Positions 1 to 64,000 of a stretch of 64,000 bases of DNA are shown here, piece by piece (the first letter of the stretch is position 1; every line of letters starts with the position of its first letter). Origin of the DNA: Patescibacteria group bacterium. Its GTDB lineage: Bacteria; Patescibacteriota; Patescibacteriia; Patescibacteriales; UBA12465. The DNA is taken from positions 16,626-80,625 of the forward strand of contig JAVEZP010000004.1 in assembly GCA_034002925.1 (NCBI GenBank). Reading direction: 5' to 3'. The notes under the pieces are model-generated. The model was not told the DNA's origin and made no database searches. It worked only from the letters and a program-made list of their open reading frames with translations. Both the position numbers and the translations under genes were made by a program.

Positions 1-1814
1 ATTTAGAACAAGCCTTAAAAGCAAGGGTGCTTTTTAAAAGAGATAAAGATTACGTAGTAAAAGATGATGAGATTATTATTGTTGATGAATTTACCGGTCG
101 AATGATGCCTGGTCGTCGCTATAGTGAAGGCTTACACCAAGCTATCGAGGCTAAAGAGGGCGTGAAGGTACAAAAAGAATCACAAACAATGGCAACAATC
201 ACTTTCCAGAATCTTTTTAGGATGTATAACAAGTTATCTGGTATGACCGGTACCGCTTTAACTGAAGCAGAAGAATTCTATAAAATCTATAATTTAGAAA
301 CGGTAGTGATTCCAACCAATAAACCTAATATCAGAAAAGATTTAAATGATTTAATCTATCGTACTGAAGAAGATAAGTTTGCGGCGGTGATTCGTGATAT
401 TAAAGAGAGAAATAAGACCGGACAACCAATTTTAATTGGTACCATTTCCATTGAAAAGAATGAGTTATTAACTCAAATGATGGAGCGCGAAGGTTTGCGC
501 CCACAAATGCTTAACGCCAAGAACCATCAAAAAGAAGCCGAAATTGTGGCTCAAGCGGGACGTTTAGGGGCTATCACTTTAGCGACTAACATGGCTGGTC
601 GTGGAGTGGATATTATTTTAGGTGGCAATCCGGATACTGATGATGAAGATGCTGTGAAAAAGGCCAAAGAAGAACAAGTTAAAGTAAAGGCTTTGGGCGG
701 CTTACATGTGATTGGTACAGAACGTCATGAGTCACGTCGCATTGATAATCAGTTACGTGGTCGTGCTGGTCGTCAAGGAGATCCTGGTTCTTCACAATTT
801 TATGTCTCTACTGATGATGATCTAATGCGTATTTTTGGTGGTGATCGTATGAAGTCAATGATGAACACCTTGAAACTACCACCAGATGTACCTATTCAAA
901 ATAAAATGATTTCCCGCTCTTTAGAGTCAGCTCAAAAGAAGGTGGAAGGAAATAATTTTGATTTAAGGAAACATTTAGTGGAGTATGATGATGTTATTAA
1001 TAAGCATCGTGAAGCTATTTATCGTCGTCGTCGTGAGATTTTAGAGGCGGCGGAAAAGGAAATAACAGAAGGAGAATCTGGTGCTTTAGAGAAATTGAAT
1101 GTCATTGTTGCTGAACAAACAAAAGAAGAAATCACTAAAGTGGTTAGCTTTCATACTAGTGCAGAAAAAAGCGGTGATTGGAATTTAAAAGAAATTGCGG
1201 AAACGATGAAAGCAATGTTAAATCTTGAAAAGCAGGAAGAAAAGTTAAAAAGCTTAATCGTTAACGATTTAGAAGCTAGTCGCCAAGCAATTATTAATTA
1301 TTTTCAAGAACAAGCGCAAACTGTTTATCAAAATCTTTTAGATAAATTTGCTCAAGCGGGAATTAATTTTTTAGAAATTGCGAAAAGCATGCTTTTGCGT
1401 TCAATTGATCAAATGTGGGTGGATCATTTAGAGACTATGGATTATATGCGTCGTGGTATCGGTTTACGTGGCTATGGGCAACGCGATCCTTTGGTAGAGT
1501 ATAAGAAAGAAGCCTATCGTCTTTATCATGAGCTCTTAGATTTGGTTCGTCAACAATTAGTCTATTCTATCTATCGAACGGGCGATGCTTTAAATATGGC
1601 TCCTAGCGCCCTGATGCAAATGAGCGCTAATAATCAACCCCAAAATCTTAAATTAGAAGGTGCGCCAAAAGAGATGGCTAAAATGAGCGCCAAGCGTGAT
1701 AATTTTGATTTAGTGAGAGAAAAGACTAAAGATGAAAGCGGTAAGACGGTGGGTAGAAATGACCCCTGTCCTTGTGGTAGTGGTAAAAAGTTTAAGAAAT
1801 GTTGTGGGCAGTAA
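1..1814 (+). CDS. secA: Preprotein translocase ATPase SecA (5'-truncated by window edge)
   Basis: Reading frame is open from position 3. SecA motor motifs are present (TNMAGRGVDIILGG, GLHVIGTERHESRRIDNQLRGRAGRQGDPG), as is the C-terminal zinc SEC-C motif DPCPCGSGKKFKKCC. Confidence 0.95.
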   Translation, partial: LEQALKARVLFKRDKDYVVKDDEIIIVDEFTGRMMPGRRYSEGLHQAIEAKEGVKVQKESQTMATITFQNLFRMYNKLSGMTGTALTEAEEFYKIYNLETVVIPTNKPNIRKDLNDLIYRTEEDKFAAVIRDIKERNKTGQPILIGTISIEKNELLTQMMEREGLRPQMLNAKNHQKEAEIVAQAGRLGAITLATNMAGRGVDIILGGNPDTDDEDAVKKAKEEQVKVKALGGLHVIGTERHESRRIDNQLRGRAGRQGDPGSSQFYVSTDDDLMRIFGGDRMKSMMNTLKLPPDVPIQNKMISRSLESAQKKVEGNNFDLRKHLVEYDDVINKHREAIYRRRREILEAAEKEITEGESGALEKLNVIVAEQTKEEITKVVSFHTSAEKSGDWNLKEIAETMKAMLNLEKQEEKLKSLIVNDLEASRQAIINYFQEQAQTVYQNLLDKFAQAGINFLEIAKSMLLRSIDQMWVDHLETMDYMRRGIGLRGYGQRDPLVEYKKEAYRLYHELLDLVRQQLVYSIYRTGDALNMAPSALMQMSANNQPQNLKLEGAPKEMAKMSAKRDNFDLVREKTKDESGKTVGRNDPCPCGSGKKFKKCCGQ

Positions 1815-1833
1815 ATAAAAATATATAAAAGAC

Positions 1834-2394
1834 ATGATTCCACGCGAAAACAACTTTGCCTTTATTGATAGTAATAATCTTTATCAGGGTTTGTCTAAAG
1901 ATATTTTTCAAAATGGTCAACAATTATATTCTGGCTGGAAGTTAGATTATAAAAGATTTCGTAGATATTTGAAAGATAAATATAAAGTTCAAAAGGCTTT
2001 TTTGTTTATTGGCTACATACCAGGACATCAAGCAATGTACACTAAGTTACAAGAGTATGGGTATATCTGTGTCTTTAAACCGACTTTGGAGTTAAAAGAC
2101 GGCAAGGTAAAAGGAAATGTTGATGCTGAATTAGTATTGCATGCCATGATTGAATACAAAAATTATGATAAAGCTATATTGGTTTCCGGAGATGGTGATT
2201 TTTATTGTTTGACTGAGTATTTTATAAAAAATGATAAGCTAAAAAAAGTCCTAGTGCCTAATCAATATAACTACTCTTGTCTGCTTAACCGTTTAAGCTC
2301 TAAATCTAATAATATTTTAATCTTTGTTGGAGATCAGCGTAATAAATTGGAATATAGAAAAATAAAAAAGCTCTCTCAGGGACCAACCCCTTAG
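1834..2394 (+). CDS. NYN/LabA-like (PIN-fold) domain protein
   Basis: AFIDSNNLY near the N-terminus and the LVSGDGDF motif are typical of NYN/LabA domains. Starts 19 nt after the secA stop. Confidence 0.7.
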   Translation: MIPRENNFAFIDSNNLYQGLSKDIFQNGQQLYSGWKLDYKRFRRYLKDKYKVQKAFLFIGYIPGHQAMYTKLQEYGYICVFKPTLELKDGKVKGNVDAELVLHAMIEYKNYDKAILVSGDGDFYCLTEYFIKNDKLKKVLVPNQYNYSCLLNRLSSKSNNILIFVGDQRNKLEYRKIKKLSQGPTP

Positions 2395-2405
2395 AGAACT
2401 TTTTT
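2364..2405 (+). terminator. Putative intrinsic terminator overlapping the 3' end of the NYN gene
   Basis: Imperfect hairpin AAAAAGcTCTCT(16-nt loop)AGAGAaCTTTTTT; the stop codon lies in the loop. Confidence 0.4.
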
Positions 2406-2639
2406 GTCGTGATTCTATAAAAATTATATATCATTAGGAGCTATTTGTCAATAATAAATAAGAGCAACTGATTGTGCTAATATTGAAGGGATACACAAGG
2501 ATTCAGGAACTTGATAACTAATAATTAACTATGAAAAGAACTAAGCTGTTCTATAAATTAAACGCTTATTTAGAATGTTGGATTGAGAAATGAATGTGTG
2601 GTATTGCCATGATAATAATTTCATTAAGATAAATCATTT

Positions 2640-3080
2640 ATGAAAATAACAATTTGTGGCAGCATTGCCTTCTATGAAGAAATGCTAAAAGTGAAAGCAG
2701 AGCTGGAAACAAGAGGTCATGAAGTTCAACTGCCACCTAGCCAAATTAAAAATCAGGCGGGTGACTTAATTAGTGTGGCGGAATATTATCAAATTAGGAA
2801 ATCTGGAAAATTAGATGATTGGATCTGGTTAGCCAAAAAAGAAGCTATGCTTAATCATTTTGCTAAAGAAGAATGGGCTGATGCAATTTTAGTGATCAAT
2901 CAAGAAAAAAATGGTATTTTGGGTTATGTGGGAGCCAATACTTTAATTGAAATGGGCATTGCTATGTTTTTAAAGAAAAAAATATATCTATTATATAATG
3001 TGCCTGATATGGACTGTAGTGAAGAAATTAGAGGTATGCAGCCGATTAGTTTGAAGGGTAATTTAAATTTGATTAATTAA
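2640..3080 (+). CDS. Nucleoside 2-deoxyribosyltransferase-like (Rossmann-like) small protein
   Basis: MKITICGSIAF start and ADAILVINQEKNGILGYVGANTLIEMGIA resemble the NDT-like/YtoQ-type fold. Assignment is by resemblance only. Confidence 0.45.
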   Translation: MKITICGSIAFYEEMLKVKAELETRGHEVQLPPSQIKNQAGDLISVAEYYQIRKSGKLDDWIWLAKKEAMLNHFAKEEWADAILVINQEKNGILGYVGANTLIEMGIAMFLKKKIYLLYNVPDMDCSEEIRGMQPISLKGNLNLIN

Positions 3081-3094
3081 ATTTATTAAAATAT

Positions 3095-3736
3095 ATGTCA
3101 GAGAAACAATTAGATTTTTTACACATCTTTGACGAAGAAATAGAAAAAAAGAATAAAACAGTTGAGTCAGATTTAGAGTATGACTCAGAGGCTGAGGATT
3201 TTGATCTAGAGGAAAATGATCCCTTGGTCTTTGAGGAGGCAGAAAAGCGTCGACGCTTAGAAGCAGAAGCAATAATGAAACAGCAAGAAGTTGCTCAAAA
3301 GCAATTAGATTTGGCAAATTTAAGATTTAAAATTTTAAACAATCAGGAAGAGCTTGGTTTAAGTGATTTTATTCCTTTTATGGGTGAAATAGAGGCTTAT
3401 CAGAAACGTTTATCTGATTTTCGTCAAGCCTACGAAGTGGCTAAAAATGGCCCCGATAAAGAAGCGCTATATCGTAAGTTAGTTAGCCCACAATTAGAAG
3501 ATGAAGAGGATTTTCGAGAGTCCGCTTTGCTTTATATGCGTTATATAAATTTTAAGAAAGAGAAATCTATTAATTTTGATAACTTACAAGGTCAACTGAA
3601 GAAAAAAAATAAGGAAAAGAAAACAAAAGCTGTGACAAAAAAGCATATTCAGAAAAAAAATAGTTTTTGGCAAACCCCCAACAAGAGAGCTGGTAAAGAT
3701 GCGGCGGCGGGAGAATATTTAGATCAAGATGAATAG
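3095..3736 (+). CDS. Hypothetical acidic / coiled-coil protein with Lys-rich tail
   Basis: 213-aa ORF with ATATG start context. E/D-rich N-terminus, K-rich C-terminus, no recognisable domain. Confidence 0.5.
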   Translation: MSEKQLDFLHIFDEEIEKKNKTVESDLEYDSEAEDFDLEENDPLVFEEAEKRRRLEAEAIMKQQEVAQKQLDLANLRFKILNNQEELGLSDFIPFMGEIEAYQKRLSDFRQAYEVAKNGPDKEALYRKLVSPQLEDEEDFRESALLYMRYINFKKEKSINFDNLQGQLKKKNKEKKTKAVTKKHIQKKNSFWQTPNKRAGKDAAAGEYLDQDE

Positions 3737-3773
3737 TAAATATTAGCTGCATTAAAATTAGTAATAAATCTTT

Positions 3774-3800
3774 AAAAATGGCTCAAATAAAGCCATTTTT
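3774..3800. terminator. Intrinsic terminator (A-run/hairpin/T-run)
   Basis: AAAAATGGCT-caaataa-AGCCATTTTT. Confidence 0.6.
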
Positions 3801-3802
3801 GA

Positions 3803-3830
3803 TTGACAAAAGTGAGGGGAGAGGTATAAT
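3803..3830 (+). promoter_or_regulatory. Sigma-70-type promoter for ileS
   Basis: TTGACA (3803-3808), 16-nt spacer, TATAAT (3825-3830), about 40 nt upstream of the ileS start. Confidence 0.6.
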
Positions 3831-3871
3831 TATCCTTATAATCCTATTATAAAATTAGAGATAATTAAGCT

Positions 3872-6796
3872 ATGCTATCTATGAAAAAAGATGATAATTT
3901 AGAGTCAAAAGCGCCCAGTTTTCCGGAAGCAGAAGAGTTGGTTTTGACTTTTTGGCAAGAGGCAAAAATTTTTGATAAATCTTTAGCTAAAGAAGCGCCA
4001 CGAGGTGAATATGTTTTTTATGATGGACCTCCTTTTGCTACCGGTACTCCTCACTATGGACACATTGTGGCTAGTGTAATGAAAGACGTTGTCCCTCGAT
4101 ATCAAACCATGAAGGGTTTTCGGGTTTTTCGTAAATGGGGCTGGGATTGCCATGGTTTACCTATTGAAAATATTGTTGAAAAAGAAATGGGCACTAAGAC
4201 TAAGAAAGATATTGAAGATTTAGGAGTGGATAAATTTAATGAATTATGTCGTTCTAAAGTAATGACTTATGCTGATGAATGGGAAAAGGTGATTGGTCGT
4301 TTAGGTCGTTTCGCTGATTTTGAAAATTGCTACCGCACCATGGATCTTAATTTTATGGAAAGTGTTTGGTGGGTTTTCAAGCAATTATGGGACAAAGGTT
4401 TAATTTATAAAGATTATCGCTCCATGCATATTTGTCCTCGTTGTGAAACCACACTGTCACAATCAGAAGTAACAGAGGGTTATCGAGATATTAAGGACTT
4501 ATCCGCTATTGCTAAGTTTGAATTATTAGATGAAGCTAATACTTTTATTTTAGCCTGGACAACTACGCCTTGGACTTTGATTGGTAATGTGGCTTTAGCT
4601 GTGGGAGATGATATTGATTATGTAAAGCTTAAAGTTGATCAAGAACAATATATAATGGCTAAAGATTTACTAGAACTAGTCATGAAGGATAAAGAGTTTG
4701 AAATTATTTCTGAGTTTAAAGGAGCTGATTTGGTTGGTAAGAAATATAAGCCTCTCTTTAATTATTATTCTCAAGATGAAAGTTTGGACAACAAAGAGAA
4801 TGCTTGGCAAGTTTATACGGCTGATTTTGTCACAACTGATGAAGGAACTGGTGTTGTTCATATTGCTCCAGCCTTTGGTGCTGACGATATGGAACTAGGC
4901 AAAGAAAAGAAATTACCTTTTATCCAACACGTAGCTTTTAATGGTATTTTTAAAGATGAAGTTACGGACTTTAAAGGTTTACATGTAAAACCACTCGATG
5001 ATCACATGGCAACTGATATCGAAATTATTAAATATTTAGCTAAGAATAATTTGCTTTTTCATAAAGAAAAATATGAACATAGCTATCCTCATTGTTGGCG
5101 CTGTGAGACCCCTTTAATTAATTATGCCACCTCTTCTTGGTTTGTGGGGGTGACAAAAATTAAAGATCAGTTACTAGAAAGCGCTAAAGCTATTAATTGG
5201 TCTCCAGAATATATTAAGGAGGGTCGTTTTGGTAATTGGCTAGAGGGTGCTCGTGATTGGTCTATTTCCCGTCAAAGATTTTGGGCCAGTGCTATTCCTA
5301 TTTGGGAGTGTAAAAACGGTCATTATCATGTCGTTTCTTCAGTTAAAGAACTAGAAGAGTTAACAGGTGAAAAAATTACTGATATTCATAAAGATAAGGT
5401 TGATCCTTTGACTTTTGCTTGTCCTGATTGCGGAGAAACCATGCATCGCATTAGTGATGTGATTGATTGTTGGTTCGAATCTGGCTCAATGCCGTATGCG
5501 CAATTACATTATCCTTTTGAAAATAAAGAAAAACTGGAACAAAATTTTCCTGCTCAGTTTATTGCTGAAGGAGCGGATCAGACTCGAGCTTGGTTTTATT
5601 ATTTACATGTTATTGCTGGTGGCATAAAAGATAGTCATGCTTTTCAAAATGTAATTGTAAATGGTATTGTCTTGGCTGAAGATGGTAAAAAGATGTCTAA
5701 GCGTTTACAAAATTATCCCGATCCGGCTGTAGTAATGGATAAATATGGAGCTGATGCTTTAAGAGCATATTTACTCTCTTCACCAGTTATGCAGGCTGAA
5801 AATTTAAATTTTATGGAGAATGGCGTTCAAGAGTCATTGCGTAAAAACGTTATGACCTTATGGAATGTCTATCGTTTCTATCAAAATTATGCCGCTGAAT
5901 ATCAAGGTGGAGAAGTGGCGCCAAAGCATGTTTTAGATGTTTGGATTATTGCAAAGCTCAAACAATTAATTCAAGAAGTTGACGCTGCTATGGAAAGTTA
6001 TAATTTACCGAAGGCCATGCGTCCTGTCACAGCTTTTATTGATGAGCTGTCTACCTGGTATTTGCGTCGTAGCCGAGATCGTTTTAAAAGCGAGGATGAA
6101 CAAGACAAACAAGCCGTATTAGCGACAACTCGTTTTGTCTTAATTAATTTGGCAAAAGTAATGGCACCATTTTTACCTTTTATAGCGGAAAGATTATGGC
6201 AGTCACTAAGCTTAAAAGATTTTAATGAGCGCAATGAGTCTGTTCATTTGGAGACTTGGCCAGAATTAGGAAATATAAATAAGAATGATCAAGTGGTGTT
6301 AGAAAAAATGCTTTTAGTTAGACAAGCGGCTGAAATGGGTCTAGCTGCACGCGATAAGGCTGGTATTAAAATTAGACAAATGTTATCTTGTGCTAATTTT
6401 CAAGGGGGAGCAGAATTGGATGCAGAATATTTAGAATTAATCAGAGAAGAGCTAAATTTGCAAGCAGTTAAATGGCAAGGGGGCAATACTAATTTGCAAC
6501 TTGATTTAAATTTAGAAATTACGCCTGAATTGAAGTTAGAAGGCTATAAAAGGGAATTAGTAAGAACAATTAATCTTTTACGTAAAGAAGCTGGTTTAAG
6601 TGCGGCTGATACCATTAATATTTATATTAAGGCCAAAACTGATCCTATTGCTTGGTTAGGGGTAATTGCTGAAGATTTAAAGAAAGCTACGATTGCTGCT
6701 GATTTGATTTTAGATAAAAATCCTAGTGCTTTAGCGGTAAAAGAGCTAGAGTTAGCGGAAAATAACTTAGAAATTTCTATTAGTAGATTGCTTTAA
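3872..6796 (+). CDS. ileS: Isoleucyl-tRNA synthetase (type-2-like)
   Basis: PPFATGTPHYGHIV (HIGH), KMSKRLQNYPDP (KMSKS), CP1 editing region and Cys clusters. An alternative ATG lies at 3881. Confidence 0.95.
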   Translation: MLSMKKDDNLESKAPSFPEAEELVLTFWQEAKIFDKSLAKEAPRGEYVFYDGPPFATGTPHYGHIVASVMKDVVPRYQTMKGFRVFRKWGWDCHGLPIENIVEKEMGTKTKKDIEDLGVDKFNELCRSKVMTYADEWEKVIGRLGRFADFENCYRTMDLNFMESVWWVFKQLWDKGLIYKDYRSMHICPRCETTLSQSEVTEGYRDIKDLSAIAKFELLDEANTFILAWTTTPWTLIGNVALAVGDDIDYVKLKVDQEQYIMAKDLLELVMKDKEFEIISEFKGADLVGKKYKPLFNYYSQDESLDNKENAWQVYTADFVTTDEGTGVVHIAPAFGADDMELGKEKKLPFIQHVAFNGIFKDEVTDFKGLHVKPLDDHMATDIEIIKYLAKNNLLFHKEKYEHSYPHCWRCETPLINYATSSWFVGVTKIKDQLLESAKAINWSPEYIKEGRFGNWLEGARDWSISRQRFWASAIPIWECKNGHYHVVSSVKELEELTGEKITDIHKDKVDPLTFACPDCGETMHRISDVIDCWFESGSMPYAQLHYPFENKEKLEQNFPAQFIAEGADQTRAWFYYLHVIAGGIKDSHAFQNVIVNGIVLAEDGKKMSKRLQNYPDPAVVMDKYGADALRAYLLSSPVMQAENLNFMENGVQESLRKNVMTLWNVYRFYQNYAAEYQGGEVAPKHVLDVWIIAKLKQLIQEVDAAMESYNLPKAMRPVTAFIDELSTWYLRRSRDRFKSEDEQDKQAVLATTRFVLINLAKVMAPFLPFIAERLWQSLSLKDFNERNESVHLETWPELGNINKNDQVVLEKMLLVRQAAEMGLAARDKAGIKIRQMLSCANFQGGAELDAEYLELIREELNLQAVKWQGGNTNLQLDLNLEITPELKLEGYKRELVRTINLLRKEAGLSAADTINIYIKAKTDPIAWLGVIAEDLKKATIAADLILDKNPSALAVKELELAENNLEISISRLL

Positions 6797-6862
6797 ATTT
6801 TAGACAAAAATTTAAAAATCTGCTATAATAATGAGACATTTTATAAATTAATTAATAAATTT

Positions 6863-7420
6863 ATGACCACTTGGATTATTCTTGGTGCCATTATCTTGTT
6901 TGTATTAGTTTTGGTTGCTATTTATAATAATTTAATTCGTTCTAAAAATAGAGTTGATGAAGCTTGGAGCGATATTGATGTGCAATTAAAGCGTCGCCAC
7001 GACTTAATTCCTAATTTAGTGGAAACGGTTAAAGGCTATGCTGCTCATGAGCAAGGAACTTTTGAAAAAGTAATTGAAGCACGTAGTAATGCTATGGCTG
7101 CTCAAGATAGCAAAGATCCAAAAGCGGTGGAACAAGCAGAAAATGCTTTATCTTCAACTTTAAAATCTATTTTTGCTTTAGCAGAAAATTATCCAGATTT
7201 AAAAGCTAATCAAAACTTTTTAGAATTACAAAGAGAATTAACTGACACTGAAGACAAAGTAATGGCTGCTCGTCGTTTCTATAATGCTAATGTGCGCGAC
7301 TTTAATACTAAGTTACAAGTAGTGCCAACTAATATTTTTGCAAAACAGCTAGGTTTTAAGGCTTATGAGTTTTTTGAGGCAGCTGAAAATGAAAAGGAGA
7401 CAGTGAAAGTAGAGTTTTAA
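6863..7420 (+). CDS. lemA: LemA family membrane protein
   Basis: N-terminal TM helix followed by NNLIRSKNRVDEAWSDIDVQLKRRHDLIPNLVETVKGYAAHE, the LemA signature region. Confidence 0.9.
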   Translation: MTTWIILGAIILFVLVLVAIYNNLIRSKNRVDEAWSDIDVQLKRRHDLIPNLVETVKGYAAHEQGTFEKVIEARSNAMAAQDSKDPKAVEQAENALSSTLKSIFALAENYPDLKANQNFLELQRELTDTEDKVMAARRFYNANVRDFNTKLQVVPTNIFAKQLGFKAYEFFEAAENEKETVKVEF

Positions 7421-7444
7421 TCATCAATCTTTAATTTAAATTAT

Positions 7445-8200
7445 ATGATCTATTATATTATTATCTTTTTGGTGATTGTGGTTTTGGCTTGTTTAAAGCA
7501 AGTCAATCAATATGAACGCGGAGTGGTTTTTACCATGGGTCGTTATTCTTATGTCATGAATCCAGGTTGGAGACTATTAATTCCTGTTTTTCAGAGTTTT
7601 CATAAAGTAGATATTAGGGTCAAGGCAGTAGATGTGCCTGATCAAAAAGCCATTACTAGAGATAATGTGCCAGTGATGGTTAATGCCGTTATTTATTACA
7701 AAGTTTCAGCTGCTGAAAAAGCTGTCATTGAAGTGGAAAATTTTCAATATGCGATTTCTCAATATGCTCAAACTACAATGCGTAATATTGTCGGCGAGGT
7801 TACTCTAGATGAATTATTAAGTCAAAGAGACAAGATTGCTGAGCGTATTAGAGATATTGTTGATAAGGAAACCGATGACTGGGGCTTAAAAGTTAACAAT
7901 GTTGAGTTAAAGGATGTATCCGTGCCAGAAGCCATGGAAAGAACTATGGCTAAGCAAGCCGAGGCCGAAAGAGAAAAAAGGGCAGTGATTATTAATTCTG
8001 AAGGTGAATTAGCAGCTTCATCAAATATTGCTCAAGCAGCTAAAACCTTAGCTGAAACTCCAGGCGCTTTACACTTACGCACTCTGCAATCTATTAATGA
8101 TATTTCTTCTGATCAATCAAATACGGTAATCTTTATGACCCCCTTAGAAGTACTTAAAGCCTTTGATGGTTTTGCAAAAAAAAGTTCAGGTGATAAATAA
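7445..8200 (+). CDS. SPFH/Band-7 (stomatin-like) protein
   Basis: N-terminal TM helix; YERGVVFTMGR, and the ITRDNVPVMVNAVIYYKV and AEAEREKRA regions typical of the SPFH domain. Confidence 0.9.
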   Translation: MIYYIIIFLVIVVLACLKQVNQYERGVVFTMGRYSYVMNPGWRLLIPVFQSFHKVDIRVKAVDVPDQKAITRDNVPVMVNAVIYYKVSAAEKAVIEVENFQYAISQYAQTTMRNIVGEVTLDELLSQRDKIAERIRDIVDKETDDWGLKVNNVELKDVSVPEAMERTMAKQAEAEREKRAVIINSEGELAASSNIAQAAKTLAETPGALHLRTLQSINDISSDQSNTVIFMTPLEVLKAFDGFAKKSSGDK

Positions 8201-8202
8201 TT

Positions 8203-9111
8203 ATGACTAATTTGTATAATTACAGTGCTGTTAATAAAAGAAAAACCTGGTTGCTAATGACCGGGTTTTTCATCTTTATTATAGTGGCCGCTTATTTCAT
8301 TTCTTTGGCCACGGACATGCCTGAAATTTTATTGATAGCTGTTATTCTAAGTGTCGTTATGAGTTGGACTAGTTATTGGCATAGCGACAAAATGGTTTTA
8401 GCTGTAGCTGGGGCTAAAGAAATTAAAAAAATAGATTCACCAGAATTATATCGTTTAGTAGAAAATTTATGTATTACTGCAGGCTTACCTGTGCCTAAAA
8501 TTTATATTATCAATGATCCCGCTCCTAATGCTTTTGCTACTGGTCGTAACCCTCAACACGCCGCCATCGCTTTTACCAGTGGTATTTTAGGTAAATTAGA
8601 GAAGGTGGAATTAGAAGGGGTTGTGGCGCACGAACTTTCTCATATTGGTAATCGTGATATCTTAATTGCTACTATTGCTACTACTTTATTGGGCGTGATT
8701 GTTCTTTTATCTGATTTATTCTGGCGCTGGTCTTTATTTGGTGGTCACAGTCGAGATGATGATCGCAAAGATGGGCGCATTACTTTGGTGATTACTATTA
8801 TTGCTTTAGTCTTTGCAATTTTAGCACCTCTATTTGCTCAATTATTGCAGTTAGCTATTTCTCGTAAAAGAGAATTTGCGGCTGATGCTGACGCTGCTCT
8901 TTTGACGCGCTACCCCGAGGGTTTAGCCCGAGCTTTGGAAAAAATTAGTCGTGATACAGCTATGCCGACAAGAACGATTAATAAGGCGACGGCTCACATG
9001 TATATTGCTTCTCCTTTAAAAGCTAAAGAACAGAACGCTTCTTGGTTTAATAAATTATGGCAGACACATCCGCCGGTAGGGGAAAGGATTGCGCGTTTAC
9101 GTGGTCTCTAA
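8203..9111 (+). CDS. htpX: M48 zinc metalloprotease HtpX
   Basis: HELSHIGNRD (HExxH), four TM segments, C-terminal THPPVGERIARL. Confidence 0.85.
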   Translation: MTNLYNYSAVNKRKTWLLMTGFFIFIIVAAYFISLATDMPEILLIAVILSVVMSWTSYWHSDKMVLAVAGAKEIKKIDSPELYRLVENLCITAGLPVPKIYIINDPAPNAFATGRNPQHAAIAFTSGILGKLEKVELEGVVAHELSHIGNRDILIATIATTLLGVIVLLSDLFWRWSLFGGHSRDDDRKDGRITLVITIIALVFAILAPLFAQLLQLAISRKREFAADADAALLTRYPEGLARALEKISRDTAMPTRTINKATAHMYIASPLKAKEQNASWFNKLWQTHPPVGERIARLRGL

Positions 9112-9134
9112 AATTGTAATTTAATTTTAAATTT

Positions 9135-10085
9135 ATGAATACACAAGATATATATAATTTAGCCATTGATTTAGGCATTAAAAATGATTTACGAGGCGAA
9201 GATAGGGTTCGTCGTTTATTAGTTAAGAATAAAAAAAAGAAGGAAGAATTATCTCCTAAAGAATTAGCCACTTTTGATGATGAAAGTTTAACTAATCCTT
9301 ATTCTGATTCGCGTATTTTAAATTTAGCTAATGATAAGCCAATTAAAAAGATTTTAGTTGGTATTGATATTGAATCTCCAGAATTAATGTTTGCGCAGCA
9401 GCGTGGTGATATTGATTTAGTAATTGCTCATCATCCCGAAGGGATTGCTTTAGCTGATTTGTCAACCGTGATGCACTTACAAGCAGAAGTTTTAGCACAA
9501 CATGGTGTGCCAATTAATATCGCTGAGTCAGTGATTCAGCCCCGTATTTCTGAGGTAAATCGTGGGGTTAGTCCGATTAATCATCAACGATCAGTGGATT
9601 TTGCGAAGTTGTTGCAACTAAATTTTATGTGCTTACATACTCCCGCTGATAATATGTCCGCTAACTTTGTTACTACCGCCATTGCGGAGAAGGGAGAAGA
9701 ATTAGAGACGGTCGGTGATTTGATGGAATTTTTATTAGAGATTCCAGAATATGCGGCTGCTTTAAAGTTAAAAGCGGGACCAAAAATCTTTGCTGGTAGT
9801 GCTGAGCGTAGTTTAGGGAAGGTGGTAGTGACAGAGTTTACCGGTGGTACTAATGGTTCCAAAGATATTTATGAAAGAATGGCTCAGTATGGCATTGGTA
9901 CTATTGTGGGCATGCATATGAGTGAAGAGCATCGCAAAGAAGCAGAAAAACATCACATTAATGTCATTATTGCCGGGCACATGTCTTCTGATTCTTTGGG
10001 CATGAATTTATTGTTAGATGAGATTGAGAAACAGGGGATAGAGGTGGTGCCAATTTCTGGCTTAATTAGAATCAAGCGTTTTTAA
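9135..10085 (+). CDS. NIF3-like (DUF34) metal-binding protein, tentative
   Basis: DLVIAHHPEG, CLHTPADN and IIAGHMSSDSLG resemble NIF3 metal-ligand motifs. Weak by-eye call. Confidence 0.45.
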   Translation: MNTQDIYNLAIDLGIKNDLRGEDRVRRLLVKNKKKKEELSPKELATFDDESLTNPYSDSRILNLANDKPIKKILVGIDIESPELMFAQQRGDIDLVIAHHPEGIALADLSTVMHLQAEVLAQHGVPINIAESVIQPRISEVNRGVSPINHQRSVDFAKLLQLNFMCLHTPADNMSANFVTTAIAEKGEELETVGDLMEFLLEIPEYAAALKLKAGPKIFAGSAERSLGKVVVTEFTGGTNGSKDIYERMAQYGIGTIVGMHMSEEHRKEAEKHHINVIIAGHMSSDSLGMNLLLDEIEKQGIEVVPISGLIRIKRF

Positions 10086-10088
10086 GCA

Positions 10089-10115
10089 AATACCCCGCTA
10101 TTCGGGGTATTTTCT
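10089..10115 (+). terminator. Intrinsic terminator
   Basis: TACCCCG-ctatt-CGGGGTA followed by TTTTCTT. Confidence 0.65.
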
Positions 10116-10179
10116 TAATTATTATTAGCTTTCTTGTCAAGATTTAATAAATGTGAAAGATATATTATACTAATAATAT

Positions 10180-10770
10180 ATGATTGCCTATCTTAAGGGC
10201 CAAGTTTTGGCTAAAAATAATAATTATTTAATATTAGGGGTAAATGATGTTGGTTATAAATTATTTGCTACTGAAGCTTTTTTGGCGTCTTTAAAGGTGA
10301 CTGCCGTTCAAGAATTTTATATCTCTCATCAAGTCCGAGAAGAGGCCTCTGATCTTTATGCTTTTAAAGATTTAGAAGAGTTGGATATGTTTGAATTATT
10401 ATTATCAGTTTCAGGTGTCGGCCCCAAATCGGCTTTAGCGGTCATTGCCTTAGCTTCACCAGCAGATATTAAAGAAGCGGTAGCGAGAGACGATGCTAGT
10501 TTACTAATTAAAGTTTCTGGTATTGGTAAAAAAACAGCGGAACGAGTAGTTTTAGAGTTAAAGGGTAAGATTATGAAAAAATTAGCTAGTCAAGTTAGTG
10601 TTTTTAAAGATTTACCCTCTACTTTTAGTGATGAGTTAGAAGCTTTAATGTCACTAGGCTACGCCTTAGTAGAAGCAAGAGAGGCCTTGCAGAGTTTAGA
10701 TTCTAATCTCACAGATAGTGGTGAGAGAGTGAAAGCGGCCTTAAAAAAATTAAGTAAAAGACTAAAATAA
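10180..10770 (+). CDS. ruvA: Holliday junction branch-migration protein RuvA
   Basis: MIAYLKGQV start; HhH motifs LLSVSGVGPKSALAVI and VSGIGKKTAERVVLELK. Confidence 0.9.
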   Translation: MIAYLKGQVLAKNNNYLILGVNDVGYKLFATEAFLASLKVTAVQEFYISHQVREEASDLYAFKDLEELDMFELLLSVSGVGPKSALAVIALASPADIKEAVARDDASLLIKVSGIGKKTAERVVLELKGKIMKKLASQVSVFKDLPSTFSDELEALMSLGYALVEAREALQSLDSNLTDSGERVKAALKKLSKRLK

Positions 10771-10775
10771 TTTAT

Positions 10776-12002
10776 ATGAAACAATCGCAATTATTTACTC
10801 GGACTTTAAAAGAGATACCGAAAGATGAAACAAATTATAATGCACAAGTATTGTTAAGGGCTGGTTTTATTGATAAAGTGGCGGCTGGTGTCTATTCTTT
10901 TTTGCCTTTAGGTTGGCGAGTGCTGGGTAAGATTAGAGATATTATTCGAGAAGAAATGGAAACTGTGGGTGGTCAAGAAATTAATATGCCTGCTTTTGCT
11001 CCTAAAGAAAATTGGGCGGCGACTGGTCGTTGGGAGTCGCTTGATATTCTCTTTAAAATTTCGGCTTCCGACAAGAAAGAATATGCTTTAAATCCTACCC
11101 ATGAAGAAGTAGTTACGCCTTTAGCTAAAAAATTTATTTACTCTTATCGGGAATTACCATTTGCGGTGTTTCAAATTCAAACTAAATTTCGTAATGAAAA
11201 GAGAGCTAAGGCTGGTTTGCTCAGGGGGCGTGAGTTTTTAATGAAGGATTTATATTCTTTTCATGCTAGTCAAGAAGATTTAGATCAGTATTATGAGCAA
11301 GTAATTGGCGCTTATACTCGTATTTTTGAAAGAGTAGGCTTAGGTGATTTAACATATCTTACCTTTGCTTCTGGTGGTACTTTTGCTAAATATTCTCATG
11401 AATTTCAGACTATTTCTGAGGCAGGGGAGGATTTGATTTATGTTTGTGATAAATGTCGTTTGGCAATTAATAAAGAAATTATTAGTGAACAATCAACTTG
11501 TCCTCAGTGCGGTAATAGTGATTTAAAAGAAATGAAAGCATCGGAAGTGGGGAATATTTTTAAATTAGGCACTAAATATTCTGAGCCTTTTAATTTACAT
11601 TATCAAAGCGCTGATGGTGAAAAAAAGACGGTGATTATGGGTTGTTATGGGATTGGTTTGAGCCGTATTATGGGTATGATTGCAGAAATTTGTCATGATG
11701 ATCGAGGTTTGATGTGGCCAATGAATGTTGCTCCTTTTAGAGTGCATTTATTATCTTTGACGCAGAACGAACAAGCGCAAAAGCTTTATGACGAGTTGCA
11801 ACAAACTGGCATTGAAGTGCTATTTGATGAGCGGGATGTTTCGGCGGGTGAAAAATTTGCTGATGCCGATCTAATCGGTTGTCCTTATCGTTTAGTAGTG
11901 AGCGAGAAATCATTGAAAGCCGGAGGAGTGGAATTTAAAAAACGTCAGGAAAAAGATTTTAAGATTGTAAATATTAATGAAATAATCTCATATGTTAAGT
12001 AA
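10776..12002 (+). CDS. proS: Prolyl-tRNA synthetase, bacterial type lacking the INS editing domain
   Basis: Class II motif 2 (FRNEKRAKAGLLRGREFLMKDLYSF) and motif 3 (GCYGIGLSRIMG). Only about 30 aa, carrying CDKC...CPQC, occupy the position of INS. Confidence 0.9.
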   Translation: MKQSQLFTRTLKEIPKDETNYNAQVLLRAGFIDKVAAGVYSFLPLGWRVLGKIRDIIREEMETVGGQEINMPAFAPKENWAATGRWESLDILFKISASDKKEYALNPTHEEVVTPLAKKFIYSYRELPFAVFQIQTKFRNEKRAKAGLLRGREFLMKDLYSFHASQEDLDQYYEQVIGAYTRIFERVGLGDLTYLTFASGGTFAKYSHEFQTISEAGEDLIYVCDKCRLAINKEIISEQSTCPQCGNSDLKEMKASEVGNIFKLGTKYSEPFNLHYQSADGEKKTVIMGCYGIGLSRIMGMIAEICHDDRGLMWPMNVAPFRVHLLSLTQNEQAQKLYDELQQTGIEVLFDERDVSAGEKFADADLIGCPYRLVVSEKSLKAGGVEFKKRQEKDFKIVNINEIISYVK

Positions 12003-13038
12003 AATTATTGGTAAATTTAGTCATGATTTGGGTATTGATTTAGGCACTAAAAACACCCTCATCGTGATGAGTGACAAGGGTTTAGTTATTAATGAGCCAT
12101 CGGTAGTGGCAATTAATAAAAGAACAAATGAAATTTTAGAGGTTGGTGAAGCGGCTCGAAAAATGGTAGGAAAAACTCCAGCTCACATTGAAGCTATTAA
12201 ACCTTTAATTGATGGGGTTATTTCTGATTTTGAGGTTACTGAAAAAATGTTGAAGTATTTTTTAGCCAAAGTGCATCGTGAGCACTTTGCTTTATTCCCA
12301 CGCCCTCGAGTTGTTATTGGTATTCCTCTTGATTTAACAGAGGTAGAGAAAAAAGCGGTGGAAGATGCGGCTCGATCAGCGGGTGCACGTAAGGTTTATT
12401 TGGTGGAAGAAGCCATGGTCTCTGCTGTTGGGGCACATTTACCAGTGACTGAGGCAACAGCCACCATGATGGTTGATATTGGTGGTGGTAGTACTGAAAT
12501 TGCCGTCATTTCTTTGGGTGGTGTAGTCACTTGGAAATCTTTACGTTTAGCGGGCAATGAATTTGATCACAATATTATCGAATACATTAGGGAAGAGTTC
12601 AATATTTTAATTGGTGAGCAATTAGCTGAAGAGATAAAAATAAACATTGGTTCGGCAATTGCCACTGGAGAAACACAAGAGATGGAAGTGCGTGGTCGAG
12701 ATTTAATTAATGGTTTGCCTAAAGCCATTATTGTCAACGATGAGCAGATACGAGAAGCGATTAGTCGGACAGTGACTAAGATTATTGATAATATTAAGAC
12801 AATTTTAGAAACTACCCCTCCAGAGTTAGTATCTGATATTTATGAGAGAGGCATTTATTTAGCTGGTGGTGGTTCTTTACTGAGAGGTTTAGATCAGGCT
12901 ATTTCAGTAGCGGCTAAGATTCCTGTTAAAATTGTTGATGATCCTTTAACTTGTGTGGCTCGCGGAGCTGGTATTTTAATTAGTGATCCCGAGTTGTTGA
13001 CTAAAGTGACTTTAGCTAACGTGGTGCCTGATAAATAA
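11992..13038 (+). CDS. mreB: Rod-shape actin homolog MreB
   Basis: GIDLGTKNTLI, VINEPSVVA, DIGGGSTEIAVISLGG, GIYLAGGGSLLRGLD. Overlaps the proS stop by 11 nt. Confidence 0.92.
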   Translation: MLSKIIGKFSHDLGIDLGTKNTLIVMSDKGLVINEPSVVAINKRTNEILEVGEAARKMVGKTPAHIEAIKPLIDGVISDFEVTEKMLKYFLAKVHREHFALFPRPRVVIGIPLDLTEVEKKAVEDAARSAGARKVYLVEEAMVSAVGAHLPVTEATATMMVDIGGGSTEIAVISLGGVVTWKSLRLAGNEFDHNIIEYIREEFNILIGEQLAEEIKINIGSAIATGETQEMEVRGRDLINGLPKAIIVNDEQIREAISRTVTKIIDNIKTILETTPPELVSDIYERGIYLAGGGSLLRGLDQAISVAAKIPVKIVDDPLTCVARGAGILISDPELLTKVTLANVVPDK

Positions 13039-13040
13039 TT

Positions 13041-13853
13041 ATGAAATTATTTTTGCATTCAAAAAAATTTTGGTTCTGGTTATTACTCATTTTTTTAATT
13101 TTTATTTTTCACTTTATCGGCTTACTAAGACCGCTAGAAAGTGTTTTACTAAGAGCAACTAGTCCGATTAATCAATATTTTCATCGTTTATCAACTAATA
13201 TTTATGATCGTGGTTCAGATTTTGATTCTTTAGATGAGGCTAATGAGGAATTAGCGAGGCTTAAGGGGCAATTAGCTAGGGCCACAGTTAATGAAGCACA
13301 AATGGAGCTATTAGTGGAAGAGAATGCCAAATTAAGACAACAGCTGGATTTTGTTAGTAATAATGATTACAGTACTTTAAGCGCTAATATTGTTTCGCGT
13401 CAAAATTTATTTAATGGCACAGACAGGGTTCAGGATATTATTTTAGATAAAGGTTTAGCTGATGGTGTCATTCCTGGTTTAGGAGTAGTTGATGAGCAGG
13501 GAATTATTATTGGTAAAATAGTGGAGAGTAAAGATTATAGTGCTCGGGCTTGTTTAACAGTAGCTCCGGCTTGTAATTTAGCCGTAGGCATTCTGAACTC
13601 AGACCGTACTTTGGGCTTATCTGATGGTGATCTTGGTCTAACTATTAAATTAGATTACGTGCCACAATTAGAAAATATAAATCAAGGTGATATTGTTATT
13701 ACTTCTGGTCTTGGCGACAACATTCCTCGTGGGCTAGTTGTTGGTCGGGTAACGCAAGTAAATAAACAAAGTAATGAAATTTGGCAGGATGTTAGTATTG
13801 AATCTTTAGCCTCTATTTATAATCTAACCGTGGTATCAGTTATTATTCCTTGA
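13041..13853 (+). CDS. mreC: Rod-shape protein MreC
   Basis: Immediately after mreB. TM helix, coiled coil, and the beta-domain motif GDIVITSGLGDNIPRGLVVGRV. Confidence 0.75.
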   Translation: MKLFLHSKKFWFWLLLIFLIFIFHFIGLLRPLESVLLRATSPINQYFHRLSTNIYDRGSDFDSLDEANEELARLKGQLARATVNEAQMELLVEENAKLRQQLDFVSNNDYSTLSANIVSRQNLFNGTDRVQDIILDKGLADGVIPGLGVVDEQGIIIGKIVESKDYSARACLTVAPACNLAVGILNSDRTLGLSDGDLGLTIKLDYVPQLENINQGDIVITSGLGDNIPRGLVVGRVTQVNKQSNEIWQDVSIESLASIYNLTVVSVIIP

Positions 13854-13857
13854 ACCT

Positions 13858-14397
13858 ATGTTTAAAATAGTTACTCAGTCGGTATTTTTATTCTTTTTAG
13901 CACTCTTGCTGGTTATTTTACAATTTTCTTTTATTAGTTCTACTCCTTATCCTTGGTATAATTTTAACTTGCTTTTATTAGTTTTAATTCTGGCTTTTCT
14001 TGTTAGCCCTAAAGAGCGGGTGTTTTTTTTAGCTTTAGCAATGGGTTATTTAGTGGATATTTTTAGTTTTCAATCTTTTGGAGCAGCTACTCTTTCTATG
14101 TTTTTAAGTGCTTTAATTATTTATTTAGTACTGGAAAACATACTCACTAATCGTTCGCTCTATTCTTTTATTATTTTAGCCATGTTGGGTATTTTAACTG
14201 ATCGGCTTTTCTATCATTTTTTTGTTTTTATTTTTGATTGGTCTGGGAATAATTCTGGCTTTTTTTTGTGGCAAGGATTTTTCTGGGAATCTTTGGCTTG
14301 GAGTCTCTTCTTTGGCCTTATTCTACTCATTCTTTCCTTTCATTTAATTGTTATTCTTAATAAAAAGCTAAAGCCTTTCTTTTTAAGTAAGGGATAA
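13858..14397 (+). CDS. mreD: Polytopic membrane protein, probable MreD
   Basis: Position after mreC and 5-6 hydrophobic helices; no catalytic motif. Confidence 0.55.
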   Translation: MFKIVTQSVFLFFLALLLVILQFSFISSTPYPWYNFNLLLLVLILAFLVSPKERVFFLALAMGYLVDIFSFQSFGAATLSMFLSALIIYLVLENILTNRSLYSFIILAMLGILTDRLFYHFFVFIFDWSGNNSGFFLWQGFFWESLAWSLFFGLILLILSFHLIVILNKKLKPFFLSKG

Positions 14398-14427
14398 TAT
14401 GTTATGATAAGTAGATAAAATAAGCAT

Positions 14428-15411
14428 ATGAGTAAAAAAATTATTACTATTGGAGGCGCGACACGTGATATCACTTTTTTAACCACCGAAGGAGTCTTAA
14501 TTGATAATCATCGTGATATTTTACGTCAAAAATTATTAGCCTTTGAATATGGGGCTAAAATTAAGGTAGATCATTTCTATAATCTTTTTGGCGGGGGAGC
14601 AGCTAATGCAGCCGTAAATTTTGCTAAAAGCGCTTTTAAGGTGTCTTGCTTGGCTTGTGTTGGTGAGGACGATAGTGGTCGACAGATTATTAGTAATTTA
14701 AAGCAGCGGGGAGTAAATACAAAATTAATGTTAGTTGATAAAAAACAAGAGACAGGCTTGTCTTTTATTTTGGTGGCTGATAAAGGGGAGCGTATTATTT
14801 TTACCAATCGTTCAGCGAATAATAATTTAAAAATTGGAGTTGAGATGCAAAAATATTTAAAGTCAGCTGATTGGCTTTATCTAGCGTCTTTGTCTGGATC
14901 TTGGCGCCAAACTTTAAAACAAATTTTTGCTATATCAGGTCCAAAAATTGCTTGGAATCCAGGCCTGAGTCAATATCAGGCTGGGCTGAAAGCGTTGCAA
15001 CCGTTTTTAAAGAAAACTAGTGTTTTTTGTGTGAATAAAGATGAAGCTATTGAATTAGTTTTAAGTCATTCTGCCTATCGTGGTAAGCATCCTAATTTTT
15101 TAGAAGATATTAATAATCTCTTGGTAATTTTAAAGAATATGGGTCCGGAAATAGTTTTAATTACTGATGGCGAAAAAGGAGCTGATGCTTATGATGGTAA
15201 AAATTTCTATCATCAAAATATTTTTAAAGAAAAAAAGCGAGTTGATATTACTGGTGTTGGCGACGCTTTTAATTCTTCTTTTATTATCGGTTTAAATCTC
15301 AGTGGTGGCGATATAAAAAAAGCTCTTTATGTAGGGGCTAAAAATACGGCCGCTAAAATTGCGCATTTTGGCGCTCAAAGTGGTTTATTAGATTTAAGAA
15401 AATTAATTTAA
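14428..15411 (+). CDS. PfkB/ribokinase-family carbohydrate kinase
   Basis: GGGAANAA near the N-terminus and DITGVGDAFNSSF, the PfkB C-terminal signature. Confidence 0.8.
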   Translation: MSKKIITIGGATRDITFLTTEGVLIDNHRDILRQKLLAFEYGAKIKVDHFYNLFGGGAANAAVNFAKSAFKVSCLACVGEDDSGRQIISNLKQRGVNTKLMLVDKKQETGLSFILVADKGERIIFTNRSANNNLKIGVEMQKYLKSADWLYLASLSGSWRQTLKQIFAISGPKIAWNPGLSQYQAGLKALQPFLKKTSVFCVNKDEAIELVLSHSAYRGKHPNFLEDINNLLVILKNMGPEIVLITDGEKGADAYDGKNFYHQNIFKEKKRVDITGVGDAFNSSFIIGLNLSGGDIKKALYVGAKNTAAKIAHFGAQSGLLDLRKLI

Positions 15412-15415
15412 TTAT

Positions 15416-15868
15416 ATGATTGAAGGGGTAATAATAAAAAATTTAAAAAAATTTAGTGATGACAGAGGCTGGTTAACAGAAATCTATCGTCGTGATGAAT
15501 TAGATAGCTCTCCGGCTATGTCTTATGTGAGCCTGACTTTACCAGGAGTGGTTCGTGGCCCTCATGAACATGTTTATCAAAGTGATTATTTTATCTTTAT
15601 TGGACCAGGTAATTTTCGTCTCTATTTATGGGACAGGCGATCTGGTTCTGCTAGTAATGGCAAGAAAATGGAGATAGAGGTTGGAGTTGATAATCCTTGC
15701 GCTGTTTTAGTGCCACCAGGGGTTGTTCATGGTTATAAGTGTATTTCTGATGTTCCAGCATTGTCTATTAATTTACCAGATAAACTCTATAAAGGGGTGG
15801 GGAAGACGGATGAGATTGATGAGATTCGTTGGGAAGAAGATGAAAATAGTCCTTATATTATTAATTAA
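15416..15868 (+). CDS. RmlC-like cupin (dTDP-4-dehydrorhamnose 3,5-epimerase-like)
   Basis: FSDDRGWLTEIYR, GPHEH and VLVPPGVVHGY resemble RmlC, but it is short at 150 aa. Confidence 0.6.
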   Translation: MIEGVIIKNLKKFSDDRGWLTEIYRRDELDSSPAMSYVSLTLPGVVRGPHEHVYQSDYFIFIGPGNFRLYLWDRRSGSASNGKKMEIEVGVDNPCAVLVPPGVVHGYKCISDVPALSINLPDKLYKGVGKTDEIDEIRWEEDENSPYIIN

Positions 15869-15874
15869 AATAAT

Positions 15875-16270
15875 ATGTGTGTATTTTGTAAAATTGTTGC
15901 TGGAGAAATTCCGGCTTATAAAGTTTATGAAGATGAAAAAGTGTTGGCTTTTTTAGATATTAAACCAGTTCATCCTGGTCATATTTTAATTATTCCTAAA
16001 CAACACGTAGCTACTTTAGAAGCAGTCAGTCCCGAAACTTTACAGGCCTTAATTTTAATTGTTAAAAAATTAGGGGGCGCTTTAAAAGAAAAAATGAATT
16101 ATGAGGGTTATAATGTTTGTCTGAATAACGATCCAGTAGCTAATCAAGAAATTCCTCATTTGCATTTTCATATTATTCCGCGCGTGAGTGGCGATGGTTT
16201 AAAAGGTTGGCCACAGCAAGAATATGCCGCTGGAGAAGCTGAGAAAATACAAAATAAATTAAAGTGTTAA
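15875..16270 (+). CDS. HIT (histidine triad) family nucleotide hydrolase/transferase
   Basis: CVFCKI start region and the histidine triad HLHFHIIPR. Confidence 0.9.
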   Translation: MCVFCKIVAGEIPAYKVYEDEKVLAFLDIKPVHPGHILIIPKQHVATLEAVSPETLQALILIVKKLGGALKEKMNYEGYNVCLNNDPVANQEIPHLHFHIIPRVSGDGLKGWPQQEYAAGEAEKIQNKLKC

Positions 16271-16274
16271 AATT

Positions 16275-16691
16275 ATGCCTAACTTTTCTGGTGAATGCTT
16301 TGAACCTGTTATCAAAGCAAACAGTCAAGATGGTCTGCCTAAATCAAGAGGGCTTTATGAGCACGATATTGATAGTTTGGATTATTTGAGTGTCTGTGAG
16401 GCAGCAAAAATTTTGAGAACAGAAATTTATAATGAAGCATTGGGATTATTTAAAAATTCACCAAAAATGTTACAACAATTATTGTTTAAAGAGGGCGATA
16501 ATGATCATAAAAACATGTCGTTAGCCTTATTTAATAACAAATTTCCTTTGACTACTCTAAACTCTTTGTCAATTGTAAAAAGGTTTTTAAGGGATAGAGC
16601 TGATTTGTTGGTGCATCCAGATGAAAAATCAAAAATCCCTGCTTTACTTCATTTTGTAGAAAATTTAATGTCTCAAGAATTAAAAAAATAA
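16275..16691 (+). CDS. Hypothetical protein
   Basis: 138-aa ORF packed 4 nt after the HIT gene and 9 nt before rmlB; no recognisable motif. Confidence 0.4.
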   Translation: MPNFSGECFEPVIKANSQDGLPKSRGLYEHDIDSLDYLSVCEAAKILRTEIYNEALGLFKNSPKMLQQLLFKEGDNDHKNMSLALFNNKFPLTTLNSLSIVKRFLRDRADLLVHPDEKSKIPALLHFVENLMSQELKK

Positions 16692-16700
16692 AATTATTTT

Positions 16701-17663
16701 ATGAAATTATTAGTGACTGGCGGAGCTGGTTTTATTGGCTCTAATTTTATTCATTATTGGCTCAATAAATATCAAGATGATGAAATCATTAATCTTGATA
16801 GCTTAACTTATGCTGGTAATTTAGAGAATTTAAGCGATCTTGCCAATAATTCACGTTATCGTTTTATTAAAGGAGATATTAGTGATGCTCAGATTGTAGC
16901 TCAGGCAATGACAGGGGTAGATGTGGTCGTACATTTTGCAGCCGAAAGCCATGTTGATCGTTCTATCGTAGATAGCACTAATTTTATTCGTACCAATATT
17001 GAAGGTACCAGAGTTCTTTTAGAAGCGGCTAGAAGTTTAGGTAATATTCGTTTTCATCATATTTCTACAGATGAAGTTTTTGGCGCCTTAACTCTAGAAG
17101 CAGCTCCTTTTAATGAGCATAGTCCGTATGACCCTCGCTCCCCTTATAGTGCTTCTAAGGCGGCTTCTGATCATTTAGTGCGTGCTTATTTTCATACTTA
17201 TAAGCTACCGATTACTATTTCTAATTGTTCAAATAATTATGGCCCCTATCAGTTTCCAGAGAAACTAATTCCTCTCTTTATCACTAATTTGCTTGATCAA
17301 AAAAAATTACCACTTTACGGTTCTGGTTTAAATGTGCGTGACTGGATTCATGTTGATGATCATAATCGTGGAGTTGAATTAATTATTAAAAAAGGCAAAA
17401 TTGGTGAAACATATTGTTTGGGGGGCAATAGTGAGAAAAATAATTTAGAAATGAGTCATTTAATTTTGCAGTTAATGGGTTATGGTGAGGAAATGATTGA
17501 ACATGTGAGTGATCGCTTGGGCCATGATTTGCGTTATGCCATTGATTTTAGCAAAGCTAAAAAAGATTTAGCTTGGGAGCCAGAAATTAAATTAGAAGAT
17601 GGTTTAGCAAAAACGATTGAGTGGTATAAAAATAATGAAGCTTGGTGGCGAACTTTGAAATAA
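16701..17663 (+). CDS. rfbB: dTDP-glucose 4,6-dehydratase
   Basis: VTGGAGFIGSNF, HFAAESHVDRS, YSASKAASDHLVRAY, and the C-terminal WYKNNEAWW. Confidence 0.9.
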   Translation: MKLLVTGGAGFIGSNFIHYWLNKYQDDEIINLDSLTYAGNLENLSDLANNSRYRFIKGDISDAQIVAQAMTGVDVVVHFAAESHVDRSIVDSTNFIRTNIEGTRVLLEAARSLGNIRFHHISTDEVFGALTLEAAPFNEHSPYDPRSPYSASKAASDHLVRAYFHTYKLPITISNCSNNYGPYQFPEKLIPLFITNLLDQKKLPLYGSGLNVRDWIHVDDHNRGVELIIKKGKIGETYCLGGNSEKNNLEMSHLILQLMGYGEEMIEHVSDRLGHDLRYAIDFSKAKKDLAWEPEIKLEDGLAKTIEWYKNNEAWWRTLK

Positions 17664-17682
17664 GCTAATAATATAAAAATAT

Positions 17683-18111
17683 ATGTCTGAGAAAAAAATT
17701 TTTATTATAGAAGATGATGTTGACATTCTCTACGGTTTATCTGCTCAGCTAGGAGCCGAGGATTTTGTAGTGGAGACCAGTGATGGTGATGAAGAGTTGG
17801 ATGCATTGCTGCAGTCCATTTTAGATTTTGATCCTGACTACATTATTCTTGATTTAATTCTACCTAAGTTAGATGGTTTTGAAGTGTTAAAAAAAATTAG
17901 GGAAGAGGCGGAACTGAGTGATATTCCGGTTTTTATCTTTACCGATTTAAGCGATGAAGATAGTCGTCAGCGTAGTTTAAATATGGGGGCTGACCAATAT
18001 TTTCTTAAAGATGATTTCGATATTTATCAATTTGCTGAAAAAATTAAAAAAATTATTGCCAATCAAGATGACCCGGTAAGTGCCGAGGATTTAGATCTTG
18101 GTCTAGATTAA
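17683..18111 (+). CDS. Stand-alone response-regulator receiver (CheY-like) protein
   Basis: IFIIEDDVD acidic pocket, phospho-acceptor context IILDLILPKLDG, FIFTDLSD, and a conserved Lys in YFLKD. No output domain. Confidence 0.85.
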   Translation: MSEKKIFIIEDDVDILYGLSAQLGAEDFVVETSDGDEELDALLQSILDFDPDYIILDLILPKLDGFEVLKKIREEAELSDIPVFIFTDLSDEDSRQRSLNMGADQYFLKDDFDIYQFAEKIKKIIANQDDPVSAEDLDLGLD

Positions 18112-18120
18112 TTTTTTAGT

Positions 18121-18149
18121 TTGACATTTTTGCTATTTATTAGTAATAT
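18121..18149 (+). promoter_or_regulatory. Sigma-70-type promoter for the second mreB
   Basis: TTGACA (18121-18126), 17-nt spacer, TAATAT (18144-18149). Confidence 0.6.
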
Positions 18150-18199
18150 TAAGGCTACTAAAGTAAGTATTTATTAGTAATTTTTTGTTTTTTTATCTT

Positions 18200-19207
18200 A
18201 TGTTTATTAAGCGCATTGGAATTGATTTAGGCACAACTTATACCTTGGTTCATTTGCCAAAAAGGGGCATTGTTATTAATGAACCATCTGTTGTAGCGGT
18301 GTCAGTGGATGACAATAAAATTTTAGCAGTGGGTAACGAAGCGCGCGATATGTTGGGCAGAACTCCCGACACCATTGTAGCAGCTAGACCGTTAAAAGAT
18401 GGAGTGATTGCTGATTATCGTACTACCGAAGCGATGATTCGTTATTTTATCAACAAAACCTTAGGAGGTATTAGGTTATTTCGTCCGGAGGTGATGGTGG
18501 CAGTGCCAGCTGGTATTTCTTCTACTGAAAGAAGGGCGGTGATTGAGGCTACAATTGCTGCGGGGGCAAAAGCCGCATATATCATTAAAGAGCCAGTGGC
18601 AGCAGCTATTGGTGCTGATATCCCCATCGGTTCTGCTACTGGTCATATGATTATTGATATTGGTGGTGGCACAGCAGAAATGGCAGTGATTTCTTTAGGC
18701 GGAGTGGTGGCCTCTACTTCAGTGCGGGTAGGTGGCAATAAGCTTGATGCTGCTATTTTAGAACATGTGAGAAAAAAATATAATCTGGCTATTGGCGAAA
18801 GAACTGCCGAAGAAATAAAAATTAATATTGGTTCCGCTTTGTTTATGGAGGATAAGTTGTATATGGAAATTAGAGGTCGTGATATTGTGACTGGCCTACC
18901 TAGAAGCATCACTGTCTCTAGCGATGATGTGACTGAGGCTATCCAAAATGAGTTAGAAGCAATTATTGGAGCTGCTAAGAAAGTTTTACAAAAAACACCA
19001 CCAGAATTAGCGGCTGATATTATTGATAAGGGTATTATTTTATCTGGTGGCAGTGCTTTGTTACGCAATATCGATCAGCTCGTTGCTCGAACAACTGGAG
19101 TGCCCGCCTATATCGCTGATGATGCGTTGCTGTGCGTAGCTAAAGGCACCGGCATTGCTTTAGATAATCTTGATTCTTATAAACGTAGCATTTTAGCGAC
19201 TAAGTAA
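18200..19207 (+). CDS. mreB: MreB paralog (actin-like)
   Basis: GIDLGTTYTLV, VINEPSVVAV, DIGGGTAEMAVISLGG, GIILSGGSALLRNID. The ATG at 18200 is preferred over the TTG at 18185. Confidence 0.9.
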   Translation: MFIKRIGIDLGTTYTLVHLPKRGIVINEPSVVAVSVDDNKILAVGNEARDMLGRTPDTIVAARPLKDGVIADYRTTEAMIRYFINKTLGGIRLFRPEVMVAVPAGISSTERRAVIEATIAAGAKAAYIIKEPVAAAIGADIPIGSATGHMIIDIGGGTAEMAVISLGGVVASTSVRVGGNKLDAAILEHVRKKYNLAIGERTAEEIKINIGSALFMEDKLYMEIRGRDIVTGLPRSITVSSDDVTEAIQNELEAIIGAAKKVLQKTPPELAADIIDKGIILSGGSALLRNIDQLVARTTGVPAYIADDALLCVAKGTGIALDNLDSYKRSILATK

Positions 19208-19209
19208 TT

Positions 19210-20421
19210 ATGTTAATTGGTATTGATGCCTCAAGAGCCAATAGAAGTTTGCGTACCGGCACTGAATGGTATGCTTTTCACATTATCAGACATTTATTAC
19301 AAATTGATCAAAAAAATCAATATCTGCTCTATCTTGATGCTGAAGCATCCCCAGATTTGGTAGAAGCGGTATCTTCATATTCTAACGTACGTTTTAAGCG
19401 CTTGGCTTGGCCTTGGCGCTTTTTTTGGACTCTTGGTAGACTATCTTTAGAGATGTTAGTTAAATCGCCAGATGTCTTATTTGTTCCGGCTCATGCATTA
19501 CCATTGTTTCGCCCTAAAAAAACTATCACCACGATTCATGATATTGCGTTTATTAGAGATGAAAATGTTTATCAGAAAAAAAATGTTAAATTGAGTCGTC
19601 CTGTATTTAGGCGGTTATTGCATTATGCAATCAAATTCTTTACCCGAGGGCATTATCAGGCTAATACCTTAGATTATTTGTGTTGGTCAACCCAATATGC
19701 TTTAAAAAAAGCTCAGGCCATTATTGCGGTTTCAGATTTTACCAAGAATGAGATTATTGCGGTTTATTCTCATCGTTTTGCTCATAAAATTCATGTTGTG
19801 CATAATGCTTATGATAAAGAGTGCTATCGTTTTATTCCAAACTCTTTAGAGCGTCAGCAAATTTTAGATAAATATAATGTGCCTGAGTCTTTTTTTATTT
19901 ACGTTGGACGTTTAGAAAAAAAGAAAAATACCTCTGCTTTAGTAGAAGCTTTTGCCTTATTTAAAGAAAAACATCCTGATAGCCAGACTAAATTATTATT
20001 GATTGGTAATGCCGGTTTTGGTTATGATGAGGTCAAATATATTATTGAAGAATATAATTTAGATAAAGATGTTATTATACCTGGTTGGGTGGAGGAAGAA
20101 GATTTGCCGGCCTTATTTAGTGCGGCTCTAGCTTTCGTGTTTCCTACCTTACATGAAGGTTTCGGCATTCCTGTTTTACAGGCGATGGCTTGTAAAACAC
20201 CTGCTTTAATTTCTGATTTGCCAGTTTTACGTGAAATAGCAGGGAGGGCTGCTTTCTATTTTAATCCTTATGATCGTTATGATATGTTAAAGGCAATGTC
20301 TTTAATTTATCAAGATGAAGATTTGCAAAAAGAGTTAACTAATAGAGGTTTAACTAGGGTAAGTGAATTTAGCTGGGAGAAAGCAGCCCAAGAAACTCTA
20401 GCGGTGATTGAGGCTTTATAA
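19210..20421 (+). CDS. Glycosyltransferase family 4 (GT-B)
   Basis: The EGFGIPVLQAMACKTPALISD motif region (EX7E type). Confidence 0.85.
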   Translation: MLIGIDASRANRSLRTGTEWYAFHIIRHLLQIDQKNQYLLYLDAEASPDLVEAVSSYSNVRFKRLAWPWRFFWTLGRLSLEMLVKSPDVLFVPAHALPLFRPKKTITTIHDIAFIRDENVYQKKNVKLSRPVFRRLLHYAIKFFTRGHYQANTLDYLCWSTQYALKKAQAIIAVSDFTKNEIIAVYSHRFAHKIHVVHNAYDKECYRFIPNSLERQQILDKYNVPESFFIYVGRLEKKKNTSALVEAFALFKEKHPDSQTKLLLIGNAGFGYDEVKYIIEEYNLDKDVIIPGWVEEEDLPALFSAALAFVFPTLHEGFGIPVLQAMACKTPALISDLPVLREIAGRAAFYFNPYDRYDMLKAMSLIYQDEDLQKELTNRGLTRVSEFSWEKAAQETLAVIEAL

Positions 20422-20508
20422 TTTTTAATTTTTTTAGCTTTTTCTAGGCAGATTTAAGAGCTTTTTATTTTTGAATTATTAATTTAAATATGTTATGCTA
20501 AAGATGTT

Positions 20509-22551
20509 ATGAAAAAACTAATAACATCTTTTTTTATATTATTTCTCGTTTTAGCACTACCCGCCGGTGCTAGTTTTTTGCCGAACGATCCTTATTATAA
20601 AAACCAATGGTATTTAACCAGAATTAAGGCTATTTCAGCGTGGGAAAAAATTAGTCGCAGCCCCAGTATTACTATCGCGGTGATCGATTCTGGTATTGAT
20701 ATTAATCATCCAGATTTAAAAGATAATATTTGGATAAATACTAAAGAAATACCAAATAATAATGTTGATGATGATCGTAATGGTTTTATTGATGATGTTT
20801 ATGGTTGGGATTTTGTCAACAACATACCTGATCCATCACCAAAATTTGAAGAGGGCTGGACAGAATCAGGCGTGGCCCATGGCACTATTATTGCTGGCAT
20901 TATTGCCGCCACTGGTAATAATCAAGAAGGTATAAGTGGTGTTACTTGGGAGGCTAAGATTATGCCACTACGTGCTTTAAATGATCAAGGAGAGGGCCGA
21001 ATGAGCGCAGTGATCAGAGCTGTCGATTACGCGGTTCATAATGGGGCTGATATTATTAATCTTAGTTTTGTTGGTTTTAGCTATAATCAAGCCCTGCAAG
21101 AAGCTCTGCAACGCGCGTATGAAGCTGGCGTTATTGTGGTTGCTGCTGCTGGCAATGAACAAGAAGGTGGGGAAGCTTATAATACTGACGATCAGCCAAT
21201 TTACCCCGCTTGTTATAATGGTCGTAATGGAGAAAATATTGTATTAGGAGTAGCGGCGAGTGATGCTTTGGATCAAAAAACAGATTTTTCTAGTTATGGT
21301 TTTAATTGCATTGATATTACTGCTCCAGGTGTTAGTTTTTTTAGTACTATTCCAGCTGGTAGTAATGCTTTAGAGGAAAATAAAATTTATGATGGTTTTT
21401 GGTCGGGAACTTCTATGGCAACGCCAATTATTAGTGGATCATTAGCTTTAGTAGCGGAAATAAATCCCCAACTTCAACCAACAGAAATTGTTAATATTTT
21501 ATTACAATCAGCTGATAATATTAGTCGTTTAAATCCTAATCATCTTGGTCAGCTAGGTTCTGGGCGGGTAAATTTGGAAAGAGCTTTAATGACAGCTCAG
21601 GAAAGATTATATACTCGTTTAGGGCGCCTATTAATTAGTCCTGCTGCTAAATCTGATTTAAGTGAAATGAGTACTAGCACCTTAGCTGTCACAGAAAAAA
21701 ATGGTGCTATTATTAATCAATTTGATCTACCTGAAGCTTTAGCTGGTGTGTTTGCAGCTGGAGACGTTGACGGCAAAGGAGATGATGAAATTATTGCCGC
21801 TGCTCCAGCTGGACAAGAACCTTATGTGAGTATTTATGGCGCTGATAGCACTTTAAGAGGAAAATTTTTAGTGTATGATAAGAATTTTAAAGGAGGTTTT
21901 TCTTTAGCAATAGCTGATGTGACCGGTGATGGTTTAGAAGAAATTATTGTTGGCGCTGGAGCTGGCGGCGGTCCGCATGTACGTATTTTTGATCATAAAG
22001 GAGTTTTAAAAGGTCAATTTTTTGCTTTTGAAGCTTCCTTTAGGGGTGGTGTGAGAGTGGCTGCTGGTAATATTGATGGTGTAGGAGCGGCAGAAATTAT
22101 AGTCGCTCGTGGCCCAGGAGCTCAGCCGGAAGTAAAAATTTTTGATCGTCGTGGCAATCTTTTTGGTGTCTTTTTAGCTTATGAAGAATCTTTTAGAGGA
22201 GGATTACAAGTAGCAGTTGCTAATGTTGATGGACGTTTAGATCGTAACAAAGAGGAGATTATTGTTTCTTCAGGTATAGGCAGAGAGCCTTTAGTGAAAG
22301 TTTTTTCTAATAAGGCAATTCTTAAATACTCTTTTTTAGCTTTTCGTCAAAATTGGCAAGGCGGTGTTAATTTAGCAGCAGGCGATTTGAATAATGATGG
22401 CCGAGCTGATATTGCGGTTGCAGCTCAAGCTGGAGCGACACCTCATGTACGCGTTTTTAGTGGCACCGGCATTTTACAGGAATCATTTTATTTTTACCCC
22501 ACCGACTATAGTGGTGGTGTTAATATTGGTATAGCTCATTTTATTAATTAA
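20509..22551 (+). CDS. Secreted subtilisin-like (S8) serine protease with C-terminal FG-GAP repeat domain
   Basis: Signal peptide MKKLITSFFILFLVLALPAGA. Catalytic triad contexts VIDSGID, HGTIIAG, GTSMATP. About five ~60-aa D-x-D-G-containing repeats at the C-terminus. Confidence 0.85.
   Translation: MKKLITSFFILFLVLALPAGASFLPNDPYYKNQWYLTRIKAISAWEKISRSPSITIAVIDSGIDINHPDLKDNIWINTKEIPNNNVDDDRNGFIDDVYGWDFVNNIPDPSPKFEEGWTESGVAHGTIIAGIIAATGNNQEGISGVTWEAKIMPLRALNDQGEGRMSAVIRAVDYAVHNGADIINLSFVGFSYNQALQEALQRAYEAGVIVVAAAGNEQEGGEAYNTDDQPIYPACYNGRNGENIVLGVAASDALDQKTDFSSYGFNCIDITAPGVSFFSTIPAGSNALEENKIYDGFWSGTSMATPIISGSLALVAEINPQLQPTEIVNILLQSADNISRLNPNHLGQLGSGRVNLERALMTAQERLYTRLGRLLISPAAKSDLSEMSTSTLAVTEKNGAIINQFDLPEALAGVFAAGDVDGKGDDEIIAAAPAGQEPYVSIYGADSTLRGKFLVYDKNFKGGFSLAIADVTGDGLEEIIVGAGAGGGPHVRIFDHKGVLKGQFFAFEASFRGGVRVAAGNIDGVGAAEIIVARGPGAQPEVKIFDRRGNLFGVFLAYEESFRGGLQVAVANVDGRLDRNKEEIIVSSGIGREPLVKVFSNKAILKYSFLAFRQNWQGGVNLAAGDLNNDGRADIAVAAQAGATPHVRVFSGTGILQESFYFYPTDYSGGVNIGIAHFIN
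21750..22548 (+). repeat. About 5 tandem FG-GAP-like protein repeats (coding)
   Basis: Recurrent pattern: GD(V/I)DG.G..EII......G..P.V.(I/V)F...G.L...F.A(F/Y)...F.GG(V/L). Confidence 0.6.
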
Positions 22552-22556
22552 AACAT

Positions 22557-23579
22557 ATGTCTAAACAAGTTATTTTTGAAAAAAAGAATGTCTTGGTCGC
22601 AGGTGGCGCCGGTTTTATTGGCTCCCATCTTTGTGATGAATTGTTAAAAGATTCTAAGGTTATTTGTGTAGATAATTTTTTATCAAGTAGTGAGTCCAAC
22701 ATTGATCACTTATTATCTAATCCTGATTTTATTTTCATTAATCATGATTTAAGTCAGCCGCTTGATTTGATGAATTTACCAGAATTGAAAAAATTTAAAT
22801 TAGAGTTTCAAGGTTTGCAAGAAATATATAATCTAGCTTGTCCGATGTCACCAAAACATTTTTTAGATAATCGCTTAGCTATTTTGCAAGCCAATTCTTT
22901 AGTGGTTAATAATCTTTTAGAATTAGCCTTGAGTTTTAAAGCTAAGTTTTTACATTTTTCTTCTTCAGTTGTTTATGGTCATCGTCAGCAAGGTAGTCAA
23001 GATAAAAAAATGTTAGAAACAGATTTAGGCGCCTTAGATCAATTATCAGCTCGAGCAGCTTATGATGAAGGGAAACGCTTTGCCGAAACTTTAGTTGCTA
23101 ATTATCGTGATGTCCATCAAATTGATGCCAAGATTTTAAGAGTCTTTAGAATCTATGGTCCTCGCATGGAATTAAATGATGATCAAATGATTCCTGACTT
23201 TATTAACAATGCTTTAGATGGAAATGATTTAGTTATTTTTGGTGATGAAAATTTTTCTTCTTCTTTTTGTTATATCGATGACTTAATTGACGGTGTTTTA
23301 AAGTTCATGAAAACTGATCAGCTCGGACCCTTAAATATAGGATCCGATGTTGATGTTAATCTAACTGATTTAGCGATGATGATAATTCGCTTAACTGAAT
23401 CGAATTCCAAAATACGCTATGAAGAGACTAAATTATTTATGAAAGAATTAGCTTTACCTGATATTAGTTTAGCCAAAGAAACTTTAGCTTGGATGCCAGT
23501 CGTGACTCTAGAAAATGGTCTGAAAAAAACAATTTTCTCTTTACAGGCTCAGAAAAGATTGCGCAGTTTTCAAGCTTAG
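22557..23579 (+). CDS. NAD-dependent epimerase/dehydratase, UDP-glucuronate decarboxylase-like
   Basis: VAGGAGFIGSHLCDEL Rossmann motif and YDEGKRFAE (YxxxK). Confidence 0.7.
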   Translation: MSKQVIFEKKNVLVAGGAGFIGSHLCDELLKDSKVICVDNFLSSSESNIDHLLSNPDFIFINHDLSQPLDLMNLPELKKFKLEFQGLQEIYNLACPMSPKHFLDNRLAILQANSLVVNNLLELALSFKAKFLHFSSSVVYGHRQQGSQDKKMLETDLGALDQLSARAAYDEGKRFAETLVANYRDVHQIDAKILRVFRIYGPRMELNDDQMIPDFINNALDGNDLVIFGDENFSSSFCYIDDLIDGVLKFMKTDQLGPLNIGSDVDVNLTDLAMMIIRLTESNSKIRYEETKLFMKELALPDISLAKETLAWMPVVTLENGLKKTIFSLQAQKRLRSFQA

Positions 23580-23600
23580 TTAGCTATTAATCACATATAT

Positions 23601-23629
23601 AAAACCAGCTAATTAATTTAGCTGGTTTT
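23601..23629. terminator. Bidirectional intrinsic terminator between convergent genes
   Basis: AAAACCAGCTAA-ttaat-TTAGCTGGTTTT. Confidence 0.65.
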
Positions 23630-24686
23630 ATGTTAGGGCGTAATGACGTAGTGCCTCACTCAGGGCTTTTTTGTTTCCTGGCGGAAATAATTTTAAATCA
23701 AGATGTGGCTCTAATTCGGGAATACCGCCTAAATTAGAAGCAATAGCACTAAGTTGATATCTAGATGCTTCCCATAAAATGGTGGGGGAGTTTTCGTAAA
23801 CAGTGGAGGGCATAACTACACAGTCATGGCTTTTAAGAGCGCTTTCCATTTGTTCTCTATTAAGATGTCCTAAATATTGTAAATTCTTTAATTCTTTACT
23901 TACTTGTATTACCTGATGCAATAATCTACCTTTACCAGCAATACTTAAAGATGCTTGAGTGGGATTTAATTTAGTATCTTTCCAGGCGGCAATGAGCAGA
24001 TTAAGGCCTTTGTGATCCTCTAATTGACCAGCAAAAAGAAAACGTACTGGTTTGTTTTTTTCTTTAGTGTTTGTTTTCAAATCAAGTTCAAAATTAGGGC
24101 GCACTACAGTTTTTTGTTGTTGAAAAAAATTATATTTTTGATGCAGATTAAGCAGCCACTGCGAGGGAGAGATGATCAGCTGACTGTGTTTAAAGATTTT
24201 TTTAGTTAGTGCTTGATAAAGATAGGCGAGACCAGAGTCTAATTTTTTTTCTTGACCAAAATAAAGTAATCCAGAAGGGTGTAATAATTGGATGTCGTGT
24301 AAAATATGATGATGTTTGATTTTTTGCTTATGTAGTATTTTAGGAAGTGCAAAACTCAGACCTAGAATATTATGAGTAATAAATAGGTCGACTTGTCTAT
24401 TTTGTAAAATTTTAGTTAATGCTTTTTGGTGAGGAGGGAAGAATAATTGAATAAAATACCAAGTTAATTTCTGGATGATATTCATGTTTGCCAACAGTTC
24501 ATAACGAGAATTAAGCCAGTATAAATCTTTTTCTTGTGGACGTGATGAGCTTGGTGTTTTTGTGCTAATCACAAAAACTTCATGACCTTGTTGGCGTAAA
24601 TCTGCAGCCATTTGTTGAGCAATAATTTCAGCACCACTGTCACGTCCAAAGGGTGGGTATAGATTATTTGCAATACCAATTATCAT
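23628..24686 (-). CDS. Glycosyltransferase (GT4-like, GT-B)
   Basis: N-terminal GG/GAE sugar-donor-loop-like region and C-terminal ENSPTILWEASRYQLSAIASNLGGIPE. Confidence 0.7.
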   Translation of the reverse strand: MIIGIANNLYPPFGRDSGAEIIAQQMAADLRQQGHEVFVISTKTPSSSRPQEKDLYWLNSRYELLANMNIIQKLTWYFIQLFFPPHQKALTKILQNRQVDLFITHNILGLSFALPKILHKQKIKHHHILHDIQLLHPSGLLYFGQEKKLDSGLAYLYQALTKKIFKHSQLIISPSQWLLNLHQKYNFFQQQKTVVRPNFELDLKTNTKEKNKPVRFLFAGQLEDHKGLNLLIAAWKDTKLNPTQASLSIAGKGRLLHQVIQVSKELKNLQYLGHLNREQMESALKSHDCVVMPSTVYENSPTILWEASRYQLSAIASNLGGIPELEPHLDLKLFPPGNKKALSEALRHYALT

Positions 24687-24689
24687 AGT

Positions 24690-25868
24690 TTATTTTAAAT
24701 TAGAAAATTCATCCAACATAGCATCTGCTATTTTATCCCAGGCATATTTTTCTTCGGCTAATTTTCTGGCAGCTAGTGACATGGTTTGACGCTTATTTTC
24801 GTCACTTAAAACTTTTTCAATCTTCTCAATCAAATCATCAACATTGCCAGGCTGACATAATAATCCTTCTTGTCCGTCTCTAAAAACACTCCGCACTCCA
24901 GGTAGATTACTGGCAATAACTGGCACCCCACAGGCCATAGCTTCAATCAGTACTAAACCAAAAGCTTCATGACTATTCACTGATGGCAGGAGTAGGAGAT
25001 CGCTTTTTTGATAGCTTCTGATGAGTTCATCTTCACTCACTCGGCCTAAGAATTTGACTTTTTTAGTTAATTTTAAGAGTTCTACCTGTTTTTCGTAGTC
25101 AGCTCTTAAGCTGCCATCTCCAATAATATTGAGCTGAAAAGGATAGGTAATTTGGCTAAGAGCTTTTAATAATATGGGCAGGCCTTTAAAATAGTGAGCT
25201 TCATCCAAACCGCCAACAAAAAGCAGAGAGTGACTGCCTTTTTTAATAAAAGTTTTATTAACAAATTCGACAATTTCATTAGCTTTTTGCAGGAGGGAAT
25301 TATTATTTTTTTGGATTTTTGGTTTAAATATTTCAGTTTCTACACCAAAAGGTACGGTTTTAATTTTATAAGGTTGATGTTTTTTAATTTTAGCTAAATG
25401 ACTTTGCTGAGCATAGTCTTCACTGGCAACAATTATTTTTACCGCTCTTTTGAATAATAGAGGACGGATTATTCTTGAGGGTAAGGCTAGTACTTTTTTA
25501 AAGCCCAATAAAGCAGGAGTATCCATGTGATAATGGATAACTAATTTTTGTTTAGGGCGAAGAATGTGCCACCAGAGGATAAGAGCGTCCACCCCAAAGA
25601 AAGGGTAATGAAGGTACAGTATATCATATTGCCAAAGACGAAAAGGCAAGAAAAAGGGCAGAGCTCCATGTCCAAAGCGTATTTTAGGATCCAAAAAAAC
25701 TACTTTTTGTTCTCCATTTTGTGTTTTGGCTTTTTCTAGTTGTTGTGGCTTAAGGGTAAAGGTTTTCACCTGGTGTTCTTGACTTAATATTTCCCCTAAG
25801 CGATAGGCACTTTGTCCGATGCCACCGGCGTATGGAGGAAAAGCACAGACAATTTGAGCAATTTTCAT
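24690..25868 (-). CDS. Glycosyltransferase family 4
   Basis: PPYAGGIGQ N-terminus and HEAFGLVLIEAMACGVPVIASNLPGV. Confidence 0.85.
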   Translation of the reverse strand: MKIAQIVCAFPPYAGGIGQSAYRLGEILSQEHQVKTFTLKPQQLEKAKTQNGEQKVVFLDPKIRFGHGALPFFLPFRLWQYDILYLHYPFFGVDALILWWHILRPKQKLVIHYHMDTPALLGFKKVLALPSRIIRPLLFKRAVKIIVASEDYAQQSHLAKIKKHQPYKIKTVPFGVETEIFKPKIQKNNNSLLQKANEIVEFVNKTFIKKGSHSLLFVGGLDEAHYFKGLPILLKALSQITYPFQLNIIGDGSLRADYEKQVELLKLTKKVKFLGRVSEDELIRSYQKSDLLLLPSVNSHEAFGLVLIEAMACGVPVIASNLPGVRSVFRDGQEGLLCQPGNVDDLIEKIEKVLSDENKRQTMSLAARKLAEEKYAWDKIADAMLDEFSNLK

Positions 25869-25869
25869 A

Positions 25870-26190
25870 CTATTTTTTTAAAGCAATTTCCCGTACTAAA
25901 TCGGTCAGATTCTTTTCTAATTTATTAATTTTGAGTCTTAACTTAAAAATGAAGTAGAATAAAGATAAAACAGCTAAATATAATAGAAAATTAATACCAC
26001 CACTAGAAAAACCTAATTGCGCAAGGAGAGCATCTAATTGTTTAATAAAAATAATAGCGATTGCTCCAAGCGACCAGAAGCTAAGCCAAAATAAGAATTC
26101 ATTGCCATTTATTTGTTTTTTCTTTCTTTGCTGATAAAGCCTAAGAACAAAGAGGAGGATAAAGAGTAGGGCGATTATTTGTTGTATCAT
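25870..26190 (-). CDS. Small membrane protein, DUF2304-like
   Basis: 106 aa: two N-terminal TM helices plus a C-terminal TM/coiled segment. Architecture and glycosyltransferase neighbourhood are typical of DUF2304. Confidence 0.5.
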   Translation of the reverse strand: MIQQIIALLFILLFVLRLYQQRKKKQINGNEFLFWLSFWSLGAIAIIFIKQLDALLAQLGFSSGGINFLLYLAVLSLFYFIFKLRLKINKLEKNLTDLVREIALKK

Positions 26191-26263
26191 ATTGACAAAA
26201 TTTAATTTTTAGAGTTTAATATATTATTAAATCATTATTGTTCTTTTCAAAAATTAATATATC

Positions 26264-26707
26264 ATGAAGCAAATTTCTTGGGAACAAGCTAAAGGGCTGG
26301 CTTGGTTCATCTTAGTTTATGCCCTAGTGAGAATTATTTTATCGACTCAAAGTATGGGTCAGCAGAATTTTGATTCTCTTGCTATTTTTTTTGGCGCTTT
26401 ATGTCTCAGTTGGCTGGTTTACACTGGCCAGAAAAATTCATTGGATTTGATGTTGTTGGCAGTTAGCCTGTTTTCAGTCTCGGCTTTTTTCTTTTTGCGC
26501 TGGGGGCACTTTGACGTGTTGGAAATCCAAATAGTCTTAGCTGCCTTAGGTGGAATTTCTTTTTTGATTTTCACTTTTCTGTTTATTAAGGCAATTTTGA
26601 AAAAAAGGAATCCTTATTGGCTAGTAGCGATTCGATTGATTTTTGTGTGGTTGTTAATGTTTGGCATGGAATTTCTGGTGTCTTATCTAAATCAATTAGA
26701 ATTCTAA
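26264..26707 (+). CDS. Hypothetical 4-TM membrane protein
   Basis: 147-aa hydrophobic ORF on the opposite strand within the glycan locus; TTGACA at 26192-26197 upstream. Confidence 0.45.
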   Translation: MKQISWEQAKGLAWFILVYALVRIILSTQSMGQQNFDSLAIFFGALCLSWLVYTGQKNSLDLMLLAVSLFSVSAFFFLRWGHFDVLEIQIVLAALGGISFLIFTFLFIKAILKKRNPYWLVAIRLIFVWLLMFGMEFLVSYLNQLEF

Positions 26708-26744
26708 GGCTAAATTTAAGCGGATGTGATTATCGTCCGCTTTT

Positions 26745-27404
26745 TTATTGGTTTATTTTTTGTATAATTAAATCTTTAATAATACGGATGCCACCACTAA
26801 ATTTTTGTCCAAATTCGTGATAAGTGACAGTAATAGGTACTTCTTTGATGCGCCAATTAGCTTGGCTTAATTTTATTAGAATTTCACTACAGTGAGCCAT
26901 ACCATTATTTTCTATCCTAAAGCTATTGGCTACTTCTTTAGTATAGGCACGAAAACCACTTTGAGGATCGCTAGTTTTGACTCCGAAAAAGCGATTGACC
27001 AATCGCCCTAAAGGCCAAAATATATATTTTTTTAATTTAGGTAAGTTATCTTGTTTTTGCAAGAAGCGAGAGCCAAAAACGACGTCTGCTTCTTGGTTTA
27101 AAATAGGTTGGATAATATTTGGTATTTCTGCGGCTGAAAATTGATCATCAGCGTCAAAGTGAACAATGATATCAGCTCCTAGTTTTAAAGCATAATCTGA
27201 GCCTGTCTGTAGAGCGGCACCTTGTCCACGATTAATAGGATGACGAAGAGTAATGGCTCCAGCTGCTTGAGCTAAATGATAGCTTTGATCTTGAGAGCAA
27301 TCATCAACTACTATCACAAAATCAACTTTATCTTTAACTTTATGTATTACTTGGCTAATGTGTTTTTCTTCATTCCAAGCTGGAATAATGCAGGCAATTT
27401 TCAT
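26745..27404 (-). CDS. Glycosyltransferase family 2 (polyprenyl-phosphate sugar synthase-like)
   Basis: IIPAWNEE, VVDDCSQD, HFDADDQ (DxD). The start is placed at the ATG of the ATGA overlap (27404-27402), not the upstream ATG at 27428. Confidence 0.85.
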   Translation of the reverse strand: MKIACIIPAWNEEKHISQVIHKVKDKVDFVIVVDDCSQDQSYHLAQAAGAITLRHPINRGQGAALQTGSDYALKLGADIIVHFDADDQFSAAEIPNIIQPILNQEADVVFGSRFLQKQDNLPKLKKYIFWPLGRLVNRFFGVKTSDPQSGFRAYTKEVANSFRIENNGMAHCSEILIKLSQANWRIKEVPITVTYHEFGQKFSGGIRIIKDLIIQKINQ

Positions 27405-28498
27405 AGATGATTTGAATATTTTGCCCAATCAGAAATTTCTTCTAAGCTAATAACTCCAGATTCTACTTTTTTAAGAGCTTCTAATATTAAGGGTTTATAG
27501 TCTTTTTTTAGAGAGCCATCTTGATTAAAGCTCATGATTTCAAATACAGCAATGCGATTATTTATTTCTTTATTTTGACAGCGTTTACAGCCATTATTAA
27601 AATAACTTTGTTTGGGCCAGTATTTTTTCGTAATTGGCCATTTCTTTTCAATAAATTGTCTTATTTTTGCATCTTCATTTAGTTTAGTGCGGCAATGCAA
27701 ACAAAGTTTATTAAACAATTTTTGAGTACTAATAAACAATAGGCGCTCGGTGATTGCTTGAGTGGAAAGACCAGCTGTTTTTAAACTTTGTAAGACTTTA
27801 GCTCCTGACTGATAGGGAAGGGTGATAATAACTAATTTACTCCCAGCTGCTTGCCATAGAGCTTTAAGTTCATCTGGACTTAAAGAAGCGTCACAAGCAA
27901 TGACATCACTATCAAGACGACTTAATAAAGATAGAGCATCTCTAATGTCACTAAACATCTTAGTTGGGATGACCGAAGCAGAAGAGATTTTGTGAGCAGG
28001 AAAATCTTCAAGAGAGTAGATAGATCTATTTTGATCTATTAATTGTAAAAAGGAATAATAAGTGCTACTAGCACCATTAGCGTTACTGGCATTGATTACA
28101 ATTAAACCAGTTTTTTTGTTTAGAGCTTTTTTAATTGTTTCTGCTTGTTGTTTATTGAGGCCAGAGCTGGTTAAGCTTTGTACTTGAATTTTATTTTCAT
28201 GTAGGCTAAGAATTAGCTTATCACCATTATTACCAGGTATAATACTCGCAGAACCACTAATCACTTTATTTCCATCAGTAATTTTGAAATTTTTATTATG
28301 CACAAACTCATGTTCTTGACTATTTAATAAAGAACGAAAAACGCCAATGATATGTTCTTCTAAATTAGCGTCTAGTTGTAAATAGCTGTTATCTCCATAG
28401 CGACATACAAAAAGTCCGTCTTTTTTTTCTAGACTAAGATGGCGATGCCCTTTTTCTTGAGCATAACGGCAAATTTTTTTAATTGTTTTGTGAGGCAT
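27401..28498 (-). CDS. GspE/PilB-family secretion ATPase homolog with degenerate Walker A, Walker B and His box (predicted pseudo-ATPase)
   Basis: Collinear with the T2SSE core. GLIVINASNANGASST replaces GPTGSGKST, RLDSDVIACDAS replaces RQDPDVIMVGEIRD, and AGSKLVIITLP replaces TGHLVLSTLH. The Zn site CLHC...CKRC and RIAVFEIM are retained. Confidence 0.7.
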   Translation of the reverse strand: MPHKTIKKICRYAQEKGHRHLSLEKKDGLFVCRYGDNSYLQLDANLEEHIIGVFRSLLNSQEHEFVHNKNFKITDGNKVISGSASIIPGNNGDKLILSLHENKIQVQSLTSSGLNKQQAETIKKALNKKTGLIVINASNANGASSTYYSFLQLIDQNRSIYSLEDFPAHKISSASVIPTKMFSDIRDALSLLSRLDSDVIACDASLSPDELKALWQAAGSKLVIITLPYQSGAKVLQSLKTAGLSTQAITERLLFISTQKLFNKLCLHCRTKLNEDAKIRQFIEKKWPITKKYWPKQSYFNNGCKRCQNKEINNRIAVFEIMSFNQDGSLKKDYKPLILEALKKVESGVISLEEISDWAKYSNHL

Positions 28499-28613
28499 AT
28501 GTTTATATTATAACATTATCAAGGAGATTTTAAAAATAGCTATTAATGTGATAAAATGTAATTAGCTTCTTGTTGTTCATTTTTTAACAACTAGGCTTAT
28601 TTATTATTTTTAT

Positions 28614-29027
28614 ATGTCTTTTTCTGCTTACAATACATGGTATAAGTTACAAAAAACTTTTGTTTCAGCTTTTAAATCTTATTGGCATTATTTACCTAAT
28701 CGTTGGTACTTATTGGTACTATTAATATTACAAGCTGGTCTTTGGTATTTAGCTTATCACATCTTTAATTTAGTGGGCGAAGAGCTCTTTGTTTCGCATT
28801 ATAATGTAGACTTTGGTATTGATGGCATTGGTAGTGCTCAACGTGTTTTTCAGATTCCTTTAATTACTTTAGTTATCTTATTTGTAAATATTGGACTAGT
28901 CGTGACTGTGGCTCGTAAACGGATTTTTCATTTTTTGGCCCACGCACTTACCCTAGCTACTTTATTATTACATTTGTTAGCTTATTTAGCTTTAATGTCT
29001 CTTTATTTAATCAATTTTCTTGCCTAA
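28614..29027 (+). CDS. Hypothetical membrane protein
   Basis: 137-aa ORF with 3-4 TM helices, ending 1 nt before the mraY ATG. Confidence 0.45.
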   Translation: MSFSAYNTWYKLQKTFVSAFKSYWHYLPNRWYLLVLLILQAGLWYLAYHIFNLVGEELFVSHYNVDFGIDGIGSAQRVFQIPLITLVILFVNIGLVVTVARKRIFHFLAHALTLATLLLHLLAYLALMSLYLINFLA

Positions 29028-29028
29028 T

Positions 29029-30078
29029 ATGACAATTTTCTACATTGTTAAAATATTGCTTTTATCTACTTTAGCTTTCATTTTTGCGATTGCGCTGACA
29101 CCACTGTTAACTAATTTTTTATATAAGTATAAGTTAGGTAAGCAGATTCGTAATAATGGCGAGACTCCCATTTTTAGTAAATTACATGCGCATAAAGCTG
29201 GGACTCCAACTATGGGTGGCATTTTAATTTGGGGTACAGTTTTGGTCTTTATGGTTTTTTTCTCCTTTCTAGCTGATGTAATGCCAGGGGAGATTTTTAA
29301 ATATTTAAATTTTTTCTCTCGTTCGGAAACTCTTTTGCCTCTAGGGGTATTGGTGGCGAGTGCTATTATTGGTTTAATTGATGATTGGTTGGATGTGAGT
29401 GGACATGGTGTCTTTGGCGGCGGTGGTTTAAAATTACGTCATCGGCTTTTAATTTATACTTTGATTGCTTTAGCGGGAGCAGCTTGGTTTTATTTCAAAT
29501 TAGATTGGACGGTATTTCATATTCCTTTTTTGGGTAATTTTGAAATTTCTTGGTGGTATATCCCAGTGTTTGTGTTTGTAATTGTAGCTACCTCTTTTTC
29601 GGTTAATGAAAGCGATGGTTTAGATGGTTTAGCGGGGGGCACTTTGTTAATTGCCTTTGCTGCTTATGCAGTTATTGCTTTTGCGATGGGTCGTTATGAT
29701 TTAGCTGCTTTCTGTGGGGTGATTTTAGGCGCTCTATTGGCCTTTCTTTGGTTTAATATTCCTCCAGCTCGTTTTTATATGGGGGACACAGGCGCGATGA
29801 GTCTCGGGGTGACACTGGGAGTAATTGCTATGCTGACAAATAGCGCTTTATTGTTGCCCTTAATTGGTTTAATTTTTATGATTGAATCTCTGTCAGTGAT
29901 TATTCAAGTGCTGTCTAAAAAATTACGGGGCAAAAAAGTATTTTTATCCTCTCCTATTCATCATCATTTTCAAGCGATTGGTTGGTCAGAGGCTAAAATT
30001 GTGATGCGCTTTTGGGTAATTGCTGCTTTGGGCACTATTTTGGCTTTAATTATTTTCTTAGTTGACCGTCAGTGGTAA
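29029..30078 (+). CDS. mraY: Phospho-N-acetylmuramoyl-pentapeptide transferase
   Basis: GTPTMGG, NESDGLDGLAGG, MGDTGAMSLG, PIHHHF. The ATG at 29029 is preferred over the TTG at 29020. Confidence 0.92.
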   Translation: MTIFYIVKILLLSTLAFIFAIALTPLLTNFLYKYKLGKQIRNNGETPIFSKLHAHKAGTPTMGGILIWGTVLVFMVFFSFLADVMPGEIFKYLNFFSRSETLLPLGVLVASAIIGLIDDWLDVSGHGVFGGGGLKLRHRLLIYTLIALAGAAWFYFKLDWTVFHIPFLGNFEISWWYIPVFVFVIVATSFSVNESDGLDGLAGGTLLIAFAAYAVIAFAMGRYDLAAFCGVILGALLAFLWFNIPPARFYMGDTGAMSLGVTLGVIAMLTNSALLLPLIGLIFMIESLSVIIQVLSKKLRGKKVFLSSPIHHHFQAIGWSEAKIVMRFWVIAALGTILALIIFLVDRQW

Positions 30079-30089
30079 TTTTGTTTTAC

Positions 30090-31235
30090 ATGTTTAAAAA
30101 AATACGCCATTTTCTAGAAAGAGCTAAAAAAGCGGGTCCAGCTGATCCGTGGCTTTTATTTTCTGCCGCCTCTTTATTAATTATTGGTTTAGTGATGCTA
30201 TCAAGTGCTTCCGCGATTGTCTCTTATGCCAATTTTCATAATACTTATCACTACTTTTTCAAACAATTATTTGCAGTGGTGGTGAGTTTAGGTTTTTTTA
30301 CTATTTTTTATTTTGTTGATTATCGCTTTTGGCGTCGTTTTGCGGTTTGGGCCTTATTAGCCTCGATTGTTTTATTAATTCTGGTTTTTATTCCTGGCTT
30401 ACGTTCAGAGTATGGTACGGCTAGAAGTTGGATTGTAATTTTTGGACAATCATTTCAGCCGGCCGAATTGGTAAAACTCACATTTTTAATTTATTTAGCT
30501 ACTTGGCTAGAAGCCAAAAAAGGACAACTACAAGAAGCGGGTAGTGGTATTATTCCATTTTTAAGTAGTTTATTAATTATTGGTGCTTTAATGATGGCTC
30601 AGCCTGATTTAGGTACTTTATTTATTATTTTATTTTCTTCTTTCGTGGCCTTTTTTGTTGCCGGCGGCAAATTTTCTCATATCATTATTACTATTTTACT
30701 AGCTATATTAGCTTTGGGACTACTGTTGTATGCGAGTGCTTCTTATCGTAATGCTCGTTTTCTGTGTTATCAAAACCCTAATTACAGCACTCAAAAAGAA
30801 TGTTATCAAATTAATCAATCTTTAATTGCGGTTGGTTCTGGCGGTTTGTTTGGTAGGGGCTTAGGAGAGAGTAGACAAAAATTTATGTATTTGCCTGAAG
30901 TTTGGGGAGACGCTATTTTTCCAATTATTGCGGAAGAGATTGGTTTTGTTTTCAGTACTGGCTTACTCATGTTGTTTGCTTTGTTGTTTTATCGAGGTTT
31001 AAAAATAGCTCGTTATGCACCCGATGCTTATGGCACAGCTTTGGCGGTGGGAATAGTGGCTTGGTTGTCAGTACAAACTTTTCTTAATATTGGCGGGATG
31101 GTGAATTTAATTCCGATGACCGGTGTCCCTTTGCCTTTTATTTCGGCTGGCGGGTCTTCAATCTTGTCCCTCGCTATGGCCATAGGTATATTAGCTAATA
31201 TTAGTAAACATGCACAGTATGAGCGCAGAAAATAG
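30090..31235 (+). CDS. ftsW: SEDS-family peptidoglycan polymerase FtsW/RodA
   Basis: Ten TM segments; QPAELVK, PDLGT, GLGESRQKFMYLPEVWGDAIF, VPLPFISAGGSS. Confidence 0.88.
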   Translation: MFKKIRHFLERAKKAGPADPWLLFSAASLLIIGLVMLSSASAIVSYANFHNTYHYFFKQLFAVVVSLGFFTIFYFVDYRFWRRFAVWALLASIVLLILVFIPGLRSEYGTARSWIVIFGQSFQPAELVKLTFLIYLATWLEAKKGQLQEAGSGIIPFLSSLLIIGALMMAQPDLGTLFIILFSSFVAFFVAGGKFSHIIITILLAILALGLLLYASASYRNARFLCYQNPNYSTQKECYQINQSLIAVGSGGLFGRGLGESRQKFMYLPEVWGDAIFPIIAEEIGFVFSTGLLMLFALLFYRGLKIARYAPDAYGTALAVGIVAWLSVQTFLNIGGMVNLIPMTGVPLPFISAGGSSILSLAMAIGILANISKHAQYERRK

Positions 31236-32319
31236 AAAAAAATTAGTCATTTTATCAGGCGGCGGTACGGGCGGTCCAAGCACTGTGCCCTTAGCTTTGG
31301 GTCAGGCTTTAAGGCTTAAAGATAAAGATATTGACTTTATTTTTATTGGCTCGAATCCTGTTTTAGAAAAAAAGTTATTTGTCCAAATTTTTAAAGAACT
31401 AGCTATTGAATACAAATCTTTTCCAGCGGGGAAATGGCGACGCTATTTTGCTTGGCAAAATTTTTTGGATATTTTTCGAGTGTTTTATGCTTTTGTCTTG
31501 GCTTATTTTTGGTTTAAGAAAATTAAGCCTGATTTATTTATTTCAGCTGGTTCTTTTGCTAGTGTTCCTTTAGCTTGGGCAGCTAAATTGCGAGGAATAA
31601 AAATTGTAATTCATCAGCAAGATTTGCGTCCAGGCTTAGCTAATCGTTTAATGGCCAAAACAGCCGATTTAATTAGCACGGCCTTTGAGCAATCAGTTAA
31701 AGATTATGGTCGCAAAGCTGTATGTTTAGGCAATCCACTGCTACAAGAACAATTGTCTCAAGATTTGTCTTCTCGGCTCTTGCAAGAGTTAAATTTAAAA
31801 AAAGAAGAACCAGTCTTACTATTAGCTGGTGGGGCTAGTGGAGCAGTGGCTTTAAATAAATTATTAGTAGAGGCTTTACCTTTTTTACCTCCTAATTGGC
31901 AGATTATTCATCAAACTGGTTCGGGCAAGACAATTGAGGTTAGTAGATTAAATTATTATCAGTTTGAAACTTTAGCCCATGAAGACTTTAATGCTTTACT
32001 CAATCGGGCCGATATAGTGCTGTCACGAGCGGGTTTAGGTGCTTTAACTGAATTTTCAGCTTTGGCTAAAACAGTAGTTTTAATACCAATGCCCCAAACT
32101 CATCAAGAAGATAATGCCCAATATTTTGCTCTTAAAAAAGCGGCTTTATATTGGCCACAAACAGAACTAAGCGGTGAAGTGTTAGCCCATAAATTACTTT
32201 CTCTGTGGCGAGATACAGAGCAGAGAAGAATGTTGCAAGAGAATATAAAGACAATCATGCCGCCTCAGGCTGCTACTAAAGGCGCTTCACTAATTTATAA
32301 ATTAATTTATGAATCTTAA
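31210..32319 (+). CDS. murG: UDP-GlcNAc:lipid I GlcNAc transferase MurG
   Basis: LSGGGTGG N-terminus and the RAGLGALTEFSALAKTVVLIP C-terminal region. Overlaps the ftsW end; an alternative ATG lies at 31219. Confidence 0.88.
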   Translation: MHSMSAENRKKLVILSGGGTGGPSTVPLALGQALRLKDKDIDFIFIGSNPVLEKKLFVQIFKELAIEYKSFPAGKWRRYFAWQNFLDIFRVFYAFVLAYFWFKKIKPDLFISAGSFASVPLAWAAKLRGIKIVIHQQDLRPGLANRLMAKTADLISTAFEQSVKDYGRKAVCLGNPLLQEQLSQDLSSRLLQELNLKKEEPVLLLAGGASGAVALNKLLVEALPFLPPNWQIIHQTGSGKTIEVSRLNYYQFETLAHEDFNALLNRADIVLSRAGLGALTEFSALAKTVVLIPMPQTHQEDNAQYFALKKAALYWPQTELSGEVLAHKLLSLWRDTEQRRMLQENIKTIMPPQAATKGASLIYKLIYES

Positions 32320-33736
32320 GAAATATCACAATTTTTATTTTATCGGCATTAAAGGCGTGGGCATGACTATGTTAGCTCAGTTTTTAAAAAATCTGAGTAA
32401 AGAAGTATCGGGCTCAGATATTAGTGATGTTTTTATGACTGATCAAGTTTTAAAGAAAGCTAAGATTAAAGTATGGGCTGGTTTTCAAGCGGAACGAGTG
32501 ATGAAACAAAAAATAATTATTCATTCTAGTGCCTATACCATTGAAAATAATGAGGAAGTAGCGGCTGCTTATGAGCAGGCAAAATTAGGCGACAGTATTG
32601 TCTTAAATTACGCTCAGGCCATCGGGGCTTTATTTAGTTCATATAAAGGTATTGCAGTGTGCGGTAGTCACGGTAAAACCACCACCTCTGCTTGGCTGGG
32701 TTTTGTCTGGCAACAATTAGCTTTATCGCCCAATATCTTAGTCGGTGCTAGAGTGCCACAATTAAAAGGCAGTGCGGTTTTAGGTAAATCTTCTTATTTT
32801 ATTGCTGAGGCAGATGAGTATCAAAACAAGTTGCAATATTTTAAACCTTATGGCGTAGTTTTAAATAATATTGAATTTGATCATCCGGATTATTTTAAAA
32901 GTCAGAAGGCCTATTATCAGGTCTTCGCTGATTTTGTTAAAAAAATCCCCAGTTCTGGGTTTTTAGTGGCCAACGCTCAAGATGAACAAGTGAAAAAAAT
33001 AATACAATTATCTCCTAGTCGAGTGATATCTTATGCTTTGGCTGATAATTTTAATACAGAGAAAGAGAAAACAGGACTCACTCTCTTAGCTCATTCTGTA
33101 GGCAGAAAAGGAATATATCAAACTTTTCAAGTAAATGATTTTGGCCAATTTAAAATTCGTCTTTTTGGTCGTCATAATATTGCTAATGCTTTAGCGGTGA
33201 TTGCTTCAGTTGTCGCTTTAGGTATTTCTCCTGAGCTGGTAAAAAAGCCTTTGGCTCAATTTAAAGGCACAGCTAGACGTTCCGAATTAATGGGTAGCTA
33301 TAAAGGAACTCTAATTTATGATGATTATGGCCATCATCCCACTGAGGTCTTAAAAACAATTCAAGCTTTTAAAGAATTTTATCCGTCAAAAAGATTAATT
33401 GTAATTTTTCATCCCCATACCTTTACTCGCACCAAGGCTTTATTTAAAGACTTTGTTTCCAGTTTTAACGCGGCTGATTATTTAGGAGTGCTTACCATCT
33501 ATGGCTCTGCTCGTGAAGTGCAAGGAGGTGTATCTAGTCAAGACTTAGTTAAAGCAATTAATAAGAGGAATAAAACTAGAGACAAGGCTAAACACCAGCT
33601 AAAAAAGGTAGTATATTTAAAAGATTTTGAAGTAGCGCTTAAATGGTTAAGGCAAGAAATTAAAAAAGATGATGTTGTTTTGCTCTTGGGGGCTGGTGAT
33701 GTTTTTAGAGTGGGAGAGAAGTTGCTGAAAAAATAA
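32309..33736 (+). CDS. murC: UDP-N-acetylmuramate--L-alanine ligase
   Basis: FIGIKGVGMTMLAQFL, GSHGKTTTSAW, EADEY, DDYGHHPTE. Confidence 0.9.
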   Translation: MNLKKYHNFYFIGIKGVGMTMLAQFLKNLSKEVSGSDISDVFMTDQVLKKAKIKVWAGFQAERVMKQKIIIHSSAYTIENNEEVAAAYEQAKLGDSIVLNYAQAIGALFSSYKGIAVCGSHGKTTTSAWLGFVWQQLALSPNILVGARVPQLKGSAVLGKSSYFIAEADEYQNKLQYFKPYGVVLNNIEFDHPDYFKSQKAYYQVFADFVKKIPSSGFLVANAQDEQVKKIIQLSPSRVISYALADNFNTEKEKTGLTLLAHSVGRKGIYQTFQVNDFGQFKIRLFGRHNIANALAVIASVVALGISPELVKKPLAQFKGTARRSELMGSYKGTLIYDDYGHHPTEVLKTIQAFKEFYPSKRLIVIFHPHTFTRTKALFKDFVSSFNAADYLGVLTIYGSAREVQGGVSSQDLVKAINKRNKTRDKAKHQLKKVVYLKDFEVALKWLRQEIKKDDVVLLLGAGDVFRVGEKLLKK

Positions 33737-33772
33737 TTCAGGCGATTGTTTTAATTAGGAATTAGAGATAAT

Positions 33773-33800
33773 AAAAAACCCGATTAATTCGGGTTTGTGT
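33773..33800. terminator. Bidirectional intrinsic terminator
   Basis: AAAAAACCCGA-ttaat-TCGGGTTTGTGTTTT between convergent murC and the minus-strand ORF. Confidence 0.65.
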
Positions 33801-33801
33801 T

Positions 33802-34425
33802 TTATTGCTCCATCTTTTTTAAGATGGCTTCGGCCATCATCACTCTAATAGGATCACTTAAATCATCTTTAAAATTTTGTCTTAGTGTGAGATAAAGATT
33901 TTCTGTTTCGATGACGCTAAGTTTTCTGATGGCTACTTTGATAGTTTTAAGGGCTGCCACCGCACTCCAGAGATTTTGTGGTTGGGGCATAAAAAGGGCG
34001 TCATGAACTTTTATGCCAATTTCCAAATTAGCTATTAAGTGGACTAAGTGTTGCCAATTTTTGATTAAAAAATCATCGGCGCTCACCCATAAGATTGTGT
34101 AATTGTCTCTAGCCTCTTTAAACATTTTTATTTTTGTGTCTAAATTGGCTAAATCGAATTCATCTTGATATTTCTTTTGTAGAATGGGGATGATAATAGG
34201 AGTATTGTTTTGGTTGAACTTAAGGGTTTCGTTGAGACCCCAATCTTTTAAAGGAATGTTTTCTAAGATATAGGCTAGTGCTTGTCCGCTTAAAAGATTT
34301 AATTCAAGTGTTTGCACTAATTCTTTTATAAGTGTTGGAGAGGCTCTCAGAATTAGTTCTGAGGCTTCGTCATAGTTTTTTTGTTCCCACAACTTGATAA
34401 TTTCAATTTTTAGATTTTGTTCCAT
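33802..34425 (-). CDS. Hypothetical all-helical protein
   Basis: 207-aa ORF on the opposite strand inside the mur cluster; no recognisable motif. Confidence 0.45.
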   Translation of the reverse strand: MEQNLKIEIIKLWEQKNYDEASELILRASPTLIKELVQTLELNLLSGQALAYILENIPLKDWGLNETLKFNQNNTPIIIPILQKKYQDEFDLANLDTKIKMFKEARDNYTILWVSADDFLIKNWQHLVHLIANLEIGIKVHDALFMPQPQNLWSAVAALKTIKVAIRKLSVIETENLYLTLRQNFKDDLSDPIRVMMAEAILKKMEQ

Positions 34426-34536
34426 GTGTATAATTTTTTGGTTATTTAATTGTTAAAGAATTCCTGTTACTTTATTACTATTCGTCTATTTTGTCAATGG
34501 AAAATGAAATAAATTTGGCTAATTTTGTAATATTTA

Positions 34537-34565
34537 TTGATTTATTTCGTATACTATAGTATAAA
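34537..34565 (+). promoter_or_regulatory. Candidate promoter for the ABC exporter gene
   Basis: TTGATT, 17-nt spacer, TATAAA. Overlaps the 14-bp palindrome TATACTATAGTATA (34550-34563). Confidence 0.4.
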
Positions 34566-34589
34566 AACAGATTAGAGAATATTAATTTT

Positions 34590-36395
34590 ATGAGTGTTAA
34601 CGAAAAACACAAAGAACAAAATAATCAAGAAAAGAAGGCGAGTCTGAGTTGGTCAGAGTTTTGGCGTTCTCTTTGGTCTTTTTTAATTCCTTTTCAAAAA
34701 TTAATTATTAGCATTCTGGCTTTAATTTTATTAATTTCTGCTCTTGATTTACTTAAACCTTATATTCTGAAGTTACTGATTGATGCTTTGTATGATTTTG
34801 CTAATATTGATTTTAATTTTTTACTCTGGTTAATCTTAATCTATTTAGGCACTGATCAAATTAGATCACTGTTTCAGTATTTTAATGATCGCTTTATTCT
34901 TAAATTATTAGTGAAGCTAGAATATCATCTTGGCATCAAAGCTCAAGCTAAATTATTAGAATTGAGTCTTTCCTATCACGAGCAAGAAAATACTGGGGCT
35001 AAGATTGTAAAGATTGAAAGAGGAGTCGACCGTATTTCTACTTTAGTCAATAATATTGCTTGGGAAGTTGGTCCTACTTTAGTGCAATTTGTCTTCACCT
35101 TGGCTGCTTTATTTTGGGCTAATTTATTTATTGGCCTTTCTTTTCTGTTCTTTGCCCCTCTTTTTATTTTTGTCACTTATTGGGCTAACGCTAAAATGCA
35201 TCCGGTGAGAAAAGAGATATATCGTTCTTATGAAAAAGCTTCTGGTAAAATGGCGCAATCTATTATTAATATTAATGCGGTCCAATCTTTTGTGCAGGAA
35301 GAAAGAGAATTGTCAGACTTTGAAAGTATTAAAGCCTCAGTCCGTGATAATGAAAACAAGCAGTGGAGCTGGATGATAAAGATAGGATTAGGGCGGAACT
35401 TAATTGTTGATATTGGCCGAGCCGCGGTTTTGTTTTTAGGTGTTTATCTGACTTATCTAGGTCAAATTAGTGTTGGTACCCTTATTTTTGCCTTTACCTT
35501 AAGCGAAAAAGCCTATGCTTCGCTGTATCGTCTTTCTCGTTTCTATGACCGCATGGAAGAGGGTCGAGAAGGGGTTAGTCGTCTCTTGAAACTTTTAGAG
35601 GCAAAAACAGAGATTGTTGAAAAAGAAGGAGCTATAGAGCTAAAAAAACTAGAAGGGAATATTGAATTTAAAAATACTACTTTTGTCTATCGTGAGTCTC
35701 ATTTGCGTGCTTTAGATGATGTTTCCTTTAAAATTCCAGCTGGAAGCACAGTGGCTTTAGTGGGGCCTTCGGGTGGGGGCAAAACTACGGTAGCAAAATT
35801 GATCTATCGTCACTATGATCCTTTAGCGGGTGATGTTTTTGTGGACAATTATAATCTAAAAGATTTGAAGGTTAGTAATTATCGTCAATTTCTAGCGATT
35901 GTTCCTCAAGAGGTAGAGATTTTTGACGTGAGTGTACGTGATAATATTGCCTATGCTAATATTAATGCTAGTCAAAAAGATATTGAAGCAGCTGCTAAAA
36001 TAGCTAACGCAGAGGAGTTTATTTTAAAACTAGATCAGCAATATGATACTATGGTAGGAGAAAGAGGCGTGAAATTATCTGGCGGACAGAGACAAAGATT
36101 AGGTATTGCTCGGGCTATTTTAGCGAATCCTAAAATCCTTATTTTCGATGAAGCTACTTCTAATTTAGATAGTCAAAGTGAGCGCTTGATCCAAGAGGCT
36201 TTAGCTAAATTATCTAAAGATAGAACGCTTATTATTATTGCTCATAGATTAAGCACAATTAAGAGAGCAGATAAAATTATTGTGCTAGAAAAAGGCAAGG
36301 TGGTGGAAGAGGGCAGTCATTTAGAACTAGCTAATGTTTCTGGCGGTCTTTATGCGAAACTTTTAAAACTACAAGAAATGGGAGATATTGACTAA
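34590..36395 (+). CDS. ABC exporter, fused permease/ATPase (MsbA/ABCB type)
   Basis: Six-TM N-terminal domain; GPSGGGKTT (Walker A), LSGGQRQRLGIARA (signature), ILIFDEATSNLD (Walker B). Confidence 0.88.
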   Translation: MSVNEKHKEQNNQEKKASLSWSEFWRSLWSFLIPFQKLIISILALILLISALDLLKPYILKLLIDALYDFANIDFNFLLWLILIYLGTDQIRSLFQYFNDRFILKLLVKLEYHLGIKAQAKLLELSLSYHEQENTGAKIVKIERGVDRISTLVNNIAWEVGPTLVQFVFTLAALFWANLFIGLSFLFFAPLFIFVTYWANAKMHPVRKEIYRSYEKASGKMAQSIININAVQSFVQEERELSDFESIKASVRDNENKQWSWMIKIGLGRNLIVDIGRAAVLFLGVYLTYLGQISVGTLIFAFTLSEKAYASLYRLSRFYDRMEEGREGVSRLLKLLEAKTEIVEKEGAIELKKLEGNIEFKNTTFVYRESHLRALDDVSFKIPAGSTVALVGPSGGGKTTVAKLIYRHYDPLAGDVFVDNYNLKDLKVSNYRQFLAIVPQEVEIFDVSVRDNIAYANINASQKDIEAAAKIANAEEFILKLDQQYDTMVGERGVKLSGGQRQRLGIARAILANPKILIFDEATSNLDSQSERLIQEALAKLSKDRTLIIIAHRLSTIKRADKIIVLEKGKVVEEGSHLELANVSGGLYAKLLKLQEMGDID

Positions 36396-36440
36396 AGTTC
36401 AGAGTGGACTTTTAGCTTTAATTTAAGTTATAATACTTGT

Positions 36441-37463
36441 ATGTTAGAGATTAAAGAAAATATAGATTTAAGACCATATACCACTCTTAAAATTGGCTCA
36501 TTAGCTGATTATTTTGCGGTTTTAAAAGAAGAACAAGATCTATTTGAAGCAATTGATTTTGCTAGAGATAATAGTCTGAACATTTTGATTTTAGGTGGTG
36601 GCTCTAATCTTTTAATTTCTCAACCAGTGAAAGCGCTAGTTTTAAAAAATGAGATAAAAGGTATTAAAAAAATCAAAGAAGATGATGAAAGAGTGTGGCT
36701 TCAGGGTCAGTCTGGAGAATTGTGGAGCGCTTTTGTTTATTTTGCCATTGAACAAGGTTGGGGTGGCGTTGAGAATCTATTTTACGTGCCAGGTACGGTT
36801 GGGGCCGCTCCTATTCAAAACATTGGCGCCTATGGCGTGGAATTAAAAGACACTTTTTTTGAATTAGAAGCTATTGATTTAAAAACTAAAGAGAGAAAAG
36901 TCTTTAATGTGAATGATTGTGAATTTGGCTATCGGCAGTCGGTATTTAAAGGCAAATATCGTAATCGTTATTTTGTATTATCAGTCACTCTACGCTTAAG
37001 TAAGAGACCTCAACTTAAGTTAGATTATGGTGATATTAAAACTAGTTTATTAGCCAAAGGTATTGAGCAGCCTAGTTTACAAGAATTAGCTCAGACCATT
37101 AAAGAAATTAGAGACAGTAAATTACCTAATCCGACTATCTTGCCTAACGCCGGCTCTTTTTTTAAGAATCCAGAAATTTTAGAGGCTGATTTTATTAAGC
37201 TTCAAGCTACTTATCCAGAGATTAAATTTTTTCCTGGTTCCAAAGAAGGTTTAATTAAAATACCGGCTGGCTGGTTAATTGAGCGGGCTGGTTTTAAGGG
37301 TAAGCGTTTTGGTGATTTAGCAATGTATGAGAAACAAGCCTTGATTTTAGTAAATTATGGCAGTGCGAGTGCAGCTGAAGCTTTAGAGCATATTAAGCGG
37401 GTGCAAACTGGAGTTCAAGAAAAATTTGCTATTAATTTAGAGCCTGAAGTGAATATTATTTAA
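36441..37463 (+). CDS. murB: UDP-N-acetylenolpyruvoylglucosamine reductase
   Basis: FAD-binding ILGGGSNLL, GTVGAAPIQNIGAYG, NAGSFFKNP, AGWLIERAGFKG. Confidence 0.9.
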   Translation: MLEIKENIDLRPYTTLKIGSLADYFAVLKEEQDLFEAIDFARDNSLNILILGGGSNLLISQPVKALVLKNEIKGIKKIKEDDERVWLQGQSGELWSAFVYFAIEQGWGGVENLFYVPGTVGAAPIQNIGAYGVELKDTFFELEAIDLKTKERKVFNVNDCEFGYRQSVFKGKYRNRYFVLSVTLRLSKRPQLKLDYGDIKTSLLAKGIEQPSLQELAQTIKEIRDSKLPNPTILPNAGSFFKNPEILEADFIKLQATYPEIKFFPGSKEGLIKIPAGWLIERAGFKGKRFGDLAMYEKQALILVNYGSASAAEALEHIKRVQTGVQEKFAINLEPEVNII

Positions 37464-37489
37464 TAACATTATCTTAAAATATTTTAAAT

Positions 37490-39376
37490 ATGAATATAAC
37501 TGCTAATGAATTACGTCAAAAATATCTCAACTTTTTTATTAAAAAGAACCACGCTTTAATTGCTAGTGCTTCTTTATTGCCAGAAAATGATTCTAGTTTA
37601 TTATTTGTTAACTCGGGTATGTTTCCTTTGGTGCCTTATTTATTAGGTGAAAAACACCCAGCTGGTATTCGTCTCGTCAATAGCCAGAAATCTTTTCGAA
37701 CAGAAGATATTGATGAAGTGGGCGACAGCCGTCATAATACTTTTTTTGAAATGCTGGGTAACTGGTCTTTAGGTGATTATTTTAAAGAAGATCAGCTTAG
37801 TTGGTGGTTTGAATTTTTATTTACTGAATTAAAAATGGATCCCTCTAAAATCTATCAAACTGTCTATGCTGGTAGTGAAGATGGCAAGATTACTAAAGAC
37901 AATGAATCAATACAAATTTTACAACGCTTATTTACTCAATATGGCGTAAGTACAGCAGAAGGTCCGGAAACTCTAGGAAAGGGAGATGCTGGTTCTGGGC
38001 AGGAATTAGATTTTAGTAAACAAAGAATTTTTGCTTATCGAGATAAAAACTGGTGGCAGCGAGGCGATGCCGTCGGGGAATTAGGTGGTCCGGATAGCGA
38101 AACTTTCTATGATACTGGCAAAGCGCATGATCCTGCTTTTGGTAAATATTGTCATCCTAATTGTGATTGTGGTCGTTTCTTAGAAATTGGCAACTCTGTT
38201 TTTATGCAGTATCAAAAAACTAGCAATGGTTGGCAAGAATTACAAAACAAAAATGTTGATTTTGGTGGCGGTTTAGAAAGAATTTTAATGGTTTTAAGTG
38301 GAAAGAATAGTATTTTTAAAACGGATTTATTCCATTCAGTTATTTTAAAAATTGAAGAATTATCTGGTCTTAAATATGAAGAGAATAAGAGAGCTTTTGA
38401 GGTCATTGCTGATCATCTAAAAGCCGCTACTTTTATTGTTGGTGATGAAAGAGGGCTTGGTCCCAGTAATACTGATCAGGGTTATATTGTGCGTCGTTTA
38501 TTGCGTCGGGCTATTCGCTACGGTCGTCAATTAAATATTAAAGATGATAATTGGTTAGAAAAATTAGCTGCTCTTTTTATTAACGATTATGCTCAAGCCT
38601 ATCCCGAGTTAGAAAAGAATAAAGACTTTGTTTTTGCAGAATTTAATAAAGAACAGACTAAATTTAATCGTACTTTAGAGAAAGGTATTTTAGAATTTGA
38701 AAAAATTTCTACTCACGATTTAGATGGAATTAGTGCTTTTAATCTCTATCAAAGCTATGGTTTTCCTTTAGAGATTACCGAGGAACTAGCTCAAGAAAAA
38801 GGAATTAAAGTTGATAGGCATGGTTTTTTTGAAGAGCTTAAAAAACATCAAGAGTTATCACGAACAGCCGCGGCAGGTAAGTTTAAAGGTGGTTTAGCTG
38901 ATCATAGTGAAGAAACTACCAAACTTCATACGGCTGCTCATCTATTGTTAGCAGCTTTAAGGAAGGTGCTTGGCGATCACGTGGCGCAAAAGGGAAGTAA
39001 TATTACCGCCGAAAGATTACGTTTTGATTTTTCTCATCCTGAAAAAGTGACACCTGTTCAAATTCAAGAGATTGAAAAATTAGTGAATGATGCCATTGCT
39101 CAAAAATTAGATGTCGCGTGGGAGGAGATTTCTTTAACAGAGGCCAAGACTACGGGAGCAACTGGCGTTTTTGATGATAAATATGAAAATAGCGTGAAAG
39201 TATATACAGTCGGTCGTGATAATGGCAAGAGTCATAAAGATTGGGAGAATATTTTTTCTCGAGAAATTTGTGGTGGGCCTCATGTTAGCAATTTAAGTGT
39301 TTTGGGTAATTTTCGCATTATTAAAGAAGAAGCATCATCAGCGGGGGTAAGGAGAATGAAGGCGGTTTTAGAGTAA
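37490..39376 (+). CDS. alaS: Alanyl-tRNA synthetase lacking the C-terminal C-Ala domain
   Basis: LLFVNSGMFPLVPY and FFEMLGNWSLGDYFK (catalytic). Editing-domain motifs HTAAHLL and CGGPHV. The ORF ends right after GVRRMKAVLE, giving 628 aa. Confidence 0.9.
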   Translation: MNITANELRQKYLNFFIKKNHALIASASLLPENDSSLLFVNSGMFPLVPYLLGEKHPAGIRLVNSQKSFRTEDIDEVGDSRHNTFFEMLGNWSLGDYFKEDQLSWWFEFLFTELKMDPSKIYQTVYAGSEDGKITKDNESIQILQRLFTQYGVSTAEGPETLGKGDAGSGQELDFSKQRIFAYRDKNWWQRGDAVGELGGPDSETFYDTGKAHDPAFGKYCHPNCDCGRFLEIGNSVFMQYQKTSNGWQELQNKNVDFGGGLERILMVLSGKNSIFKTDLFHSVILKIEELSGLKYEENKRAFEVIADHLKAATFIVGDERGLGPSNTDQGYIVRRLLRRAIRYGRQLNIKDDNWLEKLAALFINDYAQAYPELEKNKDFVFAEFNKEQTKFNRTLEKGILEFEKISTHDLDGISAFNLYQSYGFPLEITEELAQEKGIKVDRHGFFEELKKHQELSRTAAAGKFKGGLADHSEETTKLHTAAHLLLAALRKVLGDHVAQKGSNITAERLRFDFSHPEKVTPVQIQEIEKLVNDAIAQKLDVAWEEISLTEAKTTGATGVFDDKYENSVKVYTVGRDNGKSHKDWENIFSREICGGPHVSNLSVLGNFRIIKEEASSAGVRRMKAVLE

Positions 39377-39420
39377 GACTCCTAATAAAATCAGTTATAT
39401 TTCTTTTTTCAGCTTTATAC

Positions 39421-39449
39421 TTGACAATTTTTCCTTCAGTCTATATACT
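39421..39449 (+). promoter_or_regulatory. Sigma-70-type promoter for the infA/alpha operon
   Basis: TTGACA (39421-39426), 17-nt spacer, TATACT (39444-39449). Confidence 0.6.
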
Positions 39450-39542
39450 ATTCCCATTGAGAGTAATAATAAATTACATCGCAATATTTCTAAAAAATTT
39501 TGATAAGACTGACTTTTAGTCTGTATCAATTTTTTTGTGTTA

Positions 39543-39800
39543 ATGTCAAAAGATCAAACAAAAAACCAAGCCGGTGCTGAAACTTTGAACGCTAAGGATT
39601 TTATTGAAATTCAGGGCGAGGTTTTGGAACTGATGCCTGCGGCCACTTTTCGAGTTAAGCTTGATAGCGGTCACGAAATTATGGCGCACCTTTCTGGTAA
39701 GATGAGGATGAATCGTATTAAACTTCTCCCTGGAGATCGGGTACGAATGCAGATGAGTCCTTATGATCTTAGCAAAGGGCGCATAATTTTCCGTCTCTAA
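39543..39800 (+). CDS. infA: Translation initiation factor IF-1
   Basis: The S1-like core IEIQGEVLELMPAATFRVKLDSGHEIMAHLSGKMRMNRIKLLPGDRV...YDLSKGRIIFR. The ATG at 39543 is preferred over the GTG at 39537. Confidence 0.92.
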   Translation: MSKDQTKNQAGAETLNAKDFIEIQGEVLELMPAATFRVKLDSGHEIMAHLSGKMRMNRIKLLPGDRVRMQMSPYDLSKGRIIFRL

Positions 39801-39833
39801 TTTAGAGATATTAATAGGTGTCACCCTTTGAAA

Positions 39834-39855
39834 CCGCCTGAGCGGTATCTTTTGT
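39834..39855 (+). promoter_or_regulatory. Short terminator-like hairpin between infA and rpmJ
   Basis: ACCGC-ctga-GCGGT followed by ATCTTTTGTT. Confidence 0.35.
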
Positions 39856-39891
39856 TCTATTTGTTTTGAGTTTGTAATTTTAATATAGTAT

Positions 39892-40005
39892 ATGAAAGTT
39901 AGAGCTAGTGCTAAAAAAATCTGTAAAGATTGCAAAACAGTTCGTCGTAAAGGACGAGTTGTTGTTATTTGTAAAAATCCTAAACATAAACAAAGACAAG
40001 GATAA
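39892..40005 (+). CDS. rpmJ: 50S ribosomal protein L36 (zinc form)
   Basis: Translates to [37 protein letters not shown]. Too short for the ORF track; found by hand. Confidence 0.9.
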
Positions 40006-40053
40006 TTATTTGGCTTGGAAATTTCTTAATTAAATTTCCAGTTTATATTTATT

Positions 40054-40443
40054 ATGGTTATTAGAATTGCGGGTGTTACTATACCCAATGATAAAAAAAT
40101 CGATGTTGCTTTAACTTATATTTACGGTATTGGCGTTAGTCGTGCTCGTAAAATTTTAGAAAAGTTAAACATTAATCCTGAGGTTAAAGCCAAGAGCTTA
40201 AAAGAAGATGAAGTGAATGTTTTACGTGAAGAAATCGAAAAAAAGAATGTAGTAGAAGGTGATCTTCGTCGTGAAATTGCGAGTAACATTAAGCGTTTAA
40301 AAGAAATTGGTTCATATCGCGGTCAACGTCATAGTCGTAATTTACCGGTGCGCGGACAAAGAACTAAAACCAATAGCCGTACAGTACGCGGTAATAAGCG
40401 TTCTACTATGGGTAGTGGTAAAGTTAAGGCTCAAAAAACCTAA
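40054..40443 (+). CDS. rpsM: 30S ribosomal protein S13
   Basis: [24 protein letters not shown]...[22 protein letters not shown]. Confidence 0.95.
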
Positions 40444-40484
40444 ACTATTAATATTGTTTTGTTATAGATTAAATTTTTATCATT

Positions 40485-41072
40485 ATGTCTGAAGAAAAGA
40501 ATTTAAACCCAGAAGAAGAAAAGCAGGAAGTAGTTCCCGCTGATATTGATGTTAAAACTTCAAAAACTAAAAATGAAGACAAAGAAGAAGTTCCATCATT
40601 TTCACTTGATACTAGCGCTGATGAGGAATTACCAGATGAAATTAAACAGAAACTGGAAAAAAATAAACAAGCTCGAGCTAAAAAGAAATTAGTTAAAAAG
40701 AGAAAAAAGAGAACCGCTCGCGTAGTTAAGGTAGGTAGAGCTTATGTAAATGCTACTTACAACAATACCATGGTTACTATTACCGATAATAACGGTGATG
40801 TTATTTCTTGGGCTAGTGCTGGTATTGCTGGTTTTAAAGGAGCTAAAAAGGCTACCCCTTATGCTGCTCAAATAATTGCTAAAATTGCTATTCAGAAAGC
40901 TAAAGAAGAATACGGTTTACAGGAAGTTAGCGTATTTGTTTCTGGTGTTGGCACTGGCCGTGAATCAGCTATTCGAGCTTTAAATGCTAACGGTTTAGAA
41001 GTTAGCGCTATTAAGGATACCACTTCCGTTCCTCATAACGGTTGTCGTCCGAAAAAACCTAGAAGAGTTTAA
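40485..41072 (+). CDS. rpsK: 30S ribosomal protein S11 with ~65-aa K/E-rich N-terminal extension
   Basis: Core [30 protein letters not shown]...[17 protein letters not shown]. There is no internal Met before the core. Confidence 0.95.
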
Positions 41073-41089
41073 TTAATATTTAGTAACAT

Positions 41090-41722
41090 ATGGGAAGAAA
41101 TTTAGACAGTAATTGTCAACAATGCCGTCGTGTCGGAGAAAAACTATTTTTAAAGGGAGAACGCTGTAACACACCTAAATGTGCTATGGTAAAGCGTAAC
41201 TACCCTCCAGGTTTTCACGGTCCTACTAAGGGGCGTCGTAAATTAAGCGATTATGGTACGCAGTTAGCTGAAAAGCAAAAAGCGAAAAAATATTATAATC
41301 TCATGGAGAAGCAATTTCGTTTAACCTTTGAAAAAGCTTCCAGAAAAAGCGGTGATGCTGGTAAAAATTTCTTACGTTTATTAGAAAAACGTTTAGATAA
41401 TGTAGTTTTCCGTCTTGGTTTTGCTACTTCTCGCCAACAAGCTAGACAACTAGTTAATCATGGTCATTTTGAAGTAGATGGTGTAAAGACTGATATTCCT
41501 TCTTTTGTAGTTAAACCTGGGCAAGAGATTTCGGTGCGTATGCGTATTCGTAAGAGTCCATATTTTAAAGAAGTAACAGAGAGATTAAAAAAAGCAGAAA
41601 CTCCATCTTGGTTGAATTTACAAGCTGCAGATTTAAAAGCTAAAGTTTTACATGATCCGACCGATAATGATTTGCCAACAAACATTAATGTTCAAATGAT
41701 TATTGAATATTATTCAAAATAA
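41090..41722 (+). CDS. rpsD: 30S ribosomal protein S4
   Basis: Zinc-finger N-terminus CQQCRR...CNTPKC, and the S4 RNA-binding domain RLDNVVFRLGFATSRQQARQLVNHGH. Confidence 0.95.
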   Translation: MGRNLDSNCQQCRRVGEKLFLKGERCNTPKCAMVKRNYPPGFHGPTKGRRKLSDYGTQLAEKQKAKKYYNLMEKQFRLTFEKASRKSGDAGKNFLRLLEKRLDNVVFRLGFATSRQQARQLVNHGHFEVDGVKTDIPSFVVKPGQEISVRMRIRKSPYFKEVTERLKKAETPSWLNLQAADLKAKVLHDPTDNDLPTNINVQMIIEYYSK

Positions 41723-41793
41723 TCTGTCGTCTAACTCGTTGAGGAGGCTTAACATTAGTTAAGTAAAACAGCGAGCATAGCGGCCTATATTTT

Positions 41794-42606
41794 ATGGAAA
41801 ATATCGCCTTAGCAAAAAAAGTAGAGTTTATTGCTGGAGACAACGACAACGAAGGGGTAGTCGTAGTAGAACCTTTATATCCTGGTTATGGTATGACTTT
41901 AGGTAATTCTCTGCGTCGCGTATTATTATCGTCTTTGCCGGGCGCTGCTGTTGTTGGTGTCAAAATTAAAGGGGCTAGTCATGAATTCATGGCTTTATCT
42001 GGGATTCAAGAGGATGTTTTGGAAATTATTTTAAATATTAAGCAGTTACGCTTAAAAATTCACGGTGATGAAGAGTTGCGTTTAGAATTAAAAGTAAAAG
42101 GGAAAAAGGTTGTTACTGCGGCTGATATTACGAAAGATAGTCAGGTAGAAATTAAAAATTTAGATTTAGTAATTGCTAATTTAACTGATGATAAGGCTGC
42201 TTTGGAATTAGAAATATTAGTCCGTCCTGGTCGTGGATATCGTATGAGCGAAGGCGCTAAGAGAGAGAATAATGAACTTGGTTTCATTGAAATCGATTCC
42301 ATTTTTTCTCCAGTTTTAGCGGTAAGTTTAAATGTTGAGAGTGCTCGTGTTGGTAAAATGACTAACTGGGACAAGCTTTTAGTTAATATTAAAACAGATG
42401 GTACTTTAAGTCCAATGGAAGCTTTTAATCAATCAGCTCAAATTTTGGTAGACCAATTTTCCGCTATTTTACCAGGAGCTCAAGTAGTTGAGCCAGTAGA
42501 AGAAGTGCTTGCGGTAGAAGATGTAGTTTCTGAAGATGAGCTAGTAGATGAAGAAGCACTTGTGGAAGAAAAAACTAAAAAAACTAAAAAAACTACGAAG
42601 AAATAA
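41794..42606 (+). CDS. rpoA: DNA-directed RNA polymerase alpha subunit, N-terminal domain only
   Basis: LYPGYGMTLGNSLRRVLLSSLPGAAV and the rest of the NTD. After about aa 225 there is only an acidic tract and a KTKKTKKTTKK tail before the stop. Confidence 0.9.
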   Translation: MENIALAKKVEFIAGDNDNEGVVVVEPLYPGYGMTLGNSLRRVLLSSLPGAAVVGVKIKGASHEFMALSGIQEDVLEIILNIKQLRLKIHGDEELRLELKVKGKKVVTAADITKDSQVEIKNLDLVIANLTDDKAALELEILVRPGRGYRMSEGAKRENNELGFIEIDSIFSPVLAVSLNVESARVGKMTNWDKLLVNIKTDGTLSPMEAFNQSAQILVDQFSAILPGAQVVEPVEEVLAVEDVVSEDELVDEEALVEEKTKKTKKTTKK

Positions 42607-42626
42607 CGATTCCTTAATTTTAATAT

Positions 42627-42977
42627 ATGCGTCACAGAAACACCAATAAAATTTTAGATAGAGAGAAGGGGCCGCGCGAATTAATGTTGCGCAATTTAGC
42701 TTCCAGTATCTTAATTTATGAGAAAGTAAAAACCACCAAAGCTAAAGCTCAGGCAGTTAGACCTTTAGTAGAAAGAATGATCAGCGCTTCTAAGGCGGGT
42801 GATTTGAATGCTCGTCGTGGTTTAATTAAAGTTTTGCTCCAAAAAAATGCTATTAAAAAGGCAATGGAAGTTTTAGGCAAACGTTATTATGATCGTCCGG
42901 GTGGTTATACTCGTATGGTGAAAATTGGCGTACGAAAAGGTGATGGAGCAGAAATGGTGCAAATTGAATTAGTGTAA
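42627..42977 (+). CDS. rplQ: 50S ribosomal protein L17
   Basis: MRHRNTNKILDREKGPRELMLRNLASSIL...GGYTRMVKIGVRKGD. Confidence 0.93.
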   Translation: MRHRNTNKILDREKGPRELMLRNLASSILIYEKVKTTKAKAQAVRPLVERMISASKAGDLNARRGLIKVLLQKNAIKKAMEVLGKRYYDRPGGYTRMVKIGVRKGDGAEMVQIELV

Positions 42978-42994
42978 TTAGATCTATCTTATAT

Positions 42995-43351
42995 ATGAAT
43001 AAAATTGAAAGACAAATCCATAAAATAGATGCTAGCGGTGAGGCAATTGGGCGCCTAGCTAGTAAGATTGCTATTATTCTTCGTGGTAAGAATAAGCCAG
43101 AATTTCAGGCTCATATTGATAATGGTGATATTGTTGAGGTTAGTAATTTAGCTCAAGCTACATTTACTGGTAAAAAACTTTTACAAAAAAAGTATTTTAG
43201 CTATTCCGGTTATCAGAGCGGTTTAAAAACCAAAAGAATGTCTGAAGTGTTTAGTAAGGATCCGGGAGAAGTTTTACGTCGTGCCGTTAAACAGATGTTA
43301 CCACCTACTAAATTACGTGATAGTCAGCTAAAGCGTTTAATCATTAGATAA
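42995..43351 (+). CDS. rplM: 50S ribosomal protein L13
   Basis: IDASGEAIGRLASKIAIILRGKNKPEF...GDIVEVSN...MLPPTKL. Confidence 0.9.
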   Translation: MNKIERQIHKIDASGEAIGRLASKIAIILRGKNKPEFQAHIDNGDIVEVSNLAQATFTGKKLLQKKYFSYSGYQSGLKTKRMSEVFSKDPGEVLRRAVKQMLPPTKLRDSQLKRLIIR

Positions 43352-43361
43352 TTTATTTTCT

Positions 43362-43907
43362 ATGGAAAAGAAAACAACAACAGCTAAAGAAAAAAAGCCA
43401 ATTAAGGCCACTACTAGCACCCAAGAAGAAAAGCCAGAAGTTTTAGAGAGTGAAGAAACTCAAGGCTTTCAAGAAAGCAAAGAAAGCCGGGAATTAAATT
43501 TAGAGACTTTTGAATTTAAGGGAGAATATTTAAAATCTGTCGGTCGTCGTAAGACTTCAGTAGCACAGGTGAGAATGTATAAGGATGGTAAAGGTATTAT
43601 TGTGATTAATGGCAAAAAAGGTTCTCATTATTTTGTTGGTGATGGTATTAGTATTGCTACTCAACCTCTAAAAGTAACTGGCCATGTTCGTGATTTAAAT
43701 TTTTCTATCATTGTCAAAGGCGGTGGTGTTAGTGGTCAAATTGAAGCTTGTCGTCATGGTATTACTCGCGCTTTATTATTATTAGACCCATTATTAAAAG
43801 ATTCATTAAAGGTTCATGGTTTCTTAACTCGTGATCCTCGTCAGAAAGAAAGAAAGAAGCCTGGTCTAAAAGGTGCTCGCAAGAGACCTCAATGGAGTAA
43901 ACGTTAA
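43362..43907 (+). CDS. rpsI: 30S ribosomal protein S9 with ~50-aa N-terminal extension
   Basis: Core VGRRKTSVAQVRM...GGGVSGQIEACRHGITRAL...TRDPRQKERKKPGLKGARKRPQWSKR. Confidence 0.93.
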   Translation: MEKKTTTAKEKKPIKATTSTQEEKPEVLESEETQGFQESKESRELNLETFEFKGEYLKSVGRRKTSVAQVRMYKDGKGIIVINGKKGSHYFVGDGISIATQPLKVTGHVRDLNFSIIVKGGGVSGQIEACRHGITRALLLLDPLLKDSLKVHGFLTRDPRQKERKKPGLKGARKRPQWSKR

Positions 43908-43934
43908 AGATAGATATTGATTGCAATTATATAT

Positions 43935-43967
43935 CAAAAAATCCGTTAATTATAGCGGATTTTTTTG
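43935..43967 (+). terminator. Intrinsic terminator after rpsI
   Basis: AAAAAATCCGTTA-attA-TAGCGGATTTTTTTG. Confidence 0.65.
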
Positions 43968-44108
43968 TTTTTCACTTATAATCACACATATAATCGCTTC
44001 TAGTATATTATAATATACCAGAAAGAGGGTTCTTGTATATTTGGATATACAAGAAGTGGAAGTATAAAAATCTATATTTCCAAAAATAAGTAAAAAATGA
44101 AATAAGAT

Positions 44109-44137
44109 TTGACTTATTTCCAAATATCGTTTAAAAT
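44109..44137 (+). promoter_or_regulatory. Candidate promoter for fic
   Basis: TTGACT (44109-44114), 17-nt spacer, TAAAAT (44132-44137). The spacer contains one copy of the direct repeat TATTTCCAAA. Confidence 0.5.
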
Positions 44138-44166
44138 AGAAATATAAAATATTATATTGTCAAACT

Positions 44167-45309
44167 ATGAAAAATTTTATTGCTGGAAAATATAAAAAAC
44201 AGTTGAAAAATAAAGAATATGAATATCAAAGTTTCTCTCCCTTTTTTATAAATAGAGATTTTGATTGGCATGATAAAAGAATCGATGTTTTACTTGAGCA
44301 AGCTACAAGATTACTTGGCGAGCTTAATGCTTATTCGCATCTAGTGCCAGATGTTGATTTTTTTATTCAGATGAACGTTGTTAGAGAAGCAACTAAATCT
44401 AGTATGATCGAGGGTACTAGAACGGGGATTGATGAAGCAGTTTTACCAAGAGAGGAAATTGATCCAGAAAAAAGAGATGACTGGGAAGAGGTGCAGAATT
44501 ATATTCAAGCACTTAATTTTGCTATTGCCGAATTAAAAACATTACCTCTTAGCATGAGGTTGATTCGCGAAACTCACAAAAAGCTTTTGTCAGGAGTAAG
44601 AGGAGAACATAAAAATCCAGGAGAAGTAAGGCAAAGTCAAAATTGGATAGGAGGGTCATCTTTATCTGATGCTTTTTTTGTTCCGCCAAGTCACGAAGAA
44701 CTTCCTGAATTATTAACTGATATTGAAAAATTTTGGCACAACAAAAGTCTACATCTTCCGCTAATTATAAAAATGGGGATTATACATTATCAATTTGAAA
44801 CAATTCATCCATTTTTAGATGGTAATGGCAGGGTTGGTAGGCTTTTGATTGCTTTACAACTTGTGGAATCAAAAATTTTAACGGTACCCACTCTTTATCT
44901 GTCTGCTTTTTTTGAGAAAAATAGAAGCTCTTATTATGATTCATTAAGTATGGTAAGAAAAAATAATGATTTAGAACAATGGATTAAATTTTTCTTAAAT
45001 GGTGTGATTGATACGGCAAATGATGGTATCAATACATTTAAAAGTATTATAGATTTACGATTACAATATGAACAAAAGATTTTAAGCCTTGGTATCCGAG
45101 CAAAAAATGCTCAAAAATTAATATTACACATGTTTTCAAAGCCTATAATTAGCATAAAATCAGTAGAGCAGACTTTTGGTGTAAGTTTTAATAGTGCGAG
45201 TAGGTTAATAAACGACTTAAAAGAATTAAAAATATTGGATGAGCTTACCGGATACTCTCGAAATAGATTGTATGTTTTGAGGGATTATTTGAATTTGTTT
45301 CAAAAATAA
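44167..45309 (+). CDS. fic: Fic-family protein (class II, N-terminal inhibitory motif; C-terminal wHTH)
   Basis: Active-site motif [12 protein letters not shown], inhibitory-helix motif S-S-M-I-E-G ((S/T)xxxE(G/N)), and a C-terminal HTH-like [21 protein letters not shown]. Confidence 0.9.
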
Positions 45310-45311
45310 TA

Positions 45312-45491
45312 ATGAACAAAAAAGAAAGTAAAAAAGTATATTGGAAATGCAAAACTTGCGGAGACGAGATATTTTTTGATACAAAAAAAGTAATGACTTG
45401 GTGTAGTTGTGGTGTGATGGGGATTGATGGGTGTGAAGGGTATACTAGGATTATTGGATATAAAGATAATGCGGGATTGATTAAAAAATAA
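45312..45491 (+). CDS. Small Cys-rich (zinc-ribbon-like) hypothetical protein
   Basis: 59-aa ORF starting 2 nt after the fic stop: MNKKESKKVYWKCKTCGDEIFFDTKKVMTWCSCGVMGIDGCEGY.... Below the ORF-track length cut-off. Confidence 0.4.
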   Translation: MNKKESKKVYWKCKTCGDEIFFDTKKVMTWCSCGVMGIDGCEGYTRIIGYKDNAGLIKK

Positions 45492-45524
45492 TTATGGCAT
45501 CGATAATATAAGATTATATATAAC

Positions 45525-46625
45525 ATGGCTATAACAAAATTAGAAAATTTAAATACTTTATTAGCTAATTTAATTGAGCGTTACAAGAAATTAGTATCTG
45601 TTTTTGATTTTCCTAAAATGAAAAGAGAAATTGATCAGTTGCGACAAAAAATGAGTGCGCCTGATTTCTGGCAAGACGCTTCTTTGGCTGCTCAGATTAG
45701 TCAAAGAGCAGAGAATTTAAACAAGGATTGGGAAAGATGGCAAAAATTAGAACAAGAATTAAAATATTTACAAGAATTAGCTGGATTATTAAAAAATGAG
45801 TTTGATGCTGACTTGAGCCAAGAATTTGTTGAGAAATTACAAAATTTCAATCAGGATTTAAATGAGTTAGAGATTATTGCTTTATATCAAGGATCTTATG
45901 ATGACAGAGCGGCTATTATGACTATTAGTGCTGGCACGGGCGGGGTAGATGCTCAGGACTGGGCACAAATATTAGAGCGCATGTATTTACGTTTTGCAGA
46001 AAGACAAAACATGAAGACAGAGATTATTGATCGTGTTGTTGCTAATGAGGCTGGTTTAAAAAATGTGATGATTAAATTTTCTGGTTTGAGAGTTTATGGT
46101 AATTTAAAAAGTGAAAATGGTACTCATCGTTTATTGCGTAATTCTCCTTTTAACGCTGATGGTTTACGTCAAACTTCTTTTGCTTCAGTTGAAGTTATCC
46201 CTGATATTCCTGCTAGAGAAATAGATGTCAAAGAAGAAGATGTACGCATTGATGTATTTCGTTCTAGCGGTCCAGGAGGCCAGAGTGTTAACACTACTGA
46301 TTCAGCGGTGCGTTTAGTTCATTTGCCAACAGGCATTACTGTTAGTTGTCAAAGTGAGCGCTCACAACATCAGAATAAAGAGAATGCTTTTGCGATTTTA
46401 AGAGCAAAATTAGCTAAATTAGAGTTAGAGAAAAAAGAGGCTGAGGAGAAAAAATTAAAAGGCGAGGTGAAAGCTGATTGGGGACAACAAATTCGTTCTT
46501 ATTGGCTCTATGGTAATCGCTTGGTAAAAGATCATCGTACAGATTTTTCCAACACAAATGTTGAAGCAGTTTTAGATGGTGATTTACAGGGCTTTATCGC
46601 TGCTTATTTACGCTGGTTAAAATAA
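45525..46625 (+). CDS. prfB: Peptide chain release factor 2 (single uninterrupted ORF)
   Basis: SPF tripeptide (LLRNSPFNA) and GGQ (SSGPGGQSVNTTDSAVRLVHLPTGI). Confidence 0.93.
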   Translation: MAITKLENLNTLLANLIERYKKLVSVFDFPKMKREIDQLRQKMSAPDFWQDASLAAQISQRAENLNKDWERWQKLEQELKYLQELAGLLKNEFDADLSQEFVEKLQNFNQDLNELEIIALYQGSYDDRAAIMTISAGTGGVDAQDWAQILERMYLRFAERQNMKTEIIDRVVANEAGLKNVMIKFSGLRVYGNLKSENGTHRLLRNSPFNADGLRQTSFASVEVIPDIPAREIDVKEEDVRIDVFRSSGPGGQSVNTTDSAVRLVHLPTGITVSCQSERSQHQNKENAFAILRAKLAKLELEKKEAEEKKLKGEVKADWGQQIRSYWLYGNRLVKDHRTDFSNTNVEAVLDGDLQGFIAAYLRWLK

Positions 46626-46686
46626 AATATTATTTGTTTATTTAGTCTTTAGATTCTAGTTAGTGATATATCTTTAAAATAGAGAG

Positions 46687-48162
46687 ATGAAATACTCTCT
46701 TTTTTATTATCTAGCTAGTTTTTGGCTGGGGCTTTTTTTACAACAACTTCAAGCGTGGAAATTGAGCTTGGTTTATCTTATCTTAGTTGTTTTGTTGCTT
46801 GTTGTCTTTAGATGTTCATCAAGAATGCGGTTTTCACTACTACTTGTTTTCTTTTTTGTTCTTGGTATTTATCGAAGTGGTCAATTTCATCTTGATAAAT
46901 CTCTAAGTCTTTATTGGCAGCAACAAGTTACTTGGTCTTTTTGGGTTTGCCAAGACCCTGAATTTACTTGGAAAAATCAAAAAATCGTTTTATGTACTTT
47001 GTCAGAGTTGGGAGTGGGGAATGATCGCATTGTTGCTTATTTACCTTTATATCCACACTTGCAATATGCTGATATACTTACTATTTCTTGTCGCTTAGAA
47101 GCAGTGCCAGTTTTTTCTGATTTTAATTATGCTGCTTATTTAAGTTTAAAAAACATTAGCAGTGTTTGTTCTTGGCCGCGGCTTTTACAAAAACAGCAAA
47201 GTAATTTAGGATCATTTTACTTAAAGCAAATTTTTGTATTGCGCAAAAAACTAAGACAAATAATTAATCAGGGTCTACCTGAGCCAGCCGCAGGTCTAGC
47301 TAATGCTTTGTTATTGGGTTATAAGCAGAGTTTATCCCCTGTGGTAAAAGAAGATATGCGCAAAGCTGGTCTTAGCCATTTAACGGCCATTTCTGGTGCT
47401 CATATTGCGATTATTTTATATTTATTAATTAATTTTTTAATTTTTTTAGCTTTTAAGCGTCAAGCTGCTTGGTGGCTATCTTTATTAATATTACTCTTTT
47501 ATGTAATTTTAACAGGCTTTCAGACTTCTACGATTCGTGCTTGGTTGATGGGGTTCTTAGCTTTCTATGTTTGGCAACGAGGCAGGGTTTATCAGTTGGG
47601 ACAAATCTTAGCTTTTGTAGCTGCTTTAATGTTATATCATCAACCATTAATTTGGCGTTATGATGTAGCTTTCCAGCTTTCTTTTGGGGCAATTTTGGGC
47701 ATTATTATTTTTCAACCCTTATTTTATCAAATCTTTAATTTAAAACATAAGAAAGTATTAATTAAGTTAATTTTAGAAGCTTTATTTTTATCTATCTCAG
47801 CTCAATTATTAATTGTTCCTATTTTAGTCAATCAATTTCATAGCATTTCTTTGCTAGCACCAATTAGTAATGTAATGGCTTTTTTTGTCTTAGCGCCTAT
47901 TATGATTAGTGTTCTAGGGGCTCTGCTTTTATCTTCTTTATTTAGTTTATCTTTATATTTTTGGTGGCCTAGTTATTTATTATTGGAATATTTAATTGCT
48001 TTGGCTCATGTAATTGCTAGGTGGTCTTTCGCTTATATAGATAATTTAAAATTTAGCATGATAGATATCATTGTTTATTATTTTATATTAGCTTTGTTTT
48101 ATTTATTATTGCGTAAAATAAAAACACCTCCTTCTTCCGAAAGAGGTGCTTTATTTCGTTGA
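46687..48162 (+). CDS. comEC: ComEC/Rec2 DNA-uptake channel, membrane core only
   Basis: Polytopic protein with LSHLTAISGAHIAII and the competence-domain pattern. No C-terminal metallo-beta-lactamase domain. Confidence 0.8.
   Translation: MKYSLFYYLASFWLGLFLQQLQAWKLSLVYLILVVLLLVVFRCSSRMRFSLLLVFFFVLGIYRSGQFHLDKSLSLYWQQQVTWSFWVCQDPEFTWKNQKIVLCTLSELGVGNDRIVAYLPLYPHLQYADILTISCRLEAVPVFSDFNYAAYLSLKNISSVCSWPRLLQKQQSNLGSFYLKQIFVLRKKLRQIINQGLPEPAAGLANALLLGYKQSLSPVVKEDMRKAGLSHLTAISGAHIAIILYLLINFLIFLAFKRQAAWWLSLLILLFYVILTGFQTSTIRAWLMGFLAFYVWQRGRVYQLGQILAFVAALMLYHQPLIWRYDVAFQLSFGAILGIIIFQPLFYQIFNLKHKKVLIKLILEALFLSISAQLLIVPILVNQFHSISLLAPISNVMAFFVLAPIMISVLGALLLSSLFSLSLYFWWPSYLLLEYLIALAHVIARWSFAYIDNLKFSMIDIIVYYFILALFYLLLRKIKTPPSSERGALFR
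48120..48156. terminator. Bidirectional terminator embedded in the comEC 3' end, serving convergent rpmB
   Basis: AAAACACCTC-cttcttccgaaa-GAGGTGCTTTATTT. On the minus strand the stem is followed by TTTTTATTTT. Confidence 0.5.
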
Positions 48163-48169
48163 GCTAAAA

Positions 48170-48346
48170 TTACTTCTCATTTTTTGCCAGAGTGCGCATG
48201 CACTTGACGCAGATCTTCAATTTAATATCACCCACTTTTTTTGTTTGGAGGTTGATATTTTGTCTCTTTAAGGTTTGAATTTTAGAATGAGAGCGGCTTG
48301 CACCTTTAGTGGCTCCACGCTTACATAAATCACATCTTTTTGCCAT
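48170..48346 (-). CDS. rpmB: 50S ribosomal protein L28 (Cys-containing form)
   Basis: Hand translation: MAKRCDLCKRGATKGASRSHSKIQTLKRQNINLQTKKVGDIKLKICVKCMRTLAKNEK. Not in the ORF track (58 aa). Confidence 0.85.
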   Translation of the reverse strand: MAKRCDLCKRGATKGASRSHSKIQTLKRQNINLQTKKVGDIKLKICVKCMRTLAKNEK

Positions 48347-48499
48347 ATGCTTTGAGACGGCCGGAATTAATGCACGAAAAAACGGGCTTTTTCGGCGGCC
48401 GCTAATTTTTTATAGTTTCAATGTATAAATGGTAGCACATTTTTAAAAATAATCAAGTTGTGCTAGAATATAAGAGTATTAGAAAATAATTTTATAAGC

Positions 48500-49111
48500 A
48501 TGTCAGACACAATCATTATTATTTTTCAAATTGTGATTCTTATTTTTGCTGCCGTGATTCATGAATATATGCATGGCTGGATGGCTGATCGTTTAGGCGA
48601 TCCAACGGCTAGATTAGCCGGACGTTTGAGTTTAAATCCCATAGTTCATTTAGAATGGTTTGGCTCTTTGCTTCTGCCGGGCTTAATGTTAATGTCGGGT
48701 ATGCCTTTTGCGATTGGCTGGGCTAAGCCAGTGCCATATAATCCTTTAAATTTAAAAGATCATCGTTGGGGTGAAGCGAAAGTGGCAGCAGCAGGTCCTT
48801 TAGCTAACTTTTTAGTAGCGGCTATATTTGGTTTATTGCTGAATTTCTTACCCAGCACTGCTTCAGTTTTTGCGGGTTTGTTGGCATTAATTATTTATAT
48901 TAATTTAATCTTAATGGTCTTCAATCTTATCCCTATTCCTCCTCTAGATGGTTCAAAAATTTTAGCTGCTTTTCTTTCTCCTAATGCTAAAGCACGTTAT
49001 TTAAGTTTGGAACGTTTTGGTTTTATTTTTGTTATTTTATTTGCCTGGTTAGCCTTTTCTTGGATTCTGCCTTTAGTTGATGCTTTATTCAGACTTTTAA
49101 CGGGTTTATAA
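48500..49111 (+). CDS. Site-2 protease family (M50) membrane metalloprotease
   Basis: HEYMHGWMA (HExxH) and NLIPIPPLDGSKI (NxxPxxxLDG), within a polytopic membrane protein. Confidence 0.8.
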   Translation: MSDTIIIIFQIVILIFAAVIHEYMHGWMADRLGDPTARLAGRLSLNPIVHLEWFGSLLLPGLMLMSGMPFAIGWAKPVPYNPLNLKDHRWGEAKVAAAGPLANFLVAAIFGLLLNFLPSTASVFAGLLALIIYINLILMVFNLIPIPPLDGSKILAAFLSPNAKARYLSLERFGFIFVILFAWLAFSWILPLVDALFRLLTGL

Positions 49112-49126
49112 ATATCTTATTTGTTC

Positions 49127-49155
49127 TTGACTTATTTTTTTGATTTTGATAAAGT
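49127..49155 (+). promoter_or_regulatory. Promoter of the str operon (extended -10)
   Basis: TTGACT (49127-49132), 17-nt spacer ending in TGa, TAAAGT (49150-49155). Confidence 0.55.
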
Positions 49156-49172
49156 AAGCGAGTAATAACTCT

Positions 49173-49198
49173 ATCCTGATGGGTCAGGATATTTTGTT
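49173..49198 (+). promoter_or_regulatory. Leader hairpin 1 (terminator-like)
   Basis: ATCCTGA-tggg-TCAGGAT followed by ATTTTGTT. Confidence 0.4.
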
Positions 49199-49263
49199 AT
49201 CAAAAGAATATTATTTATTATTAACAAAAAGAAGCGTGTTGCTTTTAACTCGCTCTTTTCAGT

Positions 49264-49295
49264 CTCGGGTCGAGATGAAATAACCCGAGCTTTTT
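49264..49295 (+). promoter_or_regulatory. Leader hairpin 2 (canonical terminator shape) 15 nt before the rpsL ATG
   Basis: CTCGGGT-(12-nt loop)-ACCCGAG followed by CTTTTT. Confidence 0.45.
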
Positions 49296-49309
49296 AAAGC
49301 CGAAGCATT

Positions 49310-49738
49310 ATGCCGACTATTAATCAATTAGTAAGAAAACCCCGTAAGCCAAAAAGTAAGCGTAGCACTTCTTTAGCTTTGCATACCAGTTTTGATTCTT
49401 TGCATCGCAAAAAGAAAGTGAGTGCGAAAGGAGCTCCTTTTAAGCAAGGTGTTTGTTTAAAGGTGACTACTACCACTCCTAAGAAGCCAAACTCCGCTTT
49501 ACGTAAGATTGCTCGTGTCCGTTTATCTAATGGCATGGAAGTCACTGCCTATATTCCTGGCATGGGTCACAATTTACAAGAGCACTCAATTGTTTTAGTT
49601 AAAGGTGGAAAAACGAAAGATTTGCCAGGTGTGCGTTATAAAGTTGTGCGTGGTGTTTATGATACGGCTGGAGTAGAGGCTCGTCGCCAAGGTCGTAGTT
49701 CTTATGGTGCAAAGAAGCCAAAAGCAGAAAAGAGTTAA
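49310..49738 (+). CDS. rpsL: 30S ribosomal protein S12
   Basis: [45 protein letters not shown]. Carries a ~15-aa insertion near the N-terminus. Confidence 0.95.
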
Positions 49739-49778
49739 TTTAATTTATCAATTTGATTTATCTGTAAAATAATTAAGA

Positions 49779-49806
49779 GCGTATCAAATTATAGCTAGTG
49801 ATACGC
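49779..49806 (+). promoter_or_regulatory. Intercistronic rpsL-rpsG hairpin
   Basis: GCGTATC-(14-nt loop)-GATACGC, ending 12 nt before the rpsG ATG. Confidence 0.35.
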
Positions 49807-49818
49807 CCCAAAAGTCTT

Positions 49819-50298
49819 ATGAGAGGAAAACCAGCCCCAAAAAGAGAGTTAAGCGGGGACAGCAAATATAATGACCAAAACATCACAAAATTAATTAATT
49901 ATGTGATGAAGGAAGGTAAAAAAAGCGTGGCCGAACGAATTGTCTATGGCTCTTTTCATTTAATTAAAGAGAAGACCAAGCAAGATCCTCGTCATGTTTT
50001 TAATAAAGCCATGAAAAGGGTCTCTCCTTTAGTGGAAGTACGCGGTAAAAGAGTTGGTGGCGCAAACTATCAAGTGCCGTTTCAGGTACGTGGAGAACGT
50101 CGTTTTTATTTAGGTTGTCAATGGATTATTAACGCCGCTAAGGCTCGTCGTGGTCGCTCTATGGCCGAAAAAATGGCGGCTGAAATCTTAGATGCTTCTA
50201 ATGGTGAAGGTGCTTCTATTAAGAAGAGGGAAGCAGTTCATAAGATGGCTGAAGCTAATAAGGCTTTTGCTCACTTTTCTCGTTCTCGTTCTAAGTAA
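49819..50298 (+). CDS. rpsG: 30S ribosomal protein S7
   Basis: MRGKPAPKRELSGDSKYND... VEVRGKRVGGANYQVPFQV. The ATG at 49819 is preferred over the GTG at 49798. Confidence 0.93.
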   Translation: MRGKPAPKRELSGDSKYNDQNITKLINYVMKEGKKSVAERIVYGSFHLIKEKTKQDPRHVFNKAMKRVSPLVEVRGKRVGGANYQVPFQVRGERRFYLGCQWIINAAKARRGRSMAEKMAAEILDASNGEGASIKKREAVHKMAEANKAFAHFSRSRSK

Positions 50299-50381
50299 TA
50301 AAGAAAAGAGCAAATATCTATTTTGTTTATATTTAATTAATAAAAATTATTTAAGTTTTAATTTTTTAATAATCACATTCT

Positions 50382-52463
50382 ATGCCTCGTGACTATTCCC
50401 TTGATAAAATTAGAAATATTGGCATCATGGCTCACATTGATGCTGGTAAAACCACTTTTACTGAGCGGGTTCTTTTTTATACCGGCAAAAAACATAAAAT
50501 TGGCGAAACTCATGAAGGTGCCGCTGATATGGATTGGATGGAACAAGAGAAGGAAAGAGGTATTACTATCACCTCAGCTGCTACTACTTGTTTTTGGAAA
50601 AATAATAAAATTAACATTATTGACACTCCTGGTCACGTTGATTTTACCGTTGAGGTAGAGCGTTCTTTGCGTGTTTTAGATGGGGCGATTGCTGTATTTG
50701 ATGGTCAAGCAGGAGTGGAGCCACAATCAGAAACAGTGTGGCGTCAAGCAGATAAATATAAAGTGCCACGTCTTTGTTTTATTAATAAAATGGATAAACT
50801 CGGAGCCGATTTTTATATGAGTTTAGATTCCATTAAACAACGTTTAAATTCCAGAGCGGTGGCTATTCAATTACCAATTGGAGCTGAAGATAATTTAAGC
50901 GGTGTAATTGATTTATTTGAAAAGAAGGCTTATCAATTTACTGGTAATTTTGGTGAAAATATTGTTGAAATTGAAATGCCAGCCGATATGCCAGAAAAGG
51001 TAGAAAAGTTTCGTTCTGAATTAGTAGAAAAAATTGTAGAGTGTGATGAGGCTACCATGGAAAAATATTTAGCTGGTGAAGAAATTAGTATTGCAGAGCT
51101 TAAGAAAGCTATGCGCAAGGGAGTTATTAATAATGAAATTTATCCTGTGCTTTGCGGTACGGCTTTGCAAAATATTGGCGTGCAGTTTGCTTTAGATGCT
51201 GTTAATGAATACTTACCATCACCTATTGATGTACCGGCTGTAGAGGCAAGTGATGTTAATGATGAAGAGAAAAAAACTCTTATTAAAGCGGATGATGATT
51301 CTCCTTTTGTTGGTTTAGCTTTTAAAATTGCAACCGATCCTTTTGTAGGCAAACTATGCTTTGTTCGTGTTTATCAAGGCGTCTTACAATCTGGTTCTTA
51401 TATCGTTAATAGTTCTACTGGTAATAAAGAGAGAGTTGGACGTTTAGTTCGTATGCACGCTAATCATCGTGAAGAAATTAAAGAAGTGTACGCAGGTGAT
51501 ATTGCTGCTATTATTGGTTTAAAAAATACCACCACTGGTAATACTTTGTGTGCAGAAAATAGTCAATTATTATTAGAGCCTATTACTTTCCCAGAGCCAG
51601 TGATTAAAATTGCAGTTGAACCAAAGACAAAGGCTGACCAAGAAAAAATGGGCGTTGCTTTAGCGCGTTTAGCTGAAGAGGATCCGACTTTTAGAGTAGA
51701 GACCGATGAAGAAACCAATCAAGTACTGATCTCTGGTATGGGTGAATTACATCTTGATATTATTGTTGATCGCATGAAGAGGGAATTTGGTGTTGAAGCT
51801 AACGTTGGCAATCCTCAAGTTTCTTATCGTGAAACCATTACCCAAACTGCTGAAGCGGAACATAAATATGCTAAGCAATCTGGTGGTCGTGGTCAATATG
51901 GTCATTGTTGCTTGCGGGTTGAACCAGCTGGTGAAGGCGGTGGTTATGCCTTCTTAGATGAAGTGAAAGGCGGTGTTATTCCTAAAGAGTTTATTCCTGC
52001 AATTGAAAAGGGCGTTAAAGAAGGAATGCAAAGTGGTGTAGTGGCTGGTTATCCAATGGTTGATGTGAAAATCGCTGTCTATCATGGTAGTTATCATGAA
52101 GTTGATTCCTCAGAAGTTGCCTTTAAAATGGCGGGTATTTTTGCTTTTAAAGAAGCTTGTCAAAAGGCTAAACCTATTTTATTAGAACCAGTGATGAAAG
52201 TAGAAGTAACTACTCCTGAAGAATACATGGGTAATGTGATTGGTGATTTAAATTCTAAACGTGGTCAGATTGAAGAAATGATTGATCGTCCTAATAAGAT
52301 TAAAGCGATTGAAGCTAAAGTACCCTTATCAGAAATGTTTGGCTATTCCACTGCTTTAAGATCAATGTCTCAAGGAAGAGCTAACTATGTAATGGAATTC
52401 CATCATTATAGTGAAGTGCCACGTAATATTTTAGAACAAATTAAAGAACGTAGTGGTAAATAG
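50382..52463 (+). CDS. fusA: Elongation factor G
   Basis: [28 protein letters not shown], and all five EF-G domains are recognisable. Confidence 0.97.
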
Positions 52464-52469
52464 AAATAT

Positions 52470-53087
52470 ATGAATTTTGAAAATTCTTTTTCTGAAAACA
52501 AAAAAAATATTTTAGAAAAAGAAGAAGAATTAAGTCCGGAGCAGGAATTAAGGGAAAAAGAAAAAGCGTTATTAGATTTTTGTGAAAAGAATAACAATCC
52601 AATTGTTATTTTAGAATCAGGCAAAGTAATAGATACAGATTTAAAGTTATCTAAATATTGGCAGAATTTACCCGATATTGATAAAGATATAGCAGAAATG
52701 TTATTAATTAGAGCAAATGAATTTTTAAATAGTCCTTTATTTACTGATAGTTTTCATGAAGATCACGGAAAAAGACGTTCTTGGGAAGATAAGTATGCAG
52801 AATCGCAGATGTCTCCAGATTTATTAGAATATTATGCTAGCAATCGCTTAAATCTTAACCGCTTAAGCTTGCCATTTTCTTTTAAGGCTTGGTTTGAAAC
52901 TTTAAATAAAAATGTTGTAGATAATTTGTCGGCAGTAACTTTAAATTCTTTGCAAAAAGAGTTAGATAAATTAACTGTGCAAGACTTACATAAATATGGT
53001 CTTGCTAGCGACCAAGAAAAAATTGAAATTGTGAGAAATTTTGAAAATATATTTAAGAAAATTGTAACTTTATTGAGTTCTGACTAA
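52470..53087 (+). CDS. Hypothetical protein (inside str operon)
   Basis: 205-aa ORF starting 6 nt after the fusA stop with ATATG context. Helical and acidic; no recognised domain. Confidence 0.5.
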   Translation: MNFENSFSENKKNILEKEEELSPEQELREKEKALLDFCEKNNNPIVILESGKVIDTDLKLSKYWQNLPDIDKDIAEMLLIRANEFLNSPLFTDSFHEDHGKRRSWEDKYAESQMSPDLLEYYASNRLNLNRLSLPFSFKAWFETLNKNVVDNLSAVTLNSLQKELDKLTVQDLHKYGLASDQEKIEIVRNFENIFKKIVTLLSSD

Positions 53088-53115
53088 TAGCCATAAGGGG
53101 GAAGGCTTCAAACAT

Positions 53116-53484
53116 ATGCGCAAGCAACTCAAAAAAGCTTTGAAATTAGCTAGAAAGACAAATGATGCCATTATCTTTTTTGATGCTGAAAATCCGGATG
53201 ATTCTTTCGCTATTATTGATCTTGATCGCTATGAAACTTTAGTTGAGCCTAGAGTTTTAGATGAGAAAAATAGAATATATCAAGCTAATTTGACAGAAGG
53301 AGATTTAACTGATAAAATTAATCGCGAAATCTCCGACTGGAAAAATACTGAACAGGCGGAATATTTGGCTGAAGAAAGCAAAGATAATCCACGATGGCAA
53401 ATTCCTCCTCATATTAAGAATAAAGCTGAAAAAGTAGAAGATGCATCAGTAACTGAAGATTTAAAAAATAAAGAAAATAAATAA
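53116..53484 (+). CDS. Hypothetical protein with Phd/YefM-like N-terminal pattern (tentative)
   Basis: 122-aa ORF. The N-terminal LKKALKLARKTNDAIIFFDAENPDDSFAIIDLDRYETLVE has the helix-strand-strand-(D/E)xYExL pattern of Phd/YefM-fold antitoxins. Acidic tail. Confidence 0.45.
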   Translation: MRKQLKKALKLARKTNDAIIFFDAENPDDSFAIIDLDRYETLVEPRVLDEKNRIYQANLTEGDLTDKINREISDWKNTEQAEYLAEESKDNPRWQIPPHIKNKAEKVEDASVTEDLKNKENK

Positions 53485-53514
53485 TTTTTATTTATAATTT
53501 AATTAATTAATTTC

Positions 53515-53562
53515 ACGGCTGGTTTCCTCTAATAGGAAAGAAACCCCTTTTTCGGGGGCCGT
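53515..53562 (+). promoter_or_regulatory. GC-rich nested-stem RNA element upstream of tuf
   Basis: Outer stem ACGGC/GCCGT encloses GGTTTCCT..AGGAAAgAAACC and the overlapping CCCC-tttttc-GGGG. Confidence 0.3.
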
Positions 53563-53574
53563 AAGCATAAAAAC

Positions 53575-54762
53575 ATGGCAGAAACATTTGAACGCACTAA
53601 GCCCCATGTTAACGTTGGTACTATTGGCCACGTTGACCATGGGAAAACTACTTTAACCGCCGCTATGTTAGCGGTATTCGGCGCTCAGGGCTTAAACGCT
53701 TCTAAAAAGGGTGTCGGAGAAATTGATGCTGCGCCTGAAGAAAAAGAGCGTGGTATCACTATTGCTACTGCTCACGTTGAATATGAGTCAGCAGCTCGTC
53801 ATTATGCACACGTTGATTGTCCGGGTCACGCTGATTATGTAAAAAACATGATCACTGGCGCTGCTCAGATGGACGGTGCTATTTTAGTAGTGTCCGCTAC
53901 TGATGGTCCTATGCCTCAGACTCGTGAACACATCTTATTGGCTCGTCAAGTTGGCGTACCTCACATTGTTGTTTTCTTAAACAAGTGTGATATGGTTGAG
54001 GACCAAGAATTAATTGACCTAGTAGAAGAAGAAGTTCGTGATCTTTTAAAGAAATATGAATTCCCTGGAGATACTACTCCAATTATTCGTGGTAGCGCTT
54101 TAAAGGCTTTAGAAAATCCAGCTGGCCCAGATGCAGCTCCAATTATGGAACTGATGAAACAGTTAGATGAATTTATTCCAGCTCCTGTTCGCGATATCGA
54201 TCATGAATTCTTAATGCCGATTGAAGACATCTTTTCTATTGAAGGTCGTGGCACCGTTGTTACCGGTCGTATTGAACGTGGTGTAATTAACGTTGGTGAT
54301 GAGGTAGAAATTGTTGGTTTAACCGAAACTAAGAAAACTACTATTACTGGCGTAGAAATGTTTAACAAATCTTTACAACGTGGTGAAGCTGGTGATAATG
54401 CTGGTTTATTATTACGTGGTACCAAAAAGAATGAAGTTGAACGCGGTCAAGTTTTATGTAAACCTGGCACCATTACTCCTCATACTGAATTTGAAGCTCA
54501 GATTTATGTTCTATCTAAAGATGAAGGTGGTCGTCATAAACCATTCTTTAAAGGTTATAAACCTCAGTTCTATATCCGCACAACTGATGTAACTGGTGAG
54601 GTAGAATTACCAGCTGGTACTGAAATGGTTATGCCTGGAGATACTGTTAACATTAATGTTAAATTAATTTCTCCAGTAGCTTTAGAAGAAAAGCAACGCT
54701 TTGCTATCCGCGAAGGTGGACGCACAGTGGGTGCTGGTACTGTAGTTAAAATTATCAAGTAA
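53575..54762 (+). CDS. tuf: Elongation factor Tu
   Basis: [31 protein letters not shown], and the full EF-Tu length. Confidence 0.98.
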
Positions 54763-54765
54763 GTT

Positions 54766-54815
54766 AACACTTTAGTCTGCTCTTATTTAAGGGCAGACTG
54801 CTAGTGTTTATTTAT
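54766..54815 (+). terminator. Long hairpin terminator/attenuator after tuf
   Basis: AACACT-tt-AGTCTGC-(12-nt loop)-GCAGACT-gct-AGTGTT followed by TATTTATT. Confidence 0.55.
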
Positions 54816-54842
54816 TAATTAAAACATAAGTGTATATTTTCT

Positions 54843-55181
54843 ATGTCCGAACCTAAGAAAGAAGAGAAGGATTACAAACAGAGAATCCGCATTAAGATCA
54901 AAGCTTTTGATCACAAGATTATTGATCAGTCCACTAAAACTATTGTGGATACGATTGAGCGTAGCGATGCTAGTTTTTTTGGTCCCATTCCATTACCGAC
55001 CGAAAAGAAAAAATATACCGTTAATCGTTCTACTTTCGTGCATAAAGATGCGCGTGATCAATATGAAATGCGCATTCATAAGCGTATTATTGATATTGTA
55101 GATCCAACTGCTACTACTATTGAAAACCTGACAAATTTAAATTTACCAGCAGGGGTTGACGTGGAAATAAAAATGCAGTAA
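54843..55181 (+). CDS. rpsJ: 30S ribosomal protein S10
   Basis: [24 protein letters not shown]...GPIPLPT...[19 protein letters not shown]. Confidence 0.95.
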
Positions 55182-55199
55182 AATACAATCAAATAAATT

Positions 55200-55376
55200 C
55201 TAAGGCTGCTTAGTGATTTTCCAGTAACTCTCATCTATGTTTGATGAGAAAGTGCTGGCCGATAAATAAGCCGCATTTAAGGAGAAAACAGCAAGAAAAT
55301 AATAAAAAATTGAGTTTTCAGTCGCATCTGGCAATTTTAGATTTTGTTTTCAAGCTGGTAATAAACCAGTTTTTTG
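55200..55376 (+). promoter_or_regulatory. Structured non-coding spacer between rpsJ and rplC
   Basis: Three hairpins: CTAAG-gctg-CTTAG; CCAG..CTCATC-tatgttt-GATGAG..CTGG; and the terminator-like CTGGT-aataa-ACCAG followed by TTTTTTG. No convincing ORF. Confidence 0.35.
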
Positions 55377-55386
55377 TTTTAAAAAT

Positions 55387-56202
55387 ATGAAATTCATTCT
55401 AGGAAAAAAAATGCCGATGACCCAGATTTGGGACAATGATCAAGTAATAGCTGTTACTCCGGTTTTAGCTGGTCCTTGTGTTATTACTCAGATAAAAACT
55501 AAGCAGACTGATAATTATTCAGCTTTGCAATTAGCATATGGTAATCGTAAGGCCAAAAATTTAAAAAAACCACAAAGAGCAAAATATGAAAAGTTAGGTC
55601 TTGCTCCGATGCATGTGCGTGAATTCAGACTAGAGAATGATATGGATGTAAAAGCTGGTGATTTGATTACTGTTGAATCTTTTACAGCTGGTGATTTAGT
55701 TCAAGTCAGTGGCACTTCTAAGGGTCGTGGTTTTCAAGGTGTTGTGAAACGTCATGGTTTTCAAGGTGGACGTAAAAGTCATGGTAATAAAGATCAATTA
55801 CGTATGCCTGGTTCTATTGGCGCCAAAGGCCCTGCTCACGTTTTTAAAGGAATGCGCATGGCTGGACGTATGGGCAATGAAAGAGTAAGTATCCAGAATT
55901 TAAAAGTAGTTTCAGTTGATTTAGAAAATAATATTATTTATATTCAAGGTGCAGTTCCTGGTTCAATTGATGCTTTATTGGAAATTAAAGGACGTGGTGA
56001 ATTAGTGATTAAAGCTGCTAAGTCTGAAAAGGAAGCTGTCGCCACAGAACAATCTGTTGCTGAAGATATTAAGGAAGAGAATAAAGAAGTGGAAGAAATA
56101 AAAACAGAAGCAGTAAAGGAAGAAGTAAAAACAGAAGAAGTAAAAACAGAAGAAAAGGCAGAAGAGAAGAAAGAAAATACTGAAGACCTTAAGCAAGATT
56201 AA
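55387..56202 (+). CDS. rplC: 50S ribosomal protein L3 with ~60-aa E/K-rich C-terminal extension
   Basis: MKFILGKKMPMTQIWD...GTSKGRGFQGVVKRHGF.GG..SHG; tail EEVKTEEVKTEEKAEEKKE. Confidence 0.93.
   Translation: MKFILGKKMPMTQIWDNDQVIAVTPVLAGPCVITQIKTKQTDNYSALQLAYGNRKAKNLKKPQRAKYEKLGLAPMHVREFRLENDMDVKAGDLITVESFTAGDLVQVSGTSKGRGFQGVVKRHGFQGGRKSHGNKDQLRMPGSIGAKGPAHVFKGMRMAGRMGNERVSIQNLKVVSVDLENNIIYIQGAVPGSIDALLEIKGRGELVIKAAKSEKEAVATEQSVAEDIKEENKEVEEIKTEAVKEEVKTEEVKTEEKAEEKKENTEDLKQD
56119..56154 (+). repeat. 15-nt tandem repeat (coding, EEVKT x2+) in the rplC tail
   Basis: GAAGAAGTAAAAACA at 56119 and 56134, with a partial third copy. Confidence 0.7.
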
Positions 56203-56229
56203 TCAATTATATTCGGTCACATAATATAT

Positions 56230-56880
56230 ATGTCTATTAAAGTTAAAGTTTACAATCAAAGTGCTACTGCTGTTAAAGATTTAGAATTAGCTAAAGAAAT
56301 TTTTGCTGTTAAAGCTAATGCTGATTTATTACATCAAGCAGTAGTTGCGCAACAAGCTAACGAAAGACAGGTTTTAGCTCACACTAAAGATCGTAGTGAA
56401 GTAAGAGGTGGTGGTAAGAAGCCTTGGAAGCAAAAAGGTACTGGTCGGGCTCGTGTTGGTTCCAGTCGTTCTCCTATTTGGGTCGGCGGTGGCGTTACCT
56501 TTGGTCCTACTAAAGATCGTAATTTTAGCAAGAAATTGAATAAAAAAATGAAACAGAAAGCTATTATGATGGCTTTATCAGATAAATTAGCTCAATCCAG
56601 TTTAATTGTTTTAGAAAACTTAGAAATGAAAGAATTTAAAACCAAGGATTTTAATAGCATGCTAAAAGCTTTTGAAAAAGAATTATTACCAGTACGTCGT
56701 AATTTATTGATTGTAAACGGTGCTAAGAATGACAAAGCATTCTATTCTGGTCGTAATTTAAAAGGTGTAGATATTATTAATCCAGAAAATATTAATATTG
56801 TTGATCTATTATCTCATCGTCAAGTAATGATGACTGAGGAGGGAATTAAGGCTTTAGAAAAAAATTACGGAAAAAAATAA
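56230..56880 (+). CDS. rplD: 50S ribosomal protein L4
   Basis: TKDRSEVRGGGKKPWKQKGTGRARVGSSRSPIWVGGGVTFGP. Confidence 0.93.
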   Translation: MSIKVKVYNQSATAVKDLELAKEIFAVKANADLLHQAVVAQQANERQVLAHTKDRSEVRGGGKKPWKQKGTGRARVGSSRSPIWVGGGVTFGPTKDRNFSKKLNKKMKQKAIMMALSDKLAQSSLIVLENLEMKEFKTKDFNSMLKAFEKELLPVRRNLLIVNGAKNDKAFYSGRNLKGVDIINPENINIVDLLSHRQVMMTEEGIKALEKNYGKK

Positions 56881-56922
56881 GTTAATTGTACCAGCCTTAT
56901 AGGCTGTTAGTATAGTAAAAAT

Positions 56923-57417
56923 ATGGCTTTATTTGGAGCAAAAAAAACTCAAGACAATCAAGACGAGCAAAGCGATAAAAAGCAGGATTCTCAGGCAAAA
57001 ACCGTTAAGAAAGCAGTAAAAAAAGAAAATCCTAGCCTTGATAATACCGAAAAGAGCATGAAGGATTTATATGCAGAAGAGGCGACTAAAAAAACAGGAC
57101 GTAGCAAAAAAAATACTTCTACTTCTAATTTTGATGGCGCTTTTAGAACTTTAGTAAAGCCTTTAGTAACTGAAAAGGCTACCGAATTAAGTGCTCAGAA
57201 TAAATATGCTTTCGTAGTTAATACCGTGGCTAATAAAATTGAAGTAGCTAAAGCTGTCTATGCTGTTTATGGAGTAAAACCACTTAATGTTAATATTATT
57301 TCCATGAAAGGTAAAACTTTGACTCGAGGTCGCATTAAAGGCAAGAGAAAGGACTGGAAAAAAGCTATCGTTACTTTAAAGAAGGGCGAGAGTATCAAAA
57401 TTTACGAAGGCGTCTAA
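56923..57417 (+). CDS. rplW: 50S ribosomal protein L23 with ~70-aa N-terminal extension
   Basis: Core LVKPLVTEKATELSAQNKYAFVVNTVANKIEVAKAV...KKAIVTLKKGESI, preceded by a K/Q/D-rich tract. Confidence 0.9.
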   Translation: MALFGAKKTQDNQDEQSDKKQDSQAKTVKKAVKKENPSLDNTEKSMKDLYAEEATKKTGRSKKNTSTSNFDGAFRTLVKPLVTEKATELSAQNKYAFVVNTVANKIEVAKAVYAVYGVKPLNVNIISMKGKTLTRGRIKGKRKDWKKAIVTLKKGESIKIYEGV

Positions 57418-57444
57418 TTTTTAATCATCAAGTAATCCACTAAT

Positions 57445-58281
57445 ATGGGTATCAAAAAAGTACAAGCTAATACTCCCGGCCGACGTCATGCTACTTTTGA
57501 CGATTTTGCCGATATCACTAAGACTATTCCAGAAAAAAAATTGATTGTTATTAAGAAAAAAAATAGCGGTCGCAATAGTCAAGGTAAAATTACCGTTCGT
57601 CATCGTGGTGGCGGTTCTAAACGCTATATCAGAATGGTTGATTTTAAGCGTGATAAATTTGATATTCCAGCCACTGTAACAGCCATTGAATATGATCCAA
57701 ATCGTGGTGCTCGTTTAGCTCTTTTAACTTACGCTGATGGCGAAAAAAGATATATTATTGCTCCCGTGGCTTTGGCAGTAGGTGATAAAGTTTTAAGTTC
57801 CAAAGAATTAATTGATATTAAGGTTGGCAATGCTTTACCTTTAGCTCATATTCCAGCTGGCGTGGCAATTAGTAGTGTTGAATTAGAGCCAGGTCAAGGT
57901 GCCAAAATTGCTCGTGGCGCTGGTAATGCCGTCTTTGTGATGGGCGTGGAAGGTAAGTATGCTCAAGTTAAAATGCCAAGCGGTGAGATTCGTTTAGTGA
58001 AAAAAGAGGCTTTATGTACAGTTGGTCAAGCTAGTAATCCAGATAAACGTCATATTTCTTTAGGTAAAGCCGGGCGTAGTCGTCATTTAGGTATTCGTCC
58101 TACTGTACGTGGTACCGCTATGAATCCAGTTGATCATCCTCATGGTGGTGGTGAAGGTAAACAATCTATTGGTTTACGTCATCCTAAGACTAAGTGGGGC
58201 AAACCAGCCTTAGGTGTCAAGACAAGACGCAAACATCCGTCTACTAAATTAATCATTAAGCGTCGCGGTAAGAAGAAATAA
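57445..58281 (+). CDS. rplB: 50S ribosomal protein L2
   Basis: [37 protein letters not shown]. Confidence 0.96.
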
Positions 58282-58294
58282 TTTATAAAAGCAT

Positions 58295-58582
58295 ATGTCA
58301 AGAAGTTTAAAAAAAGGACCTTACGTTAATCAACGCATTTTAAAGAAAATTTTAGATTTAAAGCCAGGCGATAAGACGGTGATTAAAGTATGGGATCGAG
58401 CTTGTACAATTGTGCCAGAAATGGTTGGACATACAATTGGTGTTCACAATGGCAAACAACATCTGCCTGTTTATATTGTTGAAAACATGGTCGGTCATCG
58501 TTTAGGTGAATTCGCTATGACCAAGAAATTTGTTTCTCATGGTGGTAAGATGGCCAAGACTCAAGCTAAGGGTGGTAAATAA
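58295..58582 (+). CDS. rpsS: 30S ribosomal protein S19
   Basis: [11 protein letters not shown]...[30 protein letters not shown]. Confidence 0.96.
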
Positions 58583-58627
58583 TAAAGCGGGCTAATAGAT
58601 TTTAATCTTTAGCGGCATGTAAACCTT

Positions 58628-59158
58628 ATGGAAATTAAAGCAAGTTTAAATCATTTAAGAATGTCTCCTCGCAAAGCGCGTTTAGTGTTAGACGTGGTGC
58701 GCAAATTACCAGTTGATAAGGCCTTGGAACAATTGCAATTTATTCATAAATTAGCAGCTGATCCTATTAAAAAATTAATTGAATCTGGTATTGCGAACGC
58801 AGAACATAATTTTAATTTAGACAGAAATAATCTTTTTATTAAAGAAATAAAGGCGGATGAGGGCATGACTTTAAAACGTTGGATGCCTCGTGCTCATGGC
58901 AGAGCGACTGTACTGCGTAAAAGATCTTGTCATATTCATCTAGTTTTAGCAGAAATTGTTGAAAGCGGTAAAAAGGAAGCCCGTAAGAGTAAATTAGAAG
59001 CTCCTTTAAAGCTGGAAGAGGTTGTAGCTGAGGCAGAAAAGAAGAGTGGTACTAAAAAATCTACAAAAAGTAATACAGACACTAAAGCTAAGGCCGATAC
59101 TAAATCAAGTAAAGGTTTTACCACTAAGGTTTTCAATCGTAAAGCTGGTAGTAAATAA
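58628..59158 (+). CDS. rplV: 50S ribosomal protein L22 with ~65-aa K/A/T-rich C-terminal extension
   Basis: Core LRMSPRKARLVLDVVR...RWMPRAHGRATVLRKRSCHIHLVL, then EAEKKSGTKKSTKSNTDTKAKADTK. Confidence 0.92.
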   Translation: MEIKASLNHLRMSPRKARLVLDVVRKLPVDKALEQLQFIHKLAADPIKKLIESGIANAEHNFNLDRNNLFIKEIKADEGMTLKRWMPRAHGRATVLRKRSCHIHLVLAEIVESGKKEARKSKLEAPLKLEEVVAEAEKKSGTKKSTKSNTDTKAKADTKSSKGFTTKVFNRKAGSK

Positions 59159-59189
59159 TTCATAAGAAAATAAACGCATCCTCAATAGT

Positions 59190-59870
59190 ATGGGAAAAAA
59201 AGTAAATCCAAAAGTAATGCGCTTAGGCGTTACCAAAACTTGGCCTTCAATCTGGTTCGAAAGTGGTCAGAATTATATTAAGAATATTCAGCAAGATATC
59301 GCCATTCGTAAACATCTTATTAAAACCATGCGCGAAGCTGGTATTGATAAGGTGGAAATTATCAGAAGCCTGAGTAAGATTAGCATTGATATCTGGACCG
59401 CTAAACCCGGTATAATTATTGGTCGTGGTGGCACGGGCGTGGAAGAATTAAAGAAGAAATTACATGATGAGTTTTTGCGCAATTTCCGCATGGGTGATAT
59501 TAATTTAAATATTAAAGAAGTTAGTCGTCCCCAATTAAGTGCCCAGATTGCTGTGCAAAGCGCAATTATGGATTTAGAAAAAAGAGTGCCTTTTCGTAAA
59601 GTGATGAAGCAATTAATTGGTAGAGTGGAAAGAGGGGGCGCTTTAGGGGTGAAGGTGTCAGTCAGTGGTCGTTTAAACGGCGCAGAAATTGCTCGTACTG
59701 AAAAATTAGTATCTGGCAAAGTGCCTTTACAAACTTTAAGAGCTGATATTGATTATGCTCGTGGAGCCGCTCAGACTACCTATGGCACCATTGGAATTAA
59801 AGTTTGGATTTATAAAGGAGAGGTTTTTGAAAAAGATCAAGATAATAAAGGTGAATTAATTACCGCTTAA
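59190..59870 (+). CDS. rpsC: 30S ribosomal protein S3
   Basis: MGKKVNPKVMRLG, KH-domain GIIIGRGG, GRLNGAEIARTE. Confidence 0.95.
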   Translation: MGKKVNPKVMRLGVTKTWPSIWFESGQNYIKNIQQDIAIRKHLIKTMREAGIDKVEIIRSLSKISIDIWTAKPGIIIGRGGTGVEELKKKLHDEFLRNFRMGDINLNIKEVSRPQLSAQIAVQSAIMDLEKRVPFRKVMKQLIGRVERGGALGVKVSVSGRLNGAEIARTEKLVSGKVPLQTLRADIDYARGAAQTTYGTIGIKVWIYKGEVFEKDQDNKGELITA

Positions 59871-59894
59871 TCAAAATAAGATTTTTATACTGAT

Positions 59895-60299
59895 ATGTTA
59901 ATGCCTAAGAAAACTAAATATCGTAAAGATCATAAACGTCGTCGAGGCGGAGTGGCTACGAGAATGACTAAAGTGAGTTTTGGTAGCGTGGGTTTAAAAG
60001 CCACTACTGCTCATTGGGTAACTTCTCGTCAGATTGAATCTGCTCGTCGTGTTCTAACTCGCTATACCAAGAAAACTGGTAAATTGTGGATTAGAATTTT
60101 TCCTGACAAACCAGTCACCAATCATGGTGGAGAAATGCCCATGGGTAAAGGTAAGGGTGCAGTTGATCATTACGTAGCGATTGTTAAACCAGGTACAGTT
60201 ATGTTCGAAATGGAAGGCGTAGATTTTAAAACAGCTAGTGAAGCGATGATTTTAGCTGCTCATAAATTACCTGTTAAATGTAAGGTGGTGGGCAAATAA
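59895..60299 (+). CDS. rplP: 50S ribosomal protein L16
   Basis: MLMPKKTKYRKDHKRRRGG...RIFPDKPVT.....MGKGKG. Confidence 0.95.
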   Translation: MLMPKKTKYRKDHKRRRGGVATRMTKVSFGSVGLKATTAHWVTSRQIESARRVLTRYTKKTGKLWIRIFPDKPVTNHGGEMPMGKGKGAVDHYVAIVKPGTVMFEMEGVDFKTASEAMILAAHKLPVKCKVVGK

Positions 60300-60325
60300 T
60301 TCCATCAGTTAAATTATCAAAAAAT

Positions 60326-60511
60326 ATGGAAATGAAAGAATTACAAAGCAAAAACCCAGCTGATTTACAAAAGCTTTTGGCCCAATATCGTGAAGATTTA
60401 AGGGAAATGCGTTTTAAAGATTCTAATCGTCAATTAAAAAATGTTCGGGAAATCAGGAAAGTGAAAGCGATTGTTGCTAGAATCCTGACTATTTTAAATA
60501 GCCAAGCTTAA
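60326..60511 (+). CDS. rpmC: 50S ribosomal protein L29
   Basis: LQSKNPADLQKLLAQYREDLREMRFK......NVREIRKVKAIVARILT; conserved position. Confidence 0.9.
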   Translation: MEMKELQSKNPADLQKLLAQYREDLREMRFKDSNRQLKNVREIRKVKAIVARILTILNSQA

Positions 60512-60521
60512 TTAAAAAATT

Positions 60522-60797
60522 ATGCCAGCAAAAAAAACAGTTGAGGCTCATGAGCCAACAACAGAAAAAATCAATAAAAAATTTCAAGGCGTCGTCGTTG
60601 GTATTAAAAATGACAAAACTGTTCTTGTTAGAGTTGAAACCGTTAAATTAAACAAGAAATATAAGAAACGCTATACGGTTAGTCGTAATTATCAAGTTCA
60701 TGATGAAAAGAATAGTTGCCAAGAAGGAGATAAGGTTATTTTTATTGAATGTCGCCCCTTAAGTAAAACTAAGCGTTGGCGCTTAATTGAGAACTAA
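60522..60797 (+). CDS. rpsQ: 30S ribosomal protein S17
   Basis: FQGVVVGIKNDKTVLVRVETVKLNKKYKKRY...YQVHDEKN.CQEGDKV.FIECRPLSKTKRW. Confidence 0.9.
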   Translation: MPAKKTVEAHEPTTEKINKKFQGVVVGIKNDKTVLVRVETVKLNKKYKKRYTVSRNYQVHDEKNSCQEGDKVIFIECRPLSKTKRWRLIEN

Positions 60798-60846
60798 AGC
60801 CGCTCTAACCTTTGCCTGATTCAAGGTAAAGGTGAGCATTATTGCT

Positions 60847-61221
60847 ATGATTCAAGTACAGACAAGATTAAAAGCTGCCGATAATTCCGGCGCTAAAGAA
60901 ATTCAGTGCATTCGTGTGCTGGGTGGTTATCGTAAACGCTATGCTCGCGTTGGTGATGTTATTGTGGGCACAGTGAAACAAGCTGCTCCTCACGCTGCCG
61001 TGAAAAAGAGTGATGTGGTAAGAGCGGTGATTGTGCGTACCAGTAAAGAAATTCGTCGTACTGACGGTAGTTACTTACGTTTTGATGATAACGCTTGTGT
61101 AGTTTTAGTTGATAAAGAAAAGAAGGATCCTAAAGGTACTCGTATTTTTGGTCCAGTCGCCCGCGAAGTGCGTCGTGCTGGTTTTGCCAAAATTGCCTCT
61201 TTGGCACCTGAAGTTTTATAA
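60847..61221 (+). CDS. rplN: 50S ribosomal protein L14
   Basis: [27 protein letters not shown]...IFGPVARE. The ATG at 60847 is preferred over the GTG at 60832. Confidence 0.95.
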
Positions 61222-61237
61222 TCCATATTTCGTTTAT

Positions 61238-61558
61238 ATGAATATTAAGAAAAATGACACAGTTAAAATGCTAGGCGGTAAAGATCGCGGCAAAAGCGGA
61301 AAAGTTTTGCAGGTTCTGCCAAAAGATCATCGCTTAAGCGTTGAAGGTTTAAATCTCTTGGTAAAACACATGCGTCCTAATCGTGATGGTGAAAAAGGAC
61401 AGAGAATTGAGTTTCCAGCTTTTGTTGAGGCCTCCAATGTCGCTTTAATTTGCCCTTCTTGTAATCGTCAGACTAGAGTTGGCTATAAGGTAGTCAGTGG
61501 TGAAAAAGGTTCAAAAAAATATCGGTTTTGCAAAAAATGCCAAGCCGTGATTGAATAA
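61238..61558 (+). CDS. rplX: 50S ribosomal protein L24 (with CxxC...CxxC)
   Basis: [26 protein letters not shown] (KOW) and C-terminal [13 protein letters not shown]...RFCKKC. The upstream part of the track ORF (61109-61237) overlaps rplN and is rejected. Confidence 0.9.
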
Positions 61559-61567
61559 TCCAAATTT

Positions 61568-62113
61568 ATGCGTTTAAAAGAAAAATATCAAAAAGAAATA
61601 GTGCCTCAGCTAAAAGAAAAATTTTCTTATAGCAATGTGAGTTTAGTGCCAAAATTACAAAAGGTTGTTATTAATATTGGTTTTGGTAAAATCGCTAAAG
61701 AGAAAGAAAAAATTGCCGCTATTGAACAAATTTTGATTAAAATTAGTGGTCAAAAACCAATTATGACCAAAGCTAAAAAATCAATTTCTGCTTTTAAGGT
61801 GAGAGAAGGTATGGTAATTGGTGCAGTAGCTACTTTACGTGGTGAGAGAATGTATGACTTTGTTGATAAATTAGTAAATATTGCTTTTCCTCGTGTTCGT
61901 GACTTCCGTGGGATTAGCGATAAAGGAGTTGATCGCAGTGGTAATATGACAGTTGGCTTTAAGGACTATTCTTGTTTTCCAGAATTAAGTGCCGCTGATT
62001 TGGATAATATTCATGGCTTAGAAGTTTGTTTAAATACTAATGCAAAAAATCGCGAGGAAGGCTTAGCTCTTTTTTCTGCTTTCGGCTTTCCCTTTAAAAA
62101 GAAAGAAAAATAA
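61568..62113 (+). CDS. rplE: 50S ribosomal protein L5
   Basis: MRLKEKYQKEIVPQLKEKF...KVVINIG...FPRVRDFRGIS.....GN...G. Confidence 0.95.
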   Translation: MRLKEKYQKEIVPQLKEKFSYSNVSLVPKLQKVVINIGFGKIAKEKEKIAAIEQILIKISGQKPIMTKAKKSISAFKVREGMVIGAVATLRGERMYDFVDKLVNIAFPRVRDFRGISDKGVDRSGNMTVGFKDYSCFPELSAADLDNIHGLEVCLNTNAKNREEGLALFSAFGFPFKKKEK

Positions 62114-62125
62114 TTAATATCATAT

Positions 62126-62311
62126 ATGGCAAGAACAGCTCTTATTGTAAAAGCAAAACGCAAACCAAAATTTTCCACACGAAAAATTAATCGTTGTTGG
62201 CGTTGTGGTCGCAATCATGGTTATATGCGTGACTTCGGCCTTTGCCGTATCTGTTTTAGAGAATTAGCTGATAACGGTGATTTGCCGGGTATTAAGAAAT
62301 CTAGCTGGTAA
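62126..62311 (+). CDS. rpsN: 30S ribosomal protein S14 type Z (zinc form)
   Basis: 61 aa; [25 protein letters not shown]. Confidence 0.93.
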
Positions 62312-62348
62312 TTTCCGGCCTCACATTATCTAAATTTAGTATAATAAT

Positions 62349-62759
62349 ATGACAGATCCAATCGCAGACATGTTTACAAGAATCCGTAACGCCTCTATGG
62401 TCAAAAAGGCTGAGGTGTTAATGCCGATGAGTAAAATAAAACACGAAATTGCCAAAATTCTTGAAAAAGAAGGTTGGATTAATCGTGTCGAAATAGTGAC
62501 CGGTGGTTTAAATACTCGTCGCCATCAATTTGATCAGTTAAAGCTTGTTTTAAAATATCAAAAAAACGGCAAACCTTTTATTAACGCGATTAATCGGGTA
62601 AGTAAATCAGGTGCTCGTGTTTATGTCAGTAAAGACAATATGCCAGTGGTATTAAATAATTTTGGTATTGCTATTATCTCCACCTCCACTGGTTTAATGA
62701 CTAATAAAGAGGCACGTCGCCAAAATATTGGCGGGGAAGTGCTTGGAGAAGTGTATTAA
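62349..62759 (+). CDS. rpsH: 30S ribosomal protein S8
   Basis: MTDPIADMFTRIRNA...GIAIISTSTGLMTNKEARRQNIGGEVLGEV. Confidence 0.95.
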   Translation: MTDPIADMFTRIRNASMVKKAEVLMPMSKIKHEIAKILEKEGWINRVEIVTGGLNTRRHQFDQLKLVLKYQKNGKPFINAINRVSKSGARVYVSKDNMPVVLNNFGIAIISTSTGLMTNKEARRQNIGGEVLGEVY

Positions 62760-62803
62760 TAATTTCGCGGCTCAGTCTTTTTGTCTGATTCGTCATCTAA
62801 CAT

Positions 62804-63343
62804 ATGTCTCGTTTAGGAAAATTACCAATTCAACTCCCGACTGGCGTTAGCGCTCAGTTTAAAGATGGCCTTCTTCATGTAAAGGGTCCAAAAGGGGAAT
62901 TATCAAGAGAAATAAAAGCTCCAGCTATAGTTACTATTGAAGAGCAGGAAATAAAAATTAGCGTTGATCCTGAGGCTAAAGATGCTAGCGCTTATTGGGG
63001 TTTATATCGCGCTTTAGCCAAAAACATGGTGATTGGCGTGAGTGAAGCTTTTACTAAAAAATTAGAAATCAATGGTGTTGGTTACAGAGCCAATGTCAGC
63101 GGCAAAAAATTAAATTTAAGTTTAGGTTATTCTCATCCCATTGAATTTGAATTACCAGCCGAAGTGACCGCAGTCGTAGAGGGTAATACTATTACTTTAG
63201 CTAGTATTAATAATGAAATTTTAGGCAACACTGCTCATAAGATTCGTGCTCTGCGTAAACCAGAACCATATAAAGGCAAAGGTGTTAAATATTCTGACGA
63301 AACTATTCGTCGCAAAGCTGGTAAAACGGCCGCTAAGAAATAA
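62804..63343 (+). CDS. rplF: 50S ribosomal protein L6
   Basis: MSRLGKLPIQLPTGV...VKGPKGEL...GVGYRA...PEPYKGKGVKY. Confidence 0.95.
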   Translation: MSRLGKLPIQLPTGVSAQFKDGLLHVKGPKGELSREIKAPAIVTIEEQEIKISVDPEAKDASAYWGLYRALAKNMVIGVSEAFTKKLEINGVGYRANVSGKKLNLSLGYSHPIEFELPAEVTAVVEGNTITLASINNEILGNTAHKIRALRKPEPYKGKGVKYSDETIRRKAGKTAAKK

Positions 63344-63364
63344 AGCCATTTTTATCTAAATTAT

Positions 63365-63724
63365 ATGATGAACAAAGTTAAAAAAAATAAAGCTCGAGAA
63401 GAGAGAAGACAGGCTAGAGTTAGGGCAAAAATTAGTGGTACTGCTACTCGTCCTCGTTTAAATGTGTTTCGTTCTAATCGGGGCATGTATTTACAGTTAA
63501 TTGACGATCAAACTTCTAAGACTTTAGTGAGTGCTCACGTTAAAGAATTAAAAGATAAGAAATTGACTAAAACAGAGGCAGCCGTCGCTTTAGGTGTTTT
63601 ATTGGCGGAAAAAGCAATAGCTGCTAATATTAAAGAAGTTGTATTTGATCGCAGTTCATATCGCTATCATGGTCGCGTTAAAGCGGTAGCTGATAGTGCT
63701 CGTGAAAAAGGCTTAGTTTTTTAA
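63365..63724 (+). CDS. rplR: 50S ribosomal protein L18
   Basis: [35 protein letters not shown]...[25 protein letters not shown]. Confidence 0.92.
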
Positions 63725-63748
63725 GTTATTTATATTAAGATTTCAAAT

Positions 63749-64000
63749 ATGGTAGAAGATAACAAAAAAGTAGAAACTGGCGCTAGTGACCAAGAGGCCG
63801 CTAACGTTGTTGCTCAAAGTGTTTACGGTGAAAAAAAACGTCCAAAAGGTGGCAAAGGACCAAGACGTGATAACCGTGGACGTGATGAACGTCGTGATGA
63901 ATTTGAGCAACGTATTTTAGAAGTGGCTCGTGTGACTCGTGTTATGGCTGGTGGTAAGCGTATGAATTTCCGAGCTTGTGTTGCCATTGGTGATCGCAAG
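63749..64000 (+). CDS. rpsE: 30S ribosomal protein S5 (3'-truncated by window edge), with ~40-aa R/K/D-rich N-terminal extension
   Basis: ATG at 63749; EQRILEVARVTRVMAGGKRMNFRACVAIGD matches the S5 dsRBD start. Confidence 0.9.
   Translation, partial: MVEDNKKVETGASDQEAANVVAQSVYGEKKRPKGGKGPRRDNRGRDERRDEFEQRILEVARVTRVMAGGKRMNFRACVAIGDRK

Follow-up and report, generated by a model that had tools for sequence, protein, structure and literature searches.

Between a run of glycosyltransferase genes and a divergently transcribed mraY-ftsW-murG-murC unit, the window, which is the whole 64-kb stretch of DNA that was analysed, carries a minus-strand open reading frame for a PilB/GspE-like protein of 365 aa (Table 1). 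The frame and the motif strings quoted from it in an earlier note are all present, with TGLIVINASNANGASSTYY at aa 130-148, RLDSDVIACDASLS at aa 194-207 and AGSKLVIITLPYQS at aa 218-231, together with the retained strings CLHC (aa 266-269), CKRC (aa 304-307) and RIAVFEIM (aa 315-322). The gene starts with ATG, and a promoter-like site ends 9 nt upstream of this codon, within the 115-bp divergent intergenic region. At its other end the stop codon overlaps the start of a GT2 glycosyltransferase gene in an ATGA, also as noted earlier, and initiation at this ATG gives a GT2 protein of the same length as its orthologs (219-220 aa). The hairpin beyond the GT2 gene looks like a plus-strand terminator from its sequence and makes the PilB-like gene and the GT2 gene a two-gene unit in the window's clade. 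The 147-aa membrane protein gene that follows is restricted to this clade, where it is the one opposite-strand gene between GT2 and DUF2304; these two are contiguous in distant clades. Genes of the dTDP-rhamnose pathway were also seen near the locus, and scanning the window for Rfam families and tRNA genes gave no matches.

Table 1. Genes and sequence features around the PilB/GspE-like gene (window coordinates)
Feature	Position	Strand	Evidence or remark
GT4 glycosyltransferase, 352 aa	23628..24686	-	Pfam
GT4 glycosyltransferase, 392 aa	24690..25868	-	Pfam
DUF2304 small membrane protein, ~106 aa (GacJ/Rv3632-like)	25870..26190	-	Pfam DUF2304 1.8e-20
Membrane protein, 147 aa, no family match	26264..26707	+	Between GT2 and DUF2304
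Hairpin, 9-bp stem	26718..26742	.	Sequence; between convergent GT2 and 147-aa genes
GT2 glycosyltransferase, 219 aa, polyprenyl-phosphate sugar synthase type (GacI/PpgS/DPMS/ArnC-like)	26745..27404	-	Pfam, NCBIfam, PDB
ATGA stop/start overlap, pseudo-ATPase gene and GT2 gene	27401..27404	-	Sequence
PilB/GspE-like pseudo-ATPase, 365 aa	27401..28498	-	Pfam T2SSE, model, Foldseek, dN/dS
Tetracysteine (Zn-site type) subdomain, C266/C269 to C304/C307	27578..27703	-	Alignments
His-box remnant GSKLVIITLPYQ, aa 219-230	27809..27844	-	Alignments
Walker B region remnant RLDSDVIACDASLS, aa 194-207	27878..27919	-	Alignments
Walker A remnant ASNANGASS, aa 137-145	28064..28090	-	Alignments, regex search
Promoter-like site TTTAAA-16-TG-TATAAT	28507..28534	-	Consensus match only
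Predicted 3-TM protein, 137 aa, no family match	28614..29027	+	First gene of mraY-ftsW-murG-murC unit
mraY, ftsW, murG, murC (lipid I/II synthesis)	29020..33736	+	Pfam annotation of orthologs

The collinearity of the 365-aa protein with the T2SS/T4P ATPases, which had been judged by eye, is borne out by a significant match to the Pfam T2SSE profile (PF00437; E 1.4e-20, 73.8 bits against a cutoff of 24.9). The NCBIfam GspE and PilB models match with E values of 1e-19 to 1e-25 and with scores that fall well short of the equivalog level. A predicted structure (AlphaFold; pLDDT 94.1, pTM 0.89) was obtained from a 147-sequence alignment, an alignment of 13 sequences having given an unusable model (pLDDT 51.6). 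The accepted model retains the bilobed fold, with an N2D domain at about aa 1-110 and a RecA-like CTD at about aa 125-365, and contains no N1D/MshEN domain. The superposition on PilB/GspE that had been called for gave PilF (5oiu), PilB (5tsh and 5zfr) and EpsE (1p9r) as the top Foldseek matches, with TM scores of 0.76-0.80 and E values of 1e-27 to 1e-28 over their N2D+CTD core. The tetracysteine site is kept, as had been claimed, and its four cysteines (C266, C269, C304 and C307), which form a putative Zn site, do not vary among the 13 close sequences, although the Zn subdomain is lost in one subclade of the family with proteins of ~335 aa. Residues Q259, E320 and G348 and the C-terminal helix are likewise kept as in PilB/GspE.

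The register of the nucleotide-handling motifs was set by a phmmer alignment to Vibrio cholerae EpsE (1p9r) and checked by column in the 147-sequence alignment. In the Walker A motif, GPTGSGKST of EpsE aligns with ASNANGASS, so that the lysine is replaced by A143, and the preceding Gly142 is invariant throughout (147/147). In the Walker B region VGEIRD aligns with CDASLS, replacing the glycine by D203, the catalytic glutamate by A204, and the following arginine and aspartate (R655 and D656 in the A4 alignment numbering) by L206 and S207; all four columns are 100% conserved among 84 canonical sequences. The His box, GH..TLHTN in EpsE, reads SK..TLPYQ, with K221 and P228 in place of the two histidines. 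Both N2D arginine fingers, whose columns are 99% arginine in canonical sequences, are replaced by serine (S83 and S98), and the N2D motifs ASDIH and QDG are lost, the latter reading HNK in the 147-sequence alignment. Hence the earlier statement that every nucleotide motif is degenerate stands for the Walker A lysine, the catalytic glutamate and the His-box histidines, but not for the whole pocket: R194, D196 and D198, directly before Walker B, are kept, as is E164-D165 of the Asp box, where P is replaced by F166 and E by A168 (E in 5 of 12 orthologs). A regular-expression search for GK[ST], [AG]xxxxGK and hhhhD[DE] in the protein and its 12 close homologs was negative, and no intact P-loop appeared in any alternative register. 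Because the P-loop lysine, catalytic glutamate, His-box histidines and arginine fingers are all lost, sequence and model together indicate that ATP hydrolysis is most likely impossible, and that ATP binding is most likely absent too.

Despite these losses the gene has not been released from selection. Its dN/dS, calculated against an ortholog of 85% identity, is 0.090, compared with 0.126 for MurG and 0.133 for a neighboring GT4. The 12 orthologs (45-99% identity) share the substituted motifs and the length of the window protein; none of the 13 close sequences has a broken frame, their lengths run from 362 to 369 aa and 88 of their alignment columns are invariant; and ~45 representative clusters of short relatives of similar length make up a Patescibacteria/Falkowbacteria family. 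The protein is thus a pseudoenzyme, having lost its catalytic residues in the correct register on a retained fold under purifying selection and with conservation across species, as the earlier note had proposed in calling it a retained pseudo-ATPase. The one reading set squarely against this, that the gene is a decaying, functionless pilB relic, could draw on the loss of all catalytic motifs and on the fact that this gene evolves fastest of those at the locus. The low dN/dS, the intact frames, the many clusters of similar length and the confident predicted fold leave it scarcely any probability, and we regard it as effectively refuted. Some metagenome-assembled genome records in the family are labeled 'uncultured Gammaproteobacteria' or 'Planctomycetes'; we regard these as probable mislabels because other members are labeled 'Patescibacteria group' or 'Candidatus Falkowbacteria' and share the synteny.

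Among relatives, motif states mapped on a neighbor-joining tree form a graded series at one fixed locus, with the eroded window clade as its end point. At the other end stands P0085 (locus L025), a 543-aa MshEN+T2SSE protein scoring 281 bits, with the Walker lysine and catalytic glutamate intact; this full-length type has no His box. T2SSE bit scores then fall through P0092 (202), P0067 (156), P0056 (120) and P0118 (105) to 74 for the window protein. Distant short members of the family keep GK[ST] together with a Walker B of the hhhhDD type, and from these motifs they may still bind nucleotide. Aspartate replaces the invariant Walker B glycine in 67-100% of the members of every family subgroup, whereas no canonical protein shows this change. 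The path would then have run from a full-length MshEN+ATPase without a His box, through short GK[ST] forms that were possibly still nucleotide-binding switches, to the fully eroded clade that includes the window protein. Three candidates were set aside while the family was delimited. P0087 (397 aa), which has lost only the His box and keeps its arginine fingers, groups with canonical PilB and has no adjoining GT2 on its short contig. The protein of locus L012, from a 'Bacilli' genome and near murG/murB, is at 24% identity a canonical ComGA-like ATPase with GATGTGKST, GEIRD and GH..HTN intact. Tandem T2SSE proteins of ~1000 aa, considered as a 'Rosetta stone' that would join a dead domain to a live one, were rejected because their high rank came from summed domain scores; both halves are canonical, scoring 425-608 bits on the canonical PilB HMM (one second half 349) compared with 45-101 on the dead-family HMM.

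The link to the GT2 gene extends well beyond the window genome. In 18 of the 19 examined loci with a family member the two genes overlap or are separated by at most 5 nt, in accordance with the co-translation proposed earlier, and 10 of these 18 have the 4-nt overlap. Across the linked loci identity of the pseudo-ATPase falls to 24%, whereas that of GT2 holds at 57-80%. GT2 and DUF2304 are present in all 17 loci that extend far enough, and the usual gene order is pseudo-ATPase, GT2 (GacI/PpgS-like), DUF2304 (GacJ-like) and two GT4 genes. At L025, which holds an intermediate form, GT2 lies 1.3 kb off with one gene between. All of the loci examined belong to a single syntenic lineage in which ~20 kb around the gene are collinear, and the adjacency could therefore partly reflect shared ancestry instead of functional need. 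With the MraY/FtsW background removed, the evolutionary rate of the pseudo-ATPase shows a residual correlation of 0.50 with GT2, of 0.38 with GT4a and of 0.09 with the 137-aa protein, and a negative one with MraY; since the pairs are not independent, this covariation is weak evidence and not decisive. On the divergent side, the 137-aa gene followed by mraY is found in 18/18 related loci. As the earlier note had stated for the immediate flanks, the 64-kb window contained no pilC, pilM, pilin or secretin gene by tblastn and Pfam, nor a canonical pilB, and no platform (PilC/GspF), PilM/GspL or pilin/pseudopilin gene was found within ~20 kb of any related locus.

For the GT2 protein, the earlier assignment to the polyprenyl-phosphate type is supported by the profile matches and by the DUF2304 gene alongside. 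It matches Pfam Glycos_transf_2 at 7.9e-23, its best NCBIfam matches are PpgS, AglJ, Dol-P-hexose transferase and ArnC, with PpgS (NF058614) the highest at 8.2e-49 and 166 bits, below the equivalog cutoff of 370, and its nearest solved structures are DPMS (PDB 5mlz, 8e-14) and ArnC. Among the closest described systems are GacI/GacJ of Streptococcus pyogenes and PpgS/Rv3632 of Mycobacterium tuberculosis, each a GT2 polyprenyl-phosphate HexNAc synthase with a DUF2304 activator; the DUF2304 proteins GacJ and Rv3632 bind and stimulate their synthases (bioRxiv 10.1101/180810). The window resembles them in its ~220-aa GT2, its small DUF2304 protein and the dTDP-rhamnose genes nearby. It differs from them in the sub-cutoff PpgS score, and in that the 64-kb window revealed neither a recognisable GT-C (GacL-like) transferase nor a flippase of the Wzx/GtrA type; the described systems, in turn, have no PilB-like protein.

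Compared with the PilB, GspE (EpsE) and PilF extension ATPases themselves, the window protein shares the profile match, the N2D+CTD architecture and the tetracysteine cysteines, but has no N1D/MshEN domain, has its catalytic and N2D motifs replaced and sits in an operon with a GT2 gene in place of pilus or secretion neighbors. The N-terminal domain of BcsE, and BcsQ, both of cellulose secretion, are degenerate NTPase-like regulators of polysaccharide synthases. They offer a lead only, as incompetent or non-motor P-loop-type cytosolic regulators or scaffolds of a membrane glycosyltransferase complex, and they differ in being RecA/MinD-like rather than T2SSE and in having a different, processive synthase as partner. 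A conceptual parallel is provided by Myxococcus xanthus PilB, which in its ATPase-deficient, nucleotide-free form acts as a signal for making exopolysaccharide, with no need for pili (Black et al. 2017, PMC5544727; review PMC11656802); there a PilB-type protein influences surface polysaccharide without ATP hydrolysis or pilus assembly. However, M. xanthus PilB still drives pili, has signaling as an additional task and acts through the Dif chemosensory pathway, whereas the window protein appears 'dead' at all times and its gene lies in a glycan operon with no pilus genes around it. In the literature searched we found no published description of the pairing of a pseudo-ATPase with a GT2, in agreement with the earlier note, which had not recognised it as a described system.

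Taken together, these observations suggest that a pilus motor protein has been reused as a non-enzymatic partner in cell-envelope glycan synthesis, and we put the probability that the PilB-derived pseudo-ATPase is a non-catalytic partner or regulator of a glycolipid-synthase module at roughly 0.5. It would have kept the two-lobed fold and the tetracysteine knuckle (a putative Zn site) and lost catalysis, and would be made as the first gene product of a conserved unit, translationally coupled to the GacI/PpgS-like GT2. The GT2 with its GacJ-like DUF2304 partner is predicted to make a polyprenyl-phosphate-sugar donor, which would serve to decorate a cell-wall glycopolymer. To this membrane-associated module the pseudo-ATPase would act as a cytoplasmic docking scaffold or allosteric regulator, possibly by reusing the surfaces by which PilB docks on membrane platform proteins, and it may adjust how the polyprenyl-phosphate carrier is shared between this module and the adjacent divergent lipid I/II genes. 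Several observations count against a partnership with GT2: the pseudo-ATPase evolves ~3-fold faster than GT2 (mean Kimura distance 1.45 vs 0.46), which is unusual for an obligate subunit; the GT2 gene is distant at L025; and in the window's clade the DUF2304 gene is set apart by an opposite-strand gene and apparently has its own promoter.

Other roles have to be weighed against this one, the first being an accessory function in the type IV pilus. A dead PilB copy might bind the PilC/PilM platform or mix into rings of a canonical PilB encoded elsewhere in the genome and so tune extension, the GT2 adjacency being merely inherited gene order. Such a role would fit its descent from PilB and the retention of the complete N2D+CTD fold, of the tetracysteine site and of the C-terminal helix region; several PilB copies together with T4P are common in Patescibacteria (PMC11623550), and collinearity over ~20 kb makes synteny weak functional evidence. 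We nevertheless consider this unlikely: there is no T4P gene inside the 64 kb, the stop/start coupling to GT2 persists down to 24% pseudo-ATPase identity, the protein has no N1D/MshEN domain, of which many PilB regulators make use, and the Zn subdomain is gone in one subclade. A study of T4P in TM7x, which belongs to a different CPR lineage, also contains no third PilB-like component of this kind (PMC11623550).

It is similarly improbable that the pseudo-ATPase is a ligand-sensing switch, whose remodeled pocket would bind a ligand (nucleotide, nucleotide-sugar or the phosphate-bearing head group of a lipid) and report to the glycosyltransferase module. The pocket would consist of the invariant Gly142 with the Ser/Thr that follows, E164-D165 and R194/D196/D198, and several of its acidic lining residues persist. 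The distant members that keep GK[ST] have acquired a classical hhhhDD-type Walker B, so a nucleotide-dependent ancestor is plausible, and the earliest form carries MshEN, a c-di-GMP-binding type of fold in MshE and PilF (PMC11731258). In the window clade, however, the lysine has been lost along with 5 of 7 aligned Walker A positions, the two arginine fingers and the two histidines, and at the former lysine position the orthologs differ (A or L; V in P0054/P0055), as would not be expected of a new ligand site under conservation. An equally low probability attaches to a role on the other side of the intergenic region, in which the pseudo-ATPase would have MraY/FtsW/MurG and the 137-aa membrane protein as partners, perhaps serving as a wall-synthesis scaffold, with GT2 as a bystander. 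The constant divergent arrangement with its short shared intergenic region speaks for it, as does the 137-aa protein being the only other fast-evolving gene product of the locus (mean distance 1.27 compared with 1.45), and at L025 the pseudo-ATPase gene still adjoins the mraY unit. Translational coupling, however, is to GT2 and not to the dcw genes, and the residual rate correlations with the 137-aa protein and MraY, themselves a weak test, point the same way.

Returning to the reading as a partner of the GT2 module, a wider version can be offered as a tentative possibility, with less confidence than the partnership itself. Falkowbacteria-type Patescibacteria may have exapted a T4P/T2SS motor as a dedicated non-catalytic subunit or regulator of a GacI/GacJ-like glycosyltransferase complex, linking glycopolymer decoration to its competitor for the lipid carrier, the lipid I/II pathway, with every stage between an active MshEN-PilB and a dead scaffold still represented among living relatives. 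Family members are annotated in databases as 'ATPase, T2SS/T4P/T4SS family' or 'PilB', and pilus motors are thereby overcounted in CPR genomes. The prevailing view of PilB/GspE ATPases is that they always serve as motors, of pili or of secretion machines. If the partnership holds, the docking scaffold of such a motor would be reusable for envelope glycan synthesis, and the family would represent a class of glycosyltransferase partner that has not been described before and would bring a new type of accessory protein into the GacI/GacJ-type pathway. It would also provide a natural 'time series' of pseudoenzyme evolution at one fixed locus, in which the His box and arginine fingers would have been lost first, followed by the catalytic glutamate, then the P-loop lysine and finally the Zn subdomain.

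The 365-residue window protein matched the Pfam T2SSE model with an E-value of 1.4e-20 (73.8 bits against a cutoff of 24.9), bearing out the family assignment of an earlier note made from the sequence alone, and the NCBIfam GspE, PilB and TfpB models also matched it (E 1e-19 to 1e-25), at scores far below their equivalog cutoffs. A protein of identical sequence is deposited at NCBI under MDX9779110.1, with the title [quoted passage not shown]. A structure model built from a 13-sequence alignment was poor (pLDDT 52), and a 147-sequence alignment (A4) was used instead, giving a model with a pLDDT of 94.1 and a pTM of 0.89. Foldseek against the PDB returned Thermus thermophilus PilF (5oiu), Geobacter PilB (5tsh and 5zfr) and Vibrio cholerae EpsE (1p9r/1p9w) with E-values of 1e-26 to 1e-28, with PilT, PilU and DotB ranking far lower. 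The superposition that the same note had proposed thereby matches the PilB/PilF/EpsE core, with TM scores of 0.76-0.80 for the best protomers at ∼19-20% identity; in contrast to these ATPases, the window protein is the N2D and CTD core alone, lacking the N1D/MshEN domain.

This PilB fold carries none of the catalytic residues. A phmmer alignment to EpsE (1p9r) set the register, which is that proposed from the sequence alone, and in it GPTGSGKST of Walker A is aligned to ASNANGASS, VGEIRD of Walker B to CDASLS and GH...TLHTN of the His box to SK...TLPYQ, while both cysteine pairs align. An intact P-loop in a different register was looked for, and GK[ST], [AG]xxxxGK and hhhhD[DE] occur nowhere in the window protein or its 12 close homologs. 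Motif columns were taken as those at least 80% conserved among the 84 canonical family members of A4. In the window clade (the window protein and its close orthologs with fully eroded motifs) five of the seven aligned Walker A positions are lost, including the lysine (Ala-143), as are the invariant glycine (Asp-203) and catalytic glutamate (Ala-204) of Walker B, the arginine and aspartate that follow that glutamate (Leu-206 and Ser-207), both His-box histidines (Lys-221 and Pro-228), both arginine-finger columns (99% arginine in canonical proteins; Ser-83 and Ser-98) and the arginine at alignment column 690 (Ser-238). The N2D motifs ASDIH and QDG have become HRHLS and HNK. Kept are Gly-142, which is invariant across all 147 aligned sequences, the Asp-box pair Glu-164/Asp-165, Arg-194/Asp-196/Asp-198, Gln-259, Glu-320, all four cysteines and Gly-348 in the C-terminal helix region. 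The earlier claim that every nucleotide-handling motif is degenerate was thus correct for Walker A, Walker B and the His box and slightly overstated for the Asp-box and Arg-194/Asp-196/Asp-198 positions. Judged from these residues, the assignment of the window protein as catalytically incompetent stands.

The gene is nonetheless under purifying selection. Nei-Gojobori dN/dS against the ortholog of locus L022 (85% amino acid identity) was 0.090, compared with 0.050 for the GT2 gene, 0.014 for MraY, 0.126 for MurG and 0.133 for the second GT4. The 12 homologs (45-99% identity, 362-369 residues) share the substituted motifs, with 88 invariant columns, and the gene differs little from the window in GC content (0.326 against 0.353). 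A decaying relic is refuted by the low dN/dS together with the retention of length and substituted motifs in these homologs.

Searching 1.84 billion representatives with a profile of 13 sequences defined a family of ∼45 short proteins (∼333-390 residues, and a small number of fragments) whose alignment starts at residue 1. None has a T2SSE-type Walker A, and many, such as P0056, P0059, P0062 and P0118, still have a generic GxxxxGK[ST]. In most of the latter the invariant Walker B glycine is aspartate, a change found in 100%, 76% and 67% of three family subgroups and in no canonical protein, and the hhhhDD-like motifs that result, with the GxxxxGK[ST], mean that nucleotide binding may persist in these relatives. 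The window clade, with P0054 and P0055 among its members, has lost the Walker A lysine, and P0063, P0081 and P0099 lack it as well, apparently through independent losses; P0056, P0067, P0118 and P0085 retain it. The Cys-rich subdomain is lost in one subclade of ∼335 residues. Pfam T2SSE scores fall as a continuous series, from P0085 (281 bits; 543 residues with an additional MshEN domain, lysine and glutamate present, His box lost) through P0092 (202), P0067 (156), P0056 (120), P0118 (105), P0081 (90) and P0099 (84) to the window protein (74), a graded loss of motifs at a single locus. P0085 (L025, 5482-7113) is encoded at the locus of the dead protein and looks like an intermediate in its evolution. 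In a neighbor-joining tree, whose topology is vulnerable to long-branch effects, the short proteins cluster together, separate from canonical PilB, and the intermediates branch close to the base of their group; independently of the tree, the shared genomic locus argues for common descent. Source labels are "Patescibacteria group" or "Candidatus Falkowbacteria", and the deviating labels on a few family-bearing MAGs are probably wrong. GCA_964435515.1 and the 626-kb contig CAZTUJ010000001.1 are among the MAG sequences with the gene. Elsewhere in the tree, P0101, P0176 and P0130 are full-length PilB-like proteins (∼533-558 residues; no locus) with the catalytic glutamate changed to alanine, serine or aspartate and the second histidine lost, and PilB pseudo-ATPases may therefore have more than one independent origin. 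P0061-P0083 and P0170 are tandem PilB-PilB fusions of ∼1000 residues whose halves are both canonical-like by HMM score, and in a few of them the Walker A of the second half deviates.

Every retrieved locus with a family member has one gene order. On one strand lie the gene for a ∼137-residue membrane protein, mraY, ftsW and murG (and murC), and on the divergent strand the T2SSE-like gene, GT2, DUF2304 and two GT4 genes, beyond which are an epimerase, an S8 peptidase, another GT4 and an MreB paralog. This order is kept for the close orthologs (L001, L003-L011 and L022) and for members of 24-32% identity (P0118/L013, P0056/L014-15, L016, L017, P0081/L018, P0099/L019, P0067/L020-21 and P0092/L023-24). 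In the window the TGA of the pseudo-ATPase gene overlaps the ATG of GT2 as ATGA at 27404-27401, as the earlier note had read it, and the survey of related genomes for which that note called found a 4-nucleotide overlap in 10 loci and 2-5 nucleotides between stop and start in 8 others, a tight coupling to a polyprenyl-phosphate-type GT2 that is lineage-wide. The exception is L025, where the near-canonical P0085 holds the same position and GT2 lies 1.3 kb downstream with one gene between. Because every locus belongs to a single collinear lineage, the conservation of this adjacency hints at function but does not prove it. Identity across loci is 69-90% for MraY, 57-80% for GT2 and 90-96% for MreB2, and falls to 24% for the T2SSE-like protein, which with the 137-residue protein evolves fastest (mean Kimura distances of 1.45 and 1.27, compared with 0.46 for GT2 and 0.25 for MraY).

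Features of the locus and its surroundings (window coordinates)
Feature	Position	Strand	Remarks
MreB paralog pair	11992-13038, 18185-19207	+	5 kb apart
dTDP-glucose 4,6-dehydratase, RmlC-like cupin, PfkB kinase	15416-17663	+	Dehydratase TIGR01181, 480 bits, above equivalog cutoff; upstream of glycan genes
S8 peptidase	20509-22551	+	680 aa; faint FG-GAP repeats; kept in glycan locus of related genomes
DUF2304	25870-26190	-	
147-aa membrane protein	26264-26707	+	No family match; between GT2 and DUF2304, opposite strand
9-bp hairpin	26718-26742		Between GT2 and DUF2304 in window clade, alongside 147-aa gene
GT2	26745-27404	-	219 aa
Pseudo-ATPase	27401-28498	-	365 aa; ATG start
Promoter-like site	28534-28507	-	Consensus match only; ahead of pseudo-ATPase
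137-aa protein	28614-29027	+	Predicted 3-TM; directly upstream of mraY
Fic/DOC family protein	44167-45309	+	Among ribosomal protein operons
ComEC competence channel	46687-48162	+	Among ribosomal protein operons

The polyprenyl-phosphate type proposed for GT2 agrees with its best NCBIfam match, the polyprenyl-phospho-GalNAc synthase PpgS (8e-49; 166 bits, below the cutoff of 370), followed by AglJ, Dol-P-hexose transferase and ArnC, and with its nearest solved structures, Pyrococcus DPMS and ArnC. GacJ and Rv3632 belong to DUF2304; these small membrane proteins bind GacI and PpgS in complexes and raise their activity strongly (bioRxiv 10.1101/180810). The dehydratase and RmlC-like genes upstream are consistent with a rhamnose-containing wall glycopolymer as in the streptococcal paradigm and suggest that a CPR bacterium has a wall polysaccharide of the rhamnose type. 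The 147-residue protein, which could be a small flippase-like protein, is limited to the window clade, GT2 and DUF2304 being contiguous in distant clades; its opposite-strand gene and the hairpin make the pseudo-ATPase and GT2 a two-gene unit there. A promoter-like -10 element (TG-TATAAT; intergenic region 28499-28613) ends just 9 nucleotides before the pseudo-ATPase ATG, so that the mRNA may have little or no leader. One MreB paralog is grouped with MreC and a probable MreD, and the second adjoins a GT4 in the glycan region and is conserved more strongly than any other gene of the locus, at 90-96% identity over all related loci. For the S8 peptidase, NCBIfam gives a type VII secretion mycosin as the best match, below cutoff. 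The remainder of the window is housekeeping (SecA, aminoacyl-tRNA synthetase genes, MreBCD, ribosomal proteins, EF-G, EF-Tu and ComEC).

We infer that the pseudo-ATPase would be a non-catalytic partner of the GT2/DUF2304 glycolipid synthase, serving as its scaffold or regulator and possibly coordinating how the polyprenyl-phosphate carrier is shared with the neighboring lipid I/II genes. A partner in the divergent mraY-ftsW-murG-murC unit is another candidate, namely the 137-residue protein, which has no Pfam or NCBIfam match, is encoded upstream of mraY in all 18 related loci and has a rate of evolution only a little below that of the pseudo-ATPase. However, its rate covariation with the pseudo-ATPase was 0.09, compared with 0.50 for GT2 and 0.38 for the first GT4 (GT4a), a weak test that favors the latter two as co-evolving partners. 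Regulation of a pilus machine, through PilB/PilC encoded elsewhere, remains as a rival, although tblastn found no canonical pilB in the 64-kb window and the absence of pilC, pilM, pilin and secretin genes beside the pseudo-ATPase, seen already from the sequence alone, extends across that window. A role as a residual ligand sensor is a further rival.

The closest precedent for the proposed partnership is conceptual only: in Myxococcus xanthus an ATPase-deficient, nucleotide-free form of PilB promotes exopolysaccharide production without need of pili (PMC5544727; PMC11656802). A study of TM7x type IV pili gives only PilB1, PilB2 and PilT, within pilus loci (PMC11623550). In the literature searched, on CPR type IV pili, PilB pseudo-ATPases, DUF2304 and Patescibacteria glycosyltransferases, we found neither a dead PilB-like protein nor a T2SSE-GT2 pairing described, in line with the earlier note, which had not recognized the pairing as a described system. 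The anatomy is well founded and the evolutionary series appealing, although function is inferred and the host organisms have not been cultured; what is new is that the PilB/GspE family has a pseudoenzyme branch and that this branch is paired with a new partner in the genome.

Follow-up and report, generated by a model that had tools for sequence, protein, structure and literature searches.

In the str operon of this Patescibacteria genome, the gene that immediately precedes tuf (herein referred to as ORF2) belongs, by sequence, to a large and unnamed Patescibacteria family of acidic, YefM/Phd-like proteins that lack a toxin partner, and its codons 59–68 double as a predicted near-consensus promoter of tuf whose synonymous sites are frozen throughout the order, a feature that is new here. 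We give a probability of about 0.55 to the explanation of the locus as a whole, namely that a toxin-less YefM/Phd-like gene carries the promoter of tuf, that transcripts from this promoter would end their leader in a conserved structured RNA, that the ORF2 protein acts like a domesticated antitoxin, and that ORF1, the gene between fusA and ORF2, is an insert in a variable slot.

The original prediction placed two uncharacterised ORFs between fusA and tuf in the window (the whole stretch of 64,000 nucleotides that was analysed), and the ORF coordinates bear this out, with gaps of 6, 28 and 90 nt along the series fusA, ORF1, ORF2 and tuf (table 1). The start contexts are ATATATG for ORF1 and ACATATG for ORF2. 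The N-terminal sequence quoted for the ORF2 protein was correct, as was the claim that no terminator parts the ORFs from fusA: a scan of the + strand from the fusA stop to the ORF2 stop returned none, and the next site lies past tuf. On sequence inspection ORF1, which starts 6 nt past the fusA stop, has no Shine–Dalgarno-like site. We take both ORFs to be real genes, beyond chance frames: ORF2 since 38 of the 41 related genomes contain a homologue and its conserved residues outside the promoter codons vary freely at synonymous sites, and ORF1 since it recurs at the same place in seven of the 41 genomes, all of one genus, with 18 invariant alignment columns.

Table 1. Features of the str-operon region, in window coordinates.
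Feature	Position	Strand	Basis or remark
rpsL	49310-49738	+	ORF list
rpsG	49798-50298	+	ORF list
fusA (EF-G), upstream neighbour	50382-52463	+	693-aa ORF
ORF1	52470-53087	+	205-aa ORF, genus-limited
Shine–Dalgarno-like site AAGGGGGAAGG	53095-53105	+	ends 10 nt 5' of ORF2 start; sequence inspection
ORF2	53116-53484	+	122-aa ORF
ORF2 N-terminal YefM/Phd-like domain, residues 1-45	53116-53250	+	AlphaFold2, PF02604, hhalign
Predicted embedded sigma-70-type promoter facing tuf	53290-53318	+	promoter scan, conserved codons
ORF2 W-x-I-P-x3-K-x2-A motif, residues 94-104	53395-53427	+	order alignment
Predicted structured RNA, tuf 5' leader	53515-53562	+	RNAalifold, covariation
tuf (EF-Tu), downstream neighbour	53575-54762	+	395-aa ORF
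Terminator-like hairpin, 12-pair stem, 3' of tuf	54773-54800	+	terminator scan
rpsJ	54843-55181	+	ORF list

The position of ORF2 is kept over a wide taxonomic range. With the fusA protein as a tblastn query to anchor synteny (97 family loci and 10 control loci of genomes with no hit), ORF2 was found in the fusA–tuf slot at all 37 order loci fetched. Beyond the order, family matches occur in 106 of 201 class genomes, and 39 of the 40 homologues in the class sample lie 37–342 nt upstream of tuf; among other classes, 17 of 20 sampled homologues are followed by tuf on the same strand. Exceptions are a phylum-level locus (L119), at which the homologue follows fusA and tuf is absent within 2.4 kb, and a class genome (L082) in which the homologue is located elsewhere. 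One genome has its ORF2 homologue placed after a two-component system. A wide profile search collected 1510 clusters at E ≤ 1e-3, and the predicted pI falls between 4.1 and 5.4 in 92 of 95 proteins. Identity to the window protein drops with taxonomic distance, and the gene is apparently vertically inherited; for comparison, tuf protein identity among the order relatives is 77–95%. Searches by tblastn found no ORF2 homologue in phages, and we found no literature on the family or on any Patescibacteria gene placed between fusA and tuf. The idea that ORF2 replaces bL12 or EF-Ts was discarded, both proteins having been found in its own genome.

The resemblance of the ORF2 N-terminus to Phd/YefM antitoxins, proposed originally from its residue pattern, was supported, if weakly, by repeated profile comparisons. 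Weak matches to PF02604 (E ≤ 1) were obtained for 18 of 37 family members (best E 1.7e-4) and, in a second set, for 39 of 57 (best E 1.1e-7); these span model positions from about 9–11 to about 55, and a whole-genome scan with PF02604 matched the str-operon gene itself in nine relatives. The window protein on its own has no Pfam match even at E ≤ 10. When the ORF2 family was aligned by hhalign with five canonical antitoxins of the relatives, the probability was 58.8% (E 9.4e-5, 38 columns). In a sequence search of the PDB, the top five matches to profile A6 were all YefM (E 0.05–0.19, none individually significant), and profile A1 retrieved only designed TIM barrels and importin (E 0.02–0.05). 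Foldseek gave YefM chains the highest probabilities in its list (0.72–0.77, TM 0.45–0.56 by target), with no match at E ≤ 0.001 and a best E of 0.15; two rows of an ESM Atlas search were named as Phd/YefM family. The AlphaFold2 model (mean pLDDT 63 and pTM 0.29 overall) places helices at residues 2–15 and 36–43 and strands at 19–21 and 31–33 with pLDDT 74–81, a layout of helix, strand, acidic hairpin, strand and helix from which the canonical first beta strand is absent, the protein opening with a helix. On this weak but repeated profile evidence, we regard the N-domain as YefM/Phd-like.

A second part of the protein consists of a helix (LTExxLxDKINRxI); a variable acidic tail, modelled with low confidence, makes up the third part and holds short conserved motifs. 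In the order, W-x-I-P-x3-K-x2-A is present in 37 of 37 proteins (W94, I96 and K101 being invariant in the alignment) and in none of 58 outside it; elsewhere in the class the C-terminal motif is [FY]Y[LF]EP[IV][ED]. Some family members end in EEIPF or EEPVF, and the window protein has lost this C-terminal tip. Codon choice varies within the motif (I96: ATT 15, ATA 10, ATC 10; P97: at least three codons, CCT 13, CCA 9, CCG 7), as it does at conserved residues of the N-domain (e.g., Y39: TAT 24, TAC 11), which points to protein-level selection on the tail motifs and to W-x-I-P as a putative order-specific short linear motif.

A different pattern of codon use is found between these two regions. 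The embedded promoter comprises a -35 element TTGACA (53290–53295), a 17-nt spacer and an extended -10 element TGATAAAAT (53310–53318) in which the hexamer TAAAAT is preceded by TG; these elements coincide with ORF2 codons L59–T60 and 65–68, and the predicted transcription start is near 53325. Measured against the consensus of model bacteria, it is the best promoter-like site in 49000–55500 (11/12 plus TG). Indeed, a near-consensus promoter with a 16- or 17-nt spacer lies inside ORF2 in 37 of 37 order homologues, at codons 59–68 in all 35 that align there. In these 35 sequences the promoter codons TTG, ACA, NNT and GAT are each kept 35/35, whereas other invariant ORF2 residues use at least two codons, and background use is 25% of Leu for TTG, 13–44% of Thr for ACA and 33–37% for a third-position T. 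This contrast argues for selection on the promoter DNA itself, independent of the encoded protein. Only one of the 37 order loci has a promoter scoring at least 10/13 in the ORF2–tuf spacer, whereas 23 of 39 loci elsewhere in the class have one; in eight class members the helix keeps its amino acids with the hexamers destroyed, and seven of these eight have a strong spacer promoter. In the window, an AT-rich stretch (TTAATTAAT) just 5' of the leader RNA is a candidate second promoter scoring at most 8/13. An Rfam match to mir-2567 within ORF2 (53278–53354, minus strand) was weak, at 35 bits where the gathering score is 79, and was taken as chance. Metatranscriptome contigs (four runs, in small shares) give coverage from 53387 on, including a 240-nt contig of a relative that spans 53387–53622 and another that starts at 53514; contigs of this kind cannot show transcription starts. 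They leave ORF1 and the first 270 nt of ORF2 uncovered, which is not evidence against expression.

From the predicted promoter, the leader of tuf would run for about 250 nt and end, just 5' of the tuf start, in a conserved three-helix RNA that we propose as a new element. In this fold a stem P1 (ACGGC/GCCGU) encloses hairpins P2 (UUUCCU/AGGAAA) and P3 (CCCC/GGGG), and conservation extends to the joining strands, UGG (CUGG if the last P1 base is counted) and GAAA (GAAAC if the first P3 base is counted). The minimum free energy fold equals the consensus fold, and 9 of the 15 pairs called by RNAalifold have compensatory changes; 95% of cells are paired, compared with 44–57% in slid controls, and none of 500 shuffles reaches the observed values. 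The fold z-score is only -0.57, and the support is thus covariation, not energy. The genome itself holds one significant copy (E 1.3e-16) and 33 of the 41 relatives hold one copy each. Rfam returned no match at E ≤ 1 in the window and none at E ≤ 0.1 in five related loci, and we found no literature on a tuf leader RNA.

We hypothesize that the ORF2 protein acts like a domesticated antitoxin: its N-domain would dimerise, and its disordered acidic tail would hold a conserved partner through the tail motifs, our favoured guess for this partner being a component tied to EF-Tu or to translation. On this view the protein would probably be dimeric, with candidate partner-binding motifs on a disordered, acidic tail. 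ORF2 would be expressed by read-through of the str operon, and tuf by the same read-through plus the embedded promoter. The earlier proposal that both ORF products are co-expressed with the elongation factors therefore needs qualifying, tuf having a predicted promoter of its own inside ORF2.

The operators bound by characterised Phd/YefM antitoxins overlap promoters, and ORF2 could by analogy be a DNA-binding repressor at the promoter inside its own gene, through which the output of the str operon would set tuf transcription. The target promoter sits within ORF2, helix 1 of the protein is basic (conserved KKTGD(R)), and the -10 element of the window sequence is flanked by a perfect 8-bp inverted repeat (GGAGATTT/AAATCTCC); however, the aligned sequences show that this repeat is not kept beyond the genus, and in so AT-rich a region inverted repeats arise easily. 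The hairpin, moreover, is acidic where the five canonical antitoxins of the relatives bear K/R, and the net charge of the N-domain averages -1.45, which makes canonical operator binding doubtful; with the first strand also absent, we consider a repressor role unlikely.

The fixed order of ORF2 and tuf may have its cause in the DNA itself. ORF2 physically contains the predicted tuf promoter and would thereby be locked to tuf, and the embedded promoter largely explains why the order is kept; given such a cis-acting reason, gene order alone is no evidence that the product binds EF-Tu or EF-G. Taken to its limit, the argument makes the function of ORF2 unrelated to translation, its adjacency to tuf arising purely from the promoter overlap and from the lack of room for insertion between the two genes. 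A promoter embedded in or abutting the gene, together with the leader RNA, is indeed a complete cis-acting reason for linkage, insertions are gathered only on the fusA side of ORF2, and the homologue behind a two-component system fits such a view, yet the origin and persistence of the gene at one site over such a range would go unexplained and the tail motifs imply a conserved partner. We think this extreme form quite unlikely.

ORF2 has no toxin partner: none is adjacent, its neighbours being fusA (or ORF1) and tuf at every one of the 37 order loci, and the families that usually supply such partners do not share its distribution (YoeB in 2, ParE/RelE in 12 and Fic in 22 of the 41 relatives, vs. 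38 for ORF2). The suggested link to the Fic gene at 44167–45309 was rejected on these grounds, as the gene encodes a Fic_N+Fic protein, not Doc, and is present in 22 of 41 relatives, mostly in other places; its closeness to tuf looks like coincidence. ORF2 might still work as an orphan antitoxin against a toxin of the Doc/Fic, YoeB or ParE/RelE type that is encoded elsewhere in the genome or brought in by a host, phage or plasmid, and be kept near tuf for co-production with translation factors. A YefM/Phd-like N-domain followed by a disordered tail is the architecture of an antitoxin, and the genome contains Fic proteins and one canonical Phd/YefM–ParE pair, but the candidate partners are far rarer than ORF2, no phage homologue was found, and a fixed single-copy site with an identity that declines with taxonomic distance out to other classes is unlike mobile toxin–antitoxin genes, all of which renders this alternative decidedly unlikely.

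A further possibility is that a toxin–antitoxin circuit has been re-used for EF-Tu homeostasis, with a YefM-like dimer at the tuf promoter and tail motifs that bind EF-Tu, or some other translational GTPase, where a toxin was once held. If true, free EF-Tu would feed back on tuf transcription in the way that conditional cooperativity lets a toxin adjust its own operon; we think this reading very unlikely. In a conceivable protein-only variant, the dimer would instead tether elongation factors through acidic tails of the SSB or stalk kind.

Unlike ORF2, ORF1 is not conserved among the relatives. Its homologues in the seven genomes share 25–38% identity and always lie between fusA and ORF2; the 18 invariant columns of their alignment (A3; 17 besides the start Met) include P89, F91, D93, H99, R102, R103, W105 and E106. 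A profile search of 5.8 billion proteins returned only 13 clusters, Pfam, NCBIfam and PHROGs gave weak, chance-level rows only, PADLOC gave none, and neither the ESM Atlas nor phages searched by tblastn yielded a usable match. By eye, GNPIxIxxxGK suggested a second Phd-like protein, a candidate dropped at an hhalign probability of 0.3% against both A6 and A2. In other lineages the fusA–ORF2 slot holds heterogeneous, unrelated genes. ORF1 thus reads as a fast-evolving, genus-limited insert in a variable slot, one of many unrelated lineage-limited genes that use the free space between fusA and ORF2. That it is instead the toxin of a reversed toxin–antitoxin pair, encoded upstream of ORF2 as antitoxin, is most improbable, for although the two genes adjoin with a gap of 28 nt, ORF1 has ORF2 as its neighbour in every occurrence, and its fast evolution and patchy presence in the genus are common traits of accessory genes, ORF1 is missing from 31 of the 38 genomes with ORF2, unrelated genes occupy its slot in other lineages, and no similarity between it and a toxin or defence family could be detected.

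The genomes of Patescibacteria are very small and encode few regulators, and much of the gene content that they conserve lacks annotation; EF-Tu is among the most abundant bacterial proteins. Our reading of ORF2 as a toxin-less gene that carries the tuf promoter gives an anatomy to a family of more than 1500 sequence clusters in the cell's most conserved operon: a putative antitoxin-derived domain without a toxin, candidate partner-binding motifs under apparent protein-level selection, and a dual-coding stretch in which the codons of a conserved helix would double as the promoter of the EF-Tu gene. It also cautions that conserved gene order may result from signals that overlap instead of products that interact, and that conserved amino acid motifs may reflect selection at the DNA level. 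The embedded promoter and the leader RNA offer a directly testable entry to how Patescibacteria control the amount of their main translation factor.

Of the known systems, type II antitoxins of the YefM/Phd family (PF02604) are closest to ORF2, sharing its small size, the helix–strand–hairpin–strand–(D/E)xYExL core and the succession of a folded N-domain and a disordered C-terminal half. ORF2 differs in having neither an adjacent toxin nor co-distributed YoeB, ParE or Fic, in lacking the first strand, in a hairpin that is acidic rather than basic, in a long acidic tail with conserved motifs of its own, and in a fixed, single-copy site at which identity tracks taxonomy. The C-terminal tip of SSB (DDDIPF) and the tails of the archaeal and eukaryotic P-stalk belong to acidic-tail adaptors in which a flexible acidic linker joins a small oligomerisation domain to a hydrophobic or aromatic tip conserved at the C-terminus, an arrangement that the ORF2 family may share; the resemblance is one of layout only.

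At the DNA level, the older literature places promoters of Escherichia coli tufA inside the fusA coding region, so that a known or, for ORF2, predicted secondary promoter of tuf lies within a str-operon coding sequence upstream of it in both cases. The gene that hosts it here is not fusA but an inserted antitoxin-like one, and the predicted promoter is near-consensus, with an extended -10 element and synonymous sites frozen in 35 of 35 aligned order homologues. More generally, a study of operon concatenation (Brandis, Cao and Hughes 2019; PMC6735719) describes how the overlap of transcription signals with a neighbouring unit restricts rearrangement and preserves gene order in the long term, the case treated there being an enterobacterial terminator–promoter overlap between tufB and secE. 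An overlapping signal would tie neighbours and keep gene order in both systems, with the difference that here the predicted promoter is overprinted on a coding sequence instead of overlapping a terminator.

The two ORFs that separate fusA (encoding EF-G) from tuf (encoding EF-Tu) in this str operon are arranged as the original prediction described: the coordinates give gaps of 6 nt between fusA and the 205-aa ORF1, 28 nt between ORF1 and the 122-aa ORF2 and 90 nt between ORF2 and tuf, and a terminator scan from fusA to the ORF2 stop found no terminator-like site on the forward strand. A Shine–Dalgarno-like AAGGGGGAAGG ends 10 nt from the ORF2 start, and reading the sequence before ORF1 revealed no such site. 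In this 0.82-Mb genome, ORF2 is a genuine protein-coding gene, probably of YefM/Phd ancestry and with no toxin partner; a predicted tuf promoter is built into it and a tuf leader RNA lies just behind it.

Features of the fusA–tuf interval and its surroundings (window coordinates)
Feature	Position	Strand	Remarks
fusA	50382-52463	+	str operon, after rpsL and rpsG
ORF1, 205 aa	52470-53087	+	
ORF2, 122 aa	53116-53484	+	
-35 element, TTGACA	53290-53295	+	codons L59-T60 of the ORF2 helix
-10 element, TAAAAT, preceded by TG	53313-53318	+	17 nt after the -35 element; codons 65-68 including TG
Structured leader RNA	53515-53562	+	stem ACGGC/GCCGU around two hairpins
tuf	53575-54762	+	rpsJ next, also +
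Terminator-like site, nearest after the ORF2 stop	54773-54800	+	3' of tuf

Of 41 related genomes, 38 contain an ORF2 match and the remaining three are 88–95% complete; in all 37 other matching order loci, each fetched for synteny, the fusA–tuf slot is filled by a homologous ORF of 105–213 aa. At two loci (L054 and L056) tblastn with the window protein was negative, yet the slot ORF aligns with the order homologues. A profile of the 37 order sequences retrieved 1510 clusters at E ≤ 1e-3 from 1.84 billion representatives (the best 150 clusters being 94–226 aa long) and matched 106 of 201 class genomes. Among 40 class hits fetched so as to span several families, 20 of them strong and 20 weak, tuf lies 37–342 nt downstream of the homologue in 39; the exception (L082) follows a two-component system. 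With the class-wide profile, matches were obtained in 15 of 16 other genomes of the class and, in a phylum sample, in 38 of 284 from other classes. Of 20 hits fetched from these other classes, 17 have tuf downstream on the same strand; the other three are an ORF after fusA that has no tuf within 2.4 kb, a hit truncated at a contig end and an unrelated fusion. Ten genomes without a match were inspected at fusA and tuf: tuf directly follows fusA in five, short divergent look-alikes fill the slot in two and an unrelated ORF precedes tuf in three (in one of these fusA is non-adjacent). Because of these counts and of the genomes without a match, the ORF2 family is lineage-specific and not universal; its identity drops as taxonomic distance grows, consistent with vertical descent. 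For ORF2, then, synteny in relatives supports the conserved position on which the original prediction depended.

Both the order and the class-wide alignments resolve four parts of the protein: an N-domain of ~45 residues, in which Y39 is invariant and KKTGD forms a turn; the helix LTExxLxDKINRxIxxWK; an acidic linker that differs in length between members; and C-terminal motifs. The order motif W-x-I-P-x3-K-x2-A is present in 37/37 order proteins and 0/58 elsewhere, and nine of the 37, counted by eye, carry an extra tail of type EEDRQYLEEIPF or variants such as QYIEPIMF. In the rest of the class 27 of 39 proteins end in [FY][YF][LF]EP[ILV][ED] (strict pattern), and the C-terminal tip is lost in the window's genus. 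Protein-level selection acts on the N-domain, on W-x-I-P and on the C-terminal tip. Isoelectric points fall between 4.1 and 5.4 in 92 of 95 family members. An AlphaFold2 model of ORF2 has a mean pLDDT of 63, reaching 74–81 in the N-domain (helix 2–15, strands 19–21 and 31–33, helix 36–43) and low outside it.

The Phd/YefM resemblance first suspected for the N-domain holds on repeated weak evidence. The window protein matches no Pfam or NCBIfam family; across the family, PF02604 is found at E ≤ 1 in 18 of 37 members (best E 1.7e-4) and 39 of 57 members (best E 1.1e-7), the only other recurring family being RelB-like (8 members), and a PF02604 scan of 41 whole genomes matched the str-operon gene in nine, at model positions of about 9–55. 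Aligned by hhalign to five canonical antitoxins of the same relatives, of which four adjoin a small ORF placed where the toxin usually lies (two of these ORFs are ParE/RelE-family hits) and the fifth a 125-aa ORF, the ORF2 family scores a probability of 58.8% (E 9.4e-5). The best five PDB sequence matches of the class-wide profile are all YefM (E 0.05–0.19); Foldseek returned no significant match, its top probabilities belonging to YefM chains; and two ESM Atlas rows are named Phd/YefM family, a feature row (score 0.90, no common Pfam) and a structure row (PF02604 in 100% of members). However, ORF2 lacks the first strand of the canonical fold, and its strand–strand hairpin is acidic where canonical antitoxins carry K/R (N-domain net charge averages −1.45). 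No toxin gene was found beside ORF2, which is followed by tuf and preceded by fusA or by a variable gene. We therefore call ORF2 YefM/Phd-like, not the antitoxin of a toxin–antitoxin module. That it is an orphan antitoxin whose toxin lies elsewhere is unlikely: among the relatives YoeB (2/41), ParE/RelE (12/41) and Fic (22/41) are not co-distributed with ORF2 (38/41). The possible connection to the Fic gene 8 kb upstream looks coincidental on the same count, and its product is of the Fic_N+Fic type, not Doc.

That Fic_N+Fic gene (44167-45309) sits between rpsI and prfB, with a close orthologue in the same relative place in a single relative (G006), and the family is otherwise patchy and multi-copy. 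The genome's ordinary toxin–antitoxin pair, unrelated to the str operon, is found on contig C17 (L062, 917-1431), where a canonical Phd/YefM-like antitoxin of 82 aa overlaps a ParE-family toxin of 89 aa. A Phd/YefM-like segment also begins a 297-aa protein of an rml-type sugar-nucleotide operon (L131, 1754-2647, reverse strand), whose fusion partner resembles, by eye, a nucleotidyltransferase of the glucose-1-phosphate thymidylyltransferase type; the ORF2 profile matches frames of this type in G244, G271, G295 and G318.

Conservation at the site does not extend to ORF1, whose homologues (25–38% identity) occur in 7 of 41 genomes, all of the window's genus. They always lie between fusA and ORF2; a functional ORF1–ORF2 pair is improbable, ORF2 being far more widely spread. 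A profile search of 5.8 billion proteins yielded 13 clusters only, and Pfam, NCBIfam, PHROGs, PADLOC, the ESM Atlas and phage tblastn supplied no family name. ORF1 is evidently a constrained protein, since its alignment holds 18 invariant columns, including PxFTDxFxxxHxxRRxWE. Because unrelated genes fill the same slot in other lineages (a PIG-L/glucosamine isomerase fusion, DUF2283, a ClpX zinc-finger protein, Bro-N, Ham1, an ABC ATPase, a HicB-like protein, a RecQ-like helicase and prephenate dehydratase), ORF1 is one occupant of a variable slot. Across the class, the stretch between fusA and the ORF2 homologue is a hotspot for insertions and contains 0.7–2.7 kb of unrelated genes, the HicB-like, Bro-N and RecQ-like genes and several ORFs without a family among them (L074, L081, L085, L088, L090, L091, L093, L096, L098–L101, L107 and L108).

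The best promoter-like site between 49000 and 55500 falls within ORF2. TTGACA-(16 or 17)-TAnnnT with TG is found inside the ORF in 37/37 order homologues, and at the same codons in all 35 aligned there. Leu TTG, Thr ACA and Asp GAT are each fixed in 35 of 35, and the variable residue preceding Asp always has a T-ending codon, giving TG; background use is 25% for TTG among Leu codons, 13–44% for ACA among Thr codons and 33–37% for third-position T. Away from the promoter, codon choice varies freely at invariant residues (Y39, TAT 24 and TAC 11; I96, ATT 15, ATA 10 and ATC 10; P97, at least three codons, CCT 13, CCA 9 and CCG 7), and mean synonymous-codon identity is 0.76 over residues 59–73, 0.51 over 1–45 and 0.43 over 90–105. 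A promoter in the ORF2–tuf spacer (≥10 of 13) is present in 1/37 order loci versus 23/39 in the rest of the class, typically as TTGCCA-16-TGnTATAAT, and 12 of those 39 have an embedded one. In eight class members the amino-acid motif of the helix is kept and the hexamers are destroyed; seven have a strong spacer promoter. Judging by these codons, frozen in the order, and by the motif kept without hexamers in the class, selection acts on the ORF2 helix at the level of the protein and at that of the DNA. The customary promoter-to-start spacing predicts that transcription begins near 53325, and the predicted tuf leader is therefore ~250 nt long.

Around the -10 element and predicted start lies an 8-bp perfect inverted repeat (53299-53306 and 53327-53334, GGAGATTT/AAATCTCC), which, read by eye, is not kept outside the genus and is probably also the source of a weak chance Rfam match (mir-2567, 53278-53354). 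Arg70, just 3' of the -10 element (53320-53328), is CGC in 22 of 34 order homologues, with AATCGCGA recurring, unlike Arg13, which is mostly AGA; this bias suggests selection on the GC-rich stretch around the predicted start.

In the leader RNA, a 23-sequence alignment predicts 15 pairs, nine with compensatory changes; 95% of cells pair versus 44–57% in slid controls, and 0/500 shuffles reached the observed values. Two joining strands are kept: UGG, which becomes CUGG when the last stem base is counted, and GAAA, which becomes GAAAC with the second hairpin's first base. A covariance model, built from sequences of 23 of the 41 genomes (among them that of the window), finds a single significant copy in the window's genome and one in each of 33/41 relatives, always just 3' of the ORF2 homologue; it also matches four order loci outside its training set and five of 40 fetched class loci (L075, L080, L081, L087 and L104). 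No Rfam family matches the element. Since a reduced form, recognized by eye, precedes tuf in a genome without ORF2 (L133), the leader RNA is independent of ORF2; it may act as a stabiliser, as a processing site or as a regulator. In another phylum lineage (L120, L121, L123, L126 and L127) a different conserved leader, 100 nt upstream of tuf, begins AAAAAGAGA(T/A)A..CCCT and has GC-rich paired arms; several Patescibacteria groups appear to have structured tuf leaders.

We hypothesize that ORF2 would be translated from str-operon read-through via its own ribosome-binding site, and that tuf would be transcribed both by that read-through and from the embedded promoter. The protein, by analogy with antitoxins, might dimerize and use short motifs in its disordered acidic tail to hold a conserved partner. 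A component of translation such as EF-Tu would be attractive in that role; the fixed gene order is not evidence for this, the promoter overlap being a sufficient cis-acting reason for the linkage of ORF2 to tuf. Less probably, the protein has a function unrelated to translation, or it represses the embedded promoter, which lies in its own gene. The observation behind the original prediction thus stands, and its interpretation in part. No description of the ORF2 family, of a gene in the fusA–tuf slot or of the leader RNA was found in the literature searched. ORF2 presents an antitoxin-like domain in a housekeeping setting with dual coding and no toxin, in which extra genes gather only on the fusA side because of the overlap between ORF2 and the tuf promoter. 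This overlap resembles the overlapping signals that hold operons together in enterobacteria (PMC6735719).
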